From: a virus
Lineage: Duplodnaviria > Caudoviricetes
IMG/VR virus record: IMGVR_UViG_3300016722_000158
Coordinates: 1 to 61,695 of that record
DNA: 61,695 bases
Reading direction: 5' to 3' (one strand)
A program made the translations under genes and the position numbers. The notes beneath the pieces were generated by a model. That model saw only the letters and a program-made list of their open reading frames with translations. It did not search any database and was not told the origin of the DNA. Shown here in pieces: positions 1 to 61,695 of the stretch (the first letter of the stretch is position 1; each line of letters opens with the position of its first letter).

Positions 1-1194
1 ATGAATATAAGATTAGAAGTTAGGAATTATAAAGGCAAAAATGGATATCCTATTCGTTTGACGGTATATTATAATGATAGATTATATCCTATTAATACGG
101 GTATATTTACTCCTGATCCGAAAAGCTTTGTTGATGGCATTTTATCAAAGAATGTACCGAACAGTAAGATTAAGAATTTAAAGCTTAGTGAAATAAGAAA
201 TGCCGTCGAAAGATATACGATCGATTATAACCCTCGTCCGGGTAAAGATTTGGCTTTTGAGAAAAAAATACTGGAGATTGTAACGGGTAAAAAGCAAGTG
301 GTAAAGAGATTCATCGATTATCTCGATGAATTTGTTTCTCTAAAAAGTAATGAAGGTACCAAATCCGTTTATGGTACAACGCGAAATAAAATAGTGGAGT
401 TTGATAGAAATTGTACTTTTGATACAATGGATCGTAAGTGGCTGACTTCTTTCGAAAATTGGATGGCTGAGACGATGAAGATAAATGCGTATGCCATTCA
501 CTTAAGAAATATCAGAGCGGTTTTCAATTATGCGATAGATGAAGAGTTTACTACCCTGTATCCTTTTAGAAAATTTCAAATAAGAAAGGAAGAGACTAGA
601 AAGCGCTCTCTTAATGTAGAGCAATTAAGAACACTCAGAGATTATCCTGTAGAAAAGCACCAAGAAAGATATCGGGATATGTTTATACTTATGGTATATC
701 TGATAGGGATAAATGCCGCAGATTTGTTCCGCTTGAAGGAAATAACGCCAGAGGGGAGGATTGAATATTACAGGGCCAAAACACATAAGTTCTATTCGAT
801 CAAAGTTGAGCCGGAGGCAATGGAAATTATAAATAAATATCGTGGACAAGAATATCTGCTAAATATCATGGATGATTATTCGAACTATAAGGATTTTCTT
901 CATCGAATGGATATCGCTTTGAAGCAGATCGGAGAAGTCGAAAGAATAGGGCGTGGTGGGAAAAAATGCAGGACTCCGCTTTTTCCGGCTCTATCTTCAT
1001 ATTGGAGCCGGCATACATGGGCAACTTTTGCAGCGGCATTGGATACGCCTAAAGAAACCATTTCGGCTGCGCTCGGCCACAATATCGGAAGTGATGTGAC
1101 ATCCATTTACATAAAGTTTGATTTGAAGAAAGTGGATGATGCAAATAGGAGAGTGATTGATTATATGAATGAAAACGCCGACCAACAACCTTGA
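1..1194 (+). CDS. int: Tyrosine integrase with N-terminal arm-binding and SAM-like domains
   Basis: GINAADL, YYRAKT, YWSRHTWAT, ALGH and TSIY motifs typical of Bacteroidota phage integrases. Confidence 0.93.
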   Translation: MNIRLEVRNYKGKNGYPIRLTVYYNDRLYPINTGIFTPDPKSFVDGILSKNVPNSKIKNLKLSEIRNAVERYTIDYNPRPGKDLAFEKKILEIVTGKKQVVKRFIDYLDEFVSLKSNEGTKSVYGTTRNKIVEFDRNCTFDTMDRKWLTSFENWMAETMKINAYAIHLRNIRAVFNYAIDEEFTTLYPFRKFQIRKEETRKRSLNVEQLRTLRDYPVEKHQERYRDMFILMVYLIGINAADLFRLKEITPEGRIEYYRAKTHKFYSIKVEPEAMEIINKYRGQEYLLNIMDDYSNYKDFLHRMDIALKQIGEVERIGRGGKKCRTPLFPALSSYWSRHTWATFAAALDTPKETISAALGHNIGSDVTSIYIKFDLKKVDDANRRVIDYMNENADQQP

Positions 1195-1210
1195 AGGTTG
1201 AGACCAGCGC
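1172..1210 (-). terminator. Minus-strand hairpin with U tail overlapping the integrase stop codon
   Basis: Minus strand reads GCGCTGGTC-TCAACCTTCAAGGTTGTT-GGTCGGCG-TTTT; the outer stem pairs well only on this strand (G-U pairs). Confidence 0.55.
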
Positions 1211-1406
1211 TTATTTCACTCAAATTTGTTGCAAAGATATGAAGAAAAATCAAGCGATCGCACATATGTGTTGTGTTTTGCATCGAGTTCTTCAATTCTA
1301 CATAAATTTATTCTGCAAACTAAAAGGTGCAGAATGCGTGTTGTAGAAGTTTTTTATATAGAAGTAACAATAAAAAAACTCTTTTCAGATGAATGTAAAA
1401 ACCGTT

Positions 1407-2294
1407 TTATAAATTAATTTGTTTTATATTCTTTAATTTGTTTTCTTGTACAAAAGAATCTATTCGTTGCAAATCTTCAATTTCGTGATATGATATTAAC
1501 CAATGCTTGTCTGTTCCAGTATGCTTAACGATTTCTTCCATATATGGCCAATCGACTTCATAAAAAGAGTGTCCATAAACAATAACTTGTTCAATATCTG
1601 ATAAGCTATTAAAAAAGTCTTGATTTTTATTAATAATAGATGATGTATCTTTTAAAAGATCATTCATCCATTTAATAATTTTTTTGTATGTATCCTGTAT
1701 GTATGGCTTTTCGCTTTCATCGTTATACGCATCATCCGGATTCCTTCGATTATTATGTCCAATAGTGTATTTATCTGAAAATCGAGAACCATGAATATGC
1801 AATATATTAGAATCAGGAATATCATATATTTTTTCCAAAGTTTCGGTATAATTGAATGTTAAATACTTACTATCTGTTGGTAATTTACAAACTTTCTTTG
1901 CATCTGTTATGTTGATGCTATCAACCCAATCATTGAATAATTTGATAAAATCATCCAATATTGCTTCCTTAAATATCCAATCAGGAGCATCTTCCACTGC
2001 TGCTATAGAGCGCGTAAAATGGTCATAATCAATTTCTTCATCAGGTTTACAATAGTCAACGATGCTATCTTCATTATATTCACCAAGAGCTTTTTCAATA
2101 TCTCCCCATACATCTCGTTTATTACTGAAGAAAATATCCATCATATTTATTAACTGACTGTTTTTGTTTTCTTCCAGCCATTGCTTGAAATCTTTATAAC
2201 TGGAATTGATACCACTTGCAAGGTCGAAACCATTACCAATTACAAAAAGATTTTTTTTATTTTGTTGTTCTAATTCAGGGAATAAATGTTTCAT
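1407..2294 (-). CDS. abiH: AbiH-family abortive infection protein
   Basis: LFVIGNGFDL, TFNYT, HIHG, YGHS and DWPY motifs. Confidence 0.88.
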   Translation of the reverse strand: MKHLFPELEQQNKKNLFVIGNGFDLASGINSSYKDFKQWLEENKNSQLINMMDIFFSNKRDVWGDIEKALGEYNEDSIVDYCKPDEEIDYDHFTRSIAAVEDAPDWIFKEAILDDFIKLFNDWVDSINITDAKKVCKLPTDSKYLTFNYTETLEKIYDIPDSNILHIHGSRFSDKYTIGHNNRRNPDDAYNDESEKPYIQDTYKKIIKWMNDLLKDTSSIINKNQDFFNSLSDIEQVIVYGHSFYEVDWPYMEEIVKHTGTDKHWLISYHEIEDLQRIDSFVQENKLKNIKQINL

Positions 2295-2305
2295 AATATT
2301 ATTTC

Positions 2306-2917
2306 TTATTGTGGATTTTTTCCGTATTCCATAAATGCGCTATGGATTTTACCTGTCCAGGTGTCTTTATATAAACCGTATTCACTGTTGCCTATTGGTT
2401 TATATCTTCCATTTAAAGCGAATAGGTAAATAAGAAGAATTAATATTATTCCGAATATTATATTAATCTTATGTTTTAAATAGAAAGCTATTCTATTTTC
2501 TATACCCCTTTTTCTGTAGTCTTTATTGATACACTCTTTAAGCCTTTTTTCAAACGCAGATATATTAATATCGTTTGTATCAACGCTTTTCTTGAAATCA
2601 TTTAGACATTTCGATTTCCTATTGATAAAATCTAAACTAGACTCTTTTCTGTCTGAAAGTATAAAAGAAAATCCTAATCTTCTTTCAAATATATTTTCAG
2701 ATTGGCATTTATTAAAAACAGAACTTATAGATAAATTAAGTAGACTTTTTGCAGTGCGAATATCACTCATGTCAGAGTCTCCAAGTTCAAAAAGCTGAGA
2801 GTAGCTCCTTTCGATAATTTCATCCGATAATTGTTCTCCAAAAGGGTGTGTTTTAAGAATTTTTCTTATAGGTTTTTCACTACTTAATATGATGTTATAT
2901 ATATCACCTTTATTCAT
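2306..2917 (-). CDS. Hypothetical single-pass membrane protein in the cI operon
   Basis: 203-aa ORF abutting cI; TM segment IIFGIILILLIYLFAL followed by NGRY..DTWTG. Confidence 0.7.
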   Translation of the reverse strand: MNKGDIYNIILSSEKPIRKILKTHPFGEQLSDEIIERSYSQLFELGDSDMSDIRTAKSLLNLSISSVFNKCQSENIFERRLGFSFILSDRKESSLDFINRKSKCLNDFKKSVDTNDINISAFEKRLKECINKDYRKRGIENRIAFYLKHKINIIFGIILILLIYLFALNGRYKPIGNSEYGLYKDTWTGKIHSAFMEYGKNPQ

Positions 2918-2918
2918 T

Positions 2919-3557
2919 TTATTTCAGTCTTAATTGTCCAACAACAAGTGCAAATAGCCTGATATTCGTTTTGGCTATTTCAAAATCGGGATACTCTTCA
3001 TAGTTGTAAGAGTGGCAACGAACTTTTTCACCGGCATCATAAATCTTTTTTATTACAACGCCTTGATCGGTATCAAGTACATGTATTTGTCCCCATTGTA
3101 TGAATTGTTTCTCATTGATTCTAAGGCAAGCTACTTCATCTCCCGAATGAAATTCAGGTTCCATACTATTTCCTTTTATCGTAATTGTAAAATCGTATTT
3201 TGGAAAGGCCGATATTATCGGAACTTGTTCGCATTGATATTCAACAACTCCACCAATAGATTCTGTAAGTGTTCCTGCTGCTGCATCGTATGGAATGCGT
3301 GGGCGAGTCTCTGTTTTTGCTACTGAGCTCGATTTCATCATTTCTCCTTCTCCAGTAATGAGCCACTTGCTTGATATATTGTCAAACGACAGTATTATCC
3401 TGTTGATTAAATCTATGTCTACATTACTTCTCCTACCTGAAAGATATCCATTCAGTGTAGCATAATTGAAGTCAATAACATTTGCAAATGCTCTTGGACT
3501 AATATTTTTAGATTGTATAATACATCTAACTCTTTCTATAACAGTATTTTTAACCAT
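2919..3557 (-). CDS. cI: CI-like repressor, HTH plus S24 autopeptidase
   Basis: N-terminal HTH; AAAG cleavage site; GNSMEP catalytic Ser; VIKK Lys. Start placed at MVKNTVIE because the longer ORF runs into the operator region. Confidence 0.88.
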   Translation of the reverse strand: MVKNTVIERVRCIIQSKNISPRAFANVIDFNYATLNGYLSGRRSNVDIDLINRIILSFDNISSKWLITGEGEMMKSSSVAKTETRPRIPYDAAAGTLTESIGGVVEYQCEQVPIISAFPKYDFTITIKGNSMEPEFHSGDEVACLRINEKQFIQWGQIHVLDTDQGVVIKKIYDAGEKVRCHSYNYEEYPDFEIAKTNIRLFALVVGQLRLK

Positions 3558-3614
3558 AATATTATTTAGATATATTCTAAATATTGTCATTCGACTATAT
3601 TCAGGGATTAAATA

Positions 3615-3646
3615 TTTGCATATATTGTCAATTGACAATATATTTG
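3615..3646 (+). promoter_or_regulatory. Rightward early promoter overlapped by a 24-bp palindromic operator
   Basis: TTTG (3615-3618)-N20-TATATTTG (3639-3646) fits the Bacteroidota -33/-7 consensus; perfect palindrome ATATATTGTCAATTGACAATATAT at 3620-3643. Confidence 0.8.
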
Positions 3647-3735
3647 CATTGTCGATTGTTGAAAACAATACTCAAAATCGAAAGTCTTTCAACAATTAGG
3701 CAAAGTTAGGAAATAGAATTTTAAAAACAAATAAA

Positions 3736-3930
3736 ATGAGAAAAGATAAGTATGTTGGCGTGAAAATATCCGAATTAATGGAACAGTTTGGTACAACAAG
3801 ACCCACTGTTGTATGTGCTTTGCGTGGAATAACGGATAGTGTTTTAGCGGATAATATCCGACATGAAGCTCAGAAAAGAACAGACGATTATTTGAGACGG
3901 CTTGGCTATACAAAGAAGTCAAAGTTATAA
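3736..3930 (+). CDS. Cro-like small HTH protein
   Basis: First gene divergent from cI; HTH-like ISELMEQFGTTRPTVVCALRG. Confidence 0.7.
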   Translation: MRKDKYVGVKISELMEQFGTTRPTVVCALRGITDSVLADNIRHEAQKRTDDYLRRLGYTKKSKL

Positions 3931-3958
3931 TGTTTTGTAACCACAAAATAAAGTATTT

Positions 3959-4174
3959 ATGAAAAAGTATAAAGAACTCGCTTTTGCGATGTTGGCAATA
4001 GTTGCATTAATGTTTCTCATAGGAATAGCAGGACGTAGCGACTATTACGAATACGTAAGTTCTCATCTTCCTAGAAAGACTTACGAAGAAATATCAAAGA
4101 AAATAGGTTCTACCAATGGTGATGAAGTTGCAAAATTCTATTTAGATAATTATGAGAAGAAAGACGTTAGGTAA
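3959..4174 (+). CDS. Small membrane-anchored early protein
   Basis: 71 aa; N-terminal hydrophobic helix followed by GRSDY. Confidence 0.65.
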   Translation: MKKYKELAFAMLAIVALMFLIGIAGRSDYYEYVSSHLPRKTYEEISKKIGSTNGDEVAKFYLDNYEKKDVR

Positions 4175-4361
4175 AGTTGAGGAAATTTCAAAAGTATGGC
4201 TTTCGAAAGATGAAGCTTGTGCATATCTTGGAGTTACACAACGGTTTCTTCAAAGACTCAGAGATGATGCTCTTATTCCTTTCTACAAATTTGGTTCAAA
4301 AATGCTTTGGTATAAGAAATCCGATTTAGACGATTTCGTAAGATCCAAAAGAATTATTTAA
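4152..4361 (+). CDS. xis: Excisionase-like HTH_17 protein
   Basis: WLSKDEACAYLGVT...IPFYKFG..YKKSDLDDF. Confidence 0.8.
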   Translation: MRRKTLGKVEEISKVWLSKDEACAYLGVTQRFLQRLRDDALIPFYKFGSKMLWYKKSDLDDFVRSKRII

Positions 4362-4367
4362 AATATT

Positions 4368-4445
4368 TCTTCGTTAGCTCAGTGGTAGAGTATCCGGTAA
4401 TTTGATTAGGACGGAAAGTCACGGGTTCGAATCCCGTACGAAGAA
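4368..4445 (+). tRNA. tRNA-like element with an expanded, aberrant anticodon arm
   Basis: Acceptor TCTTCGT/ACGAAGA; D arm GCTC-AGTGGTA-GAGT; T arm ACGGG-TTCGAAT-CCCGT; anticodon arm TCCG-15 nt-CGGA; no encoded CCA. Confidence 0.75.
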
Positions 4446-5231
4446 CAAAAATGATGTTTGACGCGGAAGCTGCGAGACGTGAGGAAATGCACTCTTAAAC
4501 AATAGATAGCAGAAGGCGAGTTAATCGTAACACCGGTTCGACCAGGAACGATACGTATATGTTCAACAAATGTCATATAGTTATTCATGGAATTTAAATT
4601 GAAATTAAGTTTTCAATACTATATATAATCCCGTAGCATGCTAATGCTGGTAAGCTCGAAATATCGGAACGGGCACGGGAACGATGTTTTAAGTCTATTT
4701 GAATACCATTTGGATATTCTGCTTGTGAAAGTCGAATATCCTTAAATCGATCAAATCATTAATCCATATAATTTTCTGTATTACTATTTTATTTTAATAA
4801 GCGGTGGTCTGTGAAGATAGCCGTTTTATTTTGCTCAAAGTATTAAATTTTTCCTTTCCGTTTCGTCGTCCTGGGTATGGGTGTTATCACTTACAGGATA
4901 TGATACTTGCGGAAGGGGTTTTCTTATTAAGAATATTATTAACCCAAATAGCCGTTTTTAAGGGAAACGTGGGGTGAAAGTCCTCTTATTTGATTTATAA
5001 TCTATGCCGGGTAATTCCGGCAAACGGGCGGGCGTATGGAATGCTCTGCACACAACTAGGAGTGTGTATGCCGGATCGTTACCGGTTCCGTCCACAAATC
5101 ATTGGAAGTTCTCTGTAAAACTGATTTAGGCGTGAAGATGCACGCATGATTAAACCCGCTCGGCATCGGTTAGCCGCTGGCTCATCTGAAAAGCAAATCT
5201 AGGTCAGTAGAGAGCGTAAGCTTAAGTAAGT
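4446..5231 (+). ncRNA. Cluster of structured non-coding elements in the early operon
   Basis: No credible + strand ORF; stems at 4630-4680, 4712-4741, 4799-4826, 4853-4918, 5005-5022 and 5108-5216. Confidence 0.5.
5026..5094 (+). tRNA. Degenerate tRNA-like element
   Basis: Acceptor GGGCGGG/TCCGTCC; arm CACAC-AACTAGGA-GTGTG; T-arm-like GCCGG-ATCGTTA-CCGGT; D arm poorly paired. Confidence 0.5.
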
Positions 5232-5260
5232 CCCCGACATTCATTTGTCGGGGCATTTTT
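5232..5260 (+). terminator. Intrinsic terminator
   Basis: CCCCGACA-ttcatt-TGTCGGGG followed by a T run. Confidence 0.75.
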
Positions 5261-5281
5261 ATTCACTCAAATTTTTATACT

Positions 5282-5470
5282 ATGCACATTATCAAAGGAT
5301 TTTTCGTTGTGTTATACAATGGGCAGAAACTTCATTTTGAAGTAGATGCCGAAAATAGAGTCCATCACGGCTCTATTACTGTTTTGAAAGAAAAATTGTT
5401 GGATGAACTTGCTGTAAAGTTCCCCAATGATAACCCACCATGCAATTTAAATTTTCAATTTATAAATTAA
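5282..5470 (+). CDS. Hypothetical protein (62 aa)
   Basis: ATG after an AT-rich leader, co-oriented with the operon. Confidence 0.6.
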   Translation: MHIIKGFFVVLYNGQKLHFEVDAENRVHHGSITVLKEKLLDELAVKFPNDNPPCNLNFQFIN

Positions 5471-5482
5471 AAAATCACTCAA

Positions 5483-5662
5483 ATGAATGGTCAAGAAAAG
5501 GCACCAGCAAATGCTCCTTTAGCATTTGCCTATGATGCTAATGCTAAAGCACTCGAACTTTCGCGAGAAAGTTTTAATAAGGTATGTGTTTCTTATGAAG
5601 AACTGGTACTGTTGCGTAAGGTTATTGATGCTATTTTTGAAATAGACAAGGAGGTCAAATAA
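5483..5662 (+). CDS. Hypothetical protein (59 aa, not in the ORF track)
   Basis: MNGQEKAPANAPLAF...DKEVK; TAATG overlap with recT. Confidence 0.65.
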   Translation: MNGQEKAPANAPLAFAYDANAKALELSRESFNKVCVSYEELVLLRKVIDAIFEIDKEVK

Positions 5663-6579
5663 TGGATACAACATTTATTGATCATCTGGAGAAAATAACA
5701 AAGGATCAGATTCCTTTTGATTCTCATGCAGCAGACAAATTTTTGCTTGTGTATAAAGCAAAGTTCGGTGAAAACGGAGCAGAGAGTTTCTATGAGGAGC
5801 AATCAAACTTATTTTCAAATTTCGTGAAAGAATCCGACTCTTTGAAAAAATGTTCTGGCTTTTCTCTTTTTAATGCATTTATTTCTATTGCGATCAATGG
5901 TTTATCACTTGAAAAGAATGCATCAACTCAGTGCTATTTGGAGCCAAGAAGCGTAAGAATTGGTAAAGATTCGGCCGGAAAGGACATTCGGGAAACACAG
6001 GCAGCACTCAAAATTAGCGGTTATGGAGAATTATTAATTCGTAAACGTGCAGGCCAAATTAAAGACGTTAACAATCCGGTTATTGTCTATGACTGTGACT
6101 CTTTTGCTTATGGTGAAAGAGACGGGAAAGTTTTTGTAAACTATACGAAGACTTTTCCTCGGAAACCAGAGGCCAAAATAATTGCAGGATATGTAAAAAT
6201 TACCCGTCCAGACAACTCAATAGACTATAAAGTGATGGACCTTGAAGATGTCAGACGTTTAATGTCCTATTCCGAAAAAAATAATAAGAGGTGGAATGAT
6301 CACCTTAGAATGTATGTTGACGGAAAAGCTAACGCTTTATATGGCAAATCTCCAGATGGTAGCGGTATTGATTCGGGATTTTTTGCCGCCAAAATTATTA
6401 AGCACGCTTTTAAAACGTTTCCTCGTATTTCTGTCGGTGAGGGAGCTGTGATGCAAGCTGACGATGATGAGGTACCCATACCTGAAATTAAGGAAGAACC
6501 TAAACCTTTCGGTGAAGAACCCAAAAAGGTTGAGGGTACTAAAGTTGATACTAAAGATGAAGACGACGGACCATTTTAA
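5662..6579 (+). CDS. recT: RecT-family ssDNA annealing protein
   Basis: AINGLSL, CYL, ISGYGEL..KRAGQIK, AKIIKHAFK; acidic tail DDGPF. Confidence 0.82.
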   Translation: MDTTFIDHLEKITKDQIPFDSHAADKFLLVYKAKFGENGAESFYEEQSNLFSNFVKESDSLKKCSGFSLFNAFISIAINGLSLEKNASTQCYLEPRSVRIGKDSAGKDIRETQAALKISGYGELLIRKRAGQIKDVNNPVIVYDCDSFAYGERDGKVFVNYTKTFPRKPEAKIIAGYVKITRPDNSIDYKVMDLEDVRRLMSYSEKNNKRWNDHLRMYVDGKANALYGKSPDGSGIDSGFFAAKIIKHAFKTFPRISVGEGAVMQADDDEVPIPEIKEEPKPFGEEPKKVEGTKVDTKDEDDGPF

Positions 6580-6590
6580 TATTATTGTAT

Positions 6591-7775
6591 ATGGATAATC
6601 AACTAATCAAACTCGAGAATATTTCTGATATAAAGAATCTGACTTTTAATTCATATCAGGAGAATAGTGATAGTGTAGAGAAATGTTTGGCTTATGGAAA
6701 ATCTCTTTATACCGATGTCTCTCAAGGTCACATGGATGATTCTAAAGATGAAAAAATAAAAAAATTCATAGACAGAGTTGTTCTTACGCAAAAAGCCATT
6801 AACGAACGTCGTAAGCCGGTTACGCAGATGTTTGATAAGGTGAAGAAAGTGTTCACTGATATGGAAAATTCAATTTCTATAAAAAATGCTGAGGGTGTAA
6901 TATACATGCTTCAAAAGTTGAGGAATGATTACGCTGCGGCCAAACTTAAGGCCGCCGAAGAAGAGAGGCAAAGGCAGCAGCGCGAACAGTTACTATTGGT
7001 ATCGAAAAACAATCTTCATGCAGAAGTGATAGAAAGGCTTCATGCTGCAGTCAATAAAGCGCTTGATGAAAATATTGGCTGTCTGAATAGTTTATTCTCA
7101 GATGTTACTCTTGATATTATTGATGACGTTAAAAATACGATTTTTAATTATCTGGAGACCTTTAATATTGGGAACTATTGGGAAAAGCCTTTTCCTCCAC
7201 AGAATATAGATGAAGAAACATATAAGCAGATATGCAAAAGCGCTTATTCGGAAGTAAAGGACTCCATTAACGAACAATATAAATCAGAGATACGTTCATT
7301 GAAAGATGACTTACTCTTGAAACTTCCCTCAAAGAAAATCGAACTCGAAAAGATAGAAGAGCAAAAGAAAACCGATGCCGACGCAGCAAAAAAAGCTGCT
7401 GAAGAACTCGCTAGAAAAGACGCTGACGTTGCAGCCAAGAAAGAAGCGGAAAGGAAAGCTGAAGAGGATAAAAGGAAGCAGGCTGAAGCGCTCTCTTCAA
7501 ACAAGAAAAGTATGGATGATTTATTTAATCAAACGGCCGTTGCTCCCGTAACTTCTGCAAAGGTAACAAAGAAGATAGAAGTTATTGATGTTAAAGGATT
7601 CCTCAATATCATACAGTTGTGGTGGGTTGGCGAAGGTGTGAATATGAGTATTGAGGATCTGTCTAAAAAGCTCAAATTCGCTGTCTCTTTTGCAGAGAAA
7701 CAAGCGAATAAGAGTGATGACAATCTGATCGTTTCTCCATATATAAAGTATGTTGATGATGTCAAAGCCAAGTGA
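6591..7775 (+). CDS. Coiled-coil phage recombination-module protein
   Basis: ERRKPVTQMFD motif, long charged helices; lies between recT and the nuclease. Confidence 0.65.
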   Translation: MDNQLIKLENISDIKNLTFNSYQENSDSVEKCLAYGKSLYTDVSQGHMDDSKDEKIKKFIDRVVLTQKAINERRKPVTQMFDKVKKVFTDMENSISIKNAEGVIYMLQKLRNDYAAAKLKAAEEERQRQQREQLLLVSKNNLHAEVIERLHAAVNKALDENIGCLNSLFSDVTLDIIDDVKNTIFNYLETFNIGNYWEKPFPPQNIDEETYKQICKSAYSEVKDSINEQYKSEIRSLKDDLLLKLPSKKIELEKIEEQKKTDADAAKKAAEELARKDADVAAKKEAERKAEEDKRKQAEALSSNKKSMDDLFNQTAVAPVTSAKVTKKIEVIDVKGFLNIIQLWWVGEGVNMSIEDLSKKLKFAVSFAEKQANKSDDNLIVSPYIKYVDDVKAK

Positions 7776-8442
7776 TTCTTACTACAAAAGGGACGAGGTC
7801 AGTAATTCTGACCTCACCACCCTTAAGTATAAACTTTATCCCTCCCTTTGTTTCATGTCAGAAAGAGATAAACAAAAGGCTTTTCGACTTGGAACCCTTG
7901 TAGATGCTTTTATTACGGAAATATCAAAAGTGAACATGTATGACTTCAGTGTTGATGGCGAGAAATACACAAAAGAAGAATTTGATTGGGGTATGAGGAT
8001 GCGAAAGGCTATAATGAAAGAATCGGAAAAGGACTTATTCCTGAAAACGGTACTTAATATAGCCGATTGCCAATCGTTTCTTGTTAATTCTTCTCAGCAT
8101 TTTGATTATGGATGCTTTCAATTTGATCTATCGACACGTTGTAAATGGGATTGGTGGTTGAGTAGTTACGGATTTGGAGGAGATTTAAAAACGACAACGG
8201 CTACTTCTCAGAAACAGTTCGAGGATTCGATAGATTTCTTTGATTGGGATAGAAGTCGGGCATGGTACATGGACATTGCTCATTCCCTCAATCCGGAACA
8301 TGGTAACCGTGACTTCATATATGCGATATCGAAGAAAAATTTCAAGGTATTCCATAAGATGATACATAGAGGTGATGAGGTATATGAAAGGGGGAGAGCG
8401 AAATATTTAGATTTGTCTTTTAAATATTGGATATTCATATGA
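7750..8442 (+). CDS. PD-(D/E)XK exonuclease-like protein (RecE/DUF3799-like)
   Basis: EVSNSDL, LGTLVDA, RCKWD, GGDLKTT, RAWY. Confidence 0.75.
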   Translation: MLMMSKPSDSYYKRDEVSNSDLTTLKYKLYPSLCFMSERDKQKAFRLGTLVDAFITEISKVNMYDFSVDGEKYTKEEFDWGMRMRKAIMKESEKDLFLKTVLNIADCQSFLVNSSQHFDYGCFQFDLSTRCKWDWWLSSYGFGGDLKTTTATSQKQFEDSIDFFDWDRSRAWYMDIAHSLNPEHGNRDFIYAISKKNFKVFHKMIHRGDEVYERGRAKYLDLSFKYWIFI

Positions 8443-8858
8443 AAATGTTTTTTAAAGTCATGAGTTGGGGACTTCTTCCGTTATATGATTCAGACATGAA
8501 AGAATTGAAAAAACTGAAAATCGGGAACAATATATGTGCTGACGTTTCCTATCCCCGGAATATACAGAATCATAAACGTTATTTCGGCATGCTTAGATTA
8601 GTATTAGAGAATCTATCGGATGAAGCAAAAAATAAGTATAAGATATACTGTCAAAATAATCTTCATCAAGAAATTGAAAAAGATTTAGGTATGAAAATTA
8701 CTTCGGATGCAATAGAAATACATTCGTCTATTTCTCTCGAGGAAATGGACGAATTATATTTTAGAAGGTTTTTCAATATAGCATGCCAATTGATGATCAG
8801 CAAATATTTGCCCGTTACAAAAAACGACATTGAAGAAGAACTCTATAAATTTATGTGA
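8439..8858 (+). CDS. DUF1367-like protein
   Basis: LLPLYDSD..LKKLKIG, PRNIQNHKRYF, SISLEEMDE. Confidence 0.7.
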   Translation: MKMFFKVMSWGLLPLYDSDMKELKKLKIGNNICADVSYPRNIQNHKRYFGMLRLVLENLSDEAKNKYKIYCQNNLHQEIEKDLGMKITSDAIEIHSSISLEEMDELYFRRFFNIACQLMISKYLPVTKNDIEEELYKFM

Positions 8859-9049
8859 CGATGAAACCTGGAGAATATTTTTATTCAATATGTGGTAAGA
8901 ATTTTGAGATTTACCAAGAAGAAGAGCCTGTTAACGGTGTTGGTGGCGCTCACAAAGTAGATGGGGAAAGAGTTTATTTCCCGAATGAGAGAGGGTTGGC
9001 GAAGAAACGTGTTTATGAATTAAATGGTTGGCCGTGGAAAGGAAAATAA
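8855..9049 (+). CDS. Hypothetical protein
   Basis: Overlaps both neighbours; AKKRVYELNGW C-terminus. Confidence 0.65.
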   Translation: MTMKPGEYFYSICGKNFEIYQEEEPVNGVGGAHKVDGERVYFPNERGLAKKRVYELNGWPWKGK

Positions 9050-10404
9050 CTCCATATTCCTATCAGGAAGCTGGAATCAAGAAAGGGCTAGAGCTTAAAA
9101 GATTCATAAATGGTGATGATATGGGGCTTGGAAAAACAATGCAAGCTTTAATTACTATCGAAACAGCAAAAGCAACGCCGGCATTAATCGTTTGCCCTTC
9201 TTCCTTGAAAATAAATTGGGAAAGGGAAACGATGAAGTTCACAAGTTTAAGGCCCCTCATTCTTACTGATTCGGTCAAGTCTACATTTCCTTATTTCATC
9301 GGCTCAATGAACATGTACGATGTGGTGATTTGCAACTACGAGAGCTTAAGAAAGTACTTTGTGGTTTCCGCACCGAAAGGATTTAAACTGAAGGATGTAA
9401 TTTTTCAATCGGTTATCAAACAGTTTAAATCTGTTATATTCGATGAAAGTCACAAGGTAAAGGATCCCAGTTCTCAGCAGACCAAATTTGCCAAAGGAAT
9501 AGCATCTGGTAAAGAATATATCATGATGCTCACCGGTACACCTGTCGTTAATTCTCCGGCCGACATTGCAACGCAAATAGCTATTCTTGGTAAGATTAAC
9601 GAATTTGGGGGATATGGACAGTTTATGCACGATTTTGGAGGTGGTGATAACCTGGGCCGACTTCAAGCACTTATCAAGGAAAAATGCTATTTTCGGAGAG
9701 AGAAAAAAGAAGTTTTCAAAGATATGCCCCCTCTGACACGAACGACGCTTGTATGTGAACTTGATCCGGTAAGTAGAGAAGAGTACGACACTTGTCGTGA
9801 GGATTTAAAGAGATATCTTCAGGAATATAAAGGGTGTTCGGATGCGGAGATAAAAAAGAAGATGCGGATGCAGGCATTAGTGAAGTTCATGAACCTGCGC
9901 CATATAACCGGAAGTGGAAAAGTAAATTCAGCTGTTGAATTCATTAAGAATGTCGGTAGGAACATTATAGTTTTTTGTTCTCATCATGATATAGTAGATA
10001 AATTGAAAGCTGTATTTCCTGATGCGGTTACAGTGACAGGGAGAAATTCGCAACAACAAAAACAATGGGCTATTGATTCTTTTCAATCAAAAAAAGCAAA
10101 CATAATTATCTGCTCTATTAAAGCAGCTGGAGTTGGGCTTACCCTTACCGCTTCTTCTTACGAACTTTTCATTGAGCAGCCCTGGACTTATGCTGATCTA
10201 AGCCAATGCGAGTGCCGAGCTTATCGGATCGGCCAAACAGAGGCTGTTAACTCTTATGTCGCTATCGGTGAAGATACAATTGATGATAATTTATATCAGC
10301 TTATCATGGATAAGAAGTCAATTGCTAGTCAGATAACAGGTAGCGATGATGAAGTTCCTACGGACGAAAGATACTTTAATGAACTAATGTCATGCTTAAC
10401 TTAA
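9028..10404 (+). CDS. SNF2-family helicase
   Basis: DDMGLGKT, DESH, LTGTP, AAGVGLTLT, RAYRIGQ. Confidence 0.92.
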   Translation: MAVERKITPYSYQEAGIKKGLELKRFINGDDMGLGKTMQALITIETAKATPALIVCPSSLKINWERETMKFTSLRPLILTDSVKSTFPYFIGSMNMYDVVICNYESLRKYFVVSAPKGFKLKDVIFQSVIKQFKSVIFDESHKVKDPSSQQTKFAKGIASGKEYIMMLTGTPVVNSPADIATQIAILGKINEFGGYGQFMHDFGGGDNLGRLQALIKEKCYFRREKKEVFKDMPPLTRTTLVCELDPVSREEYDTCREDLKRYLQEYKGCSDAEIKKKMRMQALVKFMNLRHITGSGKVNSAVEFIKNVGRNIIVFCSHHDIVDKLKAVFPDAVTVTGRNSQQQKQWAIDSFQSKKANIIICSIKAAGVGLTLTASSYELFIEQPWTYADLSQCECRAYRIGQTEAVNSYVAIGEDTIDDNLYQLIMDKKSIASQITGSDDEVPTDERYFNELMSCLT

Positions 10405-10553
10405 GCAAAACTGATACAAGTAAGCTCTTAAAGCTTCTAAACGATTGTTCTGTGATAATTCGTAAACGCTCTGTTACTACCAGGGAAATAGATAAAGCGA
10501 GGCAATTAAAGGTAATGATCAATAAGCTTACAAAGAATGATACCAAGAAGTAA
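10392..10553 (+). CDS. Hypothetical protein (53 aa, not in the ORF track)
   Basis: MLNLSKTDTSKLLKLL...REIDKARQLKVMINKL; overlaps the helicase end and fills the gap. Confidence 0.55.
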   Translation: MLNLSKTDTSKLLKLLNDCSVIIRKRSVTTREIDKARQLKVMINKLTKNDTKK

Positions 10554-10631
10554 TCCAAGATATTTCGATTCGGGAATAATATAAAAGTGAAATCAATAGA
10601 ATTAAGAACATTTTAATGAACAAAAAAGACA

Positions 10632-11063
10632 ATGGACAAATTTTTAGGTCAAAACCTGCCGGAAAAAGATAGGTGGGAATTTTTAAAGGACAATGCAGAT
10701 GCTGTGGAGCCAATCGGATACACTCATCGCTTTACACCTGAGGAGCTGGCACAGAAAAAAGAATCGCTAGCTGAAGTTTCAATCCAAATAAATGATATTG
10801 AGATTGAGAAAAAAGAAGTTGTTGAGGATTTTAAGGAACGATTAAAAGAACCTACAAAAACGAAATCGAAACTTCTTGATAACATTAAGAGAGGCTCTGA
10901 ATATGTTGAAAATGAAGAATGCGCTAAGATTCTCTATCATGAGGAAAAAATGGCTGCATTTTACAATTCATTAGGAGAGCTTGTCTATTCACGGCCTATT
11001 ATGCCACAGGAGATGCAAAAGACAATTTTTAATATTAATCGTAAAACTGGAACAGATGAGTGA
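10632..11063 (+). CDS. Conserved hypothetical phage protein
   Basis: 143-aa ORF with coiled coil, coupled to the next gene. Confidence 0.75.
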   Translation: MDKFLGQNLPEKDRWEFLKDNADAVEPIGYTHRFTPEELAQKKESLAEVSIQINDIEIEKKEVVEDFKERLKEPTKTKSKLLDNIKRGSEYVENEECAKILYHEEKMAAFYNSLGELVYSRPIMPQEMQKTIFNINRKTGTDE

Positions 11064-11793
11064 AAACAAATTGAACGTGGTGGTACCTAAAGATTATAAT
11101 GGTACACCGATTGAAGTTGTGTTAAGAGAGGGAGATGCCCCAATAACATTGGATCCTAAAGAACCTCAAAGAGTAACAATTGATGGAACTATCGATTCTC
11201 CTTTCAGATGGTTGGAAAAGCGTATTGACTGTATTATACAAAAGACGGCCAATATTTCTGTAGATAGGGATAACATGTATCTTAAGTTGGTTATTGACGA
11301 AACCAATTACTACCAAGCATGTATTGCCGGTATGCTTGCGCTTTCAAAAGAGATGAAAGAGTTCGGCATTAATACTGAAAGAGCTTGGGAGCCCAATAAA
11401 CTTTCTCAATTCATTAAGATGCACCGGGCATTCTTTACCGACAAATCACAGAATATGCAACTTGTGTCCATTTTGAGAAACTTCAAGGCTAAAGTCAATC
11501 AGGATATTGAAAGGAGTAAAGAGGAAAATGGTAGTAAGGTGGATAATTACTCTCAGGTAGTAGATAGTAATTTGCCAAAATCATTCAAACTCAATATCCC
11601 TTTATTCAAAGGTTTCCCTAATGAAGAGATTGAAGTTGAAATTTATGCTGATGTCGATGGGAGAGATGTTTCTCTTTCTCTCATTTCTGCCGGTGCCAAT
11701 GAAGCAATAGAAGAATACAAGAACAGAGTTATTAATGAACAGTTGGATAAAATCAAAGAGATTGCACCTGACATTGTAATTATTGAAGTATAG
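11056..11793 (+). CDS. Conserved hypothetical phage protein
   Basis: Start placed at MSENKL, overlapping the previous stop; 245 aa. Confidence 0.75.
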   Translation: MSENKLNVVVPKDYNGTPIEVVLREGDAPITLDPKEPQRVTIDGTIDSPFRWLEKRIDCIIQKTANISVDRDNMYLKLVIDETNYYQACIAGMLALSKEMKEFGINTERAWEPNKLSQFIKMHRAFFTDKSQNMQLVSILRNFKAKVNQDIERSKEENGSKVDNYSQVVDSNLPKSFKLNIPLFKGFPNEEIEVEIYADVDGRDVSLSLISAGANEAIEEYKNRVINEQLDKIKEIAPDIVIIEV

Positions 11794-11816
11794 GCTTCTA
11801 GTTCATTGTTATGTAT

Positions 11817-11850
11817 GAAGGTGGGCCGAACTGCTCACCTTCTTTATTTT
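11817..11850 (+). terminator. Intrinsic terminator
   Basis: GAAGGTGGGC-cgaact-GCTCACCTTC followed by TTTATTTT. Confidence 0.75.
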
Positions 11851-11862
11851 AAATCATAAAAT

Positions 11863-12264
11863 ATGAAATATGATGAAATGCTAAAAAGCCAAACAATCTC
11901 TCGAAAGAAACCATCTGATGATGAACATCGGCTGCAATGTGCTTGTGTACGCTGGTTTCGGTTTGCCTATCCAAAGTTGAAGTATGTCTTATTTGCTGTC
12001 CCAAACGGTGGTAGACGTGATGACATAACAGGGGCAAAACTGAAAGAAGAGGGCGCAACGGCGGGCGTTTCCGATTTGATACTTCTACGTAGTAACCGGC
12101 ATTACGGCGCTTTGTGTGTGGAGATGAAAACACAGAAAGGAAAGCAATCTGATACGCAGAAGAAATGGCAAGCCGAAATAGAGCGGATGGGGAGCAAGTA
12201 TATTATTTGTCGGTCATTCGATGATTTTCAAAGAGAAGTAGTTGAATATTTAAAAGACGTGTAA
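11863..12264 (+). CDS. VRR-NUC domain nuclease
   Basis: EHRLQ, FAVPNGG, AGVSDL, VEMKT, QSDTQKKWQ. Confidence 0.9.
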   Translation: MKYDEMLKSQTISRKKPSDDEHRLQCACVRWFRFAYPKLKYVLFAVPNGGRRDDITGAKLKEEGATAGVSDLILLRSNRHYGALCVEMKTQKGKQSDTQKKWQAEIERMGSKYIICRSFDDFQREVVEYLKDV

Positions 12265-12265
12265 C

Positions 12266-13246
12266 ATGGGTAGAAATCGAAAAATAGGTTTGGACTATTT
12301 CCCATTTGATATCTGCTTTTTTCAGGATTTGAAAATTAGAAAATTAATCAAGTACCAGGGTGGTAAAGCTATAACAGTATATGCTCTCCTGCTATGTAAT
12401 ATCTACAAAGAAGGGTATTACATGAGGTGGGATGAAGAGTTGCCTTTCATAGTATCGGAACAAACGGGCTATGAAGAGGTTTATATACGCGAGGTGATTA
12501 AATGCTGCTTGGTAATAGGGTTATTTTCTAAAGAGCTTTTCGACTCGGATAAAGTCTTGACGTCAAAGGGAATTCAAGAACGTTATAAAGAGATCTGTTC
12601 CTTATCAAGAAGAGTCATAAACTTTTCATGCTACTCTCTTATTTGTTCAGAGAAAAAAAGCGTTTCTTCCGAACAAAAGCCTATTTCTTCGGAAGAAAAA
12701 GGGATAACTTCCGAAGAAATGCCTATAAACTCCGTGAAAAGTACACAAAGTAAAGGAAAGAAAAGTAAAATACCTCCTCTTTCTCCTCCTGACGTCGTCG
12801 AGAAGTCGGAAGATGAGGAGGCTCAAAAAGAATCTTCTTTAGGGGAAAAATTAACGCTTTACTGCAAAAAGTACGGTGCTAACAATGACGACATAAAAGA
12901 ACTTAGAAGACTTTCCAATGAAGGGGAATCCGGTTCTCGCATTTGGGAGTTGTTTTCTTGGATGGATTCTCATTCCGGTTATTCCATTGTCGATGTTATA
13001 AAACAAATGCAGGACTTGGAGAAACAAGGAAAGATTATTTGCAAAAGCAAAGTTCTATTTCGCATAAAAGAAGACTTAAAGCCACTAGTGAGAACTGATG
13101 AATATGTCGCGATCATGCAATGGAAGAACAATCCTGATTTTGGAGATACACTCAGAAAGCTGATTGATGACGTTTATAAGTCCAAAGGCCGAATAACCAT
13201 GCCGGGAACATATATTTTGAAACGATTAAAAAGCTGCTTGAAATGA
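12266..13246 (+). CDS. DUF4373 domain replication initiator-like protein
   Basis: GLDYFPFD, IYKEGYY, LTSKGIQERY; low-complexity SSEE repeat linker. Confidence 0.82.
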   Translation: MGRNRKIGLDYFPFDICFFQDLKIRKLIKYQGGKAITVYALLLCNIYKEGYYMRWDEELPFIVSEQTGYEEVYIREVIKCCLVIGLFSKELFDSDKVLTSKGIQERYKEICSLSRRVINFSCYSLICSEKKSVSSEQKPISSEEKGITSEEMPINSVKSTQSKGKKSKIPPLSPPDVVEKSEDEEAQKESSLGEKLTLYCKKYGANNDDIKELRRLSNEGESGSRIWELFSWMDSHSGYSIVDVIKQMQDLEKQGKIICKSKVLFRIKEDLKPLVRTDEYVAIMQWKNNPDFGDTLRKLIDDVYKSKGRITMPGTYILKRLKSCLK

Positions 13247-13380
13247 AAGAAATTAATAAAAACATCTGTATGAATTGCAAATTCTTCATCAAGACTATTG
13301 ATGGAGAGGCATTCTATCTCTGCTCTTTACCGAACATGTTTAAAAACGAATGTCCACAGAATGGAAAACCTAAAAAGTGA
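13243..13380 (+). CDS. Small Cys-rich protein (45 aa, not in the ORF track)
   Basis: ATGA overlap with the previous gene; CMNCKFF...C...ECP. Confidence 0.5.
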   Translation: MKEINKNICMNCKFFIKTIDGEAFYLCSLPNMFKNECPQNGKPKK

Positions 13381-13387
13381 TGTAATT

Positions 13388-13708
13388 ATGAAACCGAAGA
13401 AAGAACTTTTAGAAAGAATGAGGGAAGATGGGATAGACAAAAGAATTAATACTTTACTTTCCGCTGTGCATATTCTTCATTGTGAAGCTTCAAATCTGTT
13501 TGGAGAGACAGAAGACTTGCTATTAAAATATGGTTGCTTGGTAGGCGAATTGAAAAGGGAGCATTCGGCTATGGTCAAGGCAATGGATAAATACTTCAAC
13601 GATTTTACGTCGATGATTGATAGCAAACAACGCGGAAAAGATTTATTCGAGGATCTAGATAATTTTGATAAGGCATTTAGAAAATGGGCAAAGCTATTGG
13701 AGGAATAA
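13388..13708 (+). CDS. Hypothetical protein
   Basis: Start placed at MKPKKELL; helical, 106 aa. Confidence 0.7.
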   Translation: MKPKKELLERMREDGIDKRINTLLSAVHILHCEASNLFGETEDLLLKYGCLVGELKREHSAMVKAMDKYFNDFTSMIDSKQRGKDLFEDLDNFDKAFRKWAKLLEE

Positions 13709-13710
13709 AC

Positions 13711-13908
13711 ATGGAAAAAAGTAATAATAAAGAGACTTCTAAGGGTGTTTATCACATAACAAAAGTAACACTGATATGGGAGCGCAAACGTGAACGCATA
13801 AAGGATGATATTTATACGTCTGATCTAGAATCACAGCGTAATACTTTCATTAAAAATTATGCATGTAAAGATGTTCATTTCGATTATGAAGAAACTAAGC
13901 TCCTTTGA
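13711..13908 (+). CDS. Hypothetical protein
   Basis: ATG 2 nt after the previous stop; 65 aa. Confidence 0.6.
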   Translation: MEKSNNKETSKGVYHITKVTLIWERKRERIKDDIYTSDLESQRNTFIKNYACKDVHFDYEETKLL

Positions 13909-13992
13909 CCGCTACCTTTCTGAAGGTTACGATAATATTTGTGATTATAATACTTACAAGTATTATTTGAAGTTACGGAGAAGAAATCTATT

Positions 13993-14553
13993 TTATTTAA
14001 ATCCTATTGGTTTACGAGGCTTGTTTTGTAGTTTCTTTTGAGTTTGCAATTCGGCCAATGTCTGATTAATCAACTCCAATTGCATTCGGGTATCTTCGTT
14101 AATGTCATTATAATCTACAAATACTTCTTCGATATAGGTTTTGAGTTCTTTCAACTCACTTTGTAATTCAGCGATCCTATCAATCGGAGGGTTGGCAACA
14201 AGTTGACGGACGGCGACAAAAGCACGCATAATTCCCATGTTTATTTGTATGGCTATCTGAGAATTGAGGACACTGCTAAGCATCGCTACACCTAGTTCAG
14301 TAAAAGCGTAAGGGTTACGTCTTATACCCATTTTTATAGAATTGGACATCACAAATTGTGATTTCCAATTTTGAGTTTCTTCGTTAGTCAATTGGAACAT
14401 GAAATCATTTGGAAAACGCTCTAAGTTACGTTTTACGGCTTGATTTAAAACTCTAGTTTCAACGCCATACATTTCTGCCAAATCGCGGTCAATCATCACT
14501 TTCTGGCCACGTATCTCGTATATTTTACTCTGAATTAACTGTAATTGATCCAT
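13993..14553 (-). CDS. ORF6N (KilA-N-like) DNA-binding protein
   Basis: IYEIRGQKVMIDRDLAEMYGVET..NQAVKRN.ERFP.DFMFQL, FTELGVAMLSSVL, RKPIGF; TATATTTG just upstream. Confidence 0.9.
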   Translation of the reverse strand: MDQLQLIQSKIYEIRGQKVMIDRDLAEMYGVETRVLNQAVKRNLERFPNDFMFQLTNEETQNWKSQFVMSNSIKMGIRRNPYAFTELGVAMLSSVLNSQIAIQINMGIMRAFVAVRQLVANPPIDRIAELQSELKELKTYIEEVFVDYNDINEDTRMQLELINQTLAELQTQKKLQNKPRKPIGFK

Positions 14554-14660
14554 ATCGATTTTGATTTGATAGTGCAAATATAGTAAATTACCATGTATAA
14601 ATAATGTCGTAATAGACCAAATCTTGTTGACAATTGAAGCAAAAGGCATATTTGAAAGGT

Positions 14661-14706
14661 ATTGTTATTCTAGCTACTACGGCATTATAAATTACTCTTA
14701 TTTTAG
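14661..14706 (+). promoter_or_regulatory. Putative late promoter, copy 1
   Basis: ATTGTTATTCTAGCTACT with TATTTTAG ending 28 nt later. Confidence 0.55.
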
Positions 14707-14714
14707 CAACAAAA

Positions 14715-17384
14715 ATGCAAAAAGTTAATATTCAATTCGGTGGGATCACCCGAAATACCGATGATGAAATGTGCCGGGATGGTGAGTGTATGGAGCTCAT
14801 CAACATGAGACTTAAGGACGGTTCCCTACAACCGGTTGGAAATCCTATTTTAAAGGCTAGCTTATCTGATAGATACAAGACTGCATATTATCACAGCCTT
14901 GCAGACAAATATCTAATGATAAAAGATACCGATGAAAGTGTGGATGTATACGATAATAGCTTCAAATTTATATCAACTCTTTCACCGGATATCAAGGATG
15001 TTAAGCGTCTTGAGTTTATTGGTAATATTGTTTGTGTGGTAAAGGAAGGTATTATTGAATACTGTCTTCATATTGGTGGCGTTTATAAGTATATCGGTAG
15101 CAAACCTCCTGTTCCTAGATTAATGATAGGGCAGAAGACTAAAACTGAAATGGTAGTTACGGAAAGCGAATACTATTATCAGCTAAAGGGCGAAGATTCA
15201 GATTTAGATATTCATAATATCGGATATAGCTTTTTTAATGAGTGTATTAGTCTATTGGAGAAAAACGGCTATTTTGTAGATATAACACTTATAAAATTCG
15301 GGCTTAGGATGTTTGATGGCAATTATATCTATATTTCTCCTGCATTTATGGCTTGGAATAAAGGTTCGGAAAATGTAACTTTTAAATTTGGAGATATATA
15401 TAGTGCAAATCTGGATTATTTTCAATCGGTAAATATGTCAATCGGTAAAATGGTGTTCAAGCCAAAGTCATCAGCAGATTCAAAAAGCATTTACGAGTTT
15501 GCGGTAATGGGATTTATGCCGACACTTAGTTTTTCTAACTTGAATTTAGAAAGCTGGAAGGATCTGATTATTGGTATTGATGTTTTTGCATCAAGAAGTA
15601 TAATGTGCAATGAACTAAAAGATAATATAGAGTATACCAATTATAGGGGAAATGATATAATATCAGGTACCGGATTAAAATACCATCAATATCAAGAGAA
15701 AAAAGACAAACTAATTAAGGATATTCAAGAGGAGCATCAATTTTATAAGATTGCCGAATATGATATAAATGGGAATTTAATTAATAGGATTGATGATGTT
15801 AGGAATGATTCTATTTCTTTGGAGCAAATGCTTGATGAAGACTCGTATTCGACCCTTGACATTTCTGCAGACTACAGTTACGTTTATAATTCAAGACTTC
15901 ATCTAGGAAGTATTAAGAATCTTTACTCAAAAGGGTGGGGGAGTAACTACCTCTCTCCGCTTGGTGCATCAACTACAACATATGCAGGTTCTGTGTCGAC
16001 ATATATCAATACGGATAAGGGATTAGTTATTGTTAAGCAGCTAGTACCGGATATTCCAAATATGATTACTCCCCTATTGTCATATCCTGATAATAGGGCT
16101 TATAAAATGACTATTTGTGTAAATGGTAAGAGGAAAGATTTTGCCTTATCAAAGCATAAGTATTTGAATATTGCCGTGTTTTTAAATACTACAACTATTA
16201 CTATCACCGGGGGGCGCAACGAGGAGCAGTATTCTTATCCTGACCTTAGCGAAGATGATATATCAAAATGGGGAAGTGGCGTGGATGATATTGTAGAACA
16301 AAATACTATTTTGTATCGTCAAAATGTAATTAAGGTCTCTGAGCTTAACAACCCTTTTATATTTCCGTCTAAAACGACATATCAACCTTCAACGCAACCT
16401 GTTGTTGGAATGTGTTCAAATACCACGGCGTTAAGCCAGGGGCAGTTTGGCGAGCATCCGTTATTTGTCTTTTGTGAAGATGGTATTTATGCGATGACAG
16501 TGGGTACGGATGTCGTTTATGCTACTTCTAGGCCAATGAGCCGGCATGTTTGTACAAGTGGAAAGTCCATAAAAGGATTGGATCAGGTGGTCGCGTTTGC
16601 TACGATACAAGGTTTAATGGTTGTGAGCGGGTCTGACGTTGAATGTATCTCAACGGGAATAAATGGTTTTCTTCCTTCATGCTCAGATTCTTCGCCTATT
16701 ATAAAGAAGATACTTGATGTCGCTAAATTTGGTGCTTGTATTTCGGCTGCCGAGTTCAAGGATTATATTGTCGGTGCCGAAATAGGGTATAATTCAAAAG
16801 AAAGAGAGGTGATCGTTTCCAATTGTTTTTATCCATACAGTTATGTTTATTCCCTCACTTCGCAATCATGGTTCAAGATCCCTATCAGTATCAGATCATT
16901 TGTAAATACCTATCCCGATATTTTGGCTCTTTCAGAAGTAACAAACAACGGAATAACTACGACCAATGTCTATGACATGGACAACTCGCATCGGAGTGTT
17001 TCCACGGTGGCATTGGTGACGAGACCTATTAAGATGGGAACAATGACATTGAAAAGAATTGTTCAAAGTGCTTTAAGGGCTATTGTTAAACGGTCGCTTT
17101 CTGATTTGTATTTAAGGGGGGAATCGGTCAAATTGCGAGGCGAGGACTTGACCATTTTTTCAGATGTCGGCTTTTACATTTTAGGTTCAAATGATGCCGA
17201 ACATTTCAATTTAATTGCCGGTAAAGAAAAGATGGTTGATATAAGGGACCTTATTACCAAGATGAATAAATCAAAACCTTATAAGTTTTTTATGGTTTGT
17301 TTAATTGGTGGCGTCCGGACGGATGTTGCTATAAATTATATAGAGTGCATGGTAGACGAGTCGTTTACAAATAGGCTAAGATAA
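14715..17384 (+). CDS. Tail stabilisation/nozzle-like virion protein (889 aa)
   Basis: FGGI..DGEC.ELIN N-terminus; VSELNNPFIFP and ALSQGQFGEHPLFVF beta-propeller-like motifs. Confidence 0.6.
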   Translation: MQKVNIQFGGITRNTDDEMCRDGECMELINMRLKDGSLQPVGNPILKASLSDRYKTAYYHSLADKYLMIKDTDESVDVYDNSFKFISTLSPDIKDVKRLEFIGNIVCVVKEGIIEYCLHIGGVYKYIGSKPPVPRLMIGQKTKTEMVVTESEYYYQLKGEDSDLDIHNIGYSFFNECISLLEKNGYFVDITLIKFGLRMFDGNYIYISPAFMAWNKGSENVTFKFGDIYSANLDYFQSVNMSIGKMVFKPKSSADSKSIYEFAVMGFMPTLSFSNLNLESWKDLIIGIDVFASRSIMCNELKDNIEYTNYRGNDIISGTGLKYHQYQEKKDKLIKDIQEEHQFYKIAEYDINGNLINRIDDVRNDSISLEQMLDEDSYSTLDISADYSYVYNSRLHLGSIKNLYSKGWGSNYLSPLGASTTTYAGSVSTYINTDKGLVIVKQLVPDIPNMITPLLSYPDNRAYKMTICVNGKRKDFALSKHKYLNIAVFLNTTTITITGGRNEEQYSYPDLSEDDISKWGSGVDDIVEQNTILYRQNVIKVSELNNPFIFPSKTTYQPSTQPVVGMCSNTTALSQGQFGEHPLFVFCEDGIYAMTVGTDVVYATSRPMSRHVCTSGKSIKGLDQVVAFATIQGLMVVSGSDVECISTGINGFLPSCSDSSPIIKKILDVAKFGACISAAEFKDYIVGAEIGYNSKEREVIVSNCFYPYSYVYSLTSQSWFKIPISIRSFVNTYPDILALSEVTNNGITTTNVYDMDNSHRSVSTVALVTRPIKMGTMTLKRIVQSALRAIVKRSLSDLYLRGESVKLRGEDLTIFSDVGFYILGSNDAEHFNLIAGKEKMVDIRDLITKMNKSKPYKFFMVCLIGGVRTDVAINYIECMVDESFTNRLR

Positions 17385-17388
17385 AAAG

Positions 17389-17407
17389 AGGGGAGAAGTT
17401 CTCCCCT
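17389..17407. terminator. Hairpin between convergent genes
   Basis: AGGGGAGAA-g-TTCTCCCCT inverted repeat with an A run on the left. Confidence 0.6.
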
Positions 17408-17894
17408 AAATTCCTCCTAAGTCGGTCGCTCTTCGCCTGATGTGCCCGGATGCAAGAGAAATATAATTGATGATTCTCCCTTTGCAGTTTTCTGATTCTT
17501 CTAATTGAGGGCCGGCGATATTTGAGTTATAGTTATTGAGCCATTTATATAACACATAAGCGACTAAATAATCTTCGATAGCTAACTTTATTGATTTCGC
17601 ATTCTCTTCGGCCCTGTTTTTCGGCATGTATGGGGTTATCGTATAAGTCGCTATATCATTACTTGTATCTAATGTCGCAACCATATCTCTTGATCTTGTA
17701 GATATAATGTTTTTAGCGTTGTCTAATGCCGTATTTAGATATATTCTCAGTTCATCATAGTTATCTGTAGAGGAAGCGACTATATCTAAATCGATGTCTT
17801 TTCTCTTGGCATATTCAATAATGTAATATGCTCTGAGGTTAACCTTTTCAAGTATTTGTAAAAGGTTTATTTCGAAGCTGAGAATATTTGTCAT
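17406..17894 (-). CDS. Putative neck/ring protein, paralog 3
   Basis: Shares residue pattern with the two neighbouring ORFs; same operon. Confidence 0.55.
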   Translation of the reverse strand: MTNILSFEINLLQILEKVNLRAYYIIEYAKRKDIDLDIVASSTDNYDELRIYLNTALDNAKNIISTRSRDMVATLDTSNDIATYTITPYMPKNRAEENAKSIKLAIEDYLVAYVLYKWLNNYNSNIAGPQLEESENCKGRIINYISLASGHIRRRATDLGGI

Positions 17895-18367
17895 GATAAT
17901 GAAGGCTTACTTCTATGGGAAGAAATGATTCTTATATCGTTGCTTATTGAGGCAATTTTATCAAAGAACCATTTGGCTTCGTCCGGTTTATTGGTGGCCA
18001 TCCAATCCATAAGACAAGTATTCTCTATATAATCTTGCATGAGAACAGTCAAGGCTCCTTTTTGTGAATCCATAAAATTGGCGACAGCATTACTGGTAAA
18101 AATAAACTTTAATGGGTCTGCGCTTGTCAACACGTAACTAGAATCACCCATCGTTTTTGTAAGTAGATTACATAATTTTGAAGCTGCCGATTTAATGAAT
18201 TTGATAAGAATATCATCGTTGTCATCAGATGCTTGTAACCTAGATGCCGTTTCTAACATTCCTTGTTGGTCCTTTCTGGCTTCTCCTACATAATAGGAAT
18301 TGTTTTTCACTCCCTTCATTATATCATTCTGTAGGATTTCAATCGTTATTTTTTTGCTTCCTTCCAT
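17891..18367 (-). CDS. Putative neck/ring protein, paralog 2
   Basis: Same pattern; 4-nt overlap with paralog 3. Confidence 0.55.
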   Translation of the reverse strand: MEGSKKITIEILQNDIMKGVKNNSYYVGEARKDQQGMLETASRLQASDDNDDILIKFIKSAASKLCNLLTKTMGDSSYVLTSADPLKFIFTSNAVANFMDSQKGALTVLMQDYIENTCLMDWMATNKPDEAKWFFDKIASISNDIRIISSHRSKPSLS

Positions 18368-18369
18368 GA

Positions 18370-18789
18370 TTATGGCTTATTACGTTCGGATAAATTTTGT
18401 CTGATTTTAAGAACGATGCTTTCTAGTGTATCGCTATAGGACTTAATGGTTTCTTGCTTTGTCATGACAGACCATTTATAACAAATATAGTTTATTATGT
18501 ATTGGGTTAAGTTTTTGGATAGAGATGTTTGTACATTGATATTCCAGTTTGCCGGCATATTAAAAGTTATGACAATGGCCGTATCGTCTTCCGATTTTAA
18601 AAAACTCTTTCTGGAAATTATATCAGATAGATTAGTGATGGCTTCATCCATATATAGAGAAAGGATATTCTTATCATCTTCTGTTGTAGATAGGTTATCT
18701 ATATCTTTTCCAATTTTTCCGCTATACCCGGTTATTTGGTATACTGCAGGGAAAATATTCTCTTTTAATATGCTTATATCTATATTCAT
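18370..18789 (-). CDS. Putative neck/ring protein, paralog 1
   Basis: First gene after late-promoter copy 2. Confidence 0.55.
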   Translation of the reverse strand: MNIDISILKENIFPAVYQITGYSGKIGKDIDNLSTTEDDKNILSLYMDEAITNLSDIISRKSFLKSEDDTAIVITFNMPANWNINVQTSLSKNLTQYIINYICYKWSVMTKQETIKSYSDTLESIVLKIRQNLSERNKP

Positions 18790-18794
18790 ATTCG

Positions 18795-18840
18795 CAAAAG
18801 TAAATCACTTAGGGATATTTACTGTTGCTGAAATGACTAT
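18795..18840 (-). promoter_or_regulatory. Putative late promoter, copy 2
   Basis: ATAGTCATTTCAGCAACA with TACTTTTG ending 28 nt later. Confidence 0.7.
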
Positions 18841-19102
18841 TTAAACATCTTATATTGTCGAATATATAAATACAAAGCCGTATATAATGATAAAAAGGAG
18901 TAGTCGAAATATTGTATTAGATTATCCATGAAAAGCTGCTGATAAAATGCATTAGGATTACAAGTTTCAATAATAACTGTAGCTCTTATATTAGATTACT
19001 AGAGATAAAAGGAGTAAAAATCCATATATTTATGAACTTACTATAGAAGTTGAAATGTCTTGAGGTTACAATAATATTGATTGATATATTCTGAAAAATA
19101 TT

Positions 19103-22100
19103 TTATATCTTGTTTTTATTAATTTGAGATTGCTTTTTAATTTTATATATTCCTTTTTGTATACCTTTTGGATCTAATCTATTATTAACGTTAAATTGGG
19201 CTTGCTTGATTTTATTTTCAAGTTCATTTTGTAATGTTTTATCACTGGTAGCTTTAAAGGCTAAATAATAATTTAATTTTATTATTATCAGATACTTAAG
19301 AATTGGTATTTTTATATTTGAAATTGCGATTTGTATATAATCTTTATTCGTTTTTATATCTATGTCCAGCAACAAGAAATACAACATGAATAGTTTATAT
19401 TGATTATTATTTACATCAATTTCTAATTCTGTAATTTTATTTTTTATCATCCGTTCCATATTATAATGACCAATTCCATCATATAAAAATGTTTGGGCTA
19501 TTAAAGGAGTGAAATTAGACATAAAACGCAACAATTCAAATTCCTGAGAGTCTCCAATAGTCTCAGGAGCTTTTTTAAGTTTATTCGTAGCTAACATAGA
19601 GAAATTGTCTACAATATAAAACCCAAAATCACAATAATAATCTATTATTTCATTAAAGATATCTACTAGTTCATCTTTATAGGTTCGTATTTCATCTGAG
19701 TTCCTAAATATTCGCGATAATATTGATATGTATCTTTCTAAGATCTCGGGATTCATCTCGGTAGGACTAAATTTTTCTACTAAATGCACATCGGAATTAA
19801 TCTTTAATTCATCGATAGAATCTTCTAATTCTGCTTTTTCATTTGCAGACAGTGCTTTTTGTATGGATATCTGTTTACAAAAATCTTCTATTTGACTTGA
19901 AGTTTTTATATTATTAGATAATTCAATGTCTTTATTTTTAGCATATATGCTAAAAATTGGATCTACTTTTTTCTGTGTAATATGGTATATCTTTTTTAAG
20001 AAATTGAAATCATCACGTTTGAAACCACTATAAATTTCTAATTCATTTTTGAAACCTAAATATTTTGAGGAATCACTTAAAATTTCGTTCGTAAATTCTG
20101 AGTCTTTTGTCATCTGATATGCTAAAAAATATTCGAAAAAGCCATTTAGCCTAAACACATACAAGTCAATATCACTTTTTTGTTTTAATATTCCGCAAGC
20201 CATAAAATAGTTGAATATATCAGTAGCATTAGTGGATATTCTATCATTTTCAATAGTTATTTTATTAATGAAAGATAGGATATCTGAATAAGAAGCACTA
20301 TATACAGTTGATTCATGTTCGATAAATAAATATTTGGCTAATTCTGCACATATTGTTTTTAATTGTTCGAAACTAATTCGACTCTGAGCTATTAAAAGTT
20401 GTTTCTTTTCGAATATTTCATCAACGCATACATCTAATATCGAAAAAAGATTTCTAAAATAATTGTTAGAAGATTTATTATAAATCAATATGAGCAAAGA
20501 AACTGTCCAATAATTTAATGGAAGTTCTAATTGTTTACAAAGTTGAAATATTTTATCTTGAACAGCATCTTTTGATTGATTGATTGCTAACCTCTTTTCT
20601 GTATATGTTACAATTTCTTGCCTCCTTAAATCATGAAAAAATAATTTTTCAGACTTGGTTTCTCCTACATGAAATTTATCAACGGATCGAGTAATATTAT
20701 TTTCAGAGCATATAATGTATGAAACATGTGGATTTTTTAATAAAAAATCATTTAAATAAACTGCAAATCCTAAGATAGGAATATAATTATCTATCAATAA
20801 GATAAAATCGGAATTTTCCAAAATTTCTTTAACTTTTTCTTTGTTAATGCCATAATATTCCCTTATATTTTGACTTAAATCAAAATTTGAATCTATTTTA
20901 GATTCGTATTCTTTGGCGTCGATATAAAAGGGAATCTTGCATAATTTGGAATAATTGATAAGACAATATAATTGAATGCGTTTTAGTAATGTCGTTTTTC
21001 CACATTTATCTTTTCCCAAAATGATATAATTATTACCAGAAGCTAAATCTTCTATAGTAATTAAGCTTGAATTTACTCTAATAGCACTATCTTCTGAATT
21101 GTTTTTTAGTACTGGGTGGTTATAAAGAGACAAAAAATCCTTTTTTTCTTCATCTCCTTTTAATAAAAGTAATTTATTTGCATTCTCTTTTTCTAAGCTA
21201 ATTTTTTCAAAAATTTTACGTCGAAAAGCTATTTTTTTTGCTTTTTCTATTCCACAAGGTATCGTATGCCTAATTTCTGCCCCGATATGGCATAAATTAT
21301 CATCTTCAATATATGTAATCTCTTTTACCCGTATTAAATTTTCTTCAACATCATCTAATTCTATTAGGGAGCAACCTAGATTTCCTACGCTAGAAAGGGA
21401 AGCTTTAGCGACGTGTTCAAAGATACCATTTGTTCCACTATGACTTGAAATTGATGACATTTTGTGAACATGCCCTGAAAACATTAGATCGAATTCATTA
21501 TGTATAAAGTTTTCCACTTCGTAAAAATTGAATTCTTTTAAAAAATACAAAGGATGGTGTATTAGTACTATTTTTTTACTAACACCTGACATATAAGTTT
21601 TAATGTCATTAAGGGCCGATGTTGGAATAAGAAGATTACCCTTATCATCATTTGTCTTATCTGTCTTATCTGTCGTCTTGTCTATACTTGATACCCATGC
21701 AGAGTTTAGGCAAACAATTCCTATTTTCTGACCATCCTCATTGTTAGTTCTATAATAAATAGAATAGAGGTCTTTATGTATATTTATTGCATTGTCTTCA
21801 TGATACGATTTCAGAAATGATTGATAATTTTCTGAAGGTTTAAAACTATCAATAAACATTGAATCAGTCTTATTTTTATAAAAATCATTCAATTTTTCAT
21901 TTGATGTAATTTGTGTATCAAAATATGATTTTGCTGCAGAATGAATTTTTTCTCTGTTTATGTCATGGTTCCCTGGACAAAAGATGATTGACTCTTTTGA
22001 AATATTTAGTTTATCTGATATTTTATTAAACAGAGCATCGCAAGCGTATTGAAATATTTCGACACTATTGCCTGCTTGAACTAAATCTCCTGTGAAAAAT

Positions 22101-22216
22101 ACGAAATCAATTTTTATTTTTTCCTTTATGATAGTATCGATTATAGAATTAACTACTTTAACCTCTAATGTACTTTCTTTCGTATAATGAAAGTCTGTTA
22201 TATGTAAAATTCTCAT
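19103..22216 (-). CDS. Calcineurin-like metallophosphoesterase fused to a STAND-like NTPase (1037 aa), putative defence protein
   Basis: LHITDFH, TGDL, PGNHD, IHHP and SGHVH; Walker A GKDKCGKT; Walker B LLIDN; helical C-terminus. Confidence 0.82.
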   Translation of the reverse strand: MRILHITDFHYTKESTLEVKVVNSIIDTIIKEKIKIDFVFFTGDLVQAGNSVEIFQYACDALFNKISDKLNISKESIIFCPGNHDINREKIHSAAKSYFDTQITSNEKLNDFYKNKTDSMFIDSFKPSENYQSFLKSYHEDNAINIHKDLYSIYYRTNNEDGQKIGIVCLNSAWVSSIDKTTDKTDKTNDDKGNLLIPTSALNDIKTYMSGVSKKIVLIHHPLYFLKEFNFYEVENFIHNEFDLMFSGHVHKMSSISSHSGTNGIFEHVAKASLSSVGNLGCSLIELDDVEENLIRVKEITYIEDDNLCHIGAEIRHTIPCGIEKAKKIAFRRKIFEKISLEKENANKLLLLKGDEEKKDFLSLYNHPVLKNNSEDSAIRVNSSLITIEDLASGNNYIILGKDKCGKTTLLKRIQLYCLINYSKLCKIPFYIDAKEYESKIDSNFDLSQNIREYYGINKEKVKEILENSDFILLIDNYIPILGFAVYLNDFLLKNPHVSYIICSENNITRSVDKFHVGETKSEKLFFHDLRRQEIVTYTEKRLAINQSKDAVQDKIFQLCKQLELPLNYWTVSLLILIYNKSSNNYFRNLFSILDVCVDEIFEKKQLLIAQSRISFEQLKTICAELAKYLFIEHESTVYSASYSDILSFINKITIENDRISTNATDIFNYFMACGILKQKSDIDLYVFRLNGFFEYFLAYQMTKDSEFTNEILSDSSKYLGFKNELEIYSGFKRDDFNFLKKIYHITQKKVDPIFSIYAKNKDIELSNNIKTSSQIEDFCKQISIQKALSANEKAELEDSIDELKINSDVHLVEKFSPTEMNPEILERYISILSRIFRNSDEIRTYKDELVDIFNEIIDYYCDFGFYIVDNFSMLATNKLKKAPETIGDSQEFELLRFMSNFTPLIAQTFLYDGIGHYNMERMIKNKITELEIDVNNNQYKLFMLYFLLLDIDIKTNKDYIQIAISNIKIPILKYLIIIKLNYYLAFKATSDKTLQNELENKIKQAQFNVNNRLDPKGIQKGIYKIKKQSQINKNKI

Positions 22217-22455
22217 TTGGAAAATAGATTTAGTTGTTGTGTTATAGTATTGTTAACATTTTCTTATCTAACTTTAGTTAGTGAAAATTCATAATTGACA
22301 GCTAAGCTAGTAATATTTTTTCATAATATTTCATTTTTTTGAAATTTTAAGAGTTTTATATCAACATCCTTTTATCTACTGCAAAAATAATTTTAGTCTC
22401 AAATATCCCAATAAAATTGTAGTATTGAACTCTCTTTACTATAAAATTATATTTT

Positions 22456-23091
22456 TTATAAAGAATCTTTTGTGGCATCAATATGATCTTGTATCTTAAT
22501 TAAATTCTTTTCTATTTTTTCTATTCTATCCCTGTTTTCTTTAATCGTTTTATTATTCTCATCTATATTGTTATATATAGTATGCGTTTCACATGTTGCT
22601 ACTAGTCCCACAATAATTGATAAAACAGTAAATATAATACCGGAAAAAGTTAATATTGTATTTATATGATTTTTATTCTCAGCTTTAGCTTCTGCTATTT
22701 TATCCTCAAGATCTTTTCTAACATCTCTATCACCTGATAATACAGATTCTTTTACAGATTCAATTTTCTCAGAAAGATTTCTTTCGGTATCAATAATTCG
22801 TTGCGTTTGCCCATCAATTTTTTCATCCAAATGAAGATAGTCAGATCTATCAGTTAAAGTTTCATTATCATGAGAAGAAGCCCCAGTATCTAATCCATTT
22901 GAAGGCTTGGATTTTACTACTGAAGATAAGGTCTCCTGCTGTACCTTTTGTGCTGCCGGTGCATGATCAGAAAAATGATTTAGATATTGATTAAAAGATT
23001 CAATATTATAATCACTCGGTCTTCGCTGCTGCTGTTTACTAATTGGAGACTTATGTTTATCTTTTTTTGATTTATTTCCAGACATAATCAA
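22456..23091 (-). CDS. Hypothetical coiled-coil protein with one TM segment
   Basis: Disordered N-terminus, coiled coil, TM ILTFSGIIFTVLSIIVGLVA; overlaps the upstream gene. Confidence 0.7.
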   Translation of the reverse strand: MIMSGNKSKKDKHKSPISKQQQRRPSDYNIESFNQYLNHFSDHAPAAQKVQQETLSSVVKSKPSNGLDTGASSHDNETLTDRSDYLHLDEKIDGQTQRIIDTERNLSEKIESVKESVLSGDRDVRKDLEDKIAEAKAENKNHINTILTFSGIIFTVLSIIVGLVATCETHTIYNNIDENNKTIKENRDRIEKIEKNLIKIQDHIDATKDSL

Positions 23092-23795
23092 AACAAATTC
23101 AGGATTTTATTATAGATATTCTTCTCGACAGTAAGAGAGTACATAAAGACATCTTTTATTAAACTTTGACTATTAATAGATTCGATTTTATTTGTAATAT
23201 AATTATCTGTATCTATTGCAAATCCAATATGTTCATTATGTTCTTTATAATCAAATTCACTTACCAGAAAATTATCATTCCTATTCACAGGTCCGATTCT
23301 ATACATCCCTTTATCGTGTACCAATTGAAAACAAAAATCTTTAGCTTCAAAATTATTGTACAAAAAATCAGAAGGAAATGCACTTAAAAACGTTTTTAAT
23401 ATTTCATTAAAATCTTGATTTTCAATCTTATATGTTCCAAGTATTCTACATCCTATTCTAAGAATATTTAGTTCTCCAATTGTATCTAAAATTACTTTAT
23501 ATGATTTCTCAAATTGAGAAAAATAACTATCAAGGCTATCTATCTTTCTAGATATATAACTAATACGATTGTGGAATACAGCAAATGTTGAAGAGCAATC
23601 TTCTTCTGCAATAGCATTGCCCACAACTAATCGAGTACTATTCATCTCTCCAAATTTCTCTTTATAGCAATCAAGGGTTCTTAGCTTATCTATTATTTGC
23701 CCGCGTTTATCAATAATGGAGAATGTTGGTTCAAAACGTAATTCAATAACTATTTTTCTGTTGCCAATTTTTTTGTTTTCTATATTCGCATCCAT
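23088..23795 (-). CDS. Hypothetical protein, possibly TIGR04255-like
   Basis: VIELRF, LRIGCR and FAIDTD resemble that family; the call is tentative. Confidence 0.55.
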   Translation of the reverse strand: MDANIENKKIGNRKIVIELRFEPTFSIIDKRGQIIDKLRTLDCYKEKFGEMNSTRLVVGNAIAEEDCSSTFAVFHNRISYISRKIDSLDSYFSQFEKSYKVILDTIGELNILRIGCRILGTYKIENQDFNEILKTFLSAFPSDFLYNNFEAKDFCFQLVHDKGMYRIGPVNRNDNFLVSEFDYKEHNEHIGFAIDTDNYITNKIESINSQSLIKDVFMYSLTVEKNIYNKILNLF

Positions 23796-23995
23796 ATTGT
23801 TTAAAATAATAACTGTTTATAAATTTATATACGATCGATTTAAGGTGTTTAGACCAATAAAAGTAATTTTTAGATAACAAAAATCAATATATTATTAATA
23901 GGAGTACAAAAAATCTCCTGTCTTTTTGCAAAAATACATATTTTCTATAATAAAAGGGCTTGTGTTTTAATAAATGTATTAAAATTTATATTCAA

Positions 23996-24445
23996 CTAGA
24001 ACATTATATAACAAATAAAAAATGCGAGATTACCAAAAAGATCAACAGCATCTCTACCCATTACTACTATTTCGGTCTTACCAGATATAGGATGTCTAAT
24101 CAGGCCGCTTTTGGAAGTTATGACATCTTCAATATCATCTCTATTTAGGCATCCGAATACACCAGTGACGACAACCGTTTTGGCGCAAAAAATATTGCAA
24201 TCAGAGCATTCTGCTTTATCTACACTTTCCTGGTCCGATTCTTTTTTCCCACCTTTTCTCACCTTAAATAACGATTCGTACAGTTTGTCACCATTGCAGA
24301 TGTGGACGAATATATCTCCACACATATTGGCATCATTCATGGCATCATGATGCCCATTTATTTTGACGCCATATGAGATGCTTCAATTAGAGCCATCCCG
24401 GTTAACTGATAAGTGCAGAAGCATTCTTTGATGTTTAAATCTTCG
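23996..24445 (-). pseudogene. Truncated, frameshifted DEDDh 3'-5' exonuclease-BRCT gene
   Basis: Minus strand gives EDLNIKECFCTYQLTGMALIEA, a frameshift near 24378, then SYGVKINGHHDAMNDA (ExoIII-like) and the BRCT start KTVVVTGVF..ISGKTEIVVMG. The 5' end is missing. Confidence 0.7.
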
Positions 24446-24462
24446 ATGAATGTTTTTTTAAG

Positions 24463-25206
24463 TTACTCTTTTAGAACATGACCATTTGTATTGCAAATTT
24501 TGTGTAATTGTCCGCTTCTACCTAATTCTTTTAATTTGTTCCTAAATAAGAAAGTCAAAATAGGAGCAACAATAACAATAACAATAATTAAAAAAATCCA
24601 GAAGAAGCTAGATTTAAAACATATTAATAATATCAAGTGAAGTATTGTTATCGATGCCCATATAATTAAACATGCTTGCCCTATTATTATATTTATTTTG
24701 GAAGGGGAATAAGCTCCTGCGTTATCACTGAATAAGCAATTGTTCAATAAATATTTCGGAATTCCCATTTTTCCCATGACATTCTCCGCTGGTAATCCGA
24801 GAGCCTCTCGATGTTCTTCTTCAAAATAACCAATGGCTGTTTCATATACTTCGTACCATGCCTTGGAACCTTTTGCCATCATTATCCACAAAGTAGAAAA
24901 AAAAGAGCTGATAGCTCCTAAAAATACAGCTATCATGTTTAGATAAAATAGCTTATTATAATTTGGAGGAGGAAAGTTATTGTATACAAAATTAAAGGAC
25001 CCTTGTATTTGGGACATATTATTATTGCCCCAATACGCATCAACTATATTCATGAGTATATAGGCATACCCTGTAAAGCATAAGATTAAAAACGCAGAGA
25101 GAAATATTGAACGTTGCCACAAATTAGATATTTCCAAATCACGGCACTTGTATAATCGGTCACGTTCTCTATTTAGAGCATCTTTGTCTATTTCTTTGTC
25201 ATTCAT
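24463..25206 (-). CDS. Multi-pass membrane protein resembling the RipA-like octameric membrane family; putative defence effector
   Basis: RDLEISNLWQRS, MAKGSKAWYEVYE and YSPSKIN motifs; about 4 hydrophobic helices; start placed at MNDKEI. Confidence 0.6.
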   Translation of the reverse strand: MNDKEIDKDALNRERDRLYKCRDLEISNLWQRSIFLSAFLILCFTGYAYILMNIVDAYWGNNNMSQIQGSFNFVYNNFPPPNYNKLFYLNMIAVFLGAISSFFSTLWIMMAKGSKAWYEVYETAIGYFEEEHREALGLPAENVMGKMGIPKYLLNNCLFSDNAGAYSPSKINIIIGQACLIIWASITILHLILLICFKSSFFWIFLIIVIVIVAPILTFLFRNKLKELGRSGQLHKICNTNGHVLKE

Positions 25207-25457
25207 AATATTAATTTTAAATTGATACAAATATATAAACAAATATGCAAAATGGCATTTTTTCAACTATATTTTTTACAAATGCAAAAATTAGTAGCCC
25301 TTGTTGCTAGTACAAAATTAAAAAGAGGAACAACGGCGTATGATGTTCCTCTTCTCAAACTGTGGTAAAGTGTTCAATTAAACTTTTATATATGCGAGAA
25401 TTTCACAATATCAATTTTATTTACGATGTCGTCGAACTTCTGTTGTATGATATTTTT
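25201..25457. repeat. Intergenic repeat copy A (terminator + promoter + leader)
   Basis: Shares with 27733-28046: ATTCATAAT, AAATTGAT(A/G)CAAATATAT, the AAGAGGAACA hairpin, TGTGGTAAAGT(G/A)TTCAATTAAAC, AGAATTTCACAA and TTTACGATG.CGTCGAA. Confidence 0.85.
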
Positions 25458-25497
25458 GTTCGAATTATTATATAGGAAAGGGGTGAGAATTTGTATT

Positions 25498-27738
25498 TTA
25501 TGCAAATGGGAGGCCCGACTTTTCGCATTCGCAATCTATATGTTCATGCTTTAGAGCTTTTTTAAAAATTTCGAATCCTTTAGCTTTAGGTCCAAAAATT
25601 ACTTTTTCTAGGCAGGTCTTATCTATTTTTTGATAGTTCATATGCATTCGAGAATAATCTGAAGTAAAAAGAATTTCTCTTTCTTCTTTCTCTTTTTTTG
25701 CATCTTCATCCATGTCTTTTATGCAAATCATTCTACATTCTTGCTCTTCTTTAAAGGCTGCATGTTTTACTAAATACCTTAGGGTGAGGAATAGATTTTC
25801 AATAATGTCTTTATCTTTATTTTGTAAATTACTTAGCATGTCGTTTATGTCACCTGAAATTTTTTTTATGTCTTCTAGTTTTTTATTTATCTCATTATCA
25901 TCGGAATGTCCTAAAGAGACAATGTCTTTTTTGTCTGGATCTATGTAAAGGCATCTAAAAATGGGATATTTATGATCTATCGTTATTCCATTGCATTCCT
26001 GTATATCTCTTTTTTGTTTTTCCGGTAGGATATCTAAACACATATTTTGATTAAAAAAATTATGATTTAATACGATACTAACTCCTGTGGCTTCTTCTGA
26101 ATTCTCTTTTCCATACAATCGAAATTGGTTTAAACTTTTTTCATTAAAGCTAAAACAACCTATAAAAGCTTGAAAGTCATGTATGTCTTTTGATCTGTTA
26201 ATGTCAGGATCCGCCTCGAGAGTATTAATATTCAAATATTTCATTAAGATTTCCCCTTCTGTAGGGTCATTCGTTGTTAAGGCAGAACTAAGGCAAAATG
26301 ATGATTTGTCAAGAATTAATAGAGACGCTATCTTCCGAGTTGTATAATGTGCAAAGGAATATTCTTTATCGTCTTTTAAAAGTAAGGAATAAATTATTTT
26401 TAATATAGATAAATATATTTGTCTATAGGAATTAACTAATTCTTCATTATCCTTTATCGGAGCTATAATTCTATTAAATCGGCAATTGGGATTCTTATCA
26501 ATGAGTGAAGAAGTAACATCTTGCATTTGTTCTATATCATTGTAACATGCTAAAGTTTCAATAGGATCAATTTGTGCTAGATTAAGGTATTCAATTCCTT
26601 TTTTATTTTCATTCATGTGAATATAATTTTCACCGATTATCTGAAATGTAAACTCTTTATTAGTTGATGATATTGTTTCGTCTGATTCTAAATATGTAAG
26701 TAAATGATTGTTGCATTCTTCGTATTCTTTTATTTGTGAAAAAGCAATGCCTATATAAAAAAGTGCCGTAAGTTTATATTTATCATAAGAACTATCTTCT
26801 TTGCAATGATTAATAATTCCTTCATAGCTTTTGATAGCATTTCGGTATTGTCCCTGATTAAAATAAACATCTCCTTTACTCAAATAAGCAGCCGCGAAAT
26901 CCTTTTTTGAATCTATTGCTTTGCTATAATCACTTATCGCTTCTTTATACATCTCTAGGGTATTATAGGAGTTCCCTCTATTATAATATACTTCTGCGAA
27001 ATCCTGTTTTGAATTTATGACCTTGCTGTAATCACTTATAGCCTCTTTATACTTCTCTATAGTGTCATAGGAGTTTCCTCTATAATAATATGCCTCTACA
27101 AAATCAGATTTTAGCTTTATGGCCTTGCTGTAATCACTTATCGCTTCTTTATACATCTCTAGAGCATCATAGGAGTTACCTCTATTACAATATGCCTCTG
27201 CAAAAAATGGTTTTAGCTCTATTGCCTTGCTGAAATCAGCTATTGCCTTTTCATACATCTCTAGGGTATCATAGGAGTTGCCTCTATTACAATATGCCTC
27301 TGCAAAATTTGGTTTTAGCTTTATTGCCTTACTGAAATCATCGATAGCATCTTTATACTTCTCTAGGGCATCATAAGAGTTACCTCTATTACAATATACC
27401 TCTGCAAAATACGGTTTTAGCTCTATTGCCCTGCTGAAATCAGCTACGGCCTCTTCATACATCTCTAGGGCATTATAGGATTTACCTCTAGCATAATATG
27501 CTTTTACAAATTTAGGCTTTTTCTCTATAGCTTTGGTGTAATCACTTATAGCCTCTTTATACATCTTTAGTGCATCATAGGATTTACCTCTTTTATAATA
27601 TGCCTCTACAAAAGATGGTTTTTTCTCTATTGCCTTGCTGAAATCATCGATAGCATCTTTATACTTCTCCTGGGAATAATAAGAATTACCTCTTTTATAC
27701 AATTCTTCAGCGTCATTAGGTTCAGGTTCGTTATTCAT
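25498..27738 (-). CDS. TPR-repeat protein with a C-terminal DUF2971-like domain
   Basis: About 9 near-identical 34-aa TPRs; C-terminal HYT, NDPTEG, GCFS, QFRLYG and KHAAFKEEQECR. Confidence 0.82.
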   Translation of the reverse strand: MNNEPEPNDAEELYKRGNSYYSQEKYKDAIDDFSKAIEKKPSFVEAYYKRGKSYDALKMYKEAISDYTKAIEKKPKFVKAYYARGKSYNALEMYEEAVADFSRAIELKPYFAEVYCNRGNSYDALEKYKDAIDDFSKAIKLKPNFAEAYCNRGNSYDTLEMYEKAIADFSKAIELKPFFAEAYCNRGNSYDALEMYKEAISDYSKAIKLKSDFVEAYYYRGNSYDTIEKYKEAISDYSKVINSKQDFAEVYYNRGNSYNTLEMYKEAISDYSKAIDSKKDFAAAYLSKGDVYFNQGQYRNAIKSYEGIINHCKEDSSYDKYKLTALFYIGIAFSQIKEYEECNNHLLTYLESDETISSTNKEFTFQIIGENYIHMNENKKGIEYLNLAQIDPIETLACYNDIEQMQDVTSSLIDKNPNCRFNRIIAPIKDNEELVNSYRQIYLSILKIIYSLLLKDDKEYSFAHYTTRKIASLLILDKSSFCLSSALTTNDPTEGEILMKYLNINTLEADPDINRSKDIHDFQAFIGCFSFNEKSLNQFRLYGKENSEEATGVSIVLNHNFFNQNMCLDILPEKQKRDIQECNGITIDHKYPIFRCLYIDPDKKDIVSLGHSDDNEINKKLEDIKKISGDINDMLSNLQNKDKDIIENLFLTLRYLVKHAAFKEEQECRMICIKDMDEDAKKEKEEREILFTSDYSRMHMNYQKIDKTCLEKVIFGPKAKGFEIFKKALKHEHIDCECEKSGLPFA
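26880..27705 (-). repeat. 102-bp tandem repeats encoding TPR units
   Basis: Blocks such as CTTTATACATCTCTAG...ATAGGAGTT recur with 102-bp periodicity. Confidence 0.85.
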
Positions 27739-28046
27739 AATAAATAGTAATTAAAATTGATGCAAATATATTGACAATATGAATAATGTTGTTTCGCTAA
27801 TTACCGTTTTTTATGTAAAAAAAAGATTTATAAAAATATATTATACATTCAATATGATGATTCATGAAAAATATTTATGTTAGTGGTTAAACATAAAAGT
27901 AAGAAGAGGAACAATCGACGTGCGATGTCCCTCTTTTGATATTGTGGTAAAGTATTCAATTAAACCAGCGTCTATGTCAGAATTTCACAACACCTAGTGG
28001 CTATAGTTTGTTTACGATGGCGTCGAAAATTTGTTGTAATATATTT
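27733..28046. repeat. Intergenic repeat copy B (terminator + promoter + leader)
   Basis: Same blocks, same order and orientation as copy A. Confidence 0.85.
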
Positions 28047-28051
28047 ATAGG

Positions 28052-28717
28052 TTATTGTTTACTATCATGGTATTCTATATCCTTTTTCCATTCACATAAT
28101 AAATCTGCAATTCTCCTATAATTATGCCCTTTATTGATTAATATTTCGGTAATTCTCTTATTGGTAAATAATATCATTATCCTATAAATGTTTTTCAGAG
28201 ACTCTGCTCCACAATCTCTAATTGTTTGAGATATAATATCAACGATGCTTGTTTTATATATTTCTATTGAAATATCATCTATCCCTTTACAATAATTTAG
28301 ATCAAAGTCTCTTTCTGCTATAATTTCTGAAGTCTCTGTAGGCATATTACCAAAGGCTATATATGAGCAAATGTGATTGTTTAAAAATTCATTTGATCTA
28401 CAAGCTAAGATAAAACCCGAATAATTACAAAATAAACTCAGATCTTGCAATGTTAGTAATGGTATAAATTCCCCATTTTTGGGAGAACCATATAAACAAT
28501 TACTACAGCCATGTCCCAAAAAGAAAAGGATGCAATTCTCTGGATTTAATTTTAATATCTTTTCTTTCATTTGATTTACTTCCGGACCTTCTGTCGTATC
28601 AATTCTATAATCAATAAAATTACTTTGAGTTTTTAATATATTATAAATTGGTTCTAAAAAATTGGTAGTTAAATCATATGGATATATACAAATAATTTGT
28701 TTACTCATCACTTTCAT
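28052..28717 (-). CDS. Putative caspase-like (clan CD) cysteine protease
   Basis: LFFLGHG followed by FILACRS resembles the His-Gly/Ala-Cys dyad; then YIAFG. Confidence 0.55.
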   Translation of the reverse strand: MKVMSKQIICIYPYDLTTNFLEPIYNILKTQSNFIDYRIDTTEGPEVNQMKEKILKLNPENCILFFLGHGCSNCLYGSPKNGEFIPLLTLQDLSLFCNYSGFILACRSNEFLNNHICSYIAFGNMPTETSEIIAERDFDLNYCKGIDDISIEIYKTSIVDIISQTIRDCGAESLKNIYRIMILFTNKRITEILINKGHNYRRIADLLCEWKKDIEYHDSKQ

Positions 28718-29390
28718 TTATCTTTATCATATATGCTATGACTTGCTCCATAATCTCTCCTTGGAAGTCACGTCCTTGTGAACTTTGTCTATCTATTTCA
28801 TCCGCAATATCGTTTAACGTTTTTCCTTTAAAGGGTTCATAGCAAGATTTAAAAGTTAAATCTCCGTATTCTCTTATTTTTTGAACTAACAATGATGTGG
28901 TTTGTACTTTTTTATCTTTTAATAAAGCTTTGAGAGCATTTGCATAATCATTTCTGTCAACAAAATCGTTGATGTTGTATTTTATTAATTTTTTTATTTC
29001 TGATATTAAATCTCTCTCATTTTTTTGGGGATAATCACCTAATATTCTTCTGATAACCTTATCTAGTGTACCAGAATATAAAATGATAGGGACATTAGGT
29101 CTTACCCTACGAATTTCCTCAACAACAGTTATACCATCAATATTATCATCAGATAAACCAAAATCTGTAGCAATGGCATCAATAGCTTTGTTTTTACAAG
29201 CTTCTTCTATTTTTGATCTTAATTTATCTATATCTATGTCTTCGTTGTCGTTTAAAACTTCAGGGGAGCTCGTTCTAATATGTATGACATGGACATCAAA
29301 TCCTTCTTTTCTTAAAGGTCTTTTCACATTAGATTCAAATTCATATTGTTGATCTACATCATCTATAATGATACAATTTTTTTCCGTCAT
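28701..29390 (-). CDS. Response-regulator receiver domain protein
   Basis: IIIDD acidic pair, ATDFGL phospho-Asp, DG, IILYSG. Confidence 0.85.
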   Translation of the reverse strand: MTEKNCIIIDDVDQQYEFESNVKRPLRKEGFDVHVIHIRTSSPEVLNDNEDIDIDKLRSKIEEACKNKAIDAIATDFGLSDDNIDGITVVEEIRRVRPNVPIILYSGTLDKVIRRILGDYPQKNERDLISEIKKLIKYNINDFVDRNDYANALKALLKDKKVQTTSLLVQKIREYGDLTFKSCYEPFKGKTLNDIADEIDRQSSQGRDFQGEIMEQVIAYMIKINESDE

Positions 29391-31951
29391 TTGAATGTTA
29401 ATCTAAAAGTTGCACCATGTTTATAGAATAATCCATTTCCAAGAAATGAAATATCACCGTTTAAAATCTCTTTCATCTTATATCGTATAGTGCTTAACCC
29501 TATTCCTGATCCTCCTCTTCTATTTGTGATTCCTTCTTCAAAGATATCTTCGGTAGAAAATTTTTGTAAGTCAAGTCCAATACCATCGTCGGAAAAATCG
29601 ATAATGATTTGATTCTCATTCTTACTAAATTCGACATGTATTTTTTTTGAATTAGCCTTAAAAGAATTACTAACTAAATTATCCAAAATAACAGAGATGT
29701 CAAGTAGTGATGTTTTCTTTATTAAAGGGCCAGGGGCGTTCGATTTGAAAGAAATATCTTCTATTGTATTTGCATCCCTATAGTTTGTCAAATATTCTTG
29801 TACGTATTCAGATATATCAACTTTCGTATATTCTCCCAAAATATTAATATCAGCTTTTGTAAGAAGCTCACTTAATTTATTAATTCTTTGAACATGAAAG
29901 AGCATATAATCTAAATCTTTTTGAAAAGCAGTTGATTTAGGGAAATCCTTTAGCTCACTATTTATGTTTCTTACAGAGGTAGAAAGTGAGTTAGAAGATA
30001 TTTTAATCGTGTGTATTAGACCTTCAACCTCTGGAGTAATATGACGAGTTGAAATAAGGTATCTATTTTTTGATTTCTCAATATCTCGTTCACTCTCAGC
30101 GCGTTTTTTTTCTTCTTCCGCTTTTTCCCTTTTTTTCTCTTCCTCTAATCGTTTTTGTTCTGCTTCTTTTCTTTTGACTTCTTCTTCACGTCTTCCTAAT
30201 TCTGCTTCTTTAGCACGTATTTGTGCTAGCTTTTTTTGTTCTTCCTCCTCTTGTCTTCTATGCTCTGCCTCAATTCTGGACAATTCTGCAAGTCTGGCTT
30301 TTTCTTCCGCTTCAATTCTTTTAGTCTCTTCTTCTTTAGCTCTCTGTTCGGCTAATTCCTTATCTCTTTGAAGTTCTAAAATACGACGTTTGGCTTCATC
30401 TATATTAAAGAGCAAGTTACTGTCATTTAAATCTGCTGCTATTTTTTCTAAGTCAGAAATAAACTGTGGCTTGATGTTCTCTGAAGTTTCTGGGTCAGAT
30501 AATATATTGGCTAAATCTTCGTTATAATATAATATTTCAACATTTGAATCTCTGGTTAAGGTCTTAATGAGTTGAACAAAATCAATTTTACTGCCAATAC
30601 TAGAATTAAATATATATTCAGGAGTTTCATTTTCACTTTCTGCTTCCAATAATTTTTTACGCTCTTGTTCTGCAATATTTTGGTGACGAAAATATTCTTT
30701 CCGAAGAAATGCCTCTCCCCATAAAACACCACTTACATACCTTTCCAATCTACGGTGAGCTACAGTGAAAAATTTCATTAATTGTCTAGAAACATTTGTT
30801 TCTATAAATCCTCCATCTCTGCTGGAAACCTCTTTTAGGTCGTCTACGTTATCGGTAACTATGTCGACGCGCCCAAATAGATCTCGTGTCCCTATGTTAC
30901 GGCGAGTTCCTTGTTGTGATCTATAGTCTAATTTCCAGCTGTCATCTCCGGGAGCTCCAAATGGCATAATACGGAATCCATTTCTAAATAAAAATATAGA
31001 GCCATAATTGACAGGTTGAATACCCATCAATTTCGTAAAATTCATCTTAGCAGATCTATTAAGATAGTATAAGCTAATCTTGACGTCTTTCAATTCCGGA
31101 AAATTGATATTTTCTTCACGTATCTTATAAATATCAACTCCTCTATCTATAATTTTGGATTGAATGTTATTACCTGATAGTTCAACTTCTATTTGAGTCG
31201 TTTTGATCTCTAGAATTTTTGCAATGCTATTTTTCAGTATTCCATTAACAATATCACGATCATATCCCCCCTCTGAAATTATTTTTTTGTCCTTTTCTGA
31301 TTCACGTTCGCAAATAATTTCAATACCAAAGTCATTCGTTTCAGATAAAGGGTTAATTAATTTCTCCAAAGATCGTTTTAATTCTAAAATCTTTGTTCTA
31401 TCCCAATAATCTCCTAATGAGCCTATTTCTAATATGGTTCCTGTAATTTTATTTTTAGGGAAAGAAATATATTCTTTCGCCTTTGTATAATCAACATTAA
31501 TCTGTTCAAACTCAGTGTGCTGATCTTTTTCAAATTGACTCCAATCAACGTAGATCTGTTCTACGAACTCAGAGTCCGCTGATTTAGTCGAAAGCAATAA
31601 ATGCTTACCTAGACGATCACATGAAAAACGGCCTATTCCCTTTGCACCTGCATAATGCCGTTTTATATTATCCCTATATGATTGATGCTTCATATAGTCA
31701 TCTTCACTACCATCTTTTTTTGCCGAAAAGCCAAGAAATAGCCATTTGTCACGAACATCTTCAAAGGTCATCCCTTTACCATTATCTGCAATAATAATCT
31801 TATCGTCTTCAAATTTAATTTCAACTTTATTAGCATAAGCATCATAAGCATTTTTCACTAATTCAAATATAGCGATATAATCATTAGTAATTAAATCCTT
31901 TCCAATAAGATCTTTTAAGGCTGAACTAATTTTAAATCTCATGTGTTCCAT
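29387..31951 (-). CDS. MORC/GHKL ATPase fused to a histidine kinase (854 aa)
   Basis: N-terminal ELVKNAYDA, DNGKGM, GAKGIGRFS; long coiled coil; GLIHTIK His; second ATP-binding domain NLVSNS, DDGIG, IFEEGIT, GSGIGL. Confidence 0.88.
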   Translation of the reverse strand: MEHMRFKISSALKDLIGKDLITNDYIAIFELVKNAYDAYANKVEIKFEDDKIIIADNGKGMTFEDVRDKWLFLGFSAKKDGSEDDYMKHQSYRDNIKRHYAGAKGIGRFSCDRLGKHLLLSTKSADSEFVEQIYVDWSQFEKDQHTEFEQINVDYTKAKEYISFPKNKITGTILEIGSLGDYWDRTKILELKRSLEKLINPLSETNDFGIEIICERESEKDKKIISEGGYDRDIVNGILKNSIAKILEIKTTQIEVELSGNNIQSKIIDRGVDIYKIREENINFPELKDVKISLYYLNRSAKMNFTKLMGIQPVNYGSIFLFRNGFRIMPFGAPGDDSWKLDYRSQQGTRRNIGTRDLFGRVDIVTDNVDDLKEVSSRDGGFIETNVSRQLMKFFTVAHRRLERYVSGVLWGEAFLRKEYFRHQNIAEQERKKLLEAESENETPEYIFNSSIGSKIDFVQLIKTLTRDSNVEILYYNEDLANILSDPETSENIKPQFISDLEKIAADLNDSNLLFNIDEAKRRILELQRDKELAEQRAKEEETKRIEAEEKARLAELSRIEAEHRRQEEEEQKKLAQIRAKEAELGRREEEVKRKEAEQKRLEEEKKREKAEEEKKRAESERDIEKSKNRYLISTRHITPEVEGLIHTIKISSNSLSTSVRNINSELKDFPKSTAFQKDLDYMLFHVQRINKLSELLTKADINILGEYTKVDISEYVQEYLTNYRDANTIEDISFKSNAPGPLIKKTSLLDISVILDNLVSNSFKANSKKIHVEFSKNENQIIIDFSDDGIGLDLQKFSTEDIFEEGITNRRGGSGIGLSTIRYKMKEILNGDISFLGNGLFYKHGATFRLTFK

Positions 31952-33158
31952 TTTCCAACATTTTTAAAAGTACTAATCCGGCCTGTTCAGCGAATAAAGG
32001 AGGTATGGCATTTCCAATTTGGGTATACCGCGGAACTTCTACTTTACGCATTTTTCCCCCTGTAGTGTATTTTTTCTTAATTTCATACCAATCGGGAAAA
32101 GATTGGATACGAGCACACTCTCTTACAGTCATAATTCGCGGTTCGCAATAATGCAAATAGTCTTCAGGATGTCCAGTTATCGTTGGAGAAATGGTATCTG
32201 GATCCAAAATGATTATTCCTCTTTGTTTAATATTCCACGCTTCTCTTATTTTTCCATCAATTCTTTTTCCTCGAAGAGGATAATTCACAAGCAAATTTTG
32301 ATAGCATTCTAATTTTGATTGAGTATGTTTTGCGAAACTATGACTATCTGGTATCATATTATTTTGGGCATAATCACCACGAAGCAATCTTTGATATTTG
32401 GATTGAGATGCTCCATACTTTCCAGACATAAATCCCTTCCTGTCTGGAGAAGGGACCATTCCGTTTACCTTTAACAAATCTGAAATGGCATCTTTTAATG
32501 AAACATGTTCACTAATATCCTTTTTTGTTAGAAAATCTTTTTTATGATGGTTAAGCATTTTTTCAAATTGCTCTGCATCTCCTAGTTTTTTGTTGATTCC
32601 AACAAGAATAAAACGTTTTCGTCTTTGTGGAATGCCATATTTTGAAAAGTCTATAATATGTGGTTTTACGTTGTACCCGAGTTCCTTTAATTTATCTGCT
32701 ACAATCTGAGAGTATGGGATGCGGTTATTGTTCTCTTTTGTATTGAAAGCATATGTAAATCCTTTCACGTTTTCAAAAAGAATCATTTTGGGCTTTACTA
32801 ACTTTATAAACTCAATATATGAGAATACGAGCTTATTTCTTACGTCTTCTTCAACCCGCTTTCCTGCCATTGAAAAGCCTTGACAAGGTGGCCCCCCTGC
32901 CACTAAATCAACAAAACCTCGTAATGCTTTTAATTGTTTTTTGTATTTCTTTAAAACTTCGTCAATGTCGTGTGGAGTTTGTGGTAACCATTCAGGCCAA
33001 TTAAAGTGCTTTTTATTGTCTATAAGGTTAAATTTTAATGTATCAAATGCAAAAGCATTCTTTTCAATAGCGAATAATCCCTGCCATCCAGCTTCGTATA
33101 GCCCTAAAGACAGCCCTCCACACCCAGAGAATAGATCAATTACTGTTGGCTTATGCAT
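31932..33158 (-). CDS. dcm: DNA (cytosine-5)-methyltransferase
   Basis: DLFSGCGG, GGPPCQGFS, ENVKG, QRRKR, RIQSFPD, QIGNAIPP. Confidence 0.95.
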   Translation of the reverse strand: MHKPTVIDLFSGCGGLSLGLYEAGWQGLFAIEKNAFAFDTLKFNLIDNKKHFNWPEWLPQTPHDIDEVLKKYKKQLKALRGFVDLVAGGPPCQGFSMAGKRVEEDVRNKLVFSYIEFIKLVKPKMILFENVKGFTYAFNTKENNNRIPYSQIVADKLKELGYNVKPHIIDFSKYGIPQRRKRFILVGINKKLGDAEQFEKMLNHHKKDFLTKKDISEHVSLKDAISDLLKVNGMVPSPDRKGFMSGKYGASQSKYQRLLRGDYAQNNMIPDSHSFAKHTQSKLECYQNLLVNYPLRGKRIDGKIREAWNIKQRGIIILDPDTISPTITGHPEDYLHYCEPRIMTVRECARIQSFPDWYEIKKKYTTGGKMRKVEVPRYTQIGNAIPPLFAEQAGLVLLKMLENGTHEI

Positions 33159-33207
33159 CTTTTATAATATATTTTCTGCGAAAATACAACATTTTTATAT
33201 TAAAAAC

Positions 33208-33243
33208 GAAGGAAGCCCTAGAAAAATTCCAGAACTTCCTTCT
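33208..33243 (-). terminator. Terminator after the lysis cassette
   Basis: GAAGGAAG...CTTCCTTC stem followed by GTTTTT on the minus strand. Confidence 0.7.
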
Positions 33244-33276
33244 CTCAATCTAAAATTATCTCTTCAACCTCTCGGT

Positions 33277-33696
33277 TTACTTCTTCACTTTATATTTCAC
33301 TAATATATAAACTCCCGATGAAATAACCAACACAATCAATGCGATTATTGTGATTTTGCCGGTATTTATTTCTACTTTTTGCCACTTGGTGAGCTGTTTC
33401 TCTACCGGATAAGGAACATGGATAGAATCCGTTTTGTTTAAGTAAATGCTATCTGTGCCAAAAATGTACTTGTTCACGTATTTCGTCCGATACTTATTCC
33501 AAAATACGGTATCACCTTTGATGTACGAATAAATGGAATCGTGCAAATAGATGGAATCATGCTTTTGTACAAGTTTATCAATATACTTTGTTTCAGTCCG
33601 TACGCTTTCAACCGGTACATACTTAACCGATCGACATGAAGTCAATAACATCATAAATACAATGATGGTGTACATATACGTCTGCTTTCGCTTCAT
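33277..33696 (-). CDS. Spanin-like lipoprotein
   Basis: Lipobox LLTSC plus a C-terminal TM helix, downstream of the endolysin. Confidence 0.7.
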   Translation of the reverse strand: MKRKQTYMYTIIVFMMLLTSCRSVKYVPVESVRTETKYIDKLVQKHDSIYLHDSIYSYIKGDTVFWNKYRTKYVNKYIFGTDSIYLNKTDSIHVPYPVEKQLTKWQKVEINTGKITIIALIVLVISSGVYILVKYKVKK

Positions 33697-33700
33697 ATCA

Positions 33701-34111
33701 TCAATCTTTAATGGTTATCAAAACGTCTTCTTTACCAGACAAAGCATTTTTAATGCGTTTATTCAGTTCATCAGACCACTTGCGTGAATTAGTCAGTCCG
33801 CCTATCACGGTATTTTCGCCAACCAAAATACAACCTTCCGTATCTTCAGCCTTATCACCCGGATGAATACGAATAGCTTCAAACTGCGGAACGCCGTTAA
33901 CGAGTGGCATTACTCGCTTGAACTTGGGAGAGTAAGTCATCGTTACCCGGTAAGTCCCGGCAGGAATGGCCGTCCTGCCGAAAACTTTGGATTCTTTTGT
34001 AAGGTCTCTGACTTTATCTTCAAGTGTGTTACAGAAGTATTTCCCATCAATGGCCATCTTTCCGATGGTATACGTCTCTTTTTTCCAAAGTCTGTCAACC
34101 GTTATTCTCAT
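33701..34111 (-). CDS. DUF5675-family putative endolysin
   Basis: YTIG, CNTLED, TAIPAGTY, IRIHPG..DTEGCILVG. Confidence 0.82.
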   Translation of the reverse strand: MRITVDRLWKKETYTIGKMAIDGKYFCNTLEDKVRDLTKESKVFGRTAIPAGTYRVTMTYSPKFKRVMPLVNGVPQFEAIRIHPGDKAEDTEGCILVGENTVIGGLTNSRKWSDELNKRIKNALSGKEDVLITIKD

Positions 34112-34568
34112 TGTCTTTTTCCTCCTGTTGTTTGATGATATTGAAAATCTTATCGGCTTTGTCTTGTCCGTAAGCAGTGGCGATGCTTTGCATCATGGCG
34201 ATCGGATCATGTGTTTCAGTCCGTCCTTTATGCATGTTCTCCCGGATAGATATAACCTCTATGATTATCTCTGATATGGCACAAAGAGTACAAAGTACCG
34301 GAAAGTCAACAAAAAAGGAAAGGCAGCAATCTATCAGAAACATCAGGAAATAATACATCATATAGTCTCTGTCCTTACTTATAGTCTGACGAAGCCCGAA
34401 TGAGGTTGTTTTAAAGTTACCTAATCGCTTACTAGCCTTGATGCCGGTAACCAAGTCAAAGATACTTGATACGTTTATAATGACAGCCAAAACCGCAGAG
34501 ACAAGCAACCACATTGCTATTTTTGATGTTTCTCCTGTGAGGAGATACGATATAAATAACATCTTCAT
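34095..34568 (-). CDS. Putative holin
   Basis: 2-3 TM helices; DLVTGIKAS..TSFGLRQT..K and EVISIREN; overlaps the endolysin. Confidence 0.75.
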   Translation of the reverse strand: MKMLFISYLLTGETSKIAMWLLVSAVLAVIINVSSIFDLVTGIKASKRLGNFKTTSFGLRQTISKDRDYMMYYFLMFLIDCCLSFFVDFPVLCTLCAISEIIIEVISIRENMHKGRTETHDPIAMMQSIATAYGQDKADKIFNIIKQQEEKDNENNG

Positions 34569-34864
34569 TATTTGCCCTCCTCGCTTTCTGTGGTACCTTC
34601 CACTTTCGTTTTAATTTCGGTAACCAACTGATTGAAAACTGCTACGTGAGCAAACAAGGTACTGCCGTCATTTACATTGGCCGATGCATCATTACCGTAA
34701 GCCATATTTCCAAGATATTGTCCTTGCTTGTCTTTGATAGTACAGCCGCAGGCAGTCAGTTTTTTACCCACGTATCTGTACTCAATTTCATACTTGGCCG
34801 TCTCAGTTTCATAAGAACCGGTAACGGTCGTTTCAACTTTTGTTTCTGTAATCAAATTTGTCAT
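34568..34864 (-). CDS. Hypothetical tail-associated protein
   Basis: 98-aa ORF between tail fibre and holin. Confidence 0.6.
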   Translation of the reverse strand: MTNLITETKVETTVTGSYETETAKYEIEYRYVGKKLTACGCTIKDKQGQYLGNMAYGNDASANVNDGSTLFAHVAVFNQLVTEIKTKVEGTTESEEGK

Positions 34865-34869
34865 AATCT

Positions 34870-35130
34870 TTATTTTTTAGGATTGATAATCTTGTAAAAT
34901 CCCTCTTTGATGAAGCCTTTAAAGAACCTTTCCATGAACGTTTTCACGATTTCCACTTCTCCTTCAGATAGTTCAAGTTTTCCCTCAAGGTAAATCTTTC
35001 GGGCGAGTTCAAGTTCTCCGATATCCATCGTTTCACGATAAATAGTATTACCTAATTCTTTTGATATGTCCAGCACTTGTTCTTTGCCTTCAATATCCAT
35101 TGTCTTGAAATCTCTAAAATTAATCTTCAT
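34870..35130 (-). CDS. Hypothetical protein, possible tail fibre chaperone
   Basis: MKINF...ELGNTIY...ELARKIY; directly after the fibre gene. Confidence 0.6.
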   Translation of the reverse strand: MKINFRDFKTMDIEGKEQVLDISKELGNTIYRETMDIGELELARKIYLEGKLELSEGEVEIVKTFMERFFKGFIKEGFYKIINPKK

Positions 35131-35150
35131 TGTTATATTTATTTAGTTTG

Positions 35151-37307
35151 TTAATATGCCGATATAGATAATCCCCACCTATTATAAAAGGCGTCATATA
35201 CTGCTTTATATTCTTTTGCGTCTTTAATGGTTAATTGCGTCCCGTCGTTACCAGACCAATAAATTTGTGTTCCGTATCCACCTTCTGCCGCTATTATATA
35301 ATTTCCAGAAGTAAAGCGGTCTGATTTCATAAAAAAGACCTGTCCATCTTTGCACCCATGTGGGAGTGTAAGAGTAATAGTTCCAGAATTATTTCTTGTA
35401 ATTATATAGGAGTCCATCGTGGTCAAAGTCTGGCTGGTACTCACTCTTCTCAACTTATATCTGAAACCACAAATGCAGCCTTCTTCTATGTATAATGCAT
35501 TATTACCTGCCCTTGGATCGTCATCACCAAAATTAGAAATGCCCGTAGCTTTAATGTATACGCCAATATTACCATAGCCCCAGTCACCTCGTGCTGTCCT
35601 TGTTATTTCATACCGTGCTGGTGTATTGAATAAGCCACCCGAAGAAGATGGAAATACATTTGCACCAATAAGTACTGCAGATGTAGGTCCTGTAAATTTT
35701 ACTAAATTTGCATTTAACAATAAAGTATAAGTGCTCGAACCATCTTGCTGACTAGCAGCTAATGAACTAGGACTTATAGAAAATGGTCCGATAGTCCCTT
35801 CTGCCGCTGTTATCTTTCCGGATACATCGGCATTAGTCATTGTTACCGTATCGACGCTTAAATTTTTAATGGTGGCGTTACCCGCATCGATTGTTTGTGC
35901 ACTGATACCTTGTGCAACGACGTTTTTAACGTCTATCAAACTCATCTTAATAAAAGCACCGCTTATTAAGCCTTCCTCTTTCATCGCCTGCTCGACTAGG
36001 CTTTTATAAGCTAGTCCGCCCAAGCTTTTTGTTAAAGCGCCTAAGCTGTTCTTGGCATTATCTGCCGTACCCTGTGCGGTACTGATACGTCCGTTCACAT
36101 CACTATAATCGGATAAGGATTTGAACGAAACTATTCCTGTAAGACTGATCTTCTTACCCAACATTGAGATGCCGTCTGTGTCAATCGTGAATTGTGCCTT
36201 TATTTCGTCAGTAGTGGGTGTATCATCCACTTCTGTCGTATCAAGCACCGTAGCATAAGCCACATACCAAGTAACCGTTTCACTACCTGTCAAATAGAAA
36301 AAGTTTGTAGAACTGAATGTGCCGGTAGTCCCGCATGTCACCACACAAACATATTCTGTCCAAGTACCTGTCCCTTTTTGAGAAGTCAACCATTTTAGGC
36401 TTCCTCCCGACCCATAAGCGTTTGATGCCCAGTTTATCGTATAACCGATAGGAATATTAGCTATGATTCTGGTGACAAGAACCGCCCCCGCACGTGTCTG
36501 TGTTGCAAAATAGAAACCGCCCAAACCCGGAGAGGCTGTTCCTGTATTATCAACTTTCAAACAATAGCCCGAATTATTTGGATTTCCACTAATGCCCGAA
36601 GTCCGGACTACCGTAACCGTTCCCCCTCCGCTATTGTTATAGACGTTGGTACCATTATTTCCGCTCGAAAATGTCGGATCACGATACAACATCTTACCCC
36701 TCATATAAGAAGCGATGTTTGCCGTTTGTTGGGCGACGGTAAGGCATATTGCATCGGGTGTTATACTCGCTTCGGCCGATTTCATTCGACCGCCCAAATC
36801 AGTAACATCCTTTTGTGACGCTTTTAAAGCTATATCTTTCGAATTCTGTTCAATCTTAGTAGACTGCTCCAAAACAGTCTTGCCAAGAGTATCAACGGCG
36901 TTTTTAGTTGCATAGCTCGTCATTTGATCTCCTACAATTGACTGCGTATAGGATTTAACAATCGTATAATCAACGACGGTAAACGAATACCGCTCTATCT
37001 TGACAAAACTACCATAAACAATCTTTATATCGACATATCCCGATTTGGTATTGTTCGGTACGGACGCAATGGACACATTAAGCCCCGAAATGCCGGCAGA
37101 ACAATTGGAAACGGAATCGATTGAAATGACAGGAGTGACGGCCGTAGAACCCTGATAGAGTTTTACGGTCGTATTTGCCGCTGACAAACCATTTACGACC
37201 CCATTGGAATCGGCATTGAGCATAACGGAATAGGAGCTGAGAGAGCAGCTATAACCGTCCTTAGTCGCTCTCTTAACCGTAAATGTGTTCTGTGCCAGCA
37301 TCGTCAT
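35151..37307 (-). CDS. Tail fibre / receptor-binding protein
   Basis: Ser/Thr/Gly-rich; coiled coil IEQNSKDIALKAS; internal carbohydrate-binding-like module; ITAAEGTIGPF; C-terminal TITLTLP. Confidence 0.75.
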   Translation of the reverse strand: MTMLAQNTFTVKRATKDGYSCSLSSYSVMLNADSNGVVNGLSAANTTVKLYQGSTAVTPVISIDSVSNCSAGISGLNVSIASVPNNTKSGYVDIKIVYGSFVKIERYSFTVVDYTIVKSYTQSIVGDQMTSYATKNAVDTLGKTVLEQSTKIEQNSKDIALKASQKDVTDLGGRMKSAEASITPDAICLTVAQQTANIASYMRGKMLYRDPTFSSGNNGTNVYNNSGGGTVTVVRTSGISGNPNNSGYCLKVDNTGTASPGLGGFYFATQTRAGAVLVTRIIANIPIGYTINWASNAYGSGGSLKWLTSQKGTGTWTEYVCVVTCGTTGTFSSTNFFYLTGSETVTWYVAYATVLDTTEVDDTPTTDEIKAQFTIDTDGISMLGKKISLTGIVSFKSLSDYSDVNGRISTAQGTADNAKNSLGALTKSLGGLAYKSLVEQAMKEEGLISGAFIKMSLIDVKNVVAQGISAQTIDAGNATIKNLSVDTVTMTNADVSGKITAAEGTIGPFSISPSSLAASQQDGSSTYTLLLNANLVKFTGPTSAVLIGANVFPSSSGGLFNTPARYEITRTARGDWGYGNIGVYIKATGISNFGDDDPRAGNNALYIEEGCICGFRYKLRRVSTSQTLTTMDSYIITRNNSGTITLTLPHGCKDGQVFFMKSDRFTSGNYIIAAEGGYGTQIYWSGNDGTQLTIKDAKEYKAVYDAFYNRWGLSISAY

Positions 37308-37310
37308 ATC

Positions 37311-38375
37311 TTATCCCTCCAATTGACAACCGAAACTGGTTACCTGTCCGGATATTAAATCCGACTCTGAAATGGCCAGACTGTATTTTCCACTGGTGCT
37401 GTCAAGAGTGGCGGTCTTGTATCCGGATGTCCCCCATGTGGTATCGAGAACTCCAGCTGCGGTATTACGGTAAATCTTCACCGTCATCGTTGAAGTGAAT
37501 CCCGATGCGGTCATATAAGATGCCCCCTGGCGAATCATAAACTGAACGGTTGTCGAACCTCCGGAAACTACAGAGTCACCTGTAGGAAAGAATACGTCAA
37601 TGTCGTACGGGTCTGACATATCAACGAGTGATATGGTGTCGGATACCGTCTTGTTATAGGTTGAAGAACCCGAATCGGTGTCCTTGCAGGTACAACGGAA
37701 GATGGCCGTATTGAGTACTGCGCTTGACGGTATCGTAATCTCATTCGTGTTATAACCGGTTATACCGAGCGTATTGGATGATGTGATTGTCGTCCATGAA
37801 CCACCCGATAGAATCTCCCACGTATATGTTACATCCGTCGTATCGATAGTGGAACCACGATACATGTCACAGTGGGCTTTGAGTGTTGAAACCTGCCCAT
37901 TCTTGAATATCTGACCTTGTGGAGCGTATGCTACCGCTCTTATGCTTGTACCGGTATTCGATACCTTAACAATGTTGATTGTCGCTGTGATCGGAATTTC
38001 GACAAGTGTTGTAGGCTCCACATAAATGGCGTTAAAGACAATGCTATATTGCGAATCCGAAACTAGATTCTTTTTGATTGTCAGTGCATAAGGAGCCGAT
38101 GCCGATGCCGTTGCGCTGAACGTTGACAACGTTGCGCTTCCGTTGATGGTGATTGTGGGAGCCGCCTTTAATTTTGCGATCTGGTCGGAAGATTGCCCCG
38201 AGATATACAATGCAGGTGTAATCACGAGATACGGACTGGCCGCGAAGTCCGGTGCATACGTAGATGGATCGGGTGTGAATATCTGCGTAGTCGGAACGTT
38301 TGCCGATAAGACAAAGTTTAGTGTCTTACCGTTTACGATTCTCTTTATCGAGAATGATGTCTGTGCTTGAATCAT
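37311..38375 (-). CDS. Tail-associated protein with Ig-like domains
   Basis: Beta-rich, Thr/Ser-rich; VTYTW...FRCTCKD. Confidence 0.6.
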   Translation of the reverse strand: MIQAQTSFSIKRIVNGKTLNFVLSANVPTTQIFTPDPSTYAPDFAASPYLVITPALYISGQSSDQIAKLKAAPTITINGSATLSTFSATASASAPYALTIKKNLVSDSQYSIVFNAIYVEPTTLVEIPITATINIVKVSNTGTSIRAVAYAPQGQIFKNGQVSTLKAHCDMYRGSTIDTTDVTYTWEILSGGSWTTITSSNTLGITGYNTNEITIPSSAVLNTAIFRCTCKDTDSGSSTYNKTVSDTISLVDMSDPYDIDVFFPTGDSVVSGGSTTVQFMIRQGASYMTASGFTSTMTVKIYRNTAAGVLDTTWGTSGYKTATLDSTSGKYSLAISESDLISGQVTSFGCQLEG

Positions 38376-38393
38376 AACAATATGTTTTTTTAA

Positions 38394-39806
38394 TTAGAAA
38401 TTCGTTGTTGATATCACTGTTTTGTCATTATCGAGAAACTGACAGATGAAAGCCGTATCGCCTGCCAAATCCTGATAGGTAATGTCTATCGAAGAGGCGG
38501 AGGATTCATGCAGCTCGTTCCATGTAGGATCACCGGCTGTATTCTCCGACACTCTACTCCAAACGAATCGGGTTGACGGCAGCGTATCTGTTATGTCTTT
38601 CTCATTGTAGAATATCCGAATAGATAGAGTGGCTTTGTAGTTAGTTTGCCCTTCCGTATAGAACTCATACATGGGACTTGTAAACTTCTCAATCCGGTAC
38701 CCGGTATGCTGTGTTAAGTCCGTCACGCTACCATCTTCAGTCTGTATCCGGAATGATTTGGCAACGAATTCGTCCCCCTTAGGAGATAATACCGTTTTCC
38801 TTTTACCTTCTAACGAATAGGCATTCACGCCCGCATATTCGATAAATGCGGGAGCATCGTCACCGGTGACGACAATCTCGATCAGATTCTGTCTGTCGGT
38901 ATTTGTCCTGTTACCCATTTGGACGATAGAATCTCCAGCCGTAGGTATATCCGTTCCGTCACAGTCTGTCTTTGAAAGTTCAATATAATCGTCCCCGACA
39001 GCCGTGACAAGCCGCCAATAATACTTATTAGCCACACCTGTATATTTGCCCGCCTTGATGTTAAAAGTCTGACAGCGTGCCTGGTCGCCAACGGCAAAAC
39101 CGTTCGTCGTGGCCGTCGTTCCGTCATCAGCCAGGAAATAGCAACGATAAGTGTCTGAAGTCTCTTCTACACGGACAATTTTCGAACCTGCACTCGAGAA
39201 TATAATATTCCCACCAACGTACGAGAGTTCTCGAATTTCAAGACTATTAAAAATAGCTTTTACCCGTACGAACAACTCATCGACTTCGGCAATAAACTTA
39301 CCGTTCGCTTTTTTGTAAACGCCAAACCCAGAACCGAATTGACCCGATTCGAAATTGTCAGACTTCAGAAATGTCGTAACGATGCCACCAAGCAGCTTGA
39401 CGAGGAATTCGGTAGAATCTTCTTTGTCCTTGCGTAGAAACATGCCTGCTGCTTTCAATGCCGACAAGATGGAAGAATCTTTAATATCCGTATCACTGAT
39501 ATTGTCAGTCGAAAGGATGATGTCGGATAATGATTTGCCGCCGACTTGTATACCTTTGAGGAAAGTGATGATTTCAGAAGCCGTGTCAGCATCCGTTTTG
39601 GAAATAGCTCTATCCGAAATTTCCTTTAGAACCCTTAAAGATGATAAGATATTGGTATCTGATGGGGTAGAGGCATCTCCAATTTTTATAATATATGGTG
39701 AAGATCCTCCACTGCCGTTAGGTAGTTTGGATATTTTTAGATAAACCTCATTGCCTTCAACAATGAATTGTATATCGCTTTTTTCTTCATTAATATTATA
39801 CGGCAT
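38394..39806 (-). CDS. Proximal tail fibre protein
   Basis: Repeated ISKT..D.A...ITFLKG; EVDELFVRVKA; RCQTFN; YYWRLV; GDSIVQMG. Confidence 0.7.
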   Translation of the reverse strand: MPYNINEEKSDIQFIVEGNEVYLKISKLPNGSGGSSPYIIKIGDASTPSDTNILSSLRVLKEISDRAISKTDADTASEIITFLKGIQVGGKSLSDIILSTDNISDTDIKDSSILSALKAAGMFLRKDKEDSTEFLVKLLGGIVTTFLKSDNFESGQFGSGFGVYKKANGKFIAEVDELFVRVKAIFNSLEIRELSYVGGNIIFSSAGSKIVRVEETSDTYRCYFLADDGTTATTNGFAVGDQARCQTFNIKAGKYTGVANKYYWRLVTAVGDDYIELSKTDCDGTDIPTAGDSIVQMGNRTNTDRQNLIEIVVTGDDAPAFIEYAGVNAYSLEGKRKTVLSPKGDEFVAKSFRIQTEDGSVTDLTQHTGYRIEKFTSPMYEFYTEGQTNYKATLSIRIFYNEKDITDTLPSTRFVWSRVSENTAGDPTWNELHESSASSIDITYQDLAGDTAFICQFLDNDKTVISTTNF

Positions 39807-40425
39807 TTTGCTGTTGCGTTAACAAACCAAGAGAAATGTCACTCATTTGTTTTGAGGAGTTCTGATTCTCAAAGATTGAATAAACGAGACTTGCACACAT
39901 ATAGCATATCGAAATGGCAACAGGATCATTGCTGTCTAGCCCACTCAATCCGTCTGCTGAATTGTATTTTGCCTCATAAACAAATAGGCTTACATTGTTC
40001 TCTGGCGGAAAACATAAAAGAGAAGGTTTCCCTCCATTAAAATAATCTATCACTACAGGTTTGTTTACCCCTGCTGTTGTACATTGATTTGTTTGTTGTT
40101 TGTATTTCTCACTATCTAAAGGGTAAGTTTTGGAAACCATTCTTTTCCAACCGGAAAGCTGAAGTGCGATAAGCTTTACATAGTCTCCAGGCAGTGTGAT
40201 AATTCCGCTACTAATTGTTATTGTATCGGTATTCTTTCTGTTAACACATCTGTTGGGACAATTTTCAATAATAATATTTACCGCATCAGAAATGACTGAT
40301 TTCATATATTCTTCAATCTTGACGGTATCTTCTGAAAGGAGAGAAAGATTTTCTTCCTCTCCGATTTCATTCATTATTGCTTTGGTTTTAGATATGATTT
40401 CCTGTTCAGTCATTGTTATTGCCAA
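39796..40425 (-). CDS. Putative head-tail adaptor/ring protein
   Basis: ITLPGDYVKL...W; ICYMCASLVY; lies downstream of the capsid gene. Confidence 0.55.
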   Translation of the reverse strand: MAITMTEQEIISKTKAIMNEIGEEENLSLLSEDTVKIEEYMKSVISDAVNIIIENCPNRCVNRKNTDTITISSGIITLPGDYVKLIALQLSGWKRMVSKTYPLDSEKYKQQTNQCTTAGVNKPVVIDYFNGGKPSLLCFPPENNVSLFVYEAKYNSADGLSGLDSNDPVAISICYMCASLVYSIFENQNSSKQMSDISLGLLTQQQNAV

Positions 40426-40898
40426 TTAGGAAATTCTACCCCAAGTTCAGTCGCTTTTGCTATGACAGCATCTTTGTTTTGTAACTCAGCCAAATCTACG
40501 CCATATTTAGCACGAAGGGTTTCCTTGGCAGAAGTAAGATTCGTAACTTCTGCAAAAATGGCAGGATCTGTGTTCCCCTGGGTAGAACCATCGTTATTAG
40601 CAAACGGGTTTTCATTATCCGATTTATCCGTCTTTTCTCCTTGCTCTTCATCTTTTTCGTCAGGGTCTTCAGTTTCGTACGACGCGCCACGTTTAATGGA
40701 TCCCTTTTTGAACAATGGGCATTTTTCTATGGCGTTTTGTATAGCTTCACTTTCGGTAGTATATTTTGCAGGAATGGTACCATTAGAATTGATGCTTCCT
40801 CCTTCAAAATTAATGCGAAGCGTTGCTTTTGAAATATTTATAACAATGCTTCTTTCTACTATACCGGATATTTCGTATGTAATATTTGTCTTCTTCAT
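40416..40898 (-). CDS. Hypothetical capsid-operon protein
   Basis: INFEGG, YTTESEAIQNAIE, acidic linker, GVEFPN C-terminus; start placed at MKKTNI. Confidence 0.6.
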   Translation of the reverse strand: MKKTNITYEISGIVERSIVINISKATLRINFEGGSINSNGTIPAKYTTESEAIQNAIEKCPLFKKGSIKRGASYETEDPDEKDEEQGEKTDKSDNENPFANNDGSTQGNTDPAIFAEVTNLTSAKETLRAKYGVDLAELQNKDAVIAKATELGVEFPNWQ

Positions 40899-40915
40899 AA
40901 CATGATATTTAAACA

Positions 40916-40940
40916 AGAGGACGCCTTAGAGACGTCCTCT
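40916..40940 (-). terminator. Terminator after the major capsid gene
   Basis: AGAGGACG-9 nt-CGTCCTCT followed by TGTTT on the minus strand. Confidence 0.65.
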
Positions 40941-40955
40941 ATATTAATTTATGCT

Positions 40956-42548
40956 TTACGCTTTATTCGCAAGTAATTCACCTGTATAAGCTACCCATGC
41001 ACTACCTGACCACGTAACGATGTCGCCTTTTACGAAATTGCCCGCTGCAGCTGAAAGAATAACGACATCCCCTTCGGTAGGAGATTGAGGAAGAGTAGCT
41101 GATGAAACGACCTTAGCAGCGCCCGGAATATCACTGTGAGTTGCACTACCATCTACCCAAATGTGGCTAAATCCTTTTAAGCAGAGGCAGTCTATTGTCA
41201 TGACTACATCACGTTTTGCTTCTTCACCCTGTACATTTTCAGAGTTGCTCTCTTCGTTTTTCATCCAATAGCGGACAAGGCCTTGTTCGTCCAAAAGTGC
41301 GCCGCACTTTGAATAGCCTAAACGGTTAAGAGCAGGGTCATGAATAAGATCGATATCTCCGAATACTGTCTTGATCTTGGTACACTTGATGCCAAAGACC
41401 TCACTGTCTACCATGGAGATATCCTTGTGCAGGGTTAAATCGATTTTCTGAATATCCGCCATCAATAATTTGCCAAGTAACCAAACAGCTGTTTTAGAGC
41501 AGTTAAGTCCTGTGAATTTGACCATAGACAGATTGATCAAATCATCAAGAGTTATTTTTTCGGATAAATCATATTGACGTTTGATTTGCCAACGAACACC
41601 TTGTGAAAAATAGACATCCTGTTTTCCCAAGGTTTTATCCTGTGATGCTACTTTTATTTTTCCTTTTTGACCTACCCATGCCGTACGGCAGCTTTCCAAA
41701 CGAAATTGACGAAGCATCGCTTCTGCAATGGTCGCTTTTTGGAATGGTATCTTTTTCTTTTGGGCGTCGAAATAATCGGAAACGATATTGTTACAGAGTT
41801 GCTTCTGTAGGTAAACGATTTCCGGAGTTGGCAAGATTGTATTGGGAGCAATGTACTTTTGCGTTTCATATCCGGCAGAACTCAAGAGGATAATTTCCGT
41901 ACCAGAAGGGATATTTGGTACGTAACAAGAGGAGTCTTCTTTATTAACTTTTGGTCCATTGATCGCAATAATAATAGGCATGTTGTTCGTTTCGTTTTGA
42001 GAAACTACATAACACATAAGGTCTGTTTCCAATTTTGTCTGTCCTGTGGAATCGTATCCATTTACACCTTTCAACAGTACAGTATAGTACTCTTGGAACA
42101 GCTTGGCGTCAGCTGCAGATAATTTGAGTTCGGCACGTTCGGCCTTGGCATCATTGGTATAGGCACTAATCGTCATTGCCGAAGAGCGCTTTTCATCAAT
42201 CATGTAGTGTTCAACAACGAATGAACTTACTCTGACCTGCCGTTTGACTCGTCTTTTAATCGTATCAATAACGGACTCGTCAGAAGCAATTTGGGTTATC
42301 TCTTCATCTATCTCAGGCTGAATCAAATCACCGCCAGCTTCCTCAGCATTGGATACCGTTGTTGATTCTCCCGGTACCTGTGTCGACAAGCCCTGCTGCC
42401 CGGTAGTAGCATTAGGTGTACCAGGGGCTACCGTGGTCACTTCGGCCATCATAACGCCCTGCGCACCAAAGAATACACAGAGAATCATCAGAGTGAGAGA
42501 AATAACAATCCCTCTGTTCTCATTTAACTTTTTGAATAGTTTTCTCAT
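40956..42548 (-). CDS. Putative major capsid protein with an N-terminal hydrophobic segment
   Basis: 530 aa; follows the scaffold gene under a late promoter and is followed by a terminator; FGIKCTKIKTVFGDI..HDP C-terminal pattern. Call is mainly positional. Confidence 0.75.
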   Translation of the reverse strand: MRKLFKKLNENRGIVISLTLMILCVFFGAQGVMMAEVTTVAPGTPNATTGQQGLSTQVPGESTTVSNAEEAGGDLIQPEIDEEITQIASDESVIDTIKRRVKRQVRVSSFVVEHYMIDEKRSSAMTISAYTNDAKAERAELKLSAADAKLFQEYYTVLLKGVNGYDSTGQTKLETDLMCYVVSQNETNNMPIIIAINGPKVNKEDSSCYVPNIPSGTEIILLSSAGYETQKYIAPNTILPTPEIVYLQKQLCNNIVSDYFDAQKKKIPFQKATIAEAMLRQFRLESCRTAWVGQKGKIKVASQDKTLGKQDVYFSQGVRWQIKRQYDLSEKITLDDLINLSMVKFTGLNCSKTAVWLLGKLLMADIQKIDLTLHKDISMVDSEVFGIKCTKIKTVFGDIDLIHDPALNRLGYSKCGALLDEQGLVRYWMKNEESNSENVQGEEAKRDVVMTIDCLCLKGFSHIWVDGSATHSDIPGAAKVVSSATLPQSPTEGDVVILSAAAGNFVKGDIVTWSGSAWVAYTGELLANKA

Positions 42549-42580
42549 TTTCTTACTTATGAATTTATTAGTAAATTTAA

Positions 42581-43417
42581 TTATGCCATTTTCGCCAGGC
42601 CAATCATTCCACTTGAATGCTTCTTCTTATTGGCTATTGGAGCATTTTCAGTAACTAATGCTTTGGGCATTCCGTCACCTTCATCTTCCCTCATCTTTTG
42701 AATTTTGAGATTTCGTCCCTTTACTTCTCCAGCTTCAAGTGCATCATTTACGTCTTTATCATAATTGAATGCTTTATCAAGCTTTGCAAGCAGCTCAGGC
42801 GTATAAGTTCCATCGAATATAGGCGAGATTATTTCATCCCAGACTCTACCCAAAAAATCATTGGGCTCATATCCATGTTCCTTGCAAAAATCGATGACAG
42901 AAGGCATTGTCTTATCGATATTTTCATCATAGACCTTTTTCGATGCAGAATAATCGTCCAACTCCTTTTTCCGTTCCTCTTCCGCTTTGGCTATTTCTTC
43001 TGCTTCTGGAGTTCCTTCTTCGGCCGAGAGGAAATCTTTTCCAAAATAACGAGCGAGTGCTCCGGCACTGCCACGCTTTCCAGATGCTATATCTGAGAGC
43101 GCTTGTGCAAGGCGTGGATCTTTTGCGAGTGCTTCGGCTAATTTTGCAGATTGTTCATCGTTATTTTTGATGTAACCGGCAATAATTTCCGCATTGCTTT
43201 CTTCGTCCTCAGGGTTATAACCCTCAAATCGTGCCGAGAGCATTTCTCTCAGTTTATCTCTTTTTGAAGGCTTCTTTTCTTCTGTAGGGGCTTCTATTGC
43301 AGGTGGCGTTTCTTCTGTTGGCGAATTCTCGCTTTCAGTAGAAGGTTTTTCATTTTCTACGGTTTCGGTATTAACCTCTTCCTCTGGCTGTACTTTTTTA
43401 TCTTCTTCTTTTTCCAT
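42581..43417 (-). CDS. Putative scaffolding protein
   Basis: Very acidic, disordered N-terminus, helical; GEVKGRNLKI; directly upstream of the capsid gene. Confidence 0.65.
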   Translation of the reverse strand: MEKEEDKKVQPEEEVNTETVENEKPSTESENSPTEETPPAIEAPTEEKKPSKRDKLREMLSARFEGYNPEDEESNAEIIAGYIKNNDEQSAKLAEALAKDPRLAQALSDIASGKRGSAGALARYFGKDFLSAEEGTPEAEEIAKAEEERKKELDDYSASKKVYDENIDKTMPSVIDFCKEHGYEPNDFLGRVWDEIISPIFDGTYTPELLAKLDKAFNYDKDVNDALEAGEVKGRNLKIQKMREDEGDGMPKALVTENAPIANKKKHSSGMIGLAKMA

Positions 43418-43453
43418 TCTTCGTGACGTTTAAATTCGATTTATAATTCAGTG

Positions 43454-43499
43454 CAAATAAAGGATTAAAAATCATCTCTGCTGTTGCTGTCTTCACTAT
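43454..43499 (-). promoter_or_regulatory. Putative late promoter, copy 3
   Basis: ATAGTGAAGACAGCAACA with TTTATTTG ending 28 nt later. Confidence 0.65.
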
Positions 43500-43522
43500 T
43501 CGGATTCGGGTGTTGATAACTT

Positions 43523-43567
43523 ATTGTGAAATCAGCAACATTAAACAATAGCTTTAATATAACTTTG
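43523..43567 (+). promoter_or_regulatory. Putative late promoter, copy 4 (divergent from copy 3)
   Basis: ATTGTGAAATCAGCAACA with TAACTTTG ending 27 nt later. Confidence 0.7.
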
Positions 43568-43591
43568 TAATAACTTAATATTAAGAAATAT

Positions 43592-43975
43592 ATGTCAGAA
43601 ACAATTATTGCGATAAGAAACAAAGATATTATTAATGCATATTTTGATTCCATTAAGTGTGTACATAACATTAACCCGTTGGCAACTTGGAGAGAGATAA
43701 TAGAACATACCTCAAAAAAATCAGCTCCTAGATTCTATGCAACTTTTGAAAACTCAAGAAGATTTATTTCCTTAATGAATAGAGGGCTTGATATTCCCAT
43801 TAGTAACACAAATAAAATAAGTATGTACAATGAAATATACAAGCGTTTTACGGAGAGAGGAGGAGGGGACCGCTACGTTATTCTTCGAGATATATTAGAG
43901 GAAGAAGCACCTTCTTTTTATCTTAGTTTTTGGGAAATGTATCAGGTAATCTATAAATCACTTAGAAAAAAATGA
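43592..43975 (+). CDS. Hypothetical protein, first gene of the packaging operon
   Basis: 127 aa; duplicated APRFY/APSFY motif. Confidence 0.7.
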   Translation: MSETIIAIRNKDIINAYFDSIKCVHNINPLATWREIIEHTSKKSAPRFYATFENSRRFISLMNRGLDIPISNTNKISMYNEIYKRFTERGGGDRYVILRDILEEEAPSFYLSFWEMYQVIYKSLRKK

Positions 43976-44454
43976 ATTTTATTCTGTTATTAATATTTAT
44001 CTGGTCACTTGGAATGTGTACGGATATTCGCTCGTTTGGCTATTCTTTTGATTCGTCTTGGTATACGTTATTTACCTTTAGTTATGTGCATGTTTCATTC
44101 ATTCATTTATTAATCAACTCTTGCGTCTTTATCTGCTATTGGAGGCCTATGAAAGGGCTTATTAATATGAAGTTACTCATTCCTATGATAATTTTCATAC
44201 CGGCCGTATCTGCATACCTTTCAGCGTCTTCAGTTCCAACGGTGGGAGCCTCCGCCATAATAATGGTCTTAATGGGAGTCTATTTGACAATGCCTATCCC
44301 TAAAAAAGTTGTCCGTGAAATTTGGATATTGACCATTATAAGTTTTGTCGTCACATTTATTTTTGCCCCTCAGATTAATACCCTTATACACATTTACTCT
44401 CTCCTGCTTTCTTATGTAATTAGTCTGTTGGCAGGTAGGAGGATATATGCTTAA
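43972..44454 (+). CDS. Rhomboid-family intramembrane serine protease
   Basis: WYTLFT, HVSFIHLLIN, catalytic VGASA and NTLIH; multiple TM helices. Confidence 0.85.
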   Translation: MNFILLLIFIWSLGMCTDIRSFGYSFDSSWYTLFTFSYVHVSFIHLLINSCVFICYWRPMKGLINMKLLIPMIIFIPAVSAYLSASSVPTVGASAIIMVLMGVYLTMPIPKKVVREIWILTIISFVVTFIFAPQINTLIHIYSLLLSYVISLLAGRRIYA

Positions 44455-46456
44455 TCAAACGGACATATTAAAAGAAAATTATCGAAGGCTTAAAGAAATA
44501 AAATGCCCTTATAACCCTTATACCGGTGAAGGGTCCAATTCGATTGAACGCATTAAAGTTCAAATAGAGGGAGCTCCGTTACCGATAATGTATTTGCCGA
44601 ATGACCTTGTAAAAACGGGATTTTTGCAGAGTTTAAAAGATTTAGGTATTGACGGCTATATTAAGTTCATTCTTGGTGTTGGACCGACTAATGAGTTAAG
44701 AGATGAACTTTGGATAAATTTCTGTAAGGAAAGAATAAAGTATGATTTTGAATATTGGGCGGTTTCTCTTGCAACAATTTCAATAAAAGGAAAAGGTCGC
44801 GATGATAAGTTCACTCTTAATCGCGCTCAAAGGTATTACCTTAAAAAGCTGGAGGAATTAAGACTCGCCGGGGTTCCGATTGATATTATCCTTTTAAAAG
44901 CCAGGCAATGGGGCGGCTCTACGCTTACTCAGCTCTACATGTTATGGATTCAGTTAGTTCATCGAAATAATTGGAATAGCGTAATTTGTGGAGCTGTCGA
45001 AGCACAGGCCAAGACAGTTAGAGGCATGCTTACAAAAGCTTTGGATCATTATGAATTGTGGGCTACCGATGGCTTGGCTTTGACGACTCATCCTTTTGAA
45101 GGTTCTCAAAAAACCAGAATAATAGATTATTCAAGGTCTATTTATTCTGTAGGTTCTGCGGAAAGGCCCGAATCACTTCGAAGCCAAGATATATCAATGG
45201 CCCATCTTACTGAAGTCGGTATTTGGGGAGAAACATCAAAGAAAAAACCGGAAGATCTTGTACAATCAATCTTTGGTTCTATTCTTTCCGGTCCTTATAC
45301 TCTGAAAGTCTTGGAATCAACGGCCAAAGGTGTTGGGAATTATTTTCATCGTACATGGATAGAAGCGGTTGAGGGAAAGAATAACTTCACGCCGGTATTC
45401 ATCCCTTGGTTTATGATTGATATTTATTCAAAGCCTATCAATCAAAAAGATTATCCATCGTTTATTGCCTCACTTACGGAATATGAATATTGGCTATTTG
45501 AACTTGGTGCAACGCTAGAAGCCATTAATTGGTATAGAGATAAGTCAAAGGAGATAACAGATAGATGGAGAATGTGTAGTGAATTTCCATCTACTGCAGA
45601 AGAAGCATTCCAATCGACAGGGCGAAGAGTATTTCCTATCAAATATGTTTCGAATATCAAGTCCACTTGTATTGATCCTATCTGTTATGGGGAATTTGTG
45701 GGAAACTCGGATAAAGGAAAGGAAGCCTTTGAAGGCTTACATTTCGAAAAAATTATTCCTACAAAGAAGAATCCGGAGGATGTCCTTTGGATATGGGGTA
45801 TGCCTGATAAAACCATAGACTGTCGAGATAGATATGTGGTTTCTATAGATGTCGGAGGTGTATCTTCAACCTCAGATCCTTCGGAAATTAAAGTCGCTGA
45901 TAGAATCTCAATGTTAGAAGGGGGAGTACCTGAGATTGTTGCCGAGTGGCATGGCCATATTGATCATGATCTTTTAATTTGGAAAGGTGCTCAAATCGCC
46001 AAGGCTTACAATGATGCTCTTTTGGTAATAGAAAGCAATACTCTTGAAACAGATGGTACGGAAGGAGACAACTTTGAGTATATATTGGATGAAATTAGAA
46101 GCTATTATGATAATCTATATTATCGTACTTCTCCGGAACAGATTAAACAGGGTATGCCTACCAGGTACGGTTTTCATACAAATGTGCACACGAAGCCTAC
46201 GGTTATCAATTTCTTGAAAGCTGCAATGAGAGATAATCTTTATCTTGAAAGGAGCCTTCCGACAATCTTAGAGTACAATTTATTTGAAATAAAATCTAAT
46301 GGAAAAGAGATGGGAGCCGTTGAAGGTAATCATGATGATAGAGTAATGGCAACGGCGATACTCATTTACATTTGTTATAAATGGGCACCGCCGCGAATTA
46401 TAGTTAAGATGAAATTCAAAACTAAAAATAGGAATGTGAGCGAAGCTGTTATTTAA
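44447..46456 (+). CDS. terL: Terminase large subunit
   Basis: LKARQWGGST Walker A, AHLTEV Walker B, LESTAKG, VSIDVGG, VIESN, HDDRVMA. Confidence 0.93.
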   Translation: MLNQTDILKENYRRLKEIKCPYNPYTGEGSNSIERIKVQIEGAPLPIMYLPNDLVKTGFLQSLKDLGIDGYIKFILGVGPTNELRDELWINFCKERIKYDFEYWAVSLATISIKGKGRDDKFTLNRAQRYYLKKLEELRLAGVPIDIILLKARQWGGSTLTQLYMLWIQLVHRNNWNSVICGAVEAQAKTVRGMLTKALDHYELWATDGLALTTHPFEGSQKTRIIDYSRSIYSVGSAERPESLRSQDISMAHLTEVGIWGETSKKKPEDLVQSIFGSILSGPYTLKVLESTAKGVGNYFHRTWIEAVEGKNNFTPVFIPWFMIDIYSKPINQKDYPSFIASLTEYEYWLFELGATLEAINWYRDKSKEITDRWRMCSEFPSTAEEAFQSTGRRVFPIKYVSNIKSTCIDPICYGEFVGNSDKGKEAFEGLHFEKIIPTKKNPEDVLWIWGMPDKTIDCRDRYVVSIDVGGVSSTSDPSEIKVADRISMLEGGVPEIVAEWHGHIDHDLLIWKGAQIAKAYNDALLVIESNTLETDGTEGDNFEYILDEIRSYYDNLYYRTSPEQIKQGMPTRYGFHTNVHTKPTVINFLKAAMRDNLYLERSLPTILEYNLFEIKSNGKEMGAVEGNHDDRVMATAILIYICYKWAPPRIIVKMKFKTKNRNVSEAVI

Positions 46457-46460
46457 TTAT

Positions 46461-48443
46461 TTAAGCCGCTTTTTGTACAATTCCGTCTGTAGGAGAGGCA
46501 TTCCTATCATTTTGAAGTTTCTGCATCATTTGAGGATTGTTACTTGCACCGGTTACTTGTTGCATCATGTTTGGATCCACTCCTTGTATCTGTTGGCTTT
46601 GTTGCATCGCTTGTTCGTTCTGCTTAATCGATTCCAGAATTTTAGAAGCAAACGGATAAGAGCAATTTTCAAGCATGATTTTTATATCGATTGCACCTTG
46701 CTGATATAGTTTCTCCAGAAATTCATTTTCTAAAGCTTGAAATACCGGTGTGTTGGTACCGTCTGTAAGTTGGATATCTATTTCTGCGTTCTGAACTTTC
46801 TCCGGATTATAATATCTGGATTCTTTAGAATAGAACTTTCCAGAAATATCAATATGTCTCGCAGATGTGTAATATTGCTGAATGGTCTGCATTAGCTTAT
46901 AATCTCGTCTTTTTCTGAATGATTTAAATGATTCGAACAATCCTTTTAAATTCAGAGATGATTGTTGTACTTGTTGCGCATACAAAGAAGCTGCGGTACC
47001 GGAAGGCGCCTCTTTTCCTTGCATGGCACTATTTACGCCTGCAATATCATTGATGAGTTTGAGTTGTAAATTCAAAAGTTCAAAATCACCTGCAAGACTA
47101 GCCCCGCCATTATATTGTTTGATGACATTATCGATGTTTTTCCCTTCTCTAAGCTTAACGAATATGACTCCGTTATATCGGACATATTCATCAACGATAT
47201 CTTCTTTTGTCATACTTTCACATACACTCTCATCAACAATAAGGACGCCTTTAGCTGAAGAACTTCTCATGAAATCGATAAGCATCATTGTTCGGTTTAT
47301 CGCTCTTTGCTGATCGATGAAGTCTTCAACAAAATTAAATATATGCCCTTGTATCATAGGGTAAATCATCAAGGCATAATTATGTTGCTCATGCCAATAT
47401 GGACTTCTACCTTCTTGCAATATATCCCCAGCTGGCGTCATATATCTGTAGTACCAATAGAGTTCATTGGCATATTCGTATTCGATAAGGAGCGTGTCTT
47501 CTGGAAGAACTCCGTTTTCTTTTGCTTTTTGAATCCTCCTTTTGTTCTCAGCATCAATAAAAGGTGTTTTGTTTTTATCTGCATAATAAAAAGTTCCTTT
47601 TAAATAATCATGGCAGTAGATTGCAGGTCGTGTTTCAAGTTTCCATGCAAAAATAACCCGGCACATATCACTTCTTGAAGGGACAAAAAAAGTCATATCC
47701 TTGTTCTGATTCCCTTGCATTCCATCTACTTCCGTAAATACGGATGTGCTTTTTCGGCCATATATGCTATGAATCCAATCTTCATCTTCTTTACTGCGTG
47801 CGAATGCTGCTATGATATTTTCAATGCGCATATCATAGATTTCACCTATCAAGTTAAGGTCCCATCCTCTGACATCTTCCATATCAGTATTGAAAAACAT
47901 TCTTGAAGGATTTACTCCGAACACCCAGACATCATTCATTCTCTTATTCGGATTCCAACCGTATTCTATTCGCTGTGCGGAAAAACCTCCAAGCAAAAGC
48001 ATTCTAAGAGTATCAGAGTCAAGTTCTACAGTTTCATTTAGCTCTTGAACATATTCAAGGGCTATGCTCATCATCTCACCGATTTTTGCTTCTTCTTGAT
48101 CTCTTACGGAACAAATGGTTTCGGTTATATTATTTCTGAATTGGCCATCAACGTTTTTTAGAATGGGGCTTATCATGTTATTTTTCAAAGGTTGTTTGCC
48201 TTGTTTTCTGATAAGCTCATTTTCTGTTATCATAAATCCTGTTTCAGGGTCCTTTATCATATCTCCCCATTGATCTTCGTAGGCATACATAACGCTTCGA
48301 CGCATCTTTTTTCTGACTGTTTCCAACGAACTCCAACAAGCTGCGCACTCCTGAATAATGTCATAAGCTTTTCCCTTTTCCCTGGGAATAGCCGTAGATT
48401 TCTTGCTTGGTTTAACGTATTTACTGTTTAAGAATTTATTCAT
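46461..48443 (-). CDS. Portal protein
   Basis: DQW, PLKNNMI, FIDQQRAINR, IAGVNSAMQG; Gln-rich C-terminus; start placed at MNKFLNS, downstream of promoter copy 5. Confidence 0.85.
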   Translation of the reverse strand: MNKFLNSKYVKPSKKSTAIPREKGKAYDIIQECAACWSSLETVRKKMRRSVMYAYEDQWGDMIKDPETGFMITENELIRKQGKQPLKNNMISPILKNVDGQFRNNITETICSVRDQEEAKIGEMMSIALEYVQELNETVELDSDTLRMLLLGGFSAQRIEYGWNPNKRMNDVWVFGVNPSRMFFNTDMEDVRGWDLNLIGEIYDMRIENIIAAFARSKEDEDWIHSIYGRKSTSVFTEVDGMQGNQNKDMTFFVPSRSDMCRVIFAWKLETRPAIYCHDYLKGTFYYADKNKTPFIDAENKRRIQKAKENGVLPEDTLLIEYEYANELYWYYRYMTPAGDILQEGRSPYWHEQHNYALMIYPMIQGHIFNFVEDFIDQQRAINRTMMLIDFMRSSSAKGVLIVDESVCESMTKEDIVDEYVRYNGVIFVKLREGKNIDNVIKQYNGGASLAGDFELLNLQLKLINDIAGVNSAMQGKEAPSGTAASLYAQQVQQSSLNLKGLFESFKSFRKRRDYKLMQTIQQYYTSARHIDISGKFYSKESRYYNPEKVQNAEIDIQLTDGTNTPVFQALENEFLEKLYQQGAIDIKIMLENCSYPFASKILESIKQNEQAMQQSQQIQGVDPNMMQQVTGASNNPQMMQKLQNDRNASPTDGIVQKAA

Positions 48444-48459
48444 AACTGATAATTTTAAG

Positions 48460-48505
48460 CAAATGTAAACTTCATTCTGATTAACCACATTGCTAGTTTG
48501 ACAAT
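48460..48505 (-). promoter_or_regulatory. Putative late promoter, copy 5
   Basis: ATTGTCAAACTAGCAATG with TACATTTG ending 28 nt later. Confidence 0.7.
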
Positions 48506-48506
48506 A

Positions 48507-51500
48507 TTACTTTTCAAGCTGTTCGACCATAGCCTTCTTGAGTCCATAAATTTGTTTTTGAAGTTGGTCTGATTCATTGCCATCCGGAATGGATTTGGCT
48601 TTTTGCTGAATAGTCTCTATTATCTTTTTATACATTCCGATGATCTGCATGTCCTTTTCGTTTTCGAGATTGGCTTTTTTATTAAAATAATGCTCTACCG
48701 CACCTTTCTCACTTGACATTATACTTTTTGTATATTCTCTGTCTTGGCTTTGGTTTTCTTCGTACTCGTCCAAATATCTATAATACCTTTCGTTGATATT
48801 GGAATTGCCTTTACTATTATCAAATTTATATAATAGAGCACTGACGGCCGGTATGTCTCTAACATCAACATCTTTGCCGGGAGTGACTAAGTTATATCCC
48901 GATTTGGCAACACCATAAATTTGTTTTAATACTCCACCACCGTAATTGTTGAATAGGTATTCCATTACAGCAGGGTTCGTCAGTTCAGAATCTAAAGCAC
49001 CTTTCTTTGCCATATCCCCTCCAGAGAGATCATTAATACCCTTTGAAATAGCTATTGCCAAGTCGGAAGTACTTCTATATCCTTTTTTATATTCAGGAAC
49101 ATATTCGTTGAATTCATTTCTTTTTGATATTGGTCGGCCTGTATAATCTTTATTTGTCCAATAGACATCTATAAGAGGTTTTACCGCACTAGGGGCTAGT
49201 GTATTAGCAAGTATTTGTTCGAAAGTATCTCCCTTACTATTGCTCCCTTCCATAAAGTTATATGGAGCAGCTTCCATAAATTTGGTTGCTATATCTGTAG
49301 CGGCATTCTTGCCATGATATTTACCCAATATCATCTGAGCAAGTATATCACCCATCGCAAAGAATGGTCTTATTTCAAGTGCGAGAGGTAAATTTAGTAC
49401 CAAATCTCCTCCAGCGCTAATAACGAAATTATTTTGTCTTATCCAATCGGGTAGTTGATAATATTTATCATCACCATATATTGATTGGAGAATACCTTTC
49501 ATTGCACCTATTAGAGTCCATGTTCCAAATGCTATGGTAGATTTGACAGGGTGGTATTTGAATCCTCTGTTAGTGTTATTAAATGCTTGCACTCCTGCAT
49601 TTAAGAACATTTCCCATGCCCTAATAAAGGAATTCCCATTTCGTCCACTTCCCATTTTATTAAAGTTTACGGATATTTCCTTTGCTGCATATATAGACTT
49701 CATGATACTTTTGCCACCTTCTCGAGATGCGATATATGCAGATAACCGGGTAGTATCCTCAGCACCTCTGTTAAGGACTTCCATTGCATTACCAATCCAT
49801 CGGAAAAGATGTAATTTAGTGGGATGTTTTACTTTGTCTATTTCGTTTTGAATTTCTTTGAAGTAATCTTTATATGACATGGAATTGGTGTATCCCGTCT
49901 CTCCACCATTTTTCAGAAATTCTTCCAAATATTTTCCATATTTCCCCTCAGGTATTTTCTTGGTGGCTAAATATTCGGCAAGAACTTTAGACGCTTTCGG
50001 AGCTGCTTCAAAGAACTCTTTCATACTTGAGTATCCATATATGTAGTTATATGTGATAGCTCCGGTATAGTCTCTGAAGAAGTTTTTAATCACGAAATTT
50101 ATCATTTTTGATGTGAAATTTCGGGCCATCCAATTCGTCGCATTTTTAAGTTTCTGGAATGCCTGCATGCCTTCATCTATGTTATCTCCGTTGATGGATT
50201 GTGCTACTCTAGGTGAAGAATCCATACTGATAATGTAGTCTTTTCCATTTATCGTAAGTCTTACTTGGTGCTGTTTAGCTTGCCATGCTTTAATAGGGAC
50301 GCCGATAGATAATTTTTCATTCTTTTGTACTACGATGTTTTGCTTCGCTAATGATTTCATTCGGTTATTCCACTCTTCAAAAGCGGTATCGTAATTTTCT
50401 CCATCAAGAGGGTTTCCTTTGCTGTCAACCCCTTCAAAGGCTACCTCTTCATACGTTAGTGTGTTCGGATTCCATGCGACCCACACAGGAGATACATGAG
50501 CAAGATTTGTAGGATAATTGAATACCAATCTATACAGATGTTGTTTTACCCTATTTTTATTTCCTATCACGATAGCGCTATCAGCCATTGAACCGATGTT
50601 GGCTATCGGGTCACCTGCTTTAGTTTTACGTCCTTTGGCTTTTTGAATAGGTATATTAAGATCATGGCGATCCTTATAAAAATAAGTGAAGAAGTCTTCT
50701 GCTTGTGGGTCTGCCCAATCTCTTAGTGGAACATAATAGTTATACATGGCCTTGATTTGTTCCATGCGCTCTTTGCTTATGCATCCATATAGCCTTTGGG
50801 TCTCGAGGCAAAAGTTAGTGGCTTCATGTATATTGTCCCACATACCAGATATATCATCCTTGTTGTGGCTTTTCTCAAATTCGTCTACAAAATTTTGGAT
50901 GTATGGCTCATTTAGTTTAATATCTTTTAAGTCGGAATCATCCCCCTGCAATTCTTTTTGGAGTTGTGTTAATCCGGCAAAATCTTCATTGGCAAAATCT
51001 TCAGTGATTTTTGTTGCAATCTTTTTGATTTTGCTTTCAAGAGATTCTCTCTGGGCATTCGCTTCCTCTTCACTGATACTGTGTCTTGAAAGAAGGTAGT
51101 CTATTTGGGATATCTGTTCTTTTAATGGTGCTATAGCTTCTTCGATTTTTTGTTTACGCATGTAAACGTTCCTTTCAAGGCCGTGCTTAGCTATTAGATA
51201 ATTGATGACATCATCATATTCACCAACTTTATTGACTGCTGAAAGCATCCTATCAAAAACAATCGATTTGAAAGTGTCCTTTTCGTATCTGGCTCTTGAG
51301 GTCATTACAATAGATGACAGGTGTGCGTCACACTCATCCGGAATTTCCATTTTGTACTTCTTTGCTACTGTCTCTTGGAATACTCTTACAGGATTCATTT
51401 TGTCTACCCAAGATTCAAACAATACCTGGTGTTCCATCCGTTTTATAAAGTCGTTCTGTTCTTCTTCATTGAGCATGGCAACTTCTTTTGTTATTCCGAT

Positions 51501-54500
51501 TATGTCATTGAAATCTTTCTCCGAGAGTTTTTGCGGATCCAATCGGAAGAGGGGAGTAGCTTTTCTGTTATCTACGAAATCGTCTTTGTAGATATTATCT
51601 TTCACTTTGAATTCTTTACTGTAATTATCTGGAGTATCTTCCAAATGTCTGCGACTCTTCCAAAGCAAATACTTGATATCATTGTCTGACATCTTAATCT
51701 TTATACCGGCTTTTCTGAGAAGTTCTCTAACCTTTGATATGATTGTTTTCCAAATAGTCGGTTTATCGATTCCGCTTTCTGCTAGGCGGGCACAATATTC
51801 TTCTGCGGCTTCTGTCGTATCCCAACTTTTACTATTTAGGAATATATCACTAATTTCTTTTCTTTCTGATTCAGGTAGTGAACGGAATATGTCGTTCATG
51901 GTATCATCAAAACTGTCACCTAACAATTTACGGAGTCCTTTATGCGCAACGACTTCGTGAAGGATAGTTTGTTTAACATCTTCTTCGTCGATGTTGTTTT
52001 TAGGATTTATATAAACTTCATCAGTTCGTGTATCATACCAGCCTTTGGAATTTCTTTTTTTGATCGAGTATTCGTCACTTCCTTTTATATCCTCGGAATT
52101 TGTAAAATGTACTTCGGTGTTAAGAGTCTTTGCAAGCTCCTCTGCCGCAGACATGATCTTTCCGTCTTGCAATGTTGGGTTCTTGAAATCTTTGATTATA
52201 TTTGCAGTCGTAGGGCTATTACTTGGTATGGCATCTTCCCGAAAGCGAATGTCACTTTTTCCTTGGTTGAAACGCTTGGACGGAAGTATGATGTTTCCTT
52301 TATCGTCACGGGTGATTAAGTCATTCAGCTTGCGGTTGTTTTTCGTATTCTTGTATCTGTAAGAACTGCCGTCATCAACTCCCCATTCATTAACATCGTT
52401 CCCGTCCCAATAGAGTTCATTAGCTGGAACATCCTGCTCTATCAGTCTATATTTTCCCTCTAGCCGGTTATTACCGTGCATCTCCGCATATTTCTTACTA
52501 GGAGTTACCCAATCGCCATTTCTTACTTTGCTTTCCTTTATATCAGTCGGGACGGCTCGATATACTTTTACCATCGGTTTTTCTCCACGTTTCACAGCCT
52601 CCATCGCTTCATTTATCGCATGTGCGGATTCAACGCTGTGTTCTTCGCTTCTGCTATATGCTCTGTCATTGGAAAAATAGTCGTCAGCTTGCGGAGAATA
52701 GCCGGCCGCAATATCTTCAATATTCACATCCGTGTTATCGCCTTTATCGATATAAGAGCGACGTTCCTCTGTCGTATCGAAGCCATTGCTTGGAGCTACC
52801 CATGTTCCTTCGCCCTGATAATCGCTTTCCACGTCTGAATACCCTTTACGCATTGCCGCTTCATTTATACACCTGCGCATAACTTCTTCATCTTTTGATT
52901 TGACGGCATCCATATATGTCTTATCCAAATCATCGGCACTCATACGTGTATAGGGCTTCTGTTTTTCCTCTTCTTCTAGTTGCGCTTTCTCTATTTCTGC
53001 TTTTTTCTCCTGCTCTGCCCTGCGTGAAGCTTCCATTTGCCCGATGGCTATTCTATGGCGCTCTTCCTGTTCTGCTATATGTCTTTCTATCTCAGGGAAT
53101 CGGGAATATAAGTATTCCCGCATTTCAGCCACCTTTTTGCGTCTCTCAACAAGCCCGATATTCAACGATGCATCATACCTTCTCAATATAAGATCAAGTC
53201 TCTTCTTTGCTCTGGCATAGTCGTGAAACTTATCTACATCATCTTTTGCATAATCAACAAGGAAATCCAAATCATTATTTTTTAGCCATTTATCTTTATC
53301 ATTGTTTTCCTGTTTGTTTTCTCTAATCAACTCTACCAGCGGCATCGCGGTACTATCCGTCGTTTCTATATCGGAAACATCGACGCCTCTTTTTTTAAGA
53401 GCACGTAAAGCGGCCTTTGTGCTTTCCAAATTAGGATTTCCCTTAGCTGCCTTTACAAGTATTTCTATTTGACTGGGTTGTCTGAGCTCTCCTTTCGCAA
53501 GTTTATCCCGGTATTCTTTTCTTAACTCTTCACGCTTTTTAGTGTACTCCACGTCTTTCTTGTGTTGGAGTTCAACAACCTTGTTTTGTTGGGCTTCTGA
53601 TTTTTGCTTCCCTTTATGTAATGCAGAATCGCCTATTCCCGAAAAGTCGTATCCCTCTGATGCAAGATATTCTTCTTCGGTCATTGCGGGAATATCTTTC
53701 GATTCGGTCAAAGGAGATAAATCGTGTTGTTTTTCAACATCAGTTTTAACCGTAGAATATTCTGCAAATGGTTTTGTCTTTCTTTTTGAACTGTCTATCC
53801 ACTTTTTAAATTCTTCTTTAGAAACAGGAGTTATGTTTCCAAGTCCTTTCCAACCCTTTCCATAATTGGCCAGATAAGCTTCTTTAGCTTCCTCTGTAGA
53901 ATTGAAGCCATACATTACCTTGTGCTCGTCAAAAGAGCCGTCCGGTTTGATCTGATCAACGACATAGACTTTGCCTTCTTCCGGATGATCTGAAAGGAAC
54001 ATATCTATGTGGTCCCCGTCAACACCTTTGGTACCTCGAATATAGCCGTACGTATTATGTATTTCAGTTTCCCACTTGTTACCATTTGCATCGGTTCCGC
54101 TACGCACAGAGCCTTTAGGATTTTCTATGGTTATATCAAACCCGTCAATCTTTACATGGCCTTTCTTATAGTTACCGGCTTCCTTTTGTGCGTCTGTAGG
54201 ATTGGTGACTACTTTATTTTCTTCATCATGTAATTCTTTTGCTGCAGCAATACGATTCGCATAATTCAGAATCGATTCGTCACGTTTCTTTTCAGGGGAT
54301 ACAAAAGATGAATCGGCTTCTTTTATTTCATCGTCAATGACGTAAATATTTCCACTTTCAGATTTAAGAACATTTCTAGGGCGTAAATCGGATATGATGA
54401 TTTTCCCATTGGAATACATGGCCTCTCCTGTTTCTTTGAATCCAAGAGACTTCATATATGATTTTATTTCTTGTGGAGATGCAGGAACTGCGTTTAGTAT

Positions 54501-57500
54501 TAATCTCTGTTTTAATACGGGGAAAACACTTCTTTTATCAAATCCGGTGAATCCGACAAAATCGTATTTTGTATTGGGGAATATTTTATTATGAAGCGAT
54601 GTCTTGTTTAGCATGGAAACAATACTATCGCTATTCGTTAGGTTGTTGACTTTGTATATGTCGTTGCCCGAAATATAAGTATCGTTTTCATTGCCACTTG
54701 GTCCCGGCACTCCGAGATCAAAAATTTCATTCATAGGAATCCACAAACCATTTTCTTTTGCGAAATCCTCTGTGGTACGTCTCTCTATTTCTTTTCTTTC
54801 TTCGACGGATAAAGTCTTTCCGCTTCTGCTAAGTTCCGCTTCATATATTCGGCAGCGTCTTTCGAGTTCACCTGTTGTTTGCTCCAACCCTCCATTTCTT
54901 TCAGGCACCTCTCCGTGCTCTCCTTGTGAAATTTGTTGAAGTACGGGTTCTCTTTCGTCAGTTCGTTGTTGTATTTCTCTGCCATCGTTTTTATTATTTT
55001 GATTCAAAGATACTTCTTTATTCTTATCTAAAGAAGGCTTTTCAAATATATCTTTTTGTTTCTCTAACTCCTTATTGGCTAGCTCTGGTTCTCCCGATAT
55101 TTTGCTATCAGGTAAGCTGTTAGCATCGTATTTGTCAGGTTCTGCATTCCCTCCCTGCCGTGGTCTTTCGCTATTTCTATATCTTTCGCCGTGACTATTT
55201 TCTTCTCCATACAATATCGGCCCGCTTCTGCTATTATCTCCTTGTACGGTTTCGACTTCAGGTAGTTGTCTATGAATGTTTTCTCTTCTGCTGTCATTGT
55301 CTTCTTTATTATATTGTTCTGCTAATGTACTTAAAAAATCACTATAATCGTTATCGGTCATAGTATTATTTTCTTCTTCTATTTTTTGAGGTATGTATTC
55401 ATTGTATAAATCATATTCTTCTGGAGTCATATGATAGGAAGAAGCTATCTTTTGATGAATATCTTCAAGATATTGCCTATACTCCGGATCATCTTCTTCT
55501 GTTTGGCCATGAAGCTTTTTTGCCTCTTCCCACATACTTCTTCTGCTACCTCCGTAAGTATGGAATACATCAAGTATCTCATTGAAGATATCTTGGTCTG
55601 TCGCTGACGGAAACATTTCTCCTAGATCACCTCTCATCTTTTCGGCAACCACTTCTGGAGGAAGCCCCCCATTGTCCGGGGCGGAAAGAAAACCAATCAT
55701 GCCCCTACGTTCACTTTCATCTCCCTTTAATCCTAGATGACTTGCAAGACCTTTCGTTTTATTATTCTCATTATCTTTCCATTGGAATTTATACCCTCCT
55801 GTAGCTATTTCACGAACAACAGCTTCTCTCAGTGAATTCGGAGCGCCCATGTCGTCATTCTCTTTGGAATAGAATCCGCGACTGCGTTTGGGCTTATCAG
55901 TTAGTGTCTTCTCCTTATAGTCTTGGCTATTCACATCGGCTGTTGCTGTCTGCTCCTCGACAGACTGTGGCACGGCAGTTTGATCTGTAGGTGTTTGTTC
56001 AAGAAGGCCACTGATACCGTTCCAATAATCATAAAGATTCTGTAACCTAGTAAGTTCTTCTTTCTTTTGTTTTTTAGCATTTTGAATCTCTATCACTGAT
56101 TTCCCGATAGGGGGTTTCTTTTCCAACTTTTTTATTTCAGATTCATAATTGCTAGACATTTGCTTGGCTGTATCAATTGCCTCAGTGTTGTCGCCGTCAT
56201 TCATCTCAAGCAATGCGCCTGCCGTATTCTCCGGTTCTGCCTGTTCGAAGAGAGGATTGCCCTCATTATCTTTTGGTATTCTGTTGAGATAACTTTGTGT
56301 ATTTTCTTGGGGTTGCGTTTGTATATCTTCTTGTTCATTGCTTACACTTTGTTGGTCCTTGTCTATGGGTACAAGGGCATTTATTGGTGATTCTTCTGGC
56401 GAATTTTCAATGGACTGTTTGTTTTCGACATCTTGCTTTGCTTGTGCTGCAAGTTCATTCGCGTCTGTTTCGCTCACAAGCTTGGAAACAGTATCTTCTG
56501 TGGGTTTTACTTTTATATCTCCATTTTTGTATCTGCAATAAATTTCAGGATCTGATTTTGATAAATCGACTTTCCCGTTTTCGTCAAATTCCAAATGTCC
56601 GTCTATAATGTTGATGATATCACCTCCAAAAGTTTGAACCCGGAGTATCTTGCCTTCTTTGTTTGGATAGGAGAGCATTTGTTCTGTCGCATTATCGCCA
56701 GTTTTATTATCCTCTTCATGTTGCTGAATATCATTATCTGTAGGTTCCTTTATATCTTCATCCTGCTTGTTGGAATCAAAAATAGAGTCCATATTATCAT
56801 CTTTAGACTCTTCCTCAGTCCTAAATCCTTTTTGAAGTTTGTCAGCATACATTGATATGGCCTTTTCTTCATCTTCGGTTCTTTCAGCTTTATTCTTCTT
56901 CAGTGCATTGTCGACATCAATACCCGTCATATCTTTCACGTCCTGTGCTTTTGCCGCAGATGTTCTCTTTATGAATTCAGGATCAGACTCAACAGTCCAT
57001 TTTATTTCATCAAGAATCTTATCACCATTCTCTGGAAGTTCTTTACCCTCGGCTTTATCTGCTATTATTTTAGAGATAGTATCGCTGGAGATACCGTATT
57101 TGGTTGCGACATTCCGAATCGCTTGTCTTTTATAAACCCCTTCAACGGCACGGTCGTTTAGTTGCTCAGAGAAAGCTACACTGTTTCTTATCGAATTATT
57201 AAGGAGATTGTTTTTCTGAATATATGTGTTTGCATCTTTGTTATTTTTGAATGCCTTTTTGTCAATGGTCCTACCGGCCCAATCATTAGTAGTAAGTATT
57301 GTTTCTCCTTTTTCGTCTGTGCTCGTTTTGTATCCGGTAATTGCTGGTTGCATGGCGAGTTTACCTTCAACGAGATATAACAACTTTGATTTCGTAGAAA
57401 GAGAAATACCTGGATTCTGCATAATCTTCACATACTCTTTACCGAACAGTTCTTTATCTCTATTGGTATCTTCCACTAAAGATACATTTCTCTGTCCCTC

Positions 57501-59186
57501 AACTGTTGTAGCCTTTTGCTTCTTGTTAGCAGACAATTGGGCTATAGTTGATACCAGATGATTCGCATCATAACCTGCGTTCTTCAGCTCACCTTTTTGT
57601 TCAGGTGTAAAAGCCAACGTTGATTTGAGTATTTCTTTATCCTTCGGGTCTGCAGATTTTAAATTGATATTGCCTACATGTGGGAGCTTCATGGCTCCGA
57701 ACATTGCAATATTGGTAAGATAGTCTTCGCCTATATCGACCGGCTCTCCTTGCGCATATTTTTCCAGAGTAGAGACTCCGGTACCTACTGCTGCGGATGA
57801 AGCCAAGCCACCTATTTCTGTGCCGACACGCTTTAAACCTGTCATGTCCCTGGAAACGCCGGCAAAAGCTCCGTCAGTAACTCCGAAAGCTCCTCCCATA
57901 AGGATACCGCTTAAACCTGATTTAGCTGTTTGTTTTAGGCTGTATTTATCTTGTGAGCCGTTGTTTATTTGTATGGCTTGGTTAATAGCATCATCGGCAG
58001 TATTATACATTCCTAGTGTTGATGCACTTTCGGCCGCATTCATGCCGATTCTTTGCGCTATCATCTTCGGTGTGTTTTGGGAAACGATTCTGCCGGCTTG
58101 TTCAAGAGTAGCTTTGGAAATAACGTTCTCTCCAGCCTTTTCTGCCAATTGTCGTGCCACATGTTTAGTGAGTGCTTTTGTTCCAAGTTTAAGAGCTTTT
58201 GAAGAGATTCCTCCAAGCCCTCCGAATATCGGTGCGTCAAGAGCCATTGCTCCGGCTCCTGCGGCTCCTTTTTCTACCCATGAAGGATTATATAATTCAT
58301 TGCCTCTCTGTTCTACTTCTTGCTGTGTCGAACTCTTTCCTAATACGGCATTACCGATTGTCCCGACAAGAGAACCATCGATCATGTTTTTGAGAATGTA
58401 TTCGACAGAGCTTTTCGGCATATCCTTTTTAGCGAGATAGTCAATCGTACGCTGCATTATTCTATCTGTGTGCGGGTCAACGCCGTTGCTTCCTTTTCCG
58501 TTACCGGTCTTCTGTCCGATGTAATTACGCACATCATTGAGCACATTCTGAGCATCAATCTCACTCATGTACCTTTGCCCCTTTGCGGCCATTGCTCCGG
58601 CATACTGATTGGCACTTAATAAGCCATCGTTACTACGCATCTCTTTTAGAGCGGCATTATTATGCTGTGAGATGAAACTATCGATCTTGGGAGCGATGGA
58701 TGTATTAAATTCTTTGTCAGAGTCACTGATTATATCCTTCAGAGGTTTTTGTGGTTGTATTGGAGTAGGGACGGCAGGAACATTTCCTTTACCGAGGTTG
58801 ACGGTTGCGGGCTGAGAGTTAAATTCTTTGTCGACAGTCTTTTGAATTTGCTGTATAGGCTTTTGTAGTTGTGCTTGTTCTTCTCTGGCTTTATTTTCCA
58901 TCGTTTGGCCAATAGGCTGTACGGAGTTCAATGGAGTGTTTTGAATAGGTGCCGGTGTCGAGTAAGAGATTGTAAATGGTCGATAGCCCTGCTTAATTGC
59001 TGTTTCAACCTCTCCGGCTGGAACTAACCCGCTTTGCCCGTGCTTATCAACCATTCTCATTTGATCTTTCGGATACAGTCTCGCATAATCGTTTGCTCTT
59101 CCTTCGTATTCCGATTGGTCTACCGTATGACTTTTGCCTTGGTCATCAAAAAATTGATATTTAATCTTGTTATCGTTTGCTTCCAT
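48507..59186 (-). CDS. Giant polyvalent (probably virion-ejected) protein, 3559 aa: kinase-like, inorganic pyrophosphatase-like, ART-like, zincin and LPD38-like domains
   Basis: Kinase SGNEN..YK..HNKIFP..DLRPRNV..VID (~54320-54790); InPase AQKEAGNYKKGH..DGDHID..DEHKVM (~53770-54210); YRAVP..GDWVT..EWG (~52370-52580); LHEVVAH (~51950); LPD38-like C-terminus. Confidence 0.85.
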   Translation of the reverse strand: MEANDNKIKYQFFDDQGKSHTVDQSEYEGRANDYARLYPKDQMRMVDKHGQSGLVPAGEVETAIKQGYRPFTISYSTPAPIQNTPLNSVQPIGQTMENKAREEQAQLQKPIQQIQKTVDKEFNSQPATVNLGKGNVPAVPTPIQPQKPLKDIISDSDKEFNTSIAPKIDSFISQHNNAALKEMRSNDGLLSANQYAGAMAAKGQRYMSEIDAQNVLNDVRNYIGQKTGNGKGSNGVDPHTDRIMQRTIDYLAKKDMPKSSVEYILKNMIDGSLVGTIGNAVLGKSSTQQEVEQRGNELYNPSWVEKGAAGAGAMALDAPIFGGLGGISSKALKLGTKALTKHVARQLAEKAGENVISKATLEQAGRIVSQNTPKMIAQRIGMNAAESASTLGMYNTADDAINQAIQINNGSQDKYSLKQTAKSGLSGILMGGAFGVTDGAFAGVSRDMTGLKRVGTEIGGLASSAAVGTGVSTLEKYAQGEPVDIGEDYLTNIAMFGAMKLPHVGNINLKSADPKDKEILKSTLAFTPEQKGELKNAGYDANHLVSTIAQLSANKKQKATTVEGQRNVSLVEDTNRDKELFGKEYVKIMQNPGISLSTKSKLLYLVEGKLAMQPAITGYKTSTDEKGETILTTNDWAGRTIDKKAFKNNKDANTYIQKNNLLNNSIRNSVAFSEQLNDRAVEGVYKRQAIRNVATKYGISSDTISKIIADKAEGKELPENGDKILDEIKWTVESDPEFIKRTSAAKAQDVKDMTGIDVDNALKKNKAERTEDEEKAISMYADKLQKGFRTEEESKDDNMDSIFDSNKQDEDIKEPTDNDIQQHEEDNKTGDNATEQMLSYPNKEGKILRVQTFGGDIINIIDGHLEFDENGKVDLSKSDPEIYCRYKNGDIKVKPTEDTVSKLVSETDANELAAQAKQDVENKQSIENSPEESPINALVPIDKDQQSVSNEQEDIQTQPQENTQSYLNRIPKDNEGNPLFEQAEPENTAGALLEMNDGDNTEAIDTAKQMSSNYESEIKKLEKKPPIGKSVIEIQNAKKQKKEELTRLQNLYDYWNGISGLLEQTPTDQTAVPQSVEEQTATADVNSQDYKEKTLTDKPKRSRGFYSKENDDMGAPNSLREAVVREIATGGYKFQWKDNENNKTKGLASHLGLKGDESERRGMIGFLSAPDNGGLPPEVVAEKMRGDLGEMFPSATDQDIFNEILDVFHTYGGSRRSMWEEAKKLHGQTEEDDPEYRQYLEDIHQKIASSYHMTPEEYDLYNEYIPQKIEEENNTMTDNDYSDFLSTLAEQYNKEDNDSRRENIHRQLPEVETVQGDNSRSGPILYGEENSHGERYRNSERPRQGGNAEPDKYDANSLPDSKISGEPELANKELEKQKDIFEKPSLDKNKEVSLNQNNKNDGREIQQRTDEREPVLQQISQGEHGEVPERNGGLEQTTGELERRCRIYEAELSRSGKTLSVEERKEIERRTTEDFAKENGLWIPMNEIFDLGVPGPSGNENDTYISGNDIYKVNNLTNSDSIVSMLNKTSLHNKIFPNTKYDFVGFTGFDKRSVFPVLKQRLILNAVPASPQEIKSYMKSLGFKETGEAMYSNGKIIISDLRPRNVLKSESGNIYVIDDEIKEADSSFVSPEKKRDESILNYANRIAAAKELHDEENKVVTNPTDAQKEAGNYKKGHVKIDGFDITIENPKGSVRSGTDANGNKWETEIHNTYGYIRGTKGVDGDHIDMFLSDHPEEGKVYVVDQIKPDGSFDEHKVMYGFNSTEEAKEAYLANYGKGWKGLGNITPVSKEEFKKWIDSSKRKTKPFAEYSTVKTDVEKQHDLSPLTESKDIPAMTEEEYLASEGYDFSGIGDSALHKGKQKSEAQQNKVVELQHKKDVEYTKKREELRKEYRDKLAKGELRQPSQIEILVKAAKGNPNLESTKAALRALKKRGVDVSDIETTDSTAMPLVELIRENKQENNDKDKWLKNNDLDFLVDYAKDDVDKFHDYARAKKRLDLILRRYDASLNIGLVERRKKVAEMREYLYSRFPEIERHIAEQEERHRIAIGQMEASRRAEQEKKAEIEKAQLEEEEKQKPYTRMSADDLDKTYMDAVKSKDEEVMRRCINEAAMRKGYSDVESDYQGEGTWVAPSNGFDTTEERRSYIDKGDNTDVNIEDIAAGYSPQADDYFSNDRAYSRSEEHSVESAHAINEAMEAVKRGEKPMVKVYRAVPTDIKESKVRNGDWVTPSKKYAEMHGNNRLEGKYRLIEQDVPANELYWDGNDVNEWGVDDGSSYRYKNTKNNRKLNDLITRDDKGNIILPSKRFNQGKSDIRFREDAIPSNSPTTANIIKDFKNPTLQDGKIMSAAEELAKTLNTEVHFTNSEDIKGSDEYSIKKRNSKGWYDTRTDEVYINPKNNIDEEDVKQTILHEVVAHKGLRKLLGDSFDDTMNDIFRSLPESERKEISDIFLNSKSWDTTEAAEEYCARLAESGIDKPTIWKTIISKVRELLRKAGIKIKMSDNDIKYLLWKSRRHLEDTPDNYSKEFKVKDNIYKDDFVDNRKATPLFRLDPQKLSEKDFNDIIGITKEVAMLNEEEQNDFIKRMEHQVLFESWVDKMNPVRVFQETVAKKYKMEIPDECDAHLSSIVMTSRARYEKDTFKSIVFDRMLSAVNKVGEYDDVINYLIAKHGLERNVYMRKQKIEEAIAPLKEQISQIDYLLSRHSISEEEANAQRESLESKIKKIATKITEDFANEDFAGLTQLQKELQGDDSDLKDIKLNEPYIQNFVDEFEKSHNKDDISGMWDNIHEATNFCLETQRLYGCISKERMEQIKAMYNYYVPLRDWADPQAEDFFTYFYKDRHDLNIPIQKAKGRKTKAGDPIANIGSMADSAIVIGNKNRVKQHLYRLVFNYPTNLAHVSPVWVAWNPNTLTYEEVAFEGVDSKGNPLDGENYDTAFEEWNNRMKSLAKQNIVVQKNEKLSIGVPIKAWQAKQHQVRLTINGKDYIISMDSSPRVAQSINGDNIDEGMQAFQKLKNATNWMARNFTSKMINFVIKNFFRDYTGAITYNYIYGYSSMKEFFEAAPKASKVLAEYLATKKIPEGKYGKYLEEFLKNGGETGYTNSMSYKDYFKEIQNEIDKVKHPTKLHLFRWIGNAMEVLNRGAEDTTRLSAYIASREGGKSIMKSIYAAKEISVNFNKMGSGRNGNSFIRAWEMFLNAGVQAFNNTNRGFKYHPVKSTIAFGTWTLIGAMKGILQSIYGDDKYYQLPDWIRQNNFVISAGGDLVLNLPLALEIRPFFAMGDILAQMILGKYHGKNAATDIATKFMEAAPYNFMEGSNSKGDTFEQILANTLAPSAVKPLIDVYWTNKDYTGRPISKRNEFNEYVPEYKKGYRSTSDLAIAISKGINDLSGGDMAKKGALDSELTNPAVMEYLFNNYGGGVLKQIYGVAKSGYNLVTPGKDVDVRDIPAVSALLYKFDNSKGNSNINERYYRYLDEYEENQSQDREYTKSIMSSEKGAVEHYFNKKANLENEKDMQIIGMYKKIIETIQQKAKSIPDGNESDQLQKQIYGLKKAMVEQLEK
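54785..54985 (-). CDS. Nested +1-frame ORF (66 aa) inside the giant gene
   Basis: TATCTTTG (55005-55012) and A-rich leader AATCAAAATAATAAAAACG before the ATG; protein-like helical composition. Confidence 0.55.
   Translation of the reverse strand: MAEKYNNELTKENPYFNKFHKESTERCLKEMEGWSKQQVNSKDAAEYMKRNLAEAERLYPSKKEKK
55079..55297 (-). CDS. Nested +1-frame ORF (72 aa) inside the giant gene
   Basis: TACATTAG (55322-55329) and A-rich leader CAATATAATAAAGAAGACA before the ATG; protein-like helical composition. Confidence 0.5.
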   Translation of the reverse strand: MTAEEKTFIDNYLKSKPYKEIIAEAGRYCMEKKIVTAKDIEIAKDHGREGMQNLTNTMLTAYLIAKYRENQS

Positions 59187-60370
59187 TATTTTCTTGATTT
59201 AAAGGAATTGATAGGAGTGAAGTGTACCTCTTTTGGCTGTGCGCTCTTTGTTCCTGTGGGAGCTTGACTATAGGTTCTTGCTGCTCTGCTCACACCCGGT
59301 ATATTGGTGAACTGATTAGTGAGCTCAGGATAATTTTGGAGTAGTTGTTGAACGACTGCTTCTCTGGTGTGAGCGGGATCGGCTCCAATACTGACTTGGG
59401 TCTTTTCGATATCTTCCACCTTTTGGGGATTTTTAGCTTTCATCTTTTCATAGAGTCCTGCCACCATACCCCTCGCATAATCCGGATAAATCCAATGTCC
59501 CGTCTTACCTCCTTCATTCACATTAATGCTATACCACTTTTTAGGCTTTGGCGTGCCATCCGGATAGATGGAAGAACCATTGTTACCTTTTGATGCTGCA
59601 TTTATCATAGCAGCTTTTAAACGTGCTCCTATCTCTGCAACTCTATCGGCGTGGGCTTGTGTATCTCTTTTGGCCGTTTGAGTAAGTTGTTGCTTTTTAA
59701 AGTTAGCATCATTCTTATTTTTTTCTTCTTGATTTCGATAACCTATTGCTTTCGAGTCAAGTTCTGCATTTGTTCTGTCTGCGGCAGCATTTCTACCCTT
59801 TACGGACTTTACTTCATCTCTATATGCAGCAGCTGCATTAGCTTTGTCTACGATGTCTTGTTGTGCATCTCTCATTCGTGCATTGACCTCTTTCTCTTGA
59901 TCCGCACGTTTATCTTCTGCTTGCAGTTGCCTTATCTTTTGGATTTGCTCTTCAGCGTTAGGAGCAGAATATTGAAGAGGTTGCAATTTTCTTGTTCCAA
60001 TACCGAGTGCCAACCCTTGCGATAATACTTTGCCCAAATCTGAAAGCATGGCAGCGTTGCGTTGTCTCTTTGCTAGGGCAAGTTCTTCCTCACGTGAAGG
60101 AGTACGATACTGCTTAACAATATCTAAGATACCATGATTGGGAGACAATCCCTTTGTATAGTCGTTATAATCGGGGAGAGGCTCTTTCTCTATATGAGGG
60201 GCAGATTGATTTTCGTTTCTCTTTTGCTGTATACTGTTTGTTATACTGGGAACTGTAGTTGAGGGTTGTACTGAAGAATCCGCTCCACTTTGCGGCTGTA
60301 TATTCGGCTGTGTTATTGGTCTGGTTTGTTCTTCACCATTGACAGCATCTTTTTTATTATCGTCTAACAT
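59186..60370 (-). CDS. Putative DNA ejection (internal virion) protein
   Basis: Gln/Ala-rich coiled coil; coupled to the giant gene. Confidence 0.55.
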   Translation of the reverse strand: MLDDNKKDAVNGEEQTRPITQPNIQPQSGADSSVQPSTTVPSITNSIQQKRNENQSAPHIEKEPLPDYNDYTKGLSPNHGILDIVKQYRTPSREEELALAKRQRNAAMLSDLGKVLSQGLALGIGTRKLQPLQYSAPNAEEQIQKIRQLQAEDKRADQEKEVNARMRDAQQDIVDKANAAAAYRDEVKSVKGRNAAADRTNAELDSKAIGYRNQEEKNKNDANFKKQQLTQTAKRDTQAHADRVAEIGARLKAAMINAASKGNNGSSIYPDGTPKPKKWYSINVNEGGKTGHWIYPDYARGMVAGLYEKMKAKNPQKVEDIEKTQVSIGADPAHTREAVVQQLLQNYPELTNQFTNIPGVSRAARTYSQAPTGTKSAQPKEVHFTPINSFKSRK

Positions 60371-60373
60371 GGC

Positions 60374-61084
60374 TTATTGAATTGGAATACGTTTCTTATT
60401 GATATAGTCAGGGTTGAGAGATTGTTCCGGAGCATTTATTTTGCTCGCATCGATATTACCGAAGTCAGGTTTGACTTCTAGTTTATCGGTTGGCATTGTA
60501 GGCTCTATTGTAGGCTTTACAGCGTCATTTCCTGTGAGCTCTTTAGCTCCGGTGGCGTTGTTTTTACCTTTGTCTATAGAATTGCCCAATGAAGAAAGTC
60601 CAGAGCCTACAAGTCCAATACCATTAGAAACCAGTTGTGCGCCTGCCGATTCATTCAATTGTTGCTGTCCCATTCTTTGTTGGGTAATGTTGCCTTGATT
60701 CTGTTGGTTGATGGCGTCGATACTATCTTTACGTGCATCGCTTCTTGCTGCCAAGTTTGAAACGGTGTTGTCAAGAATCTCAGCGTTCCCTTGCTCATGT
60801 GCTTGAACAGATTCGGGTGTTGCTCCGGTAATTGCTGCTTGTGCATCTGTTTGCTGGTTACGTCTTCGAAGAGTACTTTCAACTCTTTTGAGTGCGGCTT
60901 TTCCCTCGCTACTATCAATATAATTCTGGTAATAGTTCCGTTCGTACCATGCATTATTTTTTGCCTCTTGATTATCTATAAGTTTGCGTTGCTCTCTGGC
61001 CGCGGCTGCTGATTTGGAAGCTCCAAATATACTTGAAGCTAATCCCGCTGCGAGTGACGCTCCTGCCAATATTGCTCCTATCAT
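60374..61084 (-). CDS. Putative DNA pilot/ejection protein
   Basis: Gly/Ala-rich N-terminus MIGAILAGASLAAGLASSIFG followed by Gln-rich helices. Confidence 0.65.
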   Translation of the reverse strand: MIGAILAGASLAAGLASSIFGASKSAAAAREQRKLIDNQEAKNNAWYERNYYQNYIDSSEGKAALKRVESTLRRRNQQTDAQAAITGATPESVQAHEQGNAEILDNTVSNLAARSDARKDSIDAINQQNQGNITQQRMGQQQLNESAGAQLVSNGIGLVGSGLSSLGNSIDKGKNNATGAKELTGNDAVKPTIEPTMPTDKLEVKPDFGNIDASKINAPEQSLNPDYINKKRIPIQ

Positions 61085-61107
61085 AATTTTGATTATTGAT
61101 TAATAAG

Positions 61108-61153
61108 CAAAGTAAACCATTGTAGCTCAAACCTCTGTTGCTAGTTTCACAAT
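61108..61153 (-). promoter_or_regulatory. Putative late promoter, copy 6
   Basis: ATTGTGAAACTAGCAACA with TTACTTTG ending 28 nt later. Confidence 0.7.
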
Positions 61154-61224
61154 TTCATGTATTTAAAGTATTAGTTTAATGATTATATTTTATAACTTTG
61201 TGAATCAATAAAATATAAATTGAA

Positions 61225-61695
61225 ATGGCTGGAAGAAGTAAATATACTGAAGCACAGAAATTAGAAGCAGTGCGAATGTTGCGTGATCATAACTATAACT
61301 ATAGATACGTGACTAAAGTGATGGGGGTTGCATACCAAACATTGATTGGATGGAAGGAGAAATATAATAGTGAATTTGATAGTACGCCGGTAAGACGTGC
61401 GGCATTGGAATCTGAGTTGGATATAGGCGAAATTAAGTTGAAGTTCTTTAGGGAGAATTATGGTAAACTTAATGATTTATTAGGTGTGGCCATAGATAAG
61501 GCAAAAGATATTATTTCAAAAGGGGCTTTGCTTGAAGATGTAAATAATACGATTAAGATCATTACGGACTGTGCTAATAAAATGAACGCAGCTGCCGGAT
61601 CTGCTACGGAAGTCAAACGCCCCCAAGTTAATTTTATCCAGGCATCCATCCAGGCACTTAATCAATACAACAAAGAAAGGGAAGAAGATAAATGA
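61225..61695 (+). CDS. HTH protein, possible terminase small subunit or regulator
   Basis: KYTEAQKLEAV...MGVAYQTLIGWK HTH followed by helices; TAACTTTG at 61193-61200. Confidence 0.55.
   Translation: MAGRSKYTEAQKLEAVRMLRDHNYNYRYVTKVMGVAYQTLIGWKEKYNSEFDSTPVRRAALESELDIGEIKLKFFRENYGKLNDLLGVAIDKAKDIISKGALLEDVNNTIKIITDCANKMNAAAGSATEVKRPQVNFIQASIQALNQYNKEREEDK

What the first reader, a model, noticed from the sequence alone, without database searches (positions are those of the whole stretch)
40956..44454. Capsid protein with an N-terminal membrane segment plus a phage rhomboid protease: possible membrane-tethered head assembly and intramembrane maturation
Seen: the putative major capsid protein starts MRKLFKKLNENR-GIVISLTLMILCVFFGAQGVMMA-EVTT, i.e. 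a basic stretch then ~22 uncharged residues ending in helix-breaking GAQG. The AT-rich leader favours this long start over the internal Met-Met. A rhomboid with intact GAS and His motifs is encoded ~1.4 kb away, overlaps terL, and is under the same late-promoter motif. I recognise no prohead protease in the window. Established: rhomboids cut in or next to TM helices that contain helix-destabilising residues. Inference: the rhomboid releases the capsid protein from a membrane anchor.
Basis: partly seen in the sequence, partly recalled or inferred. Interest (0 to 1): 0.85.

Follow-up and report, generated by a model that had tools for sequence, protein, structure and literature searches.

The report
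Capsid protein leader paired with phage rhomboid
This temperate Bacteroides phage makes its head-shell protein with a secretion-signal-like membrane leader and carries its own intact rhomboid membrane protease; relatives keep or lack the two together, which points to an undescribed and still untested membrane step in building a tailed-phage head.

Summary
ORF 40956-42548(-) is an HK97-fold major capsid protein (MCP). It starts with a basic stretch, 23 uncharged residues and ..GAQGVMMA|E. ORF 43972-44454(+) is a 160-aa, six-helix rhomboid with all catalytic residues, and it overlaps terL by 8 nt.

The leader is real and ancient. 151 unique homologue N-termini carry it. The long start has the family's AT-rich initiation context (0.80), whereas the internal Met has 0.40.

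Leader and rhomboid go together:
- 65 leader-bearing loci have a rhomboid within 10 kb.
- The 32 others do not, but all 15 whole records tested do.
- 80 leaderless loci (0/80) and 10 complete leaderless genomes (0/10) have none.
- Leaderless MCPs begin "MAE.." where the leader ends.

This is only one evolutionary loss event. No cleavage is shown.

The charges predict N-in/C-out, like an ordinary Sec signal peptide with an AxA-like SPase I site. Simple "tether and release" therefore does not fit, and host signal peptidase remains a live rival. No prohead protease was found. I found no paper describing this.

This scan has noted the same pairing before, on five other genomes.

My reading (about 0.5): the rhomboid removes the MCP leader at the outer face of the inner membrane.

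The parts
40956..42548 (-). Major capsid protein precursor, 530 aa, HK97 fold
   Evidence: AF2 model pLDDT 87.3. Foldseek PDB hits: Vibrio phage VP1 capsid 9in6 E 2.8e-21, phicrAss001 capsid 7qof 9e-15, SU10, HK97 1ohg. PHROG 26635. The homologues in Bacteroides phage isolates are annotated DUF5309/DUF2951.
42444..42548 (-). Leader, codons 1-35. It has a basic n-region (1-12), a hydrophobic core (13-27), a G-rich c-region GAQGVMMA (28-35), and a presumed junction A35|E36.
   Evidence: Sequence. Predicted helix 2-26, then disorder at 29-40. The same tripartite design occurs in 151 unique homologue N-termini. AT-rich initiation context at this start.
42581..43417 (-). Acidic 278-aa protein upstream of the MCP, scaffold-like by position and composition (inferred)
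   Evidence: PHROG 22323 of unknown function. Conserved next to the MCP in 79 of 80 leaderless loci and in all loci of the window's clade.
43418..43591 (.). Divergent intergenic region between the scaffold-MCP operon and the 127aa-rhomboid-terL operon
   Evidence: One TAnnTTTG at 43560(+), which is not enriched.
43592..43975 (+). 127-aa protein whose stop overlaps the rhomboid start (ATGA). It sits where a small terminase would be expected (inferred).
   Evidence: PHROG 27246 of unknown function. A homologue directly precedes the rhomboid even where the rhomboid is not next to terL. It is also present in leaderless phages, where it abuts terL directly.
43972..44454 (+). Minimal six-helix rhomboid intramembrane serine protease, 160 aa. 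Key residues: H40, H45, N49 (TM2), G92-x-S94 (TM4), H140 (TM6).
   Evidence: PF01694 35.8 bits. These residues are invariant (H140 in 96%) in 54 unique phage rhomboids. The profile hits GlpG at 1e-8. AF2 pLDDT 89.1; TM-score 0.76 to E. coli GlpG. K+R 9.3 on the inside loops against 1.6 on the outside loops.
44447..46456 (+). Large terminase; its start overlaps the rhomboid stop by 8 nt
   Evidence: PHROG 2 and other terminase PHROGs; coordinates.
46461..48488 (-). Portal protein (P22-like)
   Evidence: PF16510 1.3e-28; PHROG 156 1.8e-57.

Best explanation
The window is a complete temperate Bacteroides phage of 61.7 kb.

Its HK97-fold major capsid protein is translated from the upstream ATG as a precursor with a 35-residue Sec-signal-like leader: a basic amphipathic start, a hydrophobic core, a Gly-rich break, then ..MMA|E. 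Between the small 127-aa gene and terL, its head-gene cluster encodes a minimal but catalytically complete six-helix rhomboid. The rhomboid's active site opens to the periplasmic face.

Shown:
- The fold of both proteins.
- The conservation of the leader and of the catalytic residues.
- The real start codon.
- The joint presence and joint absence of leader and rhomboid across the family.

Inferred:
- The leader takes the precursor to the inner membrane in N-in orientation, which puts the Gly-rich/..MA junction at the outer face.
- There the phage rhomboid cuts it. The mature protein then starts at about residue 36, where leaderless relatives start naturally.
- Because the N-arm of HK97-type proteins lies inside the procapsid, the leader has to come off before shells close. 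The cut would therefore act as a gate on capsid assembly.

Not explained: how the capsid domain stays in, or returns to, the cytoplasm. My guess is an arrested hairpin insertion whose roughly 50-residue uncharged linker slips back after the cut.
For: MCP identity: (HK97 fold, pLDDT 87.3).

The leader is conserved and is translated:
- 151 of 232 unique N-termini carry it, with n-region net charge +2.7 (97% positive).
- The uncharged span has a median of 22 residues.
- AT content in the 25 nt before the leader start is 0.80 (n=55), the same as at leaderless starts (0.80, n=54). It is 0.40 before the internal Met-Ala ATG (n=47).

The rhomboid is active-type:
- H40, H45, N49, G92 and S94 are 100% conserved and H140 96% conserved in 54 unique sequences.
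- The GlpG profile match is 1e-8.
- The model has TM-score 0.76 to GlpG.
- Topology is canonical: K+R 9.28 inside against 1.56 outside.

Coupling, over 177 loci:
- Leader with rhomboid in the locus: 65.
- Leader without rhomboid in the locus: 32. Of these, 15 of 15 whole records tested hold a rhomboid over the Pfam cut-off.
- No leader and no rhomboid: 80.
- No leader with rhomboid: 0.
- 0 of 10 leaderless genomes that are at least 98% complete have a rhomboid at E<=1.
- 78 of the 80 leaderless loci still hold terL in the same neighbourhood.
- All three cultured isolates with this MCP have the rhomboid.

Junction:
- Leaderless MCPs start a median of 24 residues (range 22-31, n=49) before a conserved [ST]Q..G..T[TV] motif.
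- The ..MA/LAA junction of the window's clade lies 20-23 residues before it (n=14).
- In the window, P1 is Ala, P4 is Val and P2' is Val. This fits the published rhomboid motif of small P1 with hydrophobic P4 and P2' (PMC2941825, passages read).

No other head protease was found in 48 ORFs scanned.
Against: - No experiment or proteomic datum shows that the leader is removed, where, or by what.
- The co-occurrence amounts to one evolutionary event. The leaderless forms are one clade (15 representatives, FastTree support 99), so other genes lost on that branch would show the same pattern.
- Many loci are near-duplicates.
- The predicted N-in/C-out topology is that of type II proteins and signal peptides. 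Canonical rhomboid substrates are N-out; the type II exception, Star, needs a special binding geometry (PMC2941825).
- Family-wide, the c-region fits SPase I well: P3 is A51/L27/C8/V6 of 106, P1 is Ala, and G/S/D sit at P5-P7.
- The c-region fits the rhomboid motif only partly: P4 is F/V/L/I in 65 of 106, and P2' is V/I in 21 of 106.
- The P1 anchor 'MA' was chosen by me. 45 of 151 leaders lack an exact 'MA'.
- A default reading of such a leader is export of the whole protein, which is absurd for a capsid protein. Some essential piece of the mechanism is therefore missing.
Confidence: 0.5

Rival explanations
1. Host signal peptidase I removes the leader at the AxA-like site. The phage rhomboid serves the same pathway in a secondary role. 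For example, it could chop up the tens of thousands of freed leader peptides (a phage signal-peptide peptidase) so they do not depolarise the membrane and trigger early lysis.
For: - The leader is a textbook signal peptide. Its n-region is +2.7; there is a helix break at P5-P7; P3 is A/L/C/V/M/G/S in 103 of 106; P1 is Ala.
- This predicts the same co-occurrence pattern as the best explanation.
- The host genus has its own rhomboid and Sec machinery (the Bacteroides thetaiotaomicron control is positive).
Against: - In the window itself, P3 is Met, which is a poor -3 residue.
- No rhomboid is known to me to act as a signal-peptide peptidase (recalled; RseP and SppA do this in E. coli).
- It shares the unsolved problem of how an exported-type precursor yields a cytoplasmic capsid protein.
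- It does not explain why a dying cell would need the clean-up.
Confidence: 0.2
2. The rhomboid has another substrate, either a phage membrane protein such as the holin-like or small TM proteins, or a host membrane protein. Its joint loss with the leader in one clade is then a coincidence of shared descent.
For: - There is only one loss event.
- The window holds other candidates with TM segments: a 71-aa ORF at 3959-4174, a holin-like ORF at 34095-34568, an ORF with an N-terminal lipoprotein-like signal and a C-terminal TM segment at 33277-33696, and an 8xMP protein at 24463-25266.
Against: - Both traits are retained through MCP divergence to about 22-25% identity and through gene-order changes (clade with relocated rhomboid; L177-L180).
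- The rhomboid always sits in or beside the head-gene cluster, next to the 127-aa gene.
- 0 of 80 leaderless loci and 0 of 10 complete leaderless genomes kept it.
Confidence: 0.13
3. The long form is a minor or special isoform. Most MCP would start at the conserved internal Met (..M-A-E..), as in leaderless relatives. The leader-bearing form would be exported or membrane-bound for a separate purpose, or would be kept uncleaved.
For: - A Met sits at or next to the junction in 131 of 151 leaders ('MA' 106, 'MxA' 25).
- Its position can shift by one residue, which is tolerated by a start codon more easily than by a protease subsite.
- Leaderless MCPs begin with exactly M-A-E.
Against: - The 25 nt before the internal ATG are GC-rich (AT 0.40, A 0.14), against AT 0.80 and A 0.46-0.47 at both the leader start and the leaderless starts.
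- 20 of 151 leaders have no such Met.
- The leader's design is under clear selection.
- It gives the rhomboid no role.
Confidence: 0.07

Closest known systems
E. coli / H. influenzae GlpG (rhomboid proteases, MEROPS S54, Pfam PF01694; PDB 2IC8, 2NR9, 6PJR)
   Same: Six-helix core. TM2 H..H...N, TM4 GxS and TM6 His are all present. Profile match 1e-8 and TM-score 0.76. Same predicted topology, with the active site facing the periplasm.
   Different: - Only 160 aa, with no cytoplasmic N-domain and a short L1 loop.
- Encoded by a phage inside its head/packaging operon.
- About 18-20% identity.
- The presumed substrate is a capsid protein in N-in orientation.
Providencia stuartii AarA and its substrate TatA (PMC2941825, passages; PMC3712462, abstract only)
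   Same: A rhomboid removes a short N-terminal extension from a protein that is inactive until it is cut. The cleavage motif has small P1 and hydrophobic P4 and P2', which the window's V-M-M-A|E-V fits.
   Different: TatA is N-out. Only 8 residues are removed, and its TM helix stays in the mature protein. Here the whole TM leader would be removed from an N-in precursor.
PARL and PINK1 (listed in the review PMC12615303, passages; mechanism recalled)
   Same: Rhomboid cleavage inside or beside an N-terminal TM segment lets a large soluble C-terminal domain leave the membrane on the side where it was made.
   Different: PARL is a 1+6-helix rhomboid with inverted topology. The PINK1 N-terminus lies on the active-site side. 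PINK1 is a eukaryotic mitochondrial protein, and its fragment is released for degradation, not for assembly.
Prohead proteases that trim capsid proteins (HK97 gp4 on the gp5 delta domain; T4 gp21 on gp23) (recalled)
   Same: A phage-encoded protease removes an N-terminal segment of an HK97-fold capsid protein as a step in head morphogenesis. The protease gene lies among the head genes.
   Different: Those proteases are soluble herpesvirus-assemblin-like or ClpP-like enzymes that act inside the assembled procapsid. No such family was found here (48 ORFs). Here the enzyme is intramembrane and must act before shell closure.
Sec-type signal peptides cleaved by signal peptidase I; phage SAR (signal-anchor-release) endolysins (recalled)
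   Same: Tripartite n/h/c design with positive n-region, helix break, and small residues at -1 and often -3. SAR endolysins show that phages do use N-terminal signal anchors for timed release.
   Different: The passenger is a cytoplasmically assembling capsid protein. The h-core is strongly hydrophobic, unlike SAR domains. The trait is tied to a phage rhomboid.

Membership tests
Rhomboid protease (Pfam PF01694 / MEROPS S54) | Match to the family profile above the curated cut-off | tested here: met
   35.8 bits against a cut-off of 22.6, covering residues 28-155.
Rhomboid protease (Pfam PF01694 / MEROPS S54) | Catalytic Ser in GxSx on TM4 and catalytic His on TM6 | tested here: met
   G92-A-S94 and H140. 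G92 and S94 are invariant and H140 is 96% conserved in 54 unique phage rhomboids. They align to GlpG GLSG and AHIAG.
Rhomboid protease (Pfam PF01694 / MEROPS S54) | TM2 His/Asn that form the oxyanion site (GlpG H150, N154; numbering recalled) | tested here: met
   H45 and N49 (and H40) are invariant. They align to GlpG ..MHILFN...
Rhomboid protease (Pfam PF01694 / MEROPS S54) | Six-helix core fold with the active site facing the outer side | tested here: met
   AF2 pLDDT 89.1 with six long helices. TM-score 0.76 to GlpG 6pjr. K+R 9.28 in N-terminus/loop2/loop4/C-terminus against 1.56 in L1/L3/L5.
Rhomboid protease (Pfam PF01694 / MEROPS S54) | Proteolytic activity | not testable with these tools
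   Needs an assay.
HK97-fold major capsid protein | HK97 fold | tested here: met
   Model pLDDT 87.3. 324 PDB matches at E<=0.001; the listed top matches are capsid proteins or encapsulins, with the best 9in6 at 2.8e-21.
HK97-fold major capsid protein | Head-gene neighbourhood (scaffold, portal, terminase) | tested here: met
   The same order is seen in relatives.
HK97-fold major capsid protein | Match to a curated capsid family profile (e.g. SU10-type DUF5309) | tested here: not met
   No Pfam family at E<=0.1. Only PHROG 26635, 'unknown function'. The DUF5309 label comes from the isolates' GenBank notes.
Sec signal peptide cleaved by signal peptidase I | Positive n-region, hydrophobic h-region, polar c-region with a helix break | tested here: met
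   Window sequence. Family-wide: n-region charge +2.7, G/S/D at P5-P7, uncharged span median 22.
Sec signal peptide cleaved by signal peptidase I | Small or aliphatic residues at -3 and -1 (rule recalled) | tested here: inconclusive
   In the window, -1 is Ala but -3 is Met; the alternative A-Q-G|V would fit. In the family, -3 is A51/L27/C8/V6/M5/G4/S2 of 106 and -1 is Ala by the anchor I chose. No signal-peptide predictor was available.
Sec signal peptide cleaved by signal peptidase I | The passenger is an exported protein | tested here: not met
   The passenger is an HK97-fold capsid protein with scaffold, portal and terminase partners. Its site of action is cytoplasmic (established knowledge of tailed-phage assembly).
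Canonical rhomboid substrate (PMC2941825) | Small P1, hydrophobic P4 and P2' | tested here: inconclusive
   In the window, V-M-M-A|E-V fits. In the family, P4 is F/V/L/I in 65 of 106, and P2' is V/I in 21 and Ala in 36 of 106. The cleavage site is assumed, not known.
Canonical rhomboid substrate (PMC2941825) | N-out (type I/III) orientation, with the motif at the N-terminal end of the TM segment | tested here: not met
   N flank +2.64, C flank -3.86, and N flank greater than C flank in 159 of 159 leaders. The motif lies C-terminal to the TM core. The paper discusses one type II exception, Star.
Prohead-protease maturation system | A prohead protease gene among the head genes | tested here: not met
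   48 ORFs were scanned against Pfam. The only peptidase hits are Rhomboid and Peptidase_S24.

The most novel reading that the evidence does not exclude
A large clade of Bacteroidota tailed phages routes its major capsid protein through the cell membrane. The protein would be made as a signal-anchored, assembly-incompetent precursor. A phage-encoded rhomboid would release it by intramembrane (or juxtamembrane) cleavage of a type II-oriented leader, and so license head assembly. This would be the first viral rhomboid with a known substrate. It would also be the first intramembrane proteolysis step in virus capsid maturation, and a natural case of a rhomboid processing an N-in substrate.
Probability: 0.4. 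Interest if true: 0.9.

Novelty: categorically new. Interest (0 to 1): 0.8.

Why it matters
Tailed-phage heads are thought to be built from soluble cytoplasmic capsid proteins. Where these are trimmed, soluble proteases do it inside the procapsid. A capsid protein with a conserved secretion-type leader, tied to a phage-borne intramembrane protease, does not fit that picture. It would add a membrane checkpoint to head assembly.

It would also give the rhomboid field a rare thing: a bacterial-world rhomboid with an obvious, abundant and genetically linked candidate substrate, in a minimal 160-residue enzyme.

The phage family is common in human-gut and other Bacteroidota viromes (412 representative clusters at E<=0.001). 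Three cultured isolates exist, so the question can be tested directly.

Tried and rejected
- Complex prediction of the rhomboid with MCP residues 1-70. The tool gave no verdict (score 0.02, mark 0.32). This counts neither for nor against binding.
- Internal start at M33/M34. I rate this unlikely from the initiation context, but it is kept as a minor rival.
- Shared Bacteroides-type promoter motif TAnnTTTG. It is not enriched and is absent on the MCP-operon side.
- Single-sequence searches with the window's rhomboid found nothing in PDB or in cultured phages. A profile and other phage rhomboids as queries did work.
- Search for independent leaderless lineages:
  - P0144 gave only leader-bearing, rhomboid-bearing relatives at 33-44% identity.
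  - P0145, P0045 and P0078 were not found in the collections. The count of independent losses therefore stays at one.
- Alignment-based scans failed for lack of a conserved stretch: the MCP alignments against genome contigs and the rhomboid alignment against viral contigs.
- A single-protein scan of genome contigs found one 96%-identical prophage in an uncultured Bacteroides MAG.
- The MAFFT alignment of the low-complexity junction region does not place leaderless starts reliably. I used the distance to a conserved motif instead.
- Literature:
  - 'rhomboid + bacteriophage + capsid' returned 31 papers. Of the 20 listed, none was relevant by title or abstract.
  - 'rhomboid + phage + Bacteroides + major capsid protein' returned 0.
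  - Five phrases for phage or viral rhomboid returned 0.
  - 'major capsid protein + signal peptide + phage + N-terminal transmembrane' returned 13, none relevant by title or abstract.

Full report
**What the window is.**
The 61,695-base window is a whole virus record. It has an integrase-type gene, an S24 repressor, RecT and AbiH on the left. Defence-like genes sit in the middle. A head/packaging cluster is on the right. A 96%-identical copy of the capsid gene lies in a 3.69-Mb contig of an uncultured Bacteroides MAG. The phage is therefore a temperate Bacteroides phage.

The head cluster reads as follows:
- portal, 46461-48488(-)
- terL, 44447-46456(+)
- rhomboid, 43972-44454(+)
- a 127-aa gene, 43592-43975(+)
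- a 174-bp divergent intergenic region
- an acidic scaffold-like gene, 42581-43417(-)
- the capsid gene, 40956-42548(-)

**Check of the observation.**
Pfam scans of 48 ORFs found no prohead protease. The only peptidase families found are the rhomboid and the S24 repressor peptidase.

I could not confirm the claimed common late-promoter motif. TAnnTTTG (consensus recalled) is not enriched in the window, and it occurs only on the rhomboid-operon side of the intergenic region.

**The capsid protein.**
An AlphaFold2 model from a 76-row alignment has mean pLDDT 87.3. It shows a helix over residues 2-26, disorder at 29-40 and 76-86, and a confident body. Foldseek against the PDB gives capsid proteins throughout:
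- Vibrio phage VP1, 2.8e-21
- phicrAss001, 9e-15
- P1, SU10 and HK97

No Pfam capsid family matches by sequence.

**The rhomboid.**
- It scores above the Pfam cut-off.
- In 54 unique phage homologues, H40, H45, N49, G92 and S94 are invariant and H140 is 96% conserved.
- A 22-row profile finds GlpG at 1e-8, with the catalytic residues aligned.
- The model (pLDDT 89.1) superposes on E. coli GlpG with TM-score 0.76.
- Lys+Arg counts are 9.28 in the N-terminus, loop 2, loop 4 and C-terminus, against 1.56 in L1, L3 and L5.

That charge distribution is the canonical topology. The active site opens to the periplasm.

**The leader is real, old and translated.**
A full HMMER scan of 1.84 billion representatives found 412 relatives at E<=0.001, and I saw the best 150. 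I pooled the representatives of 430 aa or more with the loci, which gave 232 unique N-termini. Of these, 151 have a hydrophobic core (KD15 >= 2.0). Their features:
- The n-region net charge averages +2.7, and 97% are positive.
- The uncharged span has a median of 22 residues.
- G/S/D dominate P5-P7.
- 106 have 'MA', 25 have 'MxA' and 20 have neither at the end of the c-region.

The 25 nt before the leader ATG are 80% AT (n=55). This equals the value before leaderless starts (80%, n=54). The 25 nt before the internal Met-Ala ATG are 40% AT (n=47). The long form is therefore the main product.

**Co-occurrence.**
I gathered 177 loci with the MCP: the window, three scans led by different subclades, one by P0144, two isolates and one MAG. 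I scored leader and rhomboid with a family HMM.

| Leader | Rhomboid in locus | Loci |
|---|---|---|
| yes | yes | 65 |
| yes | no | 32 |
| no | no | 80 |
| no | yes | 0 |

- The 32 leader-only loci are one clade with a different gene order, plus one locus cut at its edge.
- Whole-record searches with PF01694 found a rhomboid over the cut-off in 15 of the 15 records tested. In two of them the cut-off was reached only together with neighbouring matches in the frame. 17 records were not tested.
- In those records the rhomboid again follows a homologue of the 127-aa gene.
- Ten leaderless genomes, each at least 98% complete, gave 0 of 10 at E<=1.
- 78 of the 80 leaderless loci contain terL and 79 contain the scaffold-like gene, in the same neighbourhood. 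In those that keep a detectable 127-aa homologue, it abuts terL where the rhomboid would be.
- All 80 maximal leaderless ORFs begin MAE.., MDGE.. or similar, with no room for an upstream leader.
- Leaderless proteins start a median of 24 residues before a conserved [ST]Q..G..T[TV] motif. The leader junction of the window's clade lies 20-23 residues before it.

**Limits of that evidence.**
- A FastTree tree of 116 rows puts the leaderless forms in one nested clade of 15 representatives (support 99), next to the window's clade. Leader-bearing forms lie on both deep sides.
- For that tree I dropped representatives shorter than 430 aa. I did not remove the leader columns, and the root is a midpoint root.
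- The pattern is therefore most simply one joint loss, that is, one event.
- Other rows flagged as having no leader are mostly 5'-truncated gene calls or threshold misses.
- P0045, P0078, P0144 and P0030/P0033 may be independent cases, but I could not fetch their contexts.
- Many loci are near-duplicates.

**Mechanism: what fits and what does not.**
- The N flank is +2.64 and the C flank is -3.86. The N flank is the more positive in 159 of 159 leaders. The positive-inside rule (established) therefore predicts N-in.
- N-in places the Gly-rich/..MA junction at the periplasmic face. That is where a canonical rhomboid, and also SPase I, has its active site.
- The window's V-M-M-A|E-V fits the published rhomboid motif of small P1 and hydrophobic P4 and P2' (PMC2941825, passages).
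- Family-wide, P4 is F/V/L/I in 65 of 106, but P2' is V/I in only 21 of 106. P3 (A/L/C/V) and P1 (Ala) fit the SPase I -3/-1 rule well.
- Known rhomboid substrates are N-out. The paper discusses Star as a type II exception that needs looping or reversed binding.
- The deeper puzzle holds for any reading: an N-in signal-type leader should export its passenger, yet a capsid protein must assemble in the cytoplasm.
- I can offer only an inferred way out. Insertion arrests as a hairpin, the cut is made at the outer face, and the uncharged linker slides back.
- In HK97-type shells the N-arm faces inward (established). The leader must therefore be removed before shells close.

**Rivals.**
1. Host SPase I cuts the precursor and the rhomboid clears the leader peptides (0.2).
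2. The rhomboid has another substrate and the joint loss is coincidence (0.13). Other TM proteins exist in the window.
3. The long form is a minor isoform or is never cut (0.07). The initiation context counts against this.

The complex prediction returned no verdict and is not used as evidence.

**Comparison with what is known.**
- The enzyme is a member of the rhomboid family; every sequence and fold feature I tested was met.
- The system resembles AarA/TatA (activation by N-terminal trimming), PARL/PINK1 (release of a large domain) and prohead-protease maturation. It differs from each in orientation, in the extent of what is removed, or in enzyme class.
- The paper on the three isolates that carry the pair does not contain the word 'rhomboid' (PMC12694917, term search). 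Their GenBank records do annotate the gene.
- A 2025 review of the rhomboid superfamily contains neither 'phage' nor 'virus' (PMC12615303, term search).
- Four literature searches found nothing on the pairing.
- Supplements were closed and may hold annotations.

**Earlier notes of this scan.**
This scan noted the same pairing on five other genomes. These are unchecked AI notes and I do not count them as evidence.

Noticed in passing
48507-59186 (-): A giant 3,559-aa ORF next to the portal. It has polyvalent-protein domains (Kinase-PolyVal, InPase, LPD38). The isolate BS-TP4 has a 5,391-aa counterpart at the same place.
   Followed up: no
43592-43975 (+); L172-L176, L177-L180: The 127-aa gene (PHROG 27246, function unknown) always directly precedes the rhomboid and overlaps it, even where the pair is not next to terL. 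Leaderless phages keep the gene without the rhomboid. It may be the small terminase or a regulator.
   Followed up: partly
L039, L041, L049, L057, L060: about 190 nt upstream of the leaderless MCP start: Some leaderless relatives carry a short upstream reading frame. It encodes a copy of the MCP N-arm motif (GSAGLxTQxPGxxTTVSxxxxATGGIxPGN) and ends in a stop just before the MCP start. This could be a duplicated N-arm peptide gene or a remnant. An earlier scan note (e1-6090570) describes small leader-plus-capsid-fragment genes in other phages.
   Followed up: no
41 to 75 in MCP residues (about 42324-42428): The 'linker' after the leader is not junk. It holds a motif, G-L-x-T-Q-x-P-G-x-x-T-T-V-S, that is conserved from the window to leaderless relatives and is modelled with pLDDT 70-80.
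   Followed up: partly
19103-33158 (-): A block of defence-like or accessory genes: Metallophos with a STAND NTPase (19103-22216), a TPR/DUF2971 protein (25498-27738), an HATPase_c protein of 854 aa (29387-31951), a receiver-domain protein, a C5 cytosine methylase (31932-33158) and an 8xMP membrane protein (24463-25266). AbiH lies at 1407-2294.
   Followed up: no
33277-34568 (-): A likely lysis cassette: a holin-like ORF (34095-34568; PF05105 at 21.3 bits, just under the cut-off), DUF5675 (33701-34111), and a 139-aa ORF with an N-terminal lipoprotein-like signal and a C-terminal TM segment (33277-33696).
   Followed up: no
L001, L002 (GenBank PQ571277, PQ571263): In the isolates' records, the terL homologue is annotated 'tail spike protein', and the BKO1-TP3 rhomboid region is annotated 'glycoside hydrolase' or hypothetical. 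These are probably annotation errors.
   Followed up: partly
61225-61695 (+): A transposase-type HTH ORF (PF01527) runs off the right end of the record.
   Followed up: no

What the first reader, a model, noticed from the sequence alone, without database searches (positions are those of the whole stretch)
54320..55012. Overprinted gene directly upstream of the kinase domain inside the giant virion gene: candidate embedded antitoxin
Seen: a 66-aa same-strand +1-frame ORF (54985-54785) has its own TATCTTTG -7 element and A-rich leader, and ends exactly where the kinase-like domain starts. Over this interval the giant protein reads as hydrophilic linker (NDGREIQQRTDEREPVL...), while the nested frame reads as an ordinary helical protein. 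No canonically spaced -33 element was found. Inference: a promoter-antitoxin-kinase module was captured, the kinase fused in frame to the ejected protein, and the nested gene protects the lysogen or producer cell.
Basis: partly seen in the sequence, partly recalled or inferred. Interest (0 to 1): 0.82.

Follow-up and report, generated by a model that had tools for sequence, protein, structure and literature searches.

The report
Conserved small gene inside giant gene
A 66-codon gene hidden in a second reading frame of a giant phage protein gene is real: relatives in gut and rumen Bacteroidota keep it just ahead of the same kinase domain, and annotation has missed it.

Summary
The nested +1 ORF (54985..54785, minus strand, 66 aa) exists. 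Its length alone is chance-level: 77-93% of shuffles give an ORF this long. Comparative data show it is a real gene.

In 86 homologous loci the most variable codon position follows the +1 frame, then switches to frame 0 where the ORF ends. pN/pS is 0.35 in +1 and 0.95 in frame 0; in the kinase domain it is 1.18 and 0.31. Frame 0 is also kept open: 82 of 82 loci against 0.6 expected. T-ending wobbles that would create frame-0 stops are avoided, 5 of 1150 against 727 of 2008.

A Bacteroidetes -7 element (TAnnTTTG) lies 10-45 nt upstream in 96 of 102 loci where the kinase gene starts there, and in 6 of 12 internal loci, the window's clade among them.

The product is a helical hairpin of an unnamed family, M-x-Y-L-N-Q-F-H-K-E.

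So the captured promoter, small-gene and kinase module is supported. The antitoxin role is untested. Only a genetic asymmetry favours it: this kinase subfamily was never found without the small gene, while the small gene is found without the kinase.

A second nested +1 ORF (55297..55079) shows the same substitution signature.

The parts
48507..59186 (-). Giant polyvalent protein gene (3559 aa), frame 0. It carries Kinase-PolyVal, InPase and LPD38 domains, and a portal gene follows it.
   Evidence: The record is a provirus, 97% complete by CheckV.
54785..54985 (-). Embedded small gene in the +1 frame, 66 aa including a clade-specific 14-aa N-terminal extension; the stop codon is included in these coordinates.
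   Evidence: for the ORF. Selection in the +1 frame. Only 3-4 substitutions in 201 nt against close relatives, compared with 39-41 in 464 nt of the kinase.
54812..54943 (-). Conserved core of the small protein (residues 15-58): Y-F-N-K-F-H-K-E-S-T-E-R ... A-A-E-Y-M-K-R-N-L. Predicted helix-loop-helix (H18-36, H41-58).
   Evidence: Alignment A2, with H20 invariant and N17, F19, E25, R26, K36 and M48 at 90% or more. AlphaFold2 mean pLDDT 80.5, and 82-93 over residues 21-60. 32 small homologues among 1.84 billion representatives.
55005..55012 (-). TATCTTTG, a Bacteroidetes -7 promoter element inside the giant ORF. It lies 19 nt upstream of the small gene's ATG and is followed by an A-rich leader.
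   Evidence: The same element ends 10-45 nt upstream of the small ATG in 96 of 102 kinase-first lineages and 6 of 12 internal lineages; 11 of 12 internal lineages if TAnnTTCG is allowed. There is no canonical -33 in the window.
54785..54986 (-). Frame-0 bridge of the giant protein (residues 1401-1467) that overlies the small gene. It is kept open, with weak amino-acid constraint except around residues 1432-1445.
   Evidence: Frame 0 is open in 82 of 82 loci against 0.6 expected. T avoidance: 5 of 1150 against 727 of 2008. pN/pS in frame 0 is 0.95 overall, 1.36 / 0.65 / 1.08 by sub-region. AlphaFold2: residues 2-31 of the modelled piece have pLDDT below 50, then a helix at 32-53.
54321..54791 (-). 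Kinase-PolyVal domain (giant residues 1466-1622), frame 0.
   Evidence: Pfam PF18762, E 1.2e-29. Invariant K47, D135, N140 and D153 of alignment A3. pN/pS 0.31 in frame 0.
55079..55297 (-). Second nested +1-frame ORF (72 aa, P0156), found only in the window's clade. A candidate second embedded gene.
   Evidence: Substitutions against two relatives fall on frame-0 codon positions 1/2/3 as 13/4/4 and 11/5/1, compared with 10/4/27 in the kinase. In the 150-nt sliding scan of the giant gene against L200, one bin (55350-55201), overlapping this ORF, is the only one flagged for position-1 excess. 90% aa identity in L013 and L002. No homologues found.

Best explanation
Shown by comparison:
- The stretch 54785-54985 is dual-coding. 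The +1 frame encodes a small helical-hairpin protein. It is 66 aa here and 46-51 aa in most relatives. It belongs to an unnamed family that always sits at the 5' edge of one subfamily of Kinase-PolyVal domains in Bacteroidota phages and prophages.
- Frame 0 is translated through the same bases. In the window it bridges the N-terminal 1400 residues of the polyvalent protein to the kinase. In most relatives it is the first ~50 residues of a protein that starts with the kinase.
- In those relatives the two start codons lie 7 nt apart, behind one canonical -33/-7 Bacteroidetes promoter.

Inferred:
- The ancestral unit was promoter, small gene, then kinase gene. The kinase ORF extended upstream over the small gene.
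- That made the unit fusable in frame into giant polyvalent proteins, carrying its promoter and small gene inside the ORF.
- In the window the small protein is made from an internal transcript starting after TATCTTTG, or by internal initiation on the giant mRNA at an A-rich, Shine-Dalgarno-free start.

Most likely function (inference, about 40%): it binds and holds in check the kinase, an effector meant for a newly infected cell. This would protect the producing or lysogenic cell, or confer immunity to kinases injected by related phages.

My odds: real translated dual-coding gene about 0.93; functionally tied to the kinase about 0.6; inhibitor or immunity role about 0.4.
For: Selection in the +1 frame:
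- Site entropy over 86 loci peaks at frame-0 position 1, the +1 wobble, for codons 1410-1458. It switches to position 3 at about 1455-1465, where the ORF ends.
- pN/pS in the overlap is 0.35 in +1, 0.95 in frame 0 and 1.11 in +2. In the kinase the values are 1.18, 0.31 and 1.61 (600 random pairs).
- The signal holds separately for 10 internal loci (0.51 against 0.96) and 74 kinase-first loci (0.25 against 1.00).

Both frames are kept open:
- The small ORF is intact in 82 of 82 distinct loci of the subfamily, against 27.4 expected from synonymous resampling.
- Frame 0 is open in 82 of 82 against 0.6 expected.
- T-ending codons are avoided before AA/AG/GA codons: 5 of 1150 against 727 of 2008.

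Start region and promoter:
- The codon before the +1 ATG varies D/H/Y/N in frame 0 (xAT GAC), which preserves the ATG.
- A frame-0 ATG lies exactly 7 nt upstream in 96 of 102 kinase-first lineages and 0 of 12 internal ones.
- TAnnTTTG is present in 96 of 102 and 6 of 12 lineages. A -33 TTTG at 19-20 nt is present in 44 of 96.

The window's own clade has 1.5-2.0% substitutions in the overlap against 8.4-8.8% in the kinase.

The family exists as called proteins: 32 small proteins of 46-108 aa. AlphaFold2 predicts a hairpin with pLDDT 80.5.

Link to the kinase:
- 196 of 199 loci examined carry the small-protein HMM hit.
- A stand-alone 201-aa kinase is still preceded and overlapped by the small gene and a promoter (L107).
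- Asymmetry: kinase-based searches gave 82 of 84 distinct loci with an intact small ORF. The 2 without, L010 and L012, are the most divergent kinases at 39% and 36% identity.
- Small-protein-based searches gave 70 distinct loci. 44 are canonical, 3 have the kinase frame interrupted, 4 hold kinase fragments in another frame, 16 have no kinase despite at least 500 nt of room, and 3 lack room.
Against: Expression:
- There is no expression evidence of any kind. The RNA-run search could not be reached.
- The window's promoter has only the -7 element, with no -33.
- 5 of 12 internal lineages carry TAnnTTCG instead of TAnnTTTG.

The window's version:
- The window's start codon is not the family's usual one. 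The first 14 residues are clade-specific and modelled with low confidence, pLDDT 54.
- The window-length interval of 66 codons is stop-free in only 8 of 82 loci, because most homologues are shorter.

Against the inhibitor or antitoxin reading:
- The small ORF survives intact where the kinase is gone. One example is giant proteins in which PBECR1 and ART-PolyVal follow it directly (L094 type). Another is a bacterial chromosome beside housekeeping genes (L111).
- No DNA-binding or known antitoxin domain was detected.
- Toxicity of Kinase-PolyVal is not documented in what I read of PMC5512222.
- In kinase-first loci both products share one promoter and start region, so they are not separately regulated.
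- Physical overlap makes co-inheritance with the kinase trivial.
- Sequences are phylogenetically related, so the k-of-n counts are not independent events.
Confidence: 0.5

Rival explanations
1. Real embedded gene, but its function is independent of the kinase. Examples would be an early-expressed anti-defence or regulatory peptide that rides on a convenient junction cassette of polyvalent proteins. Its place next to the kinase would be historical.
For: The small ORF is intact without any kinase in 16 of 70 distinct loci found with the small protein. These include a widespread human-gut phage lineage in which PBECR1 and ART-PolyVal follow it and chromosomal orphans. It has its own promoter element inside a late structural gene.
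Against: In every kinase-bearing locus of the subfamily it sits at the same place, and it diverges in step with the kinase: L008 and L009 have the most divergent kinases that still carry a small ORF (46% and 42% identity), and their small proteins look the most divergent by eye. No locus was found where it is attached to a different domain without a trace of the kinase's N-terminal flank; L094 keeps 'IEARAAEEY'. Kinase-less copies can be read as decay products or orphan immunity genes.
Confidence: 0.27
2. Real embedded gene whose product is a positive partner of the kinase: an activator, a substrate adaptor, or a trans-supplied substitute for the missing C-lobe.
For: PMC5512222 (passages read) says this kinase clade has lost the whole C-terminal subdomain while keeping the catalytic residues. 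The gene linkage is tight. Some database proteins show the small ORF continuing in frame into kinase N-terminal sequence (P0132, P0149).
Against: The in-frame forms may be sequencing or assembly indels, and their DNA could not be inspected. An activator would not be expected to persist after kinase loss. The small protein would not be co-packaged unless it binds the giant protein.
Confidence: 0.13
3. The +1 stretch is not a separate gene. It is read as part of the kinase protein by programmed frameshifting, for example a -1 slip near the end of the small ORF.
For: The frames differ by one base and the ORF ends at the kinase boundary. The window has an A-rich run (AAG AAA GAA AAG AAA TAG) before the stop.
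Against: Frame 0 is kept open over the whole small ORF in 82 of 82 loci. It has its own conserved ATG 7 nt upstream in 96 of 102 kinase-first lineages. Neither would be needed if frameshifting were the route. The end of the small ORF is not conserved in position or sequence...AKxM*...MEAASK*...RLYPSKKEKK*. No shared slippery site is present; I judged this by eye and ran no formal scan.
Confidence: 0.04
4. Chance ORF: the +1 frame is open only because the frame-0 sequence is hydrophilic and purine-rich.
For: ORFs this long arise in 77-93% of shuffles of the giant gene, and the interval is stop-free in 14.7% of synonymous shuffles. The -7 motif is common in the window, 94 matches.
Against: All comparative tests contradict it: codon-position entropy, pN/pS by frame, ATG conservation through D/H/Y/N variation, and 82 of 82 ORFs intact against 27.4 expected.
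Confidence: 0.03

Closest known systems
comS inside srfAB of Bacillus subtilis (recalled from memory, not from a call)
   Same: A small protein of about 46 aa is encoded out of frame, on the same strand, inside a giant multidomain gene. The giant ORF reads through it.
   Different: ComS regulates competence and has nothing to do with the enzyme domains around it. As far as I recall it has no dedicated internal promoter. Here the small gene travels with one particular domain and with a promoter element, across more than 100 lineages and in two arrangements.
Rz1 embedded in the +1 frame of Rz in phage lambda, and the overlapping genes of phiX174 (recalled; the review PMC8227390 was seen only in a search listing)
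   Same: A phage gene lies wholly inside another gene in the +1 frame, both are functional, and for Rz/Rz1 they act in the same process.
   Different: Those overlaps lie in small genes of compact genomes. Here the host gene is a 10.7-kb polyvalent effector gene. Here the embedded frame carries the stronger amino-acid constraint, and the host frame is mainly kept open.
Type II toxin-antitoxin pairs with kinase toxins, such as HipBA (recalled)
   Same: A small upstream gene and a kinase sit in one transcription unit. The kinase is never seen without the small gene, while orphan small genes occur.
   Different: No DNA-binding domain and no similarity to HipB or other antitoxins. The kinase is of the Kinase-PolyVal clade, not HipA. 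The genes overlap almost completely rather than abutting. Toxicity and binding are untested.
Polyvalent proteins of phages and conjugative elements (Iyer, Burroughs, Aravind 2017, PMC5512222; passages read)
   Same: The host gene is a typical member: Kinase-PolyVal, InPase and LPD38 domains, next to a portal gene, from Bacteroidetes. The paper also notes stand-alone versions of this kinase in Bacteroidetes.
   Different: The text of that paper contains none of the terms 'overlapping', 'frameshift', 'internal promoter' or 'immunity protein'. Its supplementary files could not be seen.

Membership tests
Overlapping (embedded, same-strand) protein-coding gene | Two ORFs in different frames share the same bases on one strand. 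| tested here: met
   54785..54985 (+1) lies inside 48507..59186 (frame 0).
Overlapping (embedded, same-strand) protein-coding gene | Purifying selection acts on the embedded frame beyond what the host frame imposes. | tested here: met
   pN/pS is 0.35 in +1 against 0.95 in frame 0, and the pattern is reversed in the kinase. Wobble periodicity follows +1. ORF intact in 82 of 82 loci against 27.4 expected.
Overlapping (embedded, same-strand) protein-coding gene | The host frame is also maintained as coding. | tested here: met
   Frame 0 is open in 82 of 82 loci against 0.6 expected. T avoidance: 5 of 1150 against 727 of 2008. The 3559-aa ORF is continuous.
Overlapping (embedded, same-strand) protein-coding gene | Both products are expressed. 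| not testable with these tools
   The RNA-run search was unreachable. No Ribo-seq or proteomics was available.
Type II toxin-antitoxin / immunity pair | The small gene and the toxin gene are co-transcribed and adjacent. | tested here: met
   One -33/-7 promoter precedes both start codons, which lie 7 nt apart, in kinase-first loci. A stand-alone small gene plus a 201-aa kinase occurs in L107.
Type II toxin-antitoxin / immunity pair | The antitoxin binds and neutralises the toxin. | not testable with these tools
   One structure-prediction job gave no verdict (see Tried and rejected). There are no biochemical data.
Type II toxin-antitoxin / immunity pair | The toxin is harmful to the cell that makes it. 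| not tested
   The catalytic residues are conserved. PMC5512222 proposes host-protein phosphorylation by analogy with the T7 kinase. No toxicity data were found.
Type II toxin-antitoxin / immunity pair | The antitoxin carries a DNA-binding domain for autoregulation, or matches a known antitoxin family. | tested here: not met
   No Pfam, PHROG or NCBIfam match. No Foldseek PDB match. The model is a bare two-helix hairpin.
Bacteroidetes sigma-A promoter (-33 TTTG / -7 TAnnTTTG; consensus recalled from memory) | A -7 TAnnTTTG element lies a short distance upstream of the start. | tested here: met
   TATCTTTG at 55005-55012, 19 nt before the ATG. The same placement is found in 96 of 102 and 6 of 12 lineages.
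Bacteroidetes sigma-A promoter (-33 TTTG / -7 TAnnTTTG; consensus recalled from memory) | A -33 TTTG lies about 19-21 nt upstream of the -7 element. | tested here: not met
   The window's nearest TTTG ends 30 nt upstream. In kinase-first loci 44 of 96 have it at 19-20 nt.
Polyvalent protein (host gene) | A giant multidomain protein with polyvalent-type domains, encoded by a phage or conjugative element near virion genes. | tested here: met
   PF18762, PF18823 and PF18857; the portal gene is adjacent; the record is a provirus.

The most novel reading that the evidence does not exclude
Bacteroidota phages carry a mobile dual-coding cassette made of a promoter, two start codons 7 nt apart in different frames, a small hairpin protein and a kinase effector. 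The cassette can be spliced in frame into giant injected polyvalent proteins while still expressing its small protein from inside the ORF. That protein would be the dedicated immunity factor or inhibitor for the injected kinase. It would protect producer cells and lysogens, and as chromosomal orphans it would give bacteria immunity against kinase-armed phages. The neighbouring 72-aa nested ORF would be a second such hidden gene, implying that 'linkers' of polyvalent proteins are a reservoir of unannotated genes.
Probability: 0.3. Interest if true: 0.9.

Novelty: new variant of a known kind. Interest (0 to 1): 0.8.

Why it matters
Missing annotation:
- Embedded genes are almost never annotated.
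- This one is absent as an exact sequence from a collection of about 15 billion predicted proteins.
- Its relatives appear only as rare 'hypothetical protein' calls, in clusters of 1-3 members.
- The family is nevertheless widespread.

Clean example of dual coding:
- The embedded frame holds the amino-acid constraint.
- The host frame is kept open by codon choice.

Translation and fusion:
- The conserved two-ATG start, 7 nt apart in two frames, is a testable model for start-site choice in Shine-Dalgarno-independent translation.
- It also shows how a two-gene unit can be fused into a giant effector protein without losing its partner gene.

If the small protein controls the kinase, it gives a handle on the unknown role of Kinase-PolyVal effectors, and possibly a new immunity mechanism.

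Tried and rejected
- Complex prediction of the small protein with the kinase domain (alignments A2 and A3). The verdict was 'no answer': run scores were 0.00, 0.66 and 0.00, and the controls were not run. I do not use it either way.
- Fold search of the small-protein model against the PDB: 0 matches.
- ESM Atlas: no usable hit.
- Pfam, PHROGs and NCBIfam on the small protein: nothing.
- PDB sequence search with the kinase profile: only weak matches to 'Ika8' and 'Ika4' over 37 residues, which I treat as uninformative.
- GenBank phages: no DNA match to the region and no tblastn match to either nested protein.
- Second nested ORF (P0156): Pfam gave only DUF3848 at E 0.029, below the cutoff. No homologues were found among proteins of near or longer length.
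- The RNA-run search was unreachable four times, so no reads were laid.
- My first anchor regexes missed most loci. I replaced them with tblastn and HMM anchoring.
- One search had coordinate bugs and was superseded.
- Literature searches found no description of a gene overlapping Kinase-PolyVal. The term itself occurs in one paper, PMC9758233, which I saw only in the listing.
- Supplements of PMC5512222 could not be seen and might hold relevant alignments.
- I considered programmed frameshifting and a chance ORF and rejected both (see rivals).

Full report
WHAT IS IN THE WINDOW

The window is a 61.7-kb provirus record, 97% complete by CheckV. On the minus strand it holds a 3559-aa ORF, 48507..59186. 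Its Pfam domains are Kinase-PolyVal (residues 1466-1622), InPase (1665-1797) and LPD38 (3239-3447). It also matches a DarB-like antirestriction PHROG. A portal gene follows it. It is a polyvalent protein in the sense of Iyer et al. 2017 (PMC5512222; passages read).

Inside it, in the +1 frame of the same strand, lies the ORF 54985..54785: ATG start, 66 aa, kept as P0002. Its stop codon falls in the first two codons of the Pfam kinase match. TATCTTTG sits at 55012-55005, 19 nt before the ATG, followed by an A-rich leader. No -33 TTTG lies at the canonical distance.

IS IT MORE THAN CHANCE?

Within the window alone, no.
- In 1000 codon shuffles of the giant gene the longest ATG-started alt-frame ORF averages 79 aa, and 77% of shuffles reach 66 aa.
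- In shuffles that keep the protein, 93% reach 66 aa, and the interval itself stays stop-free in 14.7%.
- TAnnTTTG occurs 94 times in the window against 75 +/- 8 expected.

The case rests entirely on homologues.

HOMOLOGUES FETCHED

- A search with giant residues 1330-1640 found 316 proteins, and all 120 listed carry PF18762.
- Most BLASTP alignments start at residue 1406, in 93 of 120. The stretch under the nested ORF is therefore alignable in frame 0.
- I fetched DNA for 11 viral and 80 genome loci using a kinase alignment; the 80 were the best of 160 relatives.
- Later I fetched 80 metagenome loci and 27 viral loci using a small-protein alignment.

THE +1 FRAME IS UNDER PROTEIN-LEVEL SELECTION

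- The +1 translation is strikingly conserved in 82 distinct loci: M-T-[YF]-[LF]-N-Q-F-H-K-E-A-x-E-R-K-x-R-K-I-E-E-S-x-K-S-P-M-N-S-x-D-x-A-x-Y-M-K-R-N.
- Across 86 loci the most variable codon position in frame-0 codons 1410-1458 is position 1, which is the wobble of the +1 frame. Entropy there is about 1.0 against 0.5-0.8 at the other two positions. It flips to position 3 (about 1.5) at codons 1455-1465, where the small ORF ends.
- pN/pS over 600 random pairs in the overlap is 0.945 (frame 0), 0.347 (+1) and 1.105 (+2). In the kinase it is 0.308, 1.18 and 1.61.
- The result holds for the 10 internal loci alone (+1 0.51, frame 0 0.96) and for the 74 kinase-first loci alone (0.25 and 1.00).
- The frame-0 residue before the conserved D varies D/H/Y/N, that is xAT GAC, which preserves the +1 ATG.
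- phmmer of P0002 against 1.84 billion representatives gave 33 hits. Of these, 32 are small called proteins of 46-108 aa with the same motif, and one is a repeat protein.
- None of the cluster members listed for the six hits looked up bears a name beyond 'hypothetical protein'. The window's exact protein is not in the 15-billion collection.

FRAME 0 IS ALSO MAINTAINED

- Given each small protein, synonymous resampling leaves frame 0 open over the interval in 0.7% of trials on average. That predicts 0.6 open loci of 82, but 82 of 82 are open.
- The mechanism is visible in codon choice. Among small-ORF codons that have a T-ending synonym, T is used in 727 of 2008 cases in general. It is used in only 5 of 1150 cases when the next codon starts AA, AG or GA, which would create a frame-0 stop.
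- The constraint is a mosaic along the overlap:

| Codons | pN/pS in +1 | pN/pS in frame 0 |
|---|---|---|
| 1415-1431 | 0.21 | 1.36 |
| 1432-1445 | 0.54 | 0.65 |
| 1446-1458 | 0.40 | 1.08 |

- AlphaFold2 on the frame-0 piece models residues 1402-1431 as disordered (pLDDT below 50) and 1432-1453 as a confident helix leading into the kinase. 'Linker' is therefore only partly right.
- In the window's own clade the overlap carries 3-4 substitutions in 201 nt, against 39-41 in 464 nt of the kinase and 31-37 in 415 nt upstream. This is what double constraint predicts.

TWO ARRANGEMENTS AND A PROMOTER

After 95% dereplication there are 114 lineages: 102 'kinase-first' and 12 'internal'.

Kinase-first lineages:
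- Frame 0 starts just upstream of the small ORF.
- A frame-0 ATG lies exactly 7 nt before the small ATG in 96 of 102.
- TAnnTTTG ends 10-45 nt upstream in 96 of 102.
- A TTTG lies 19-20 nt further up in 44 of 96. This is the canonical Bacteroidetes promoter; I recall the consensus from memory.

Internal lineages:
- They never have the -7 frame-0 ATG, 0 of 12.
- 6 of 12 keep TAnnTTTG and 5 more have TAnnTTCG. In frame 0 these read as '...SLQ...' or '...SSQ...'.
- The window's clade keeps a perfect -7 element.

A stand-alone 201-aa kinase still has the promoter and the overlapping small gene (L107). I add one point: the frame under stronger amino-acid constraint is the small gene's. The kinase ORF therefore probably extended upstream over a pre-existing small gene (inference).

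THE PRODUCT

AlphaFold2 with 24 sequences gives a helix-loop-helix (H18-36, H41-58) with pLDDT 82-93 over residues 21-60. The window-specific N-terminal 14 residues are modelled with low confidence. No fold, family or atlas match was found.

FUNCTION

Nothing direct could be obtained.

Points that tie it to the kinase:
- Its position is constant.
- L008 and L009, the most divergent kinases that still carry a small ORF (46% and 42% identity), also carry small proteins that look the most divergent by eye.
- There is an asymmetry. Kinase-based searches gave 82 of 84 distinct loci with an intact small ORF. The two exceptions, L010 and L012, are the most distant kinases.
- Small-protein-based searches gave 70 distinct loci: 44 canonical, 3 with the kinase frame interrupted, 4 with kinase fragments in another frame, 16 with no kinase despite at least 500 nt of room, and 3 without room.

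The kinase-less cases include:
- decayed remnants (L119, L139, L158, L168);
- chromosomal orphans beside housekeeping genes (L111);
- a giant-protein lineage in which PBECR1 and ART-PolyVal follow directly (L094).

'Effector never without the small gene, small gene sometimes alone' is the pattern of antitoxins and immunity genes. It is also compatible with a kinase-independent role, and physical overlap makes co-inheritance trivial. I rate an inhibitor or immunity role at about 0.4, an independent function at about 0.27, and an activator or adaptor role at about 0.13. The last is prompted by the clade's missing C-lobe, noted in PMC5512222.

Frameshifting is unlikely. Frame 0 is open throughout and has its own ATG, and the ORF's end is not conserved.

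BEYOND THE FINDING

A second +1 ORF lies just upstream, 55297..55079, 72 aa, kept as P0156.
- Its substitutions against two relatives are concentrated on frame-0 position 1: 13/4/4 and 11/5/1, compared with 10/4/27 in the kinase.
- In the 150-nt sliding scan of the gene from 57750 to 48451 (with a gap at about 53700-53400), one bin (55350-55201), overlapping this ORF, is the only one flagged for position-1 excess.
- It is 90% identical in L013 and L002 and has no detectable homologues.

Residues about 1297-1467 of the giant protein may thus overlie two hidden genes.

COMPARISON WITH KNOWN SYSTEMS AND NOVELTY

The anatomy resembles comS inside srfAB and Rz1 inside Rz; both are recalled from memory. 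Genetically it resembles a kinase toxin-antitoxin pair, but it fails the DNA-binding and known-family test, and binding and toxicity are untested.

No paper found by my searches describes it. The text of PMC5512222 contains none of the terms 'overlapping', 'frameshift', 'internal promoter' or 'immunity protein'; its supplements could not be seen.

I rate it a new variant of a known kind, with high confidence that the gene is real and moderate-to-low confidence in the proposed role.

LIMITS

- There are no expression data, because the tool was unreachable.
- The sequences are related, so counts are not independent events.
- Alignments were guided by frame 0.
- pN/pS was computed by a simple Nei-Gojobori count, not by a model built for overlapping genes.

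Noticed in passing
window 55079-55297 (-): A second nested +1-frame ORF (72 aa, MTAEEKTFIDNYLKSKPYKEI...) lies immediately upstream of the first. Its substitutions against close relatives fall on the +1 wobble (13/4/4 and 11/5/1), and it is 90% identical in L013 and L002. It has no homologues elsewhere; Pfam gives only a weak DUF3848 match (E 0.029).
   Followed up: partly
L094-L103, L180 (small ORF at 2456-2689 of L094): A human-gut phage lineage keeps the small ORF and a TAnnTTCG element inside a giant ORF, but the kinase is missing. Frame 0 runs from '...IEARAAEEY' straight into PBECR1 and ART-PolyVal domains.
   Followed up: partly
L111 2483-2650 (also L110, L112, L172): Orphan copies of the small gene, each with its promoter element, lie in bacterial chromosomal context with no kinase. 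In L111 the neighbours are an AAA-type ATPase, an asparaginase-like gene and a pyruvate:ferredoxin oxidoreductase-like gene; I named these by eye from the translations. The L111 copy is followed by a 60-aa hydrophobic ORF. In L111 the old kinase frame is still open over it as an 89-aa ORF.
   Followed up: partly
L106 / L107 (small ORF core at nt 350 of L107; kinase ORF 385-990): A stand-alone 201-aa Kinase-PolyVal gene has its ATG inside the small ORF. In L107 a frame-0 stop lies upstream of that ATG. This looks like an intermediate, partly overlapping form of the two-gene unit.
   Followed up: partly
L121, L170, L150, L153, L154, L160: These copies have a nonsense codon, a truncation or an internal deletion in the kinase, while the small ORF is intact.
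   Followed up: partly
proteins P0132, P0149, P0127, P0138, P0130: In these database proteins the small ORF continues in frame into kinase sequence. They may be natural fusions or deletions, or sequencing indels. Their DNA could not be inspected.
   Followed up: no
window 29387-31951 (-): An 854-aa ORF has HATPase_c-type ATPase domains at both ends: HATPase_c_3 at residues 26-145 and HATPase_c at 752-853. It may belong to a defence or anti-defence system of the prophage.
   Followed up: no
L003, L006, L049, L063, L094, L105, L185: The recurrent variant TAT[CT]TTCG replaces TAnnTTTG at the promoter position in several internal lineages. It may be an attenuated internal promoter.
   Followed up: no
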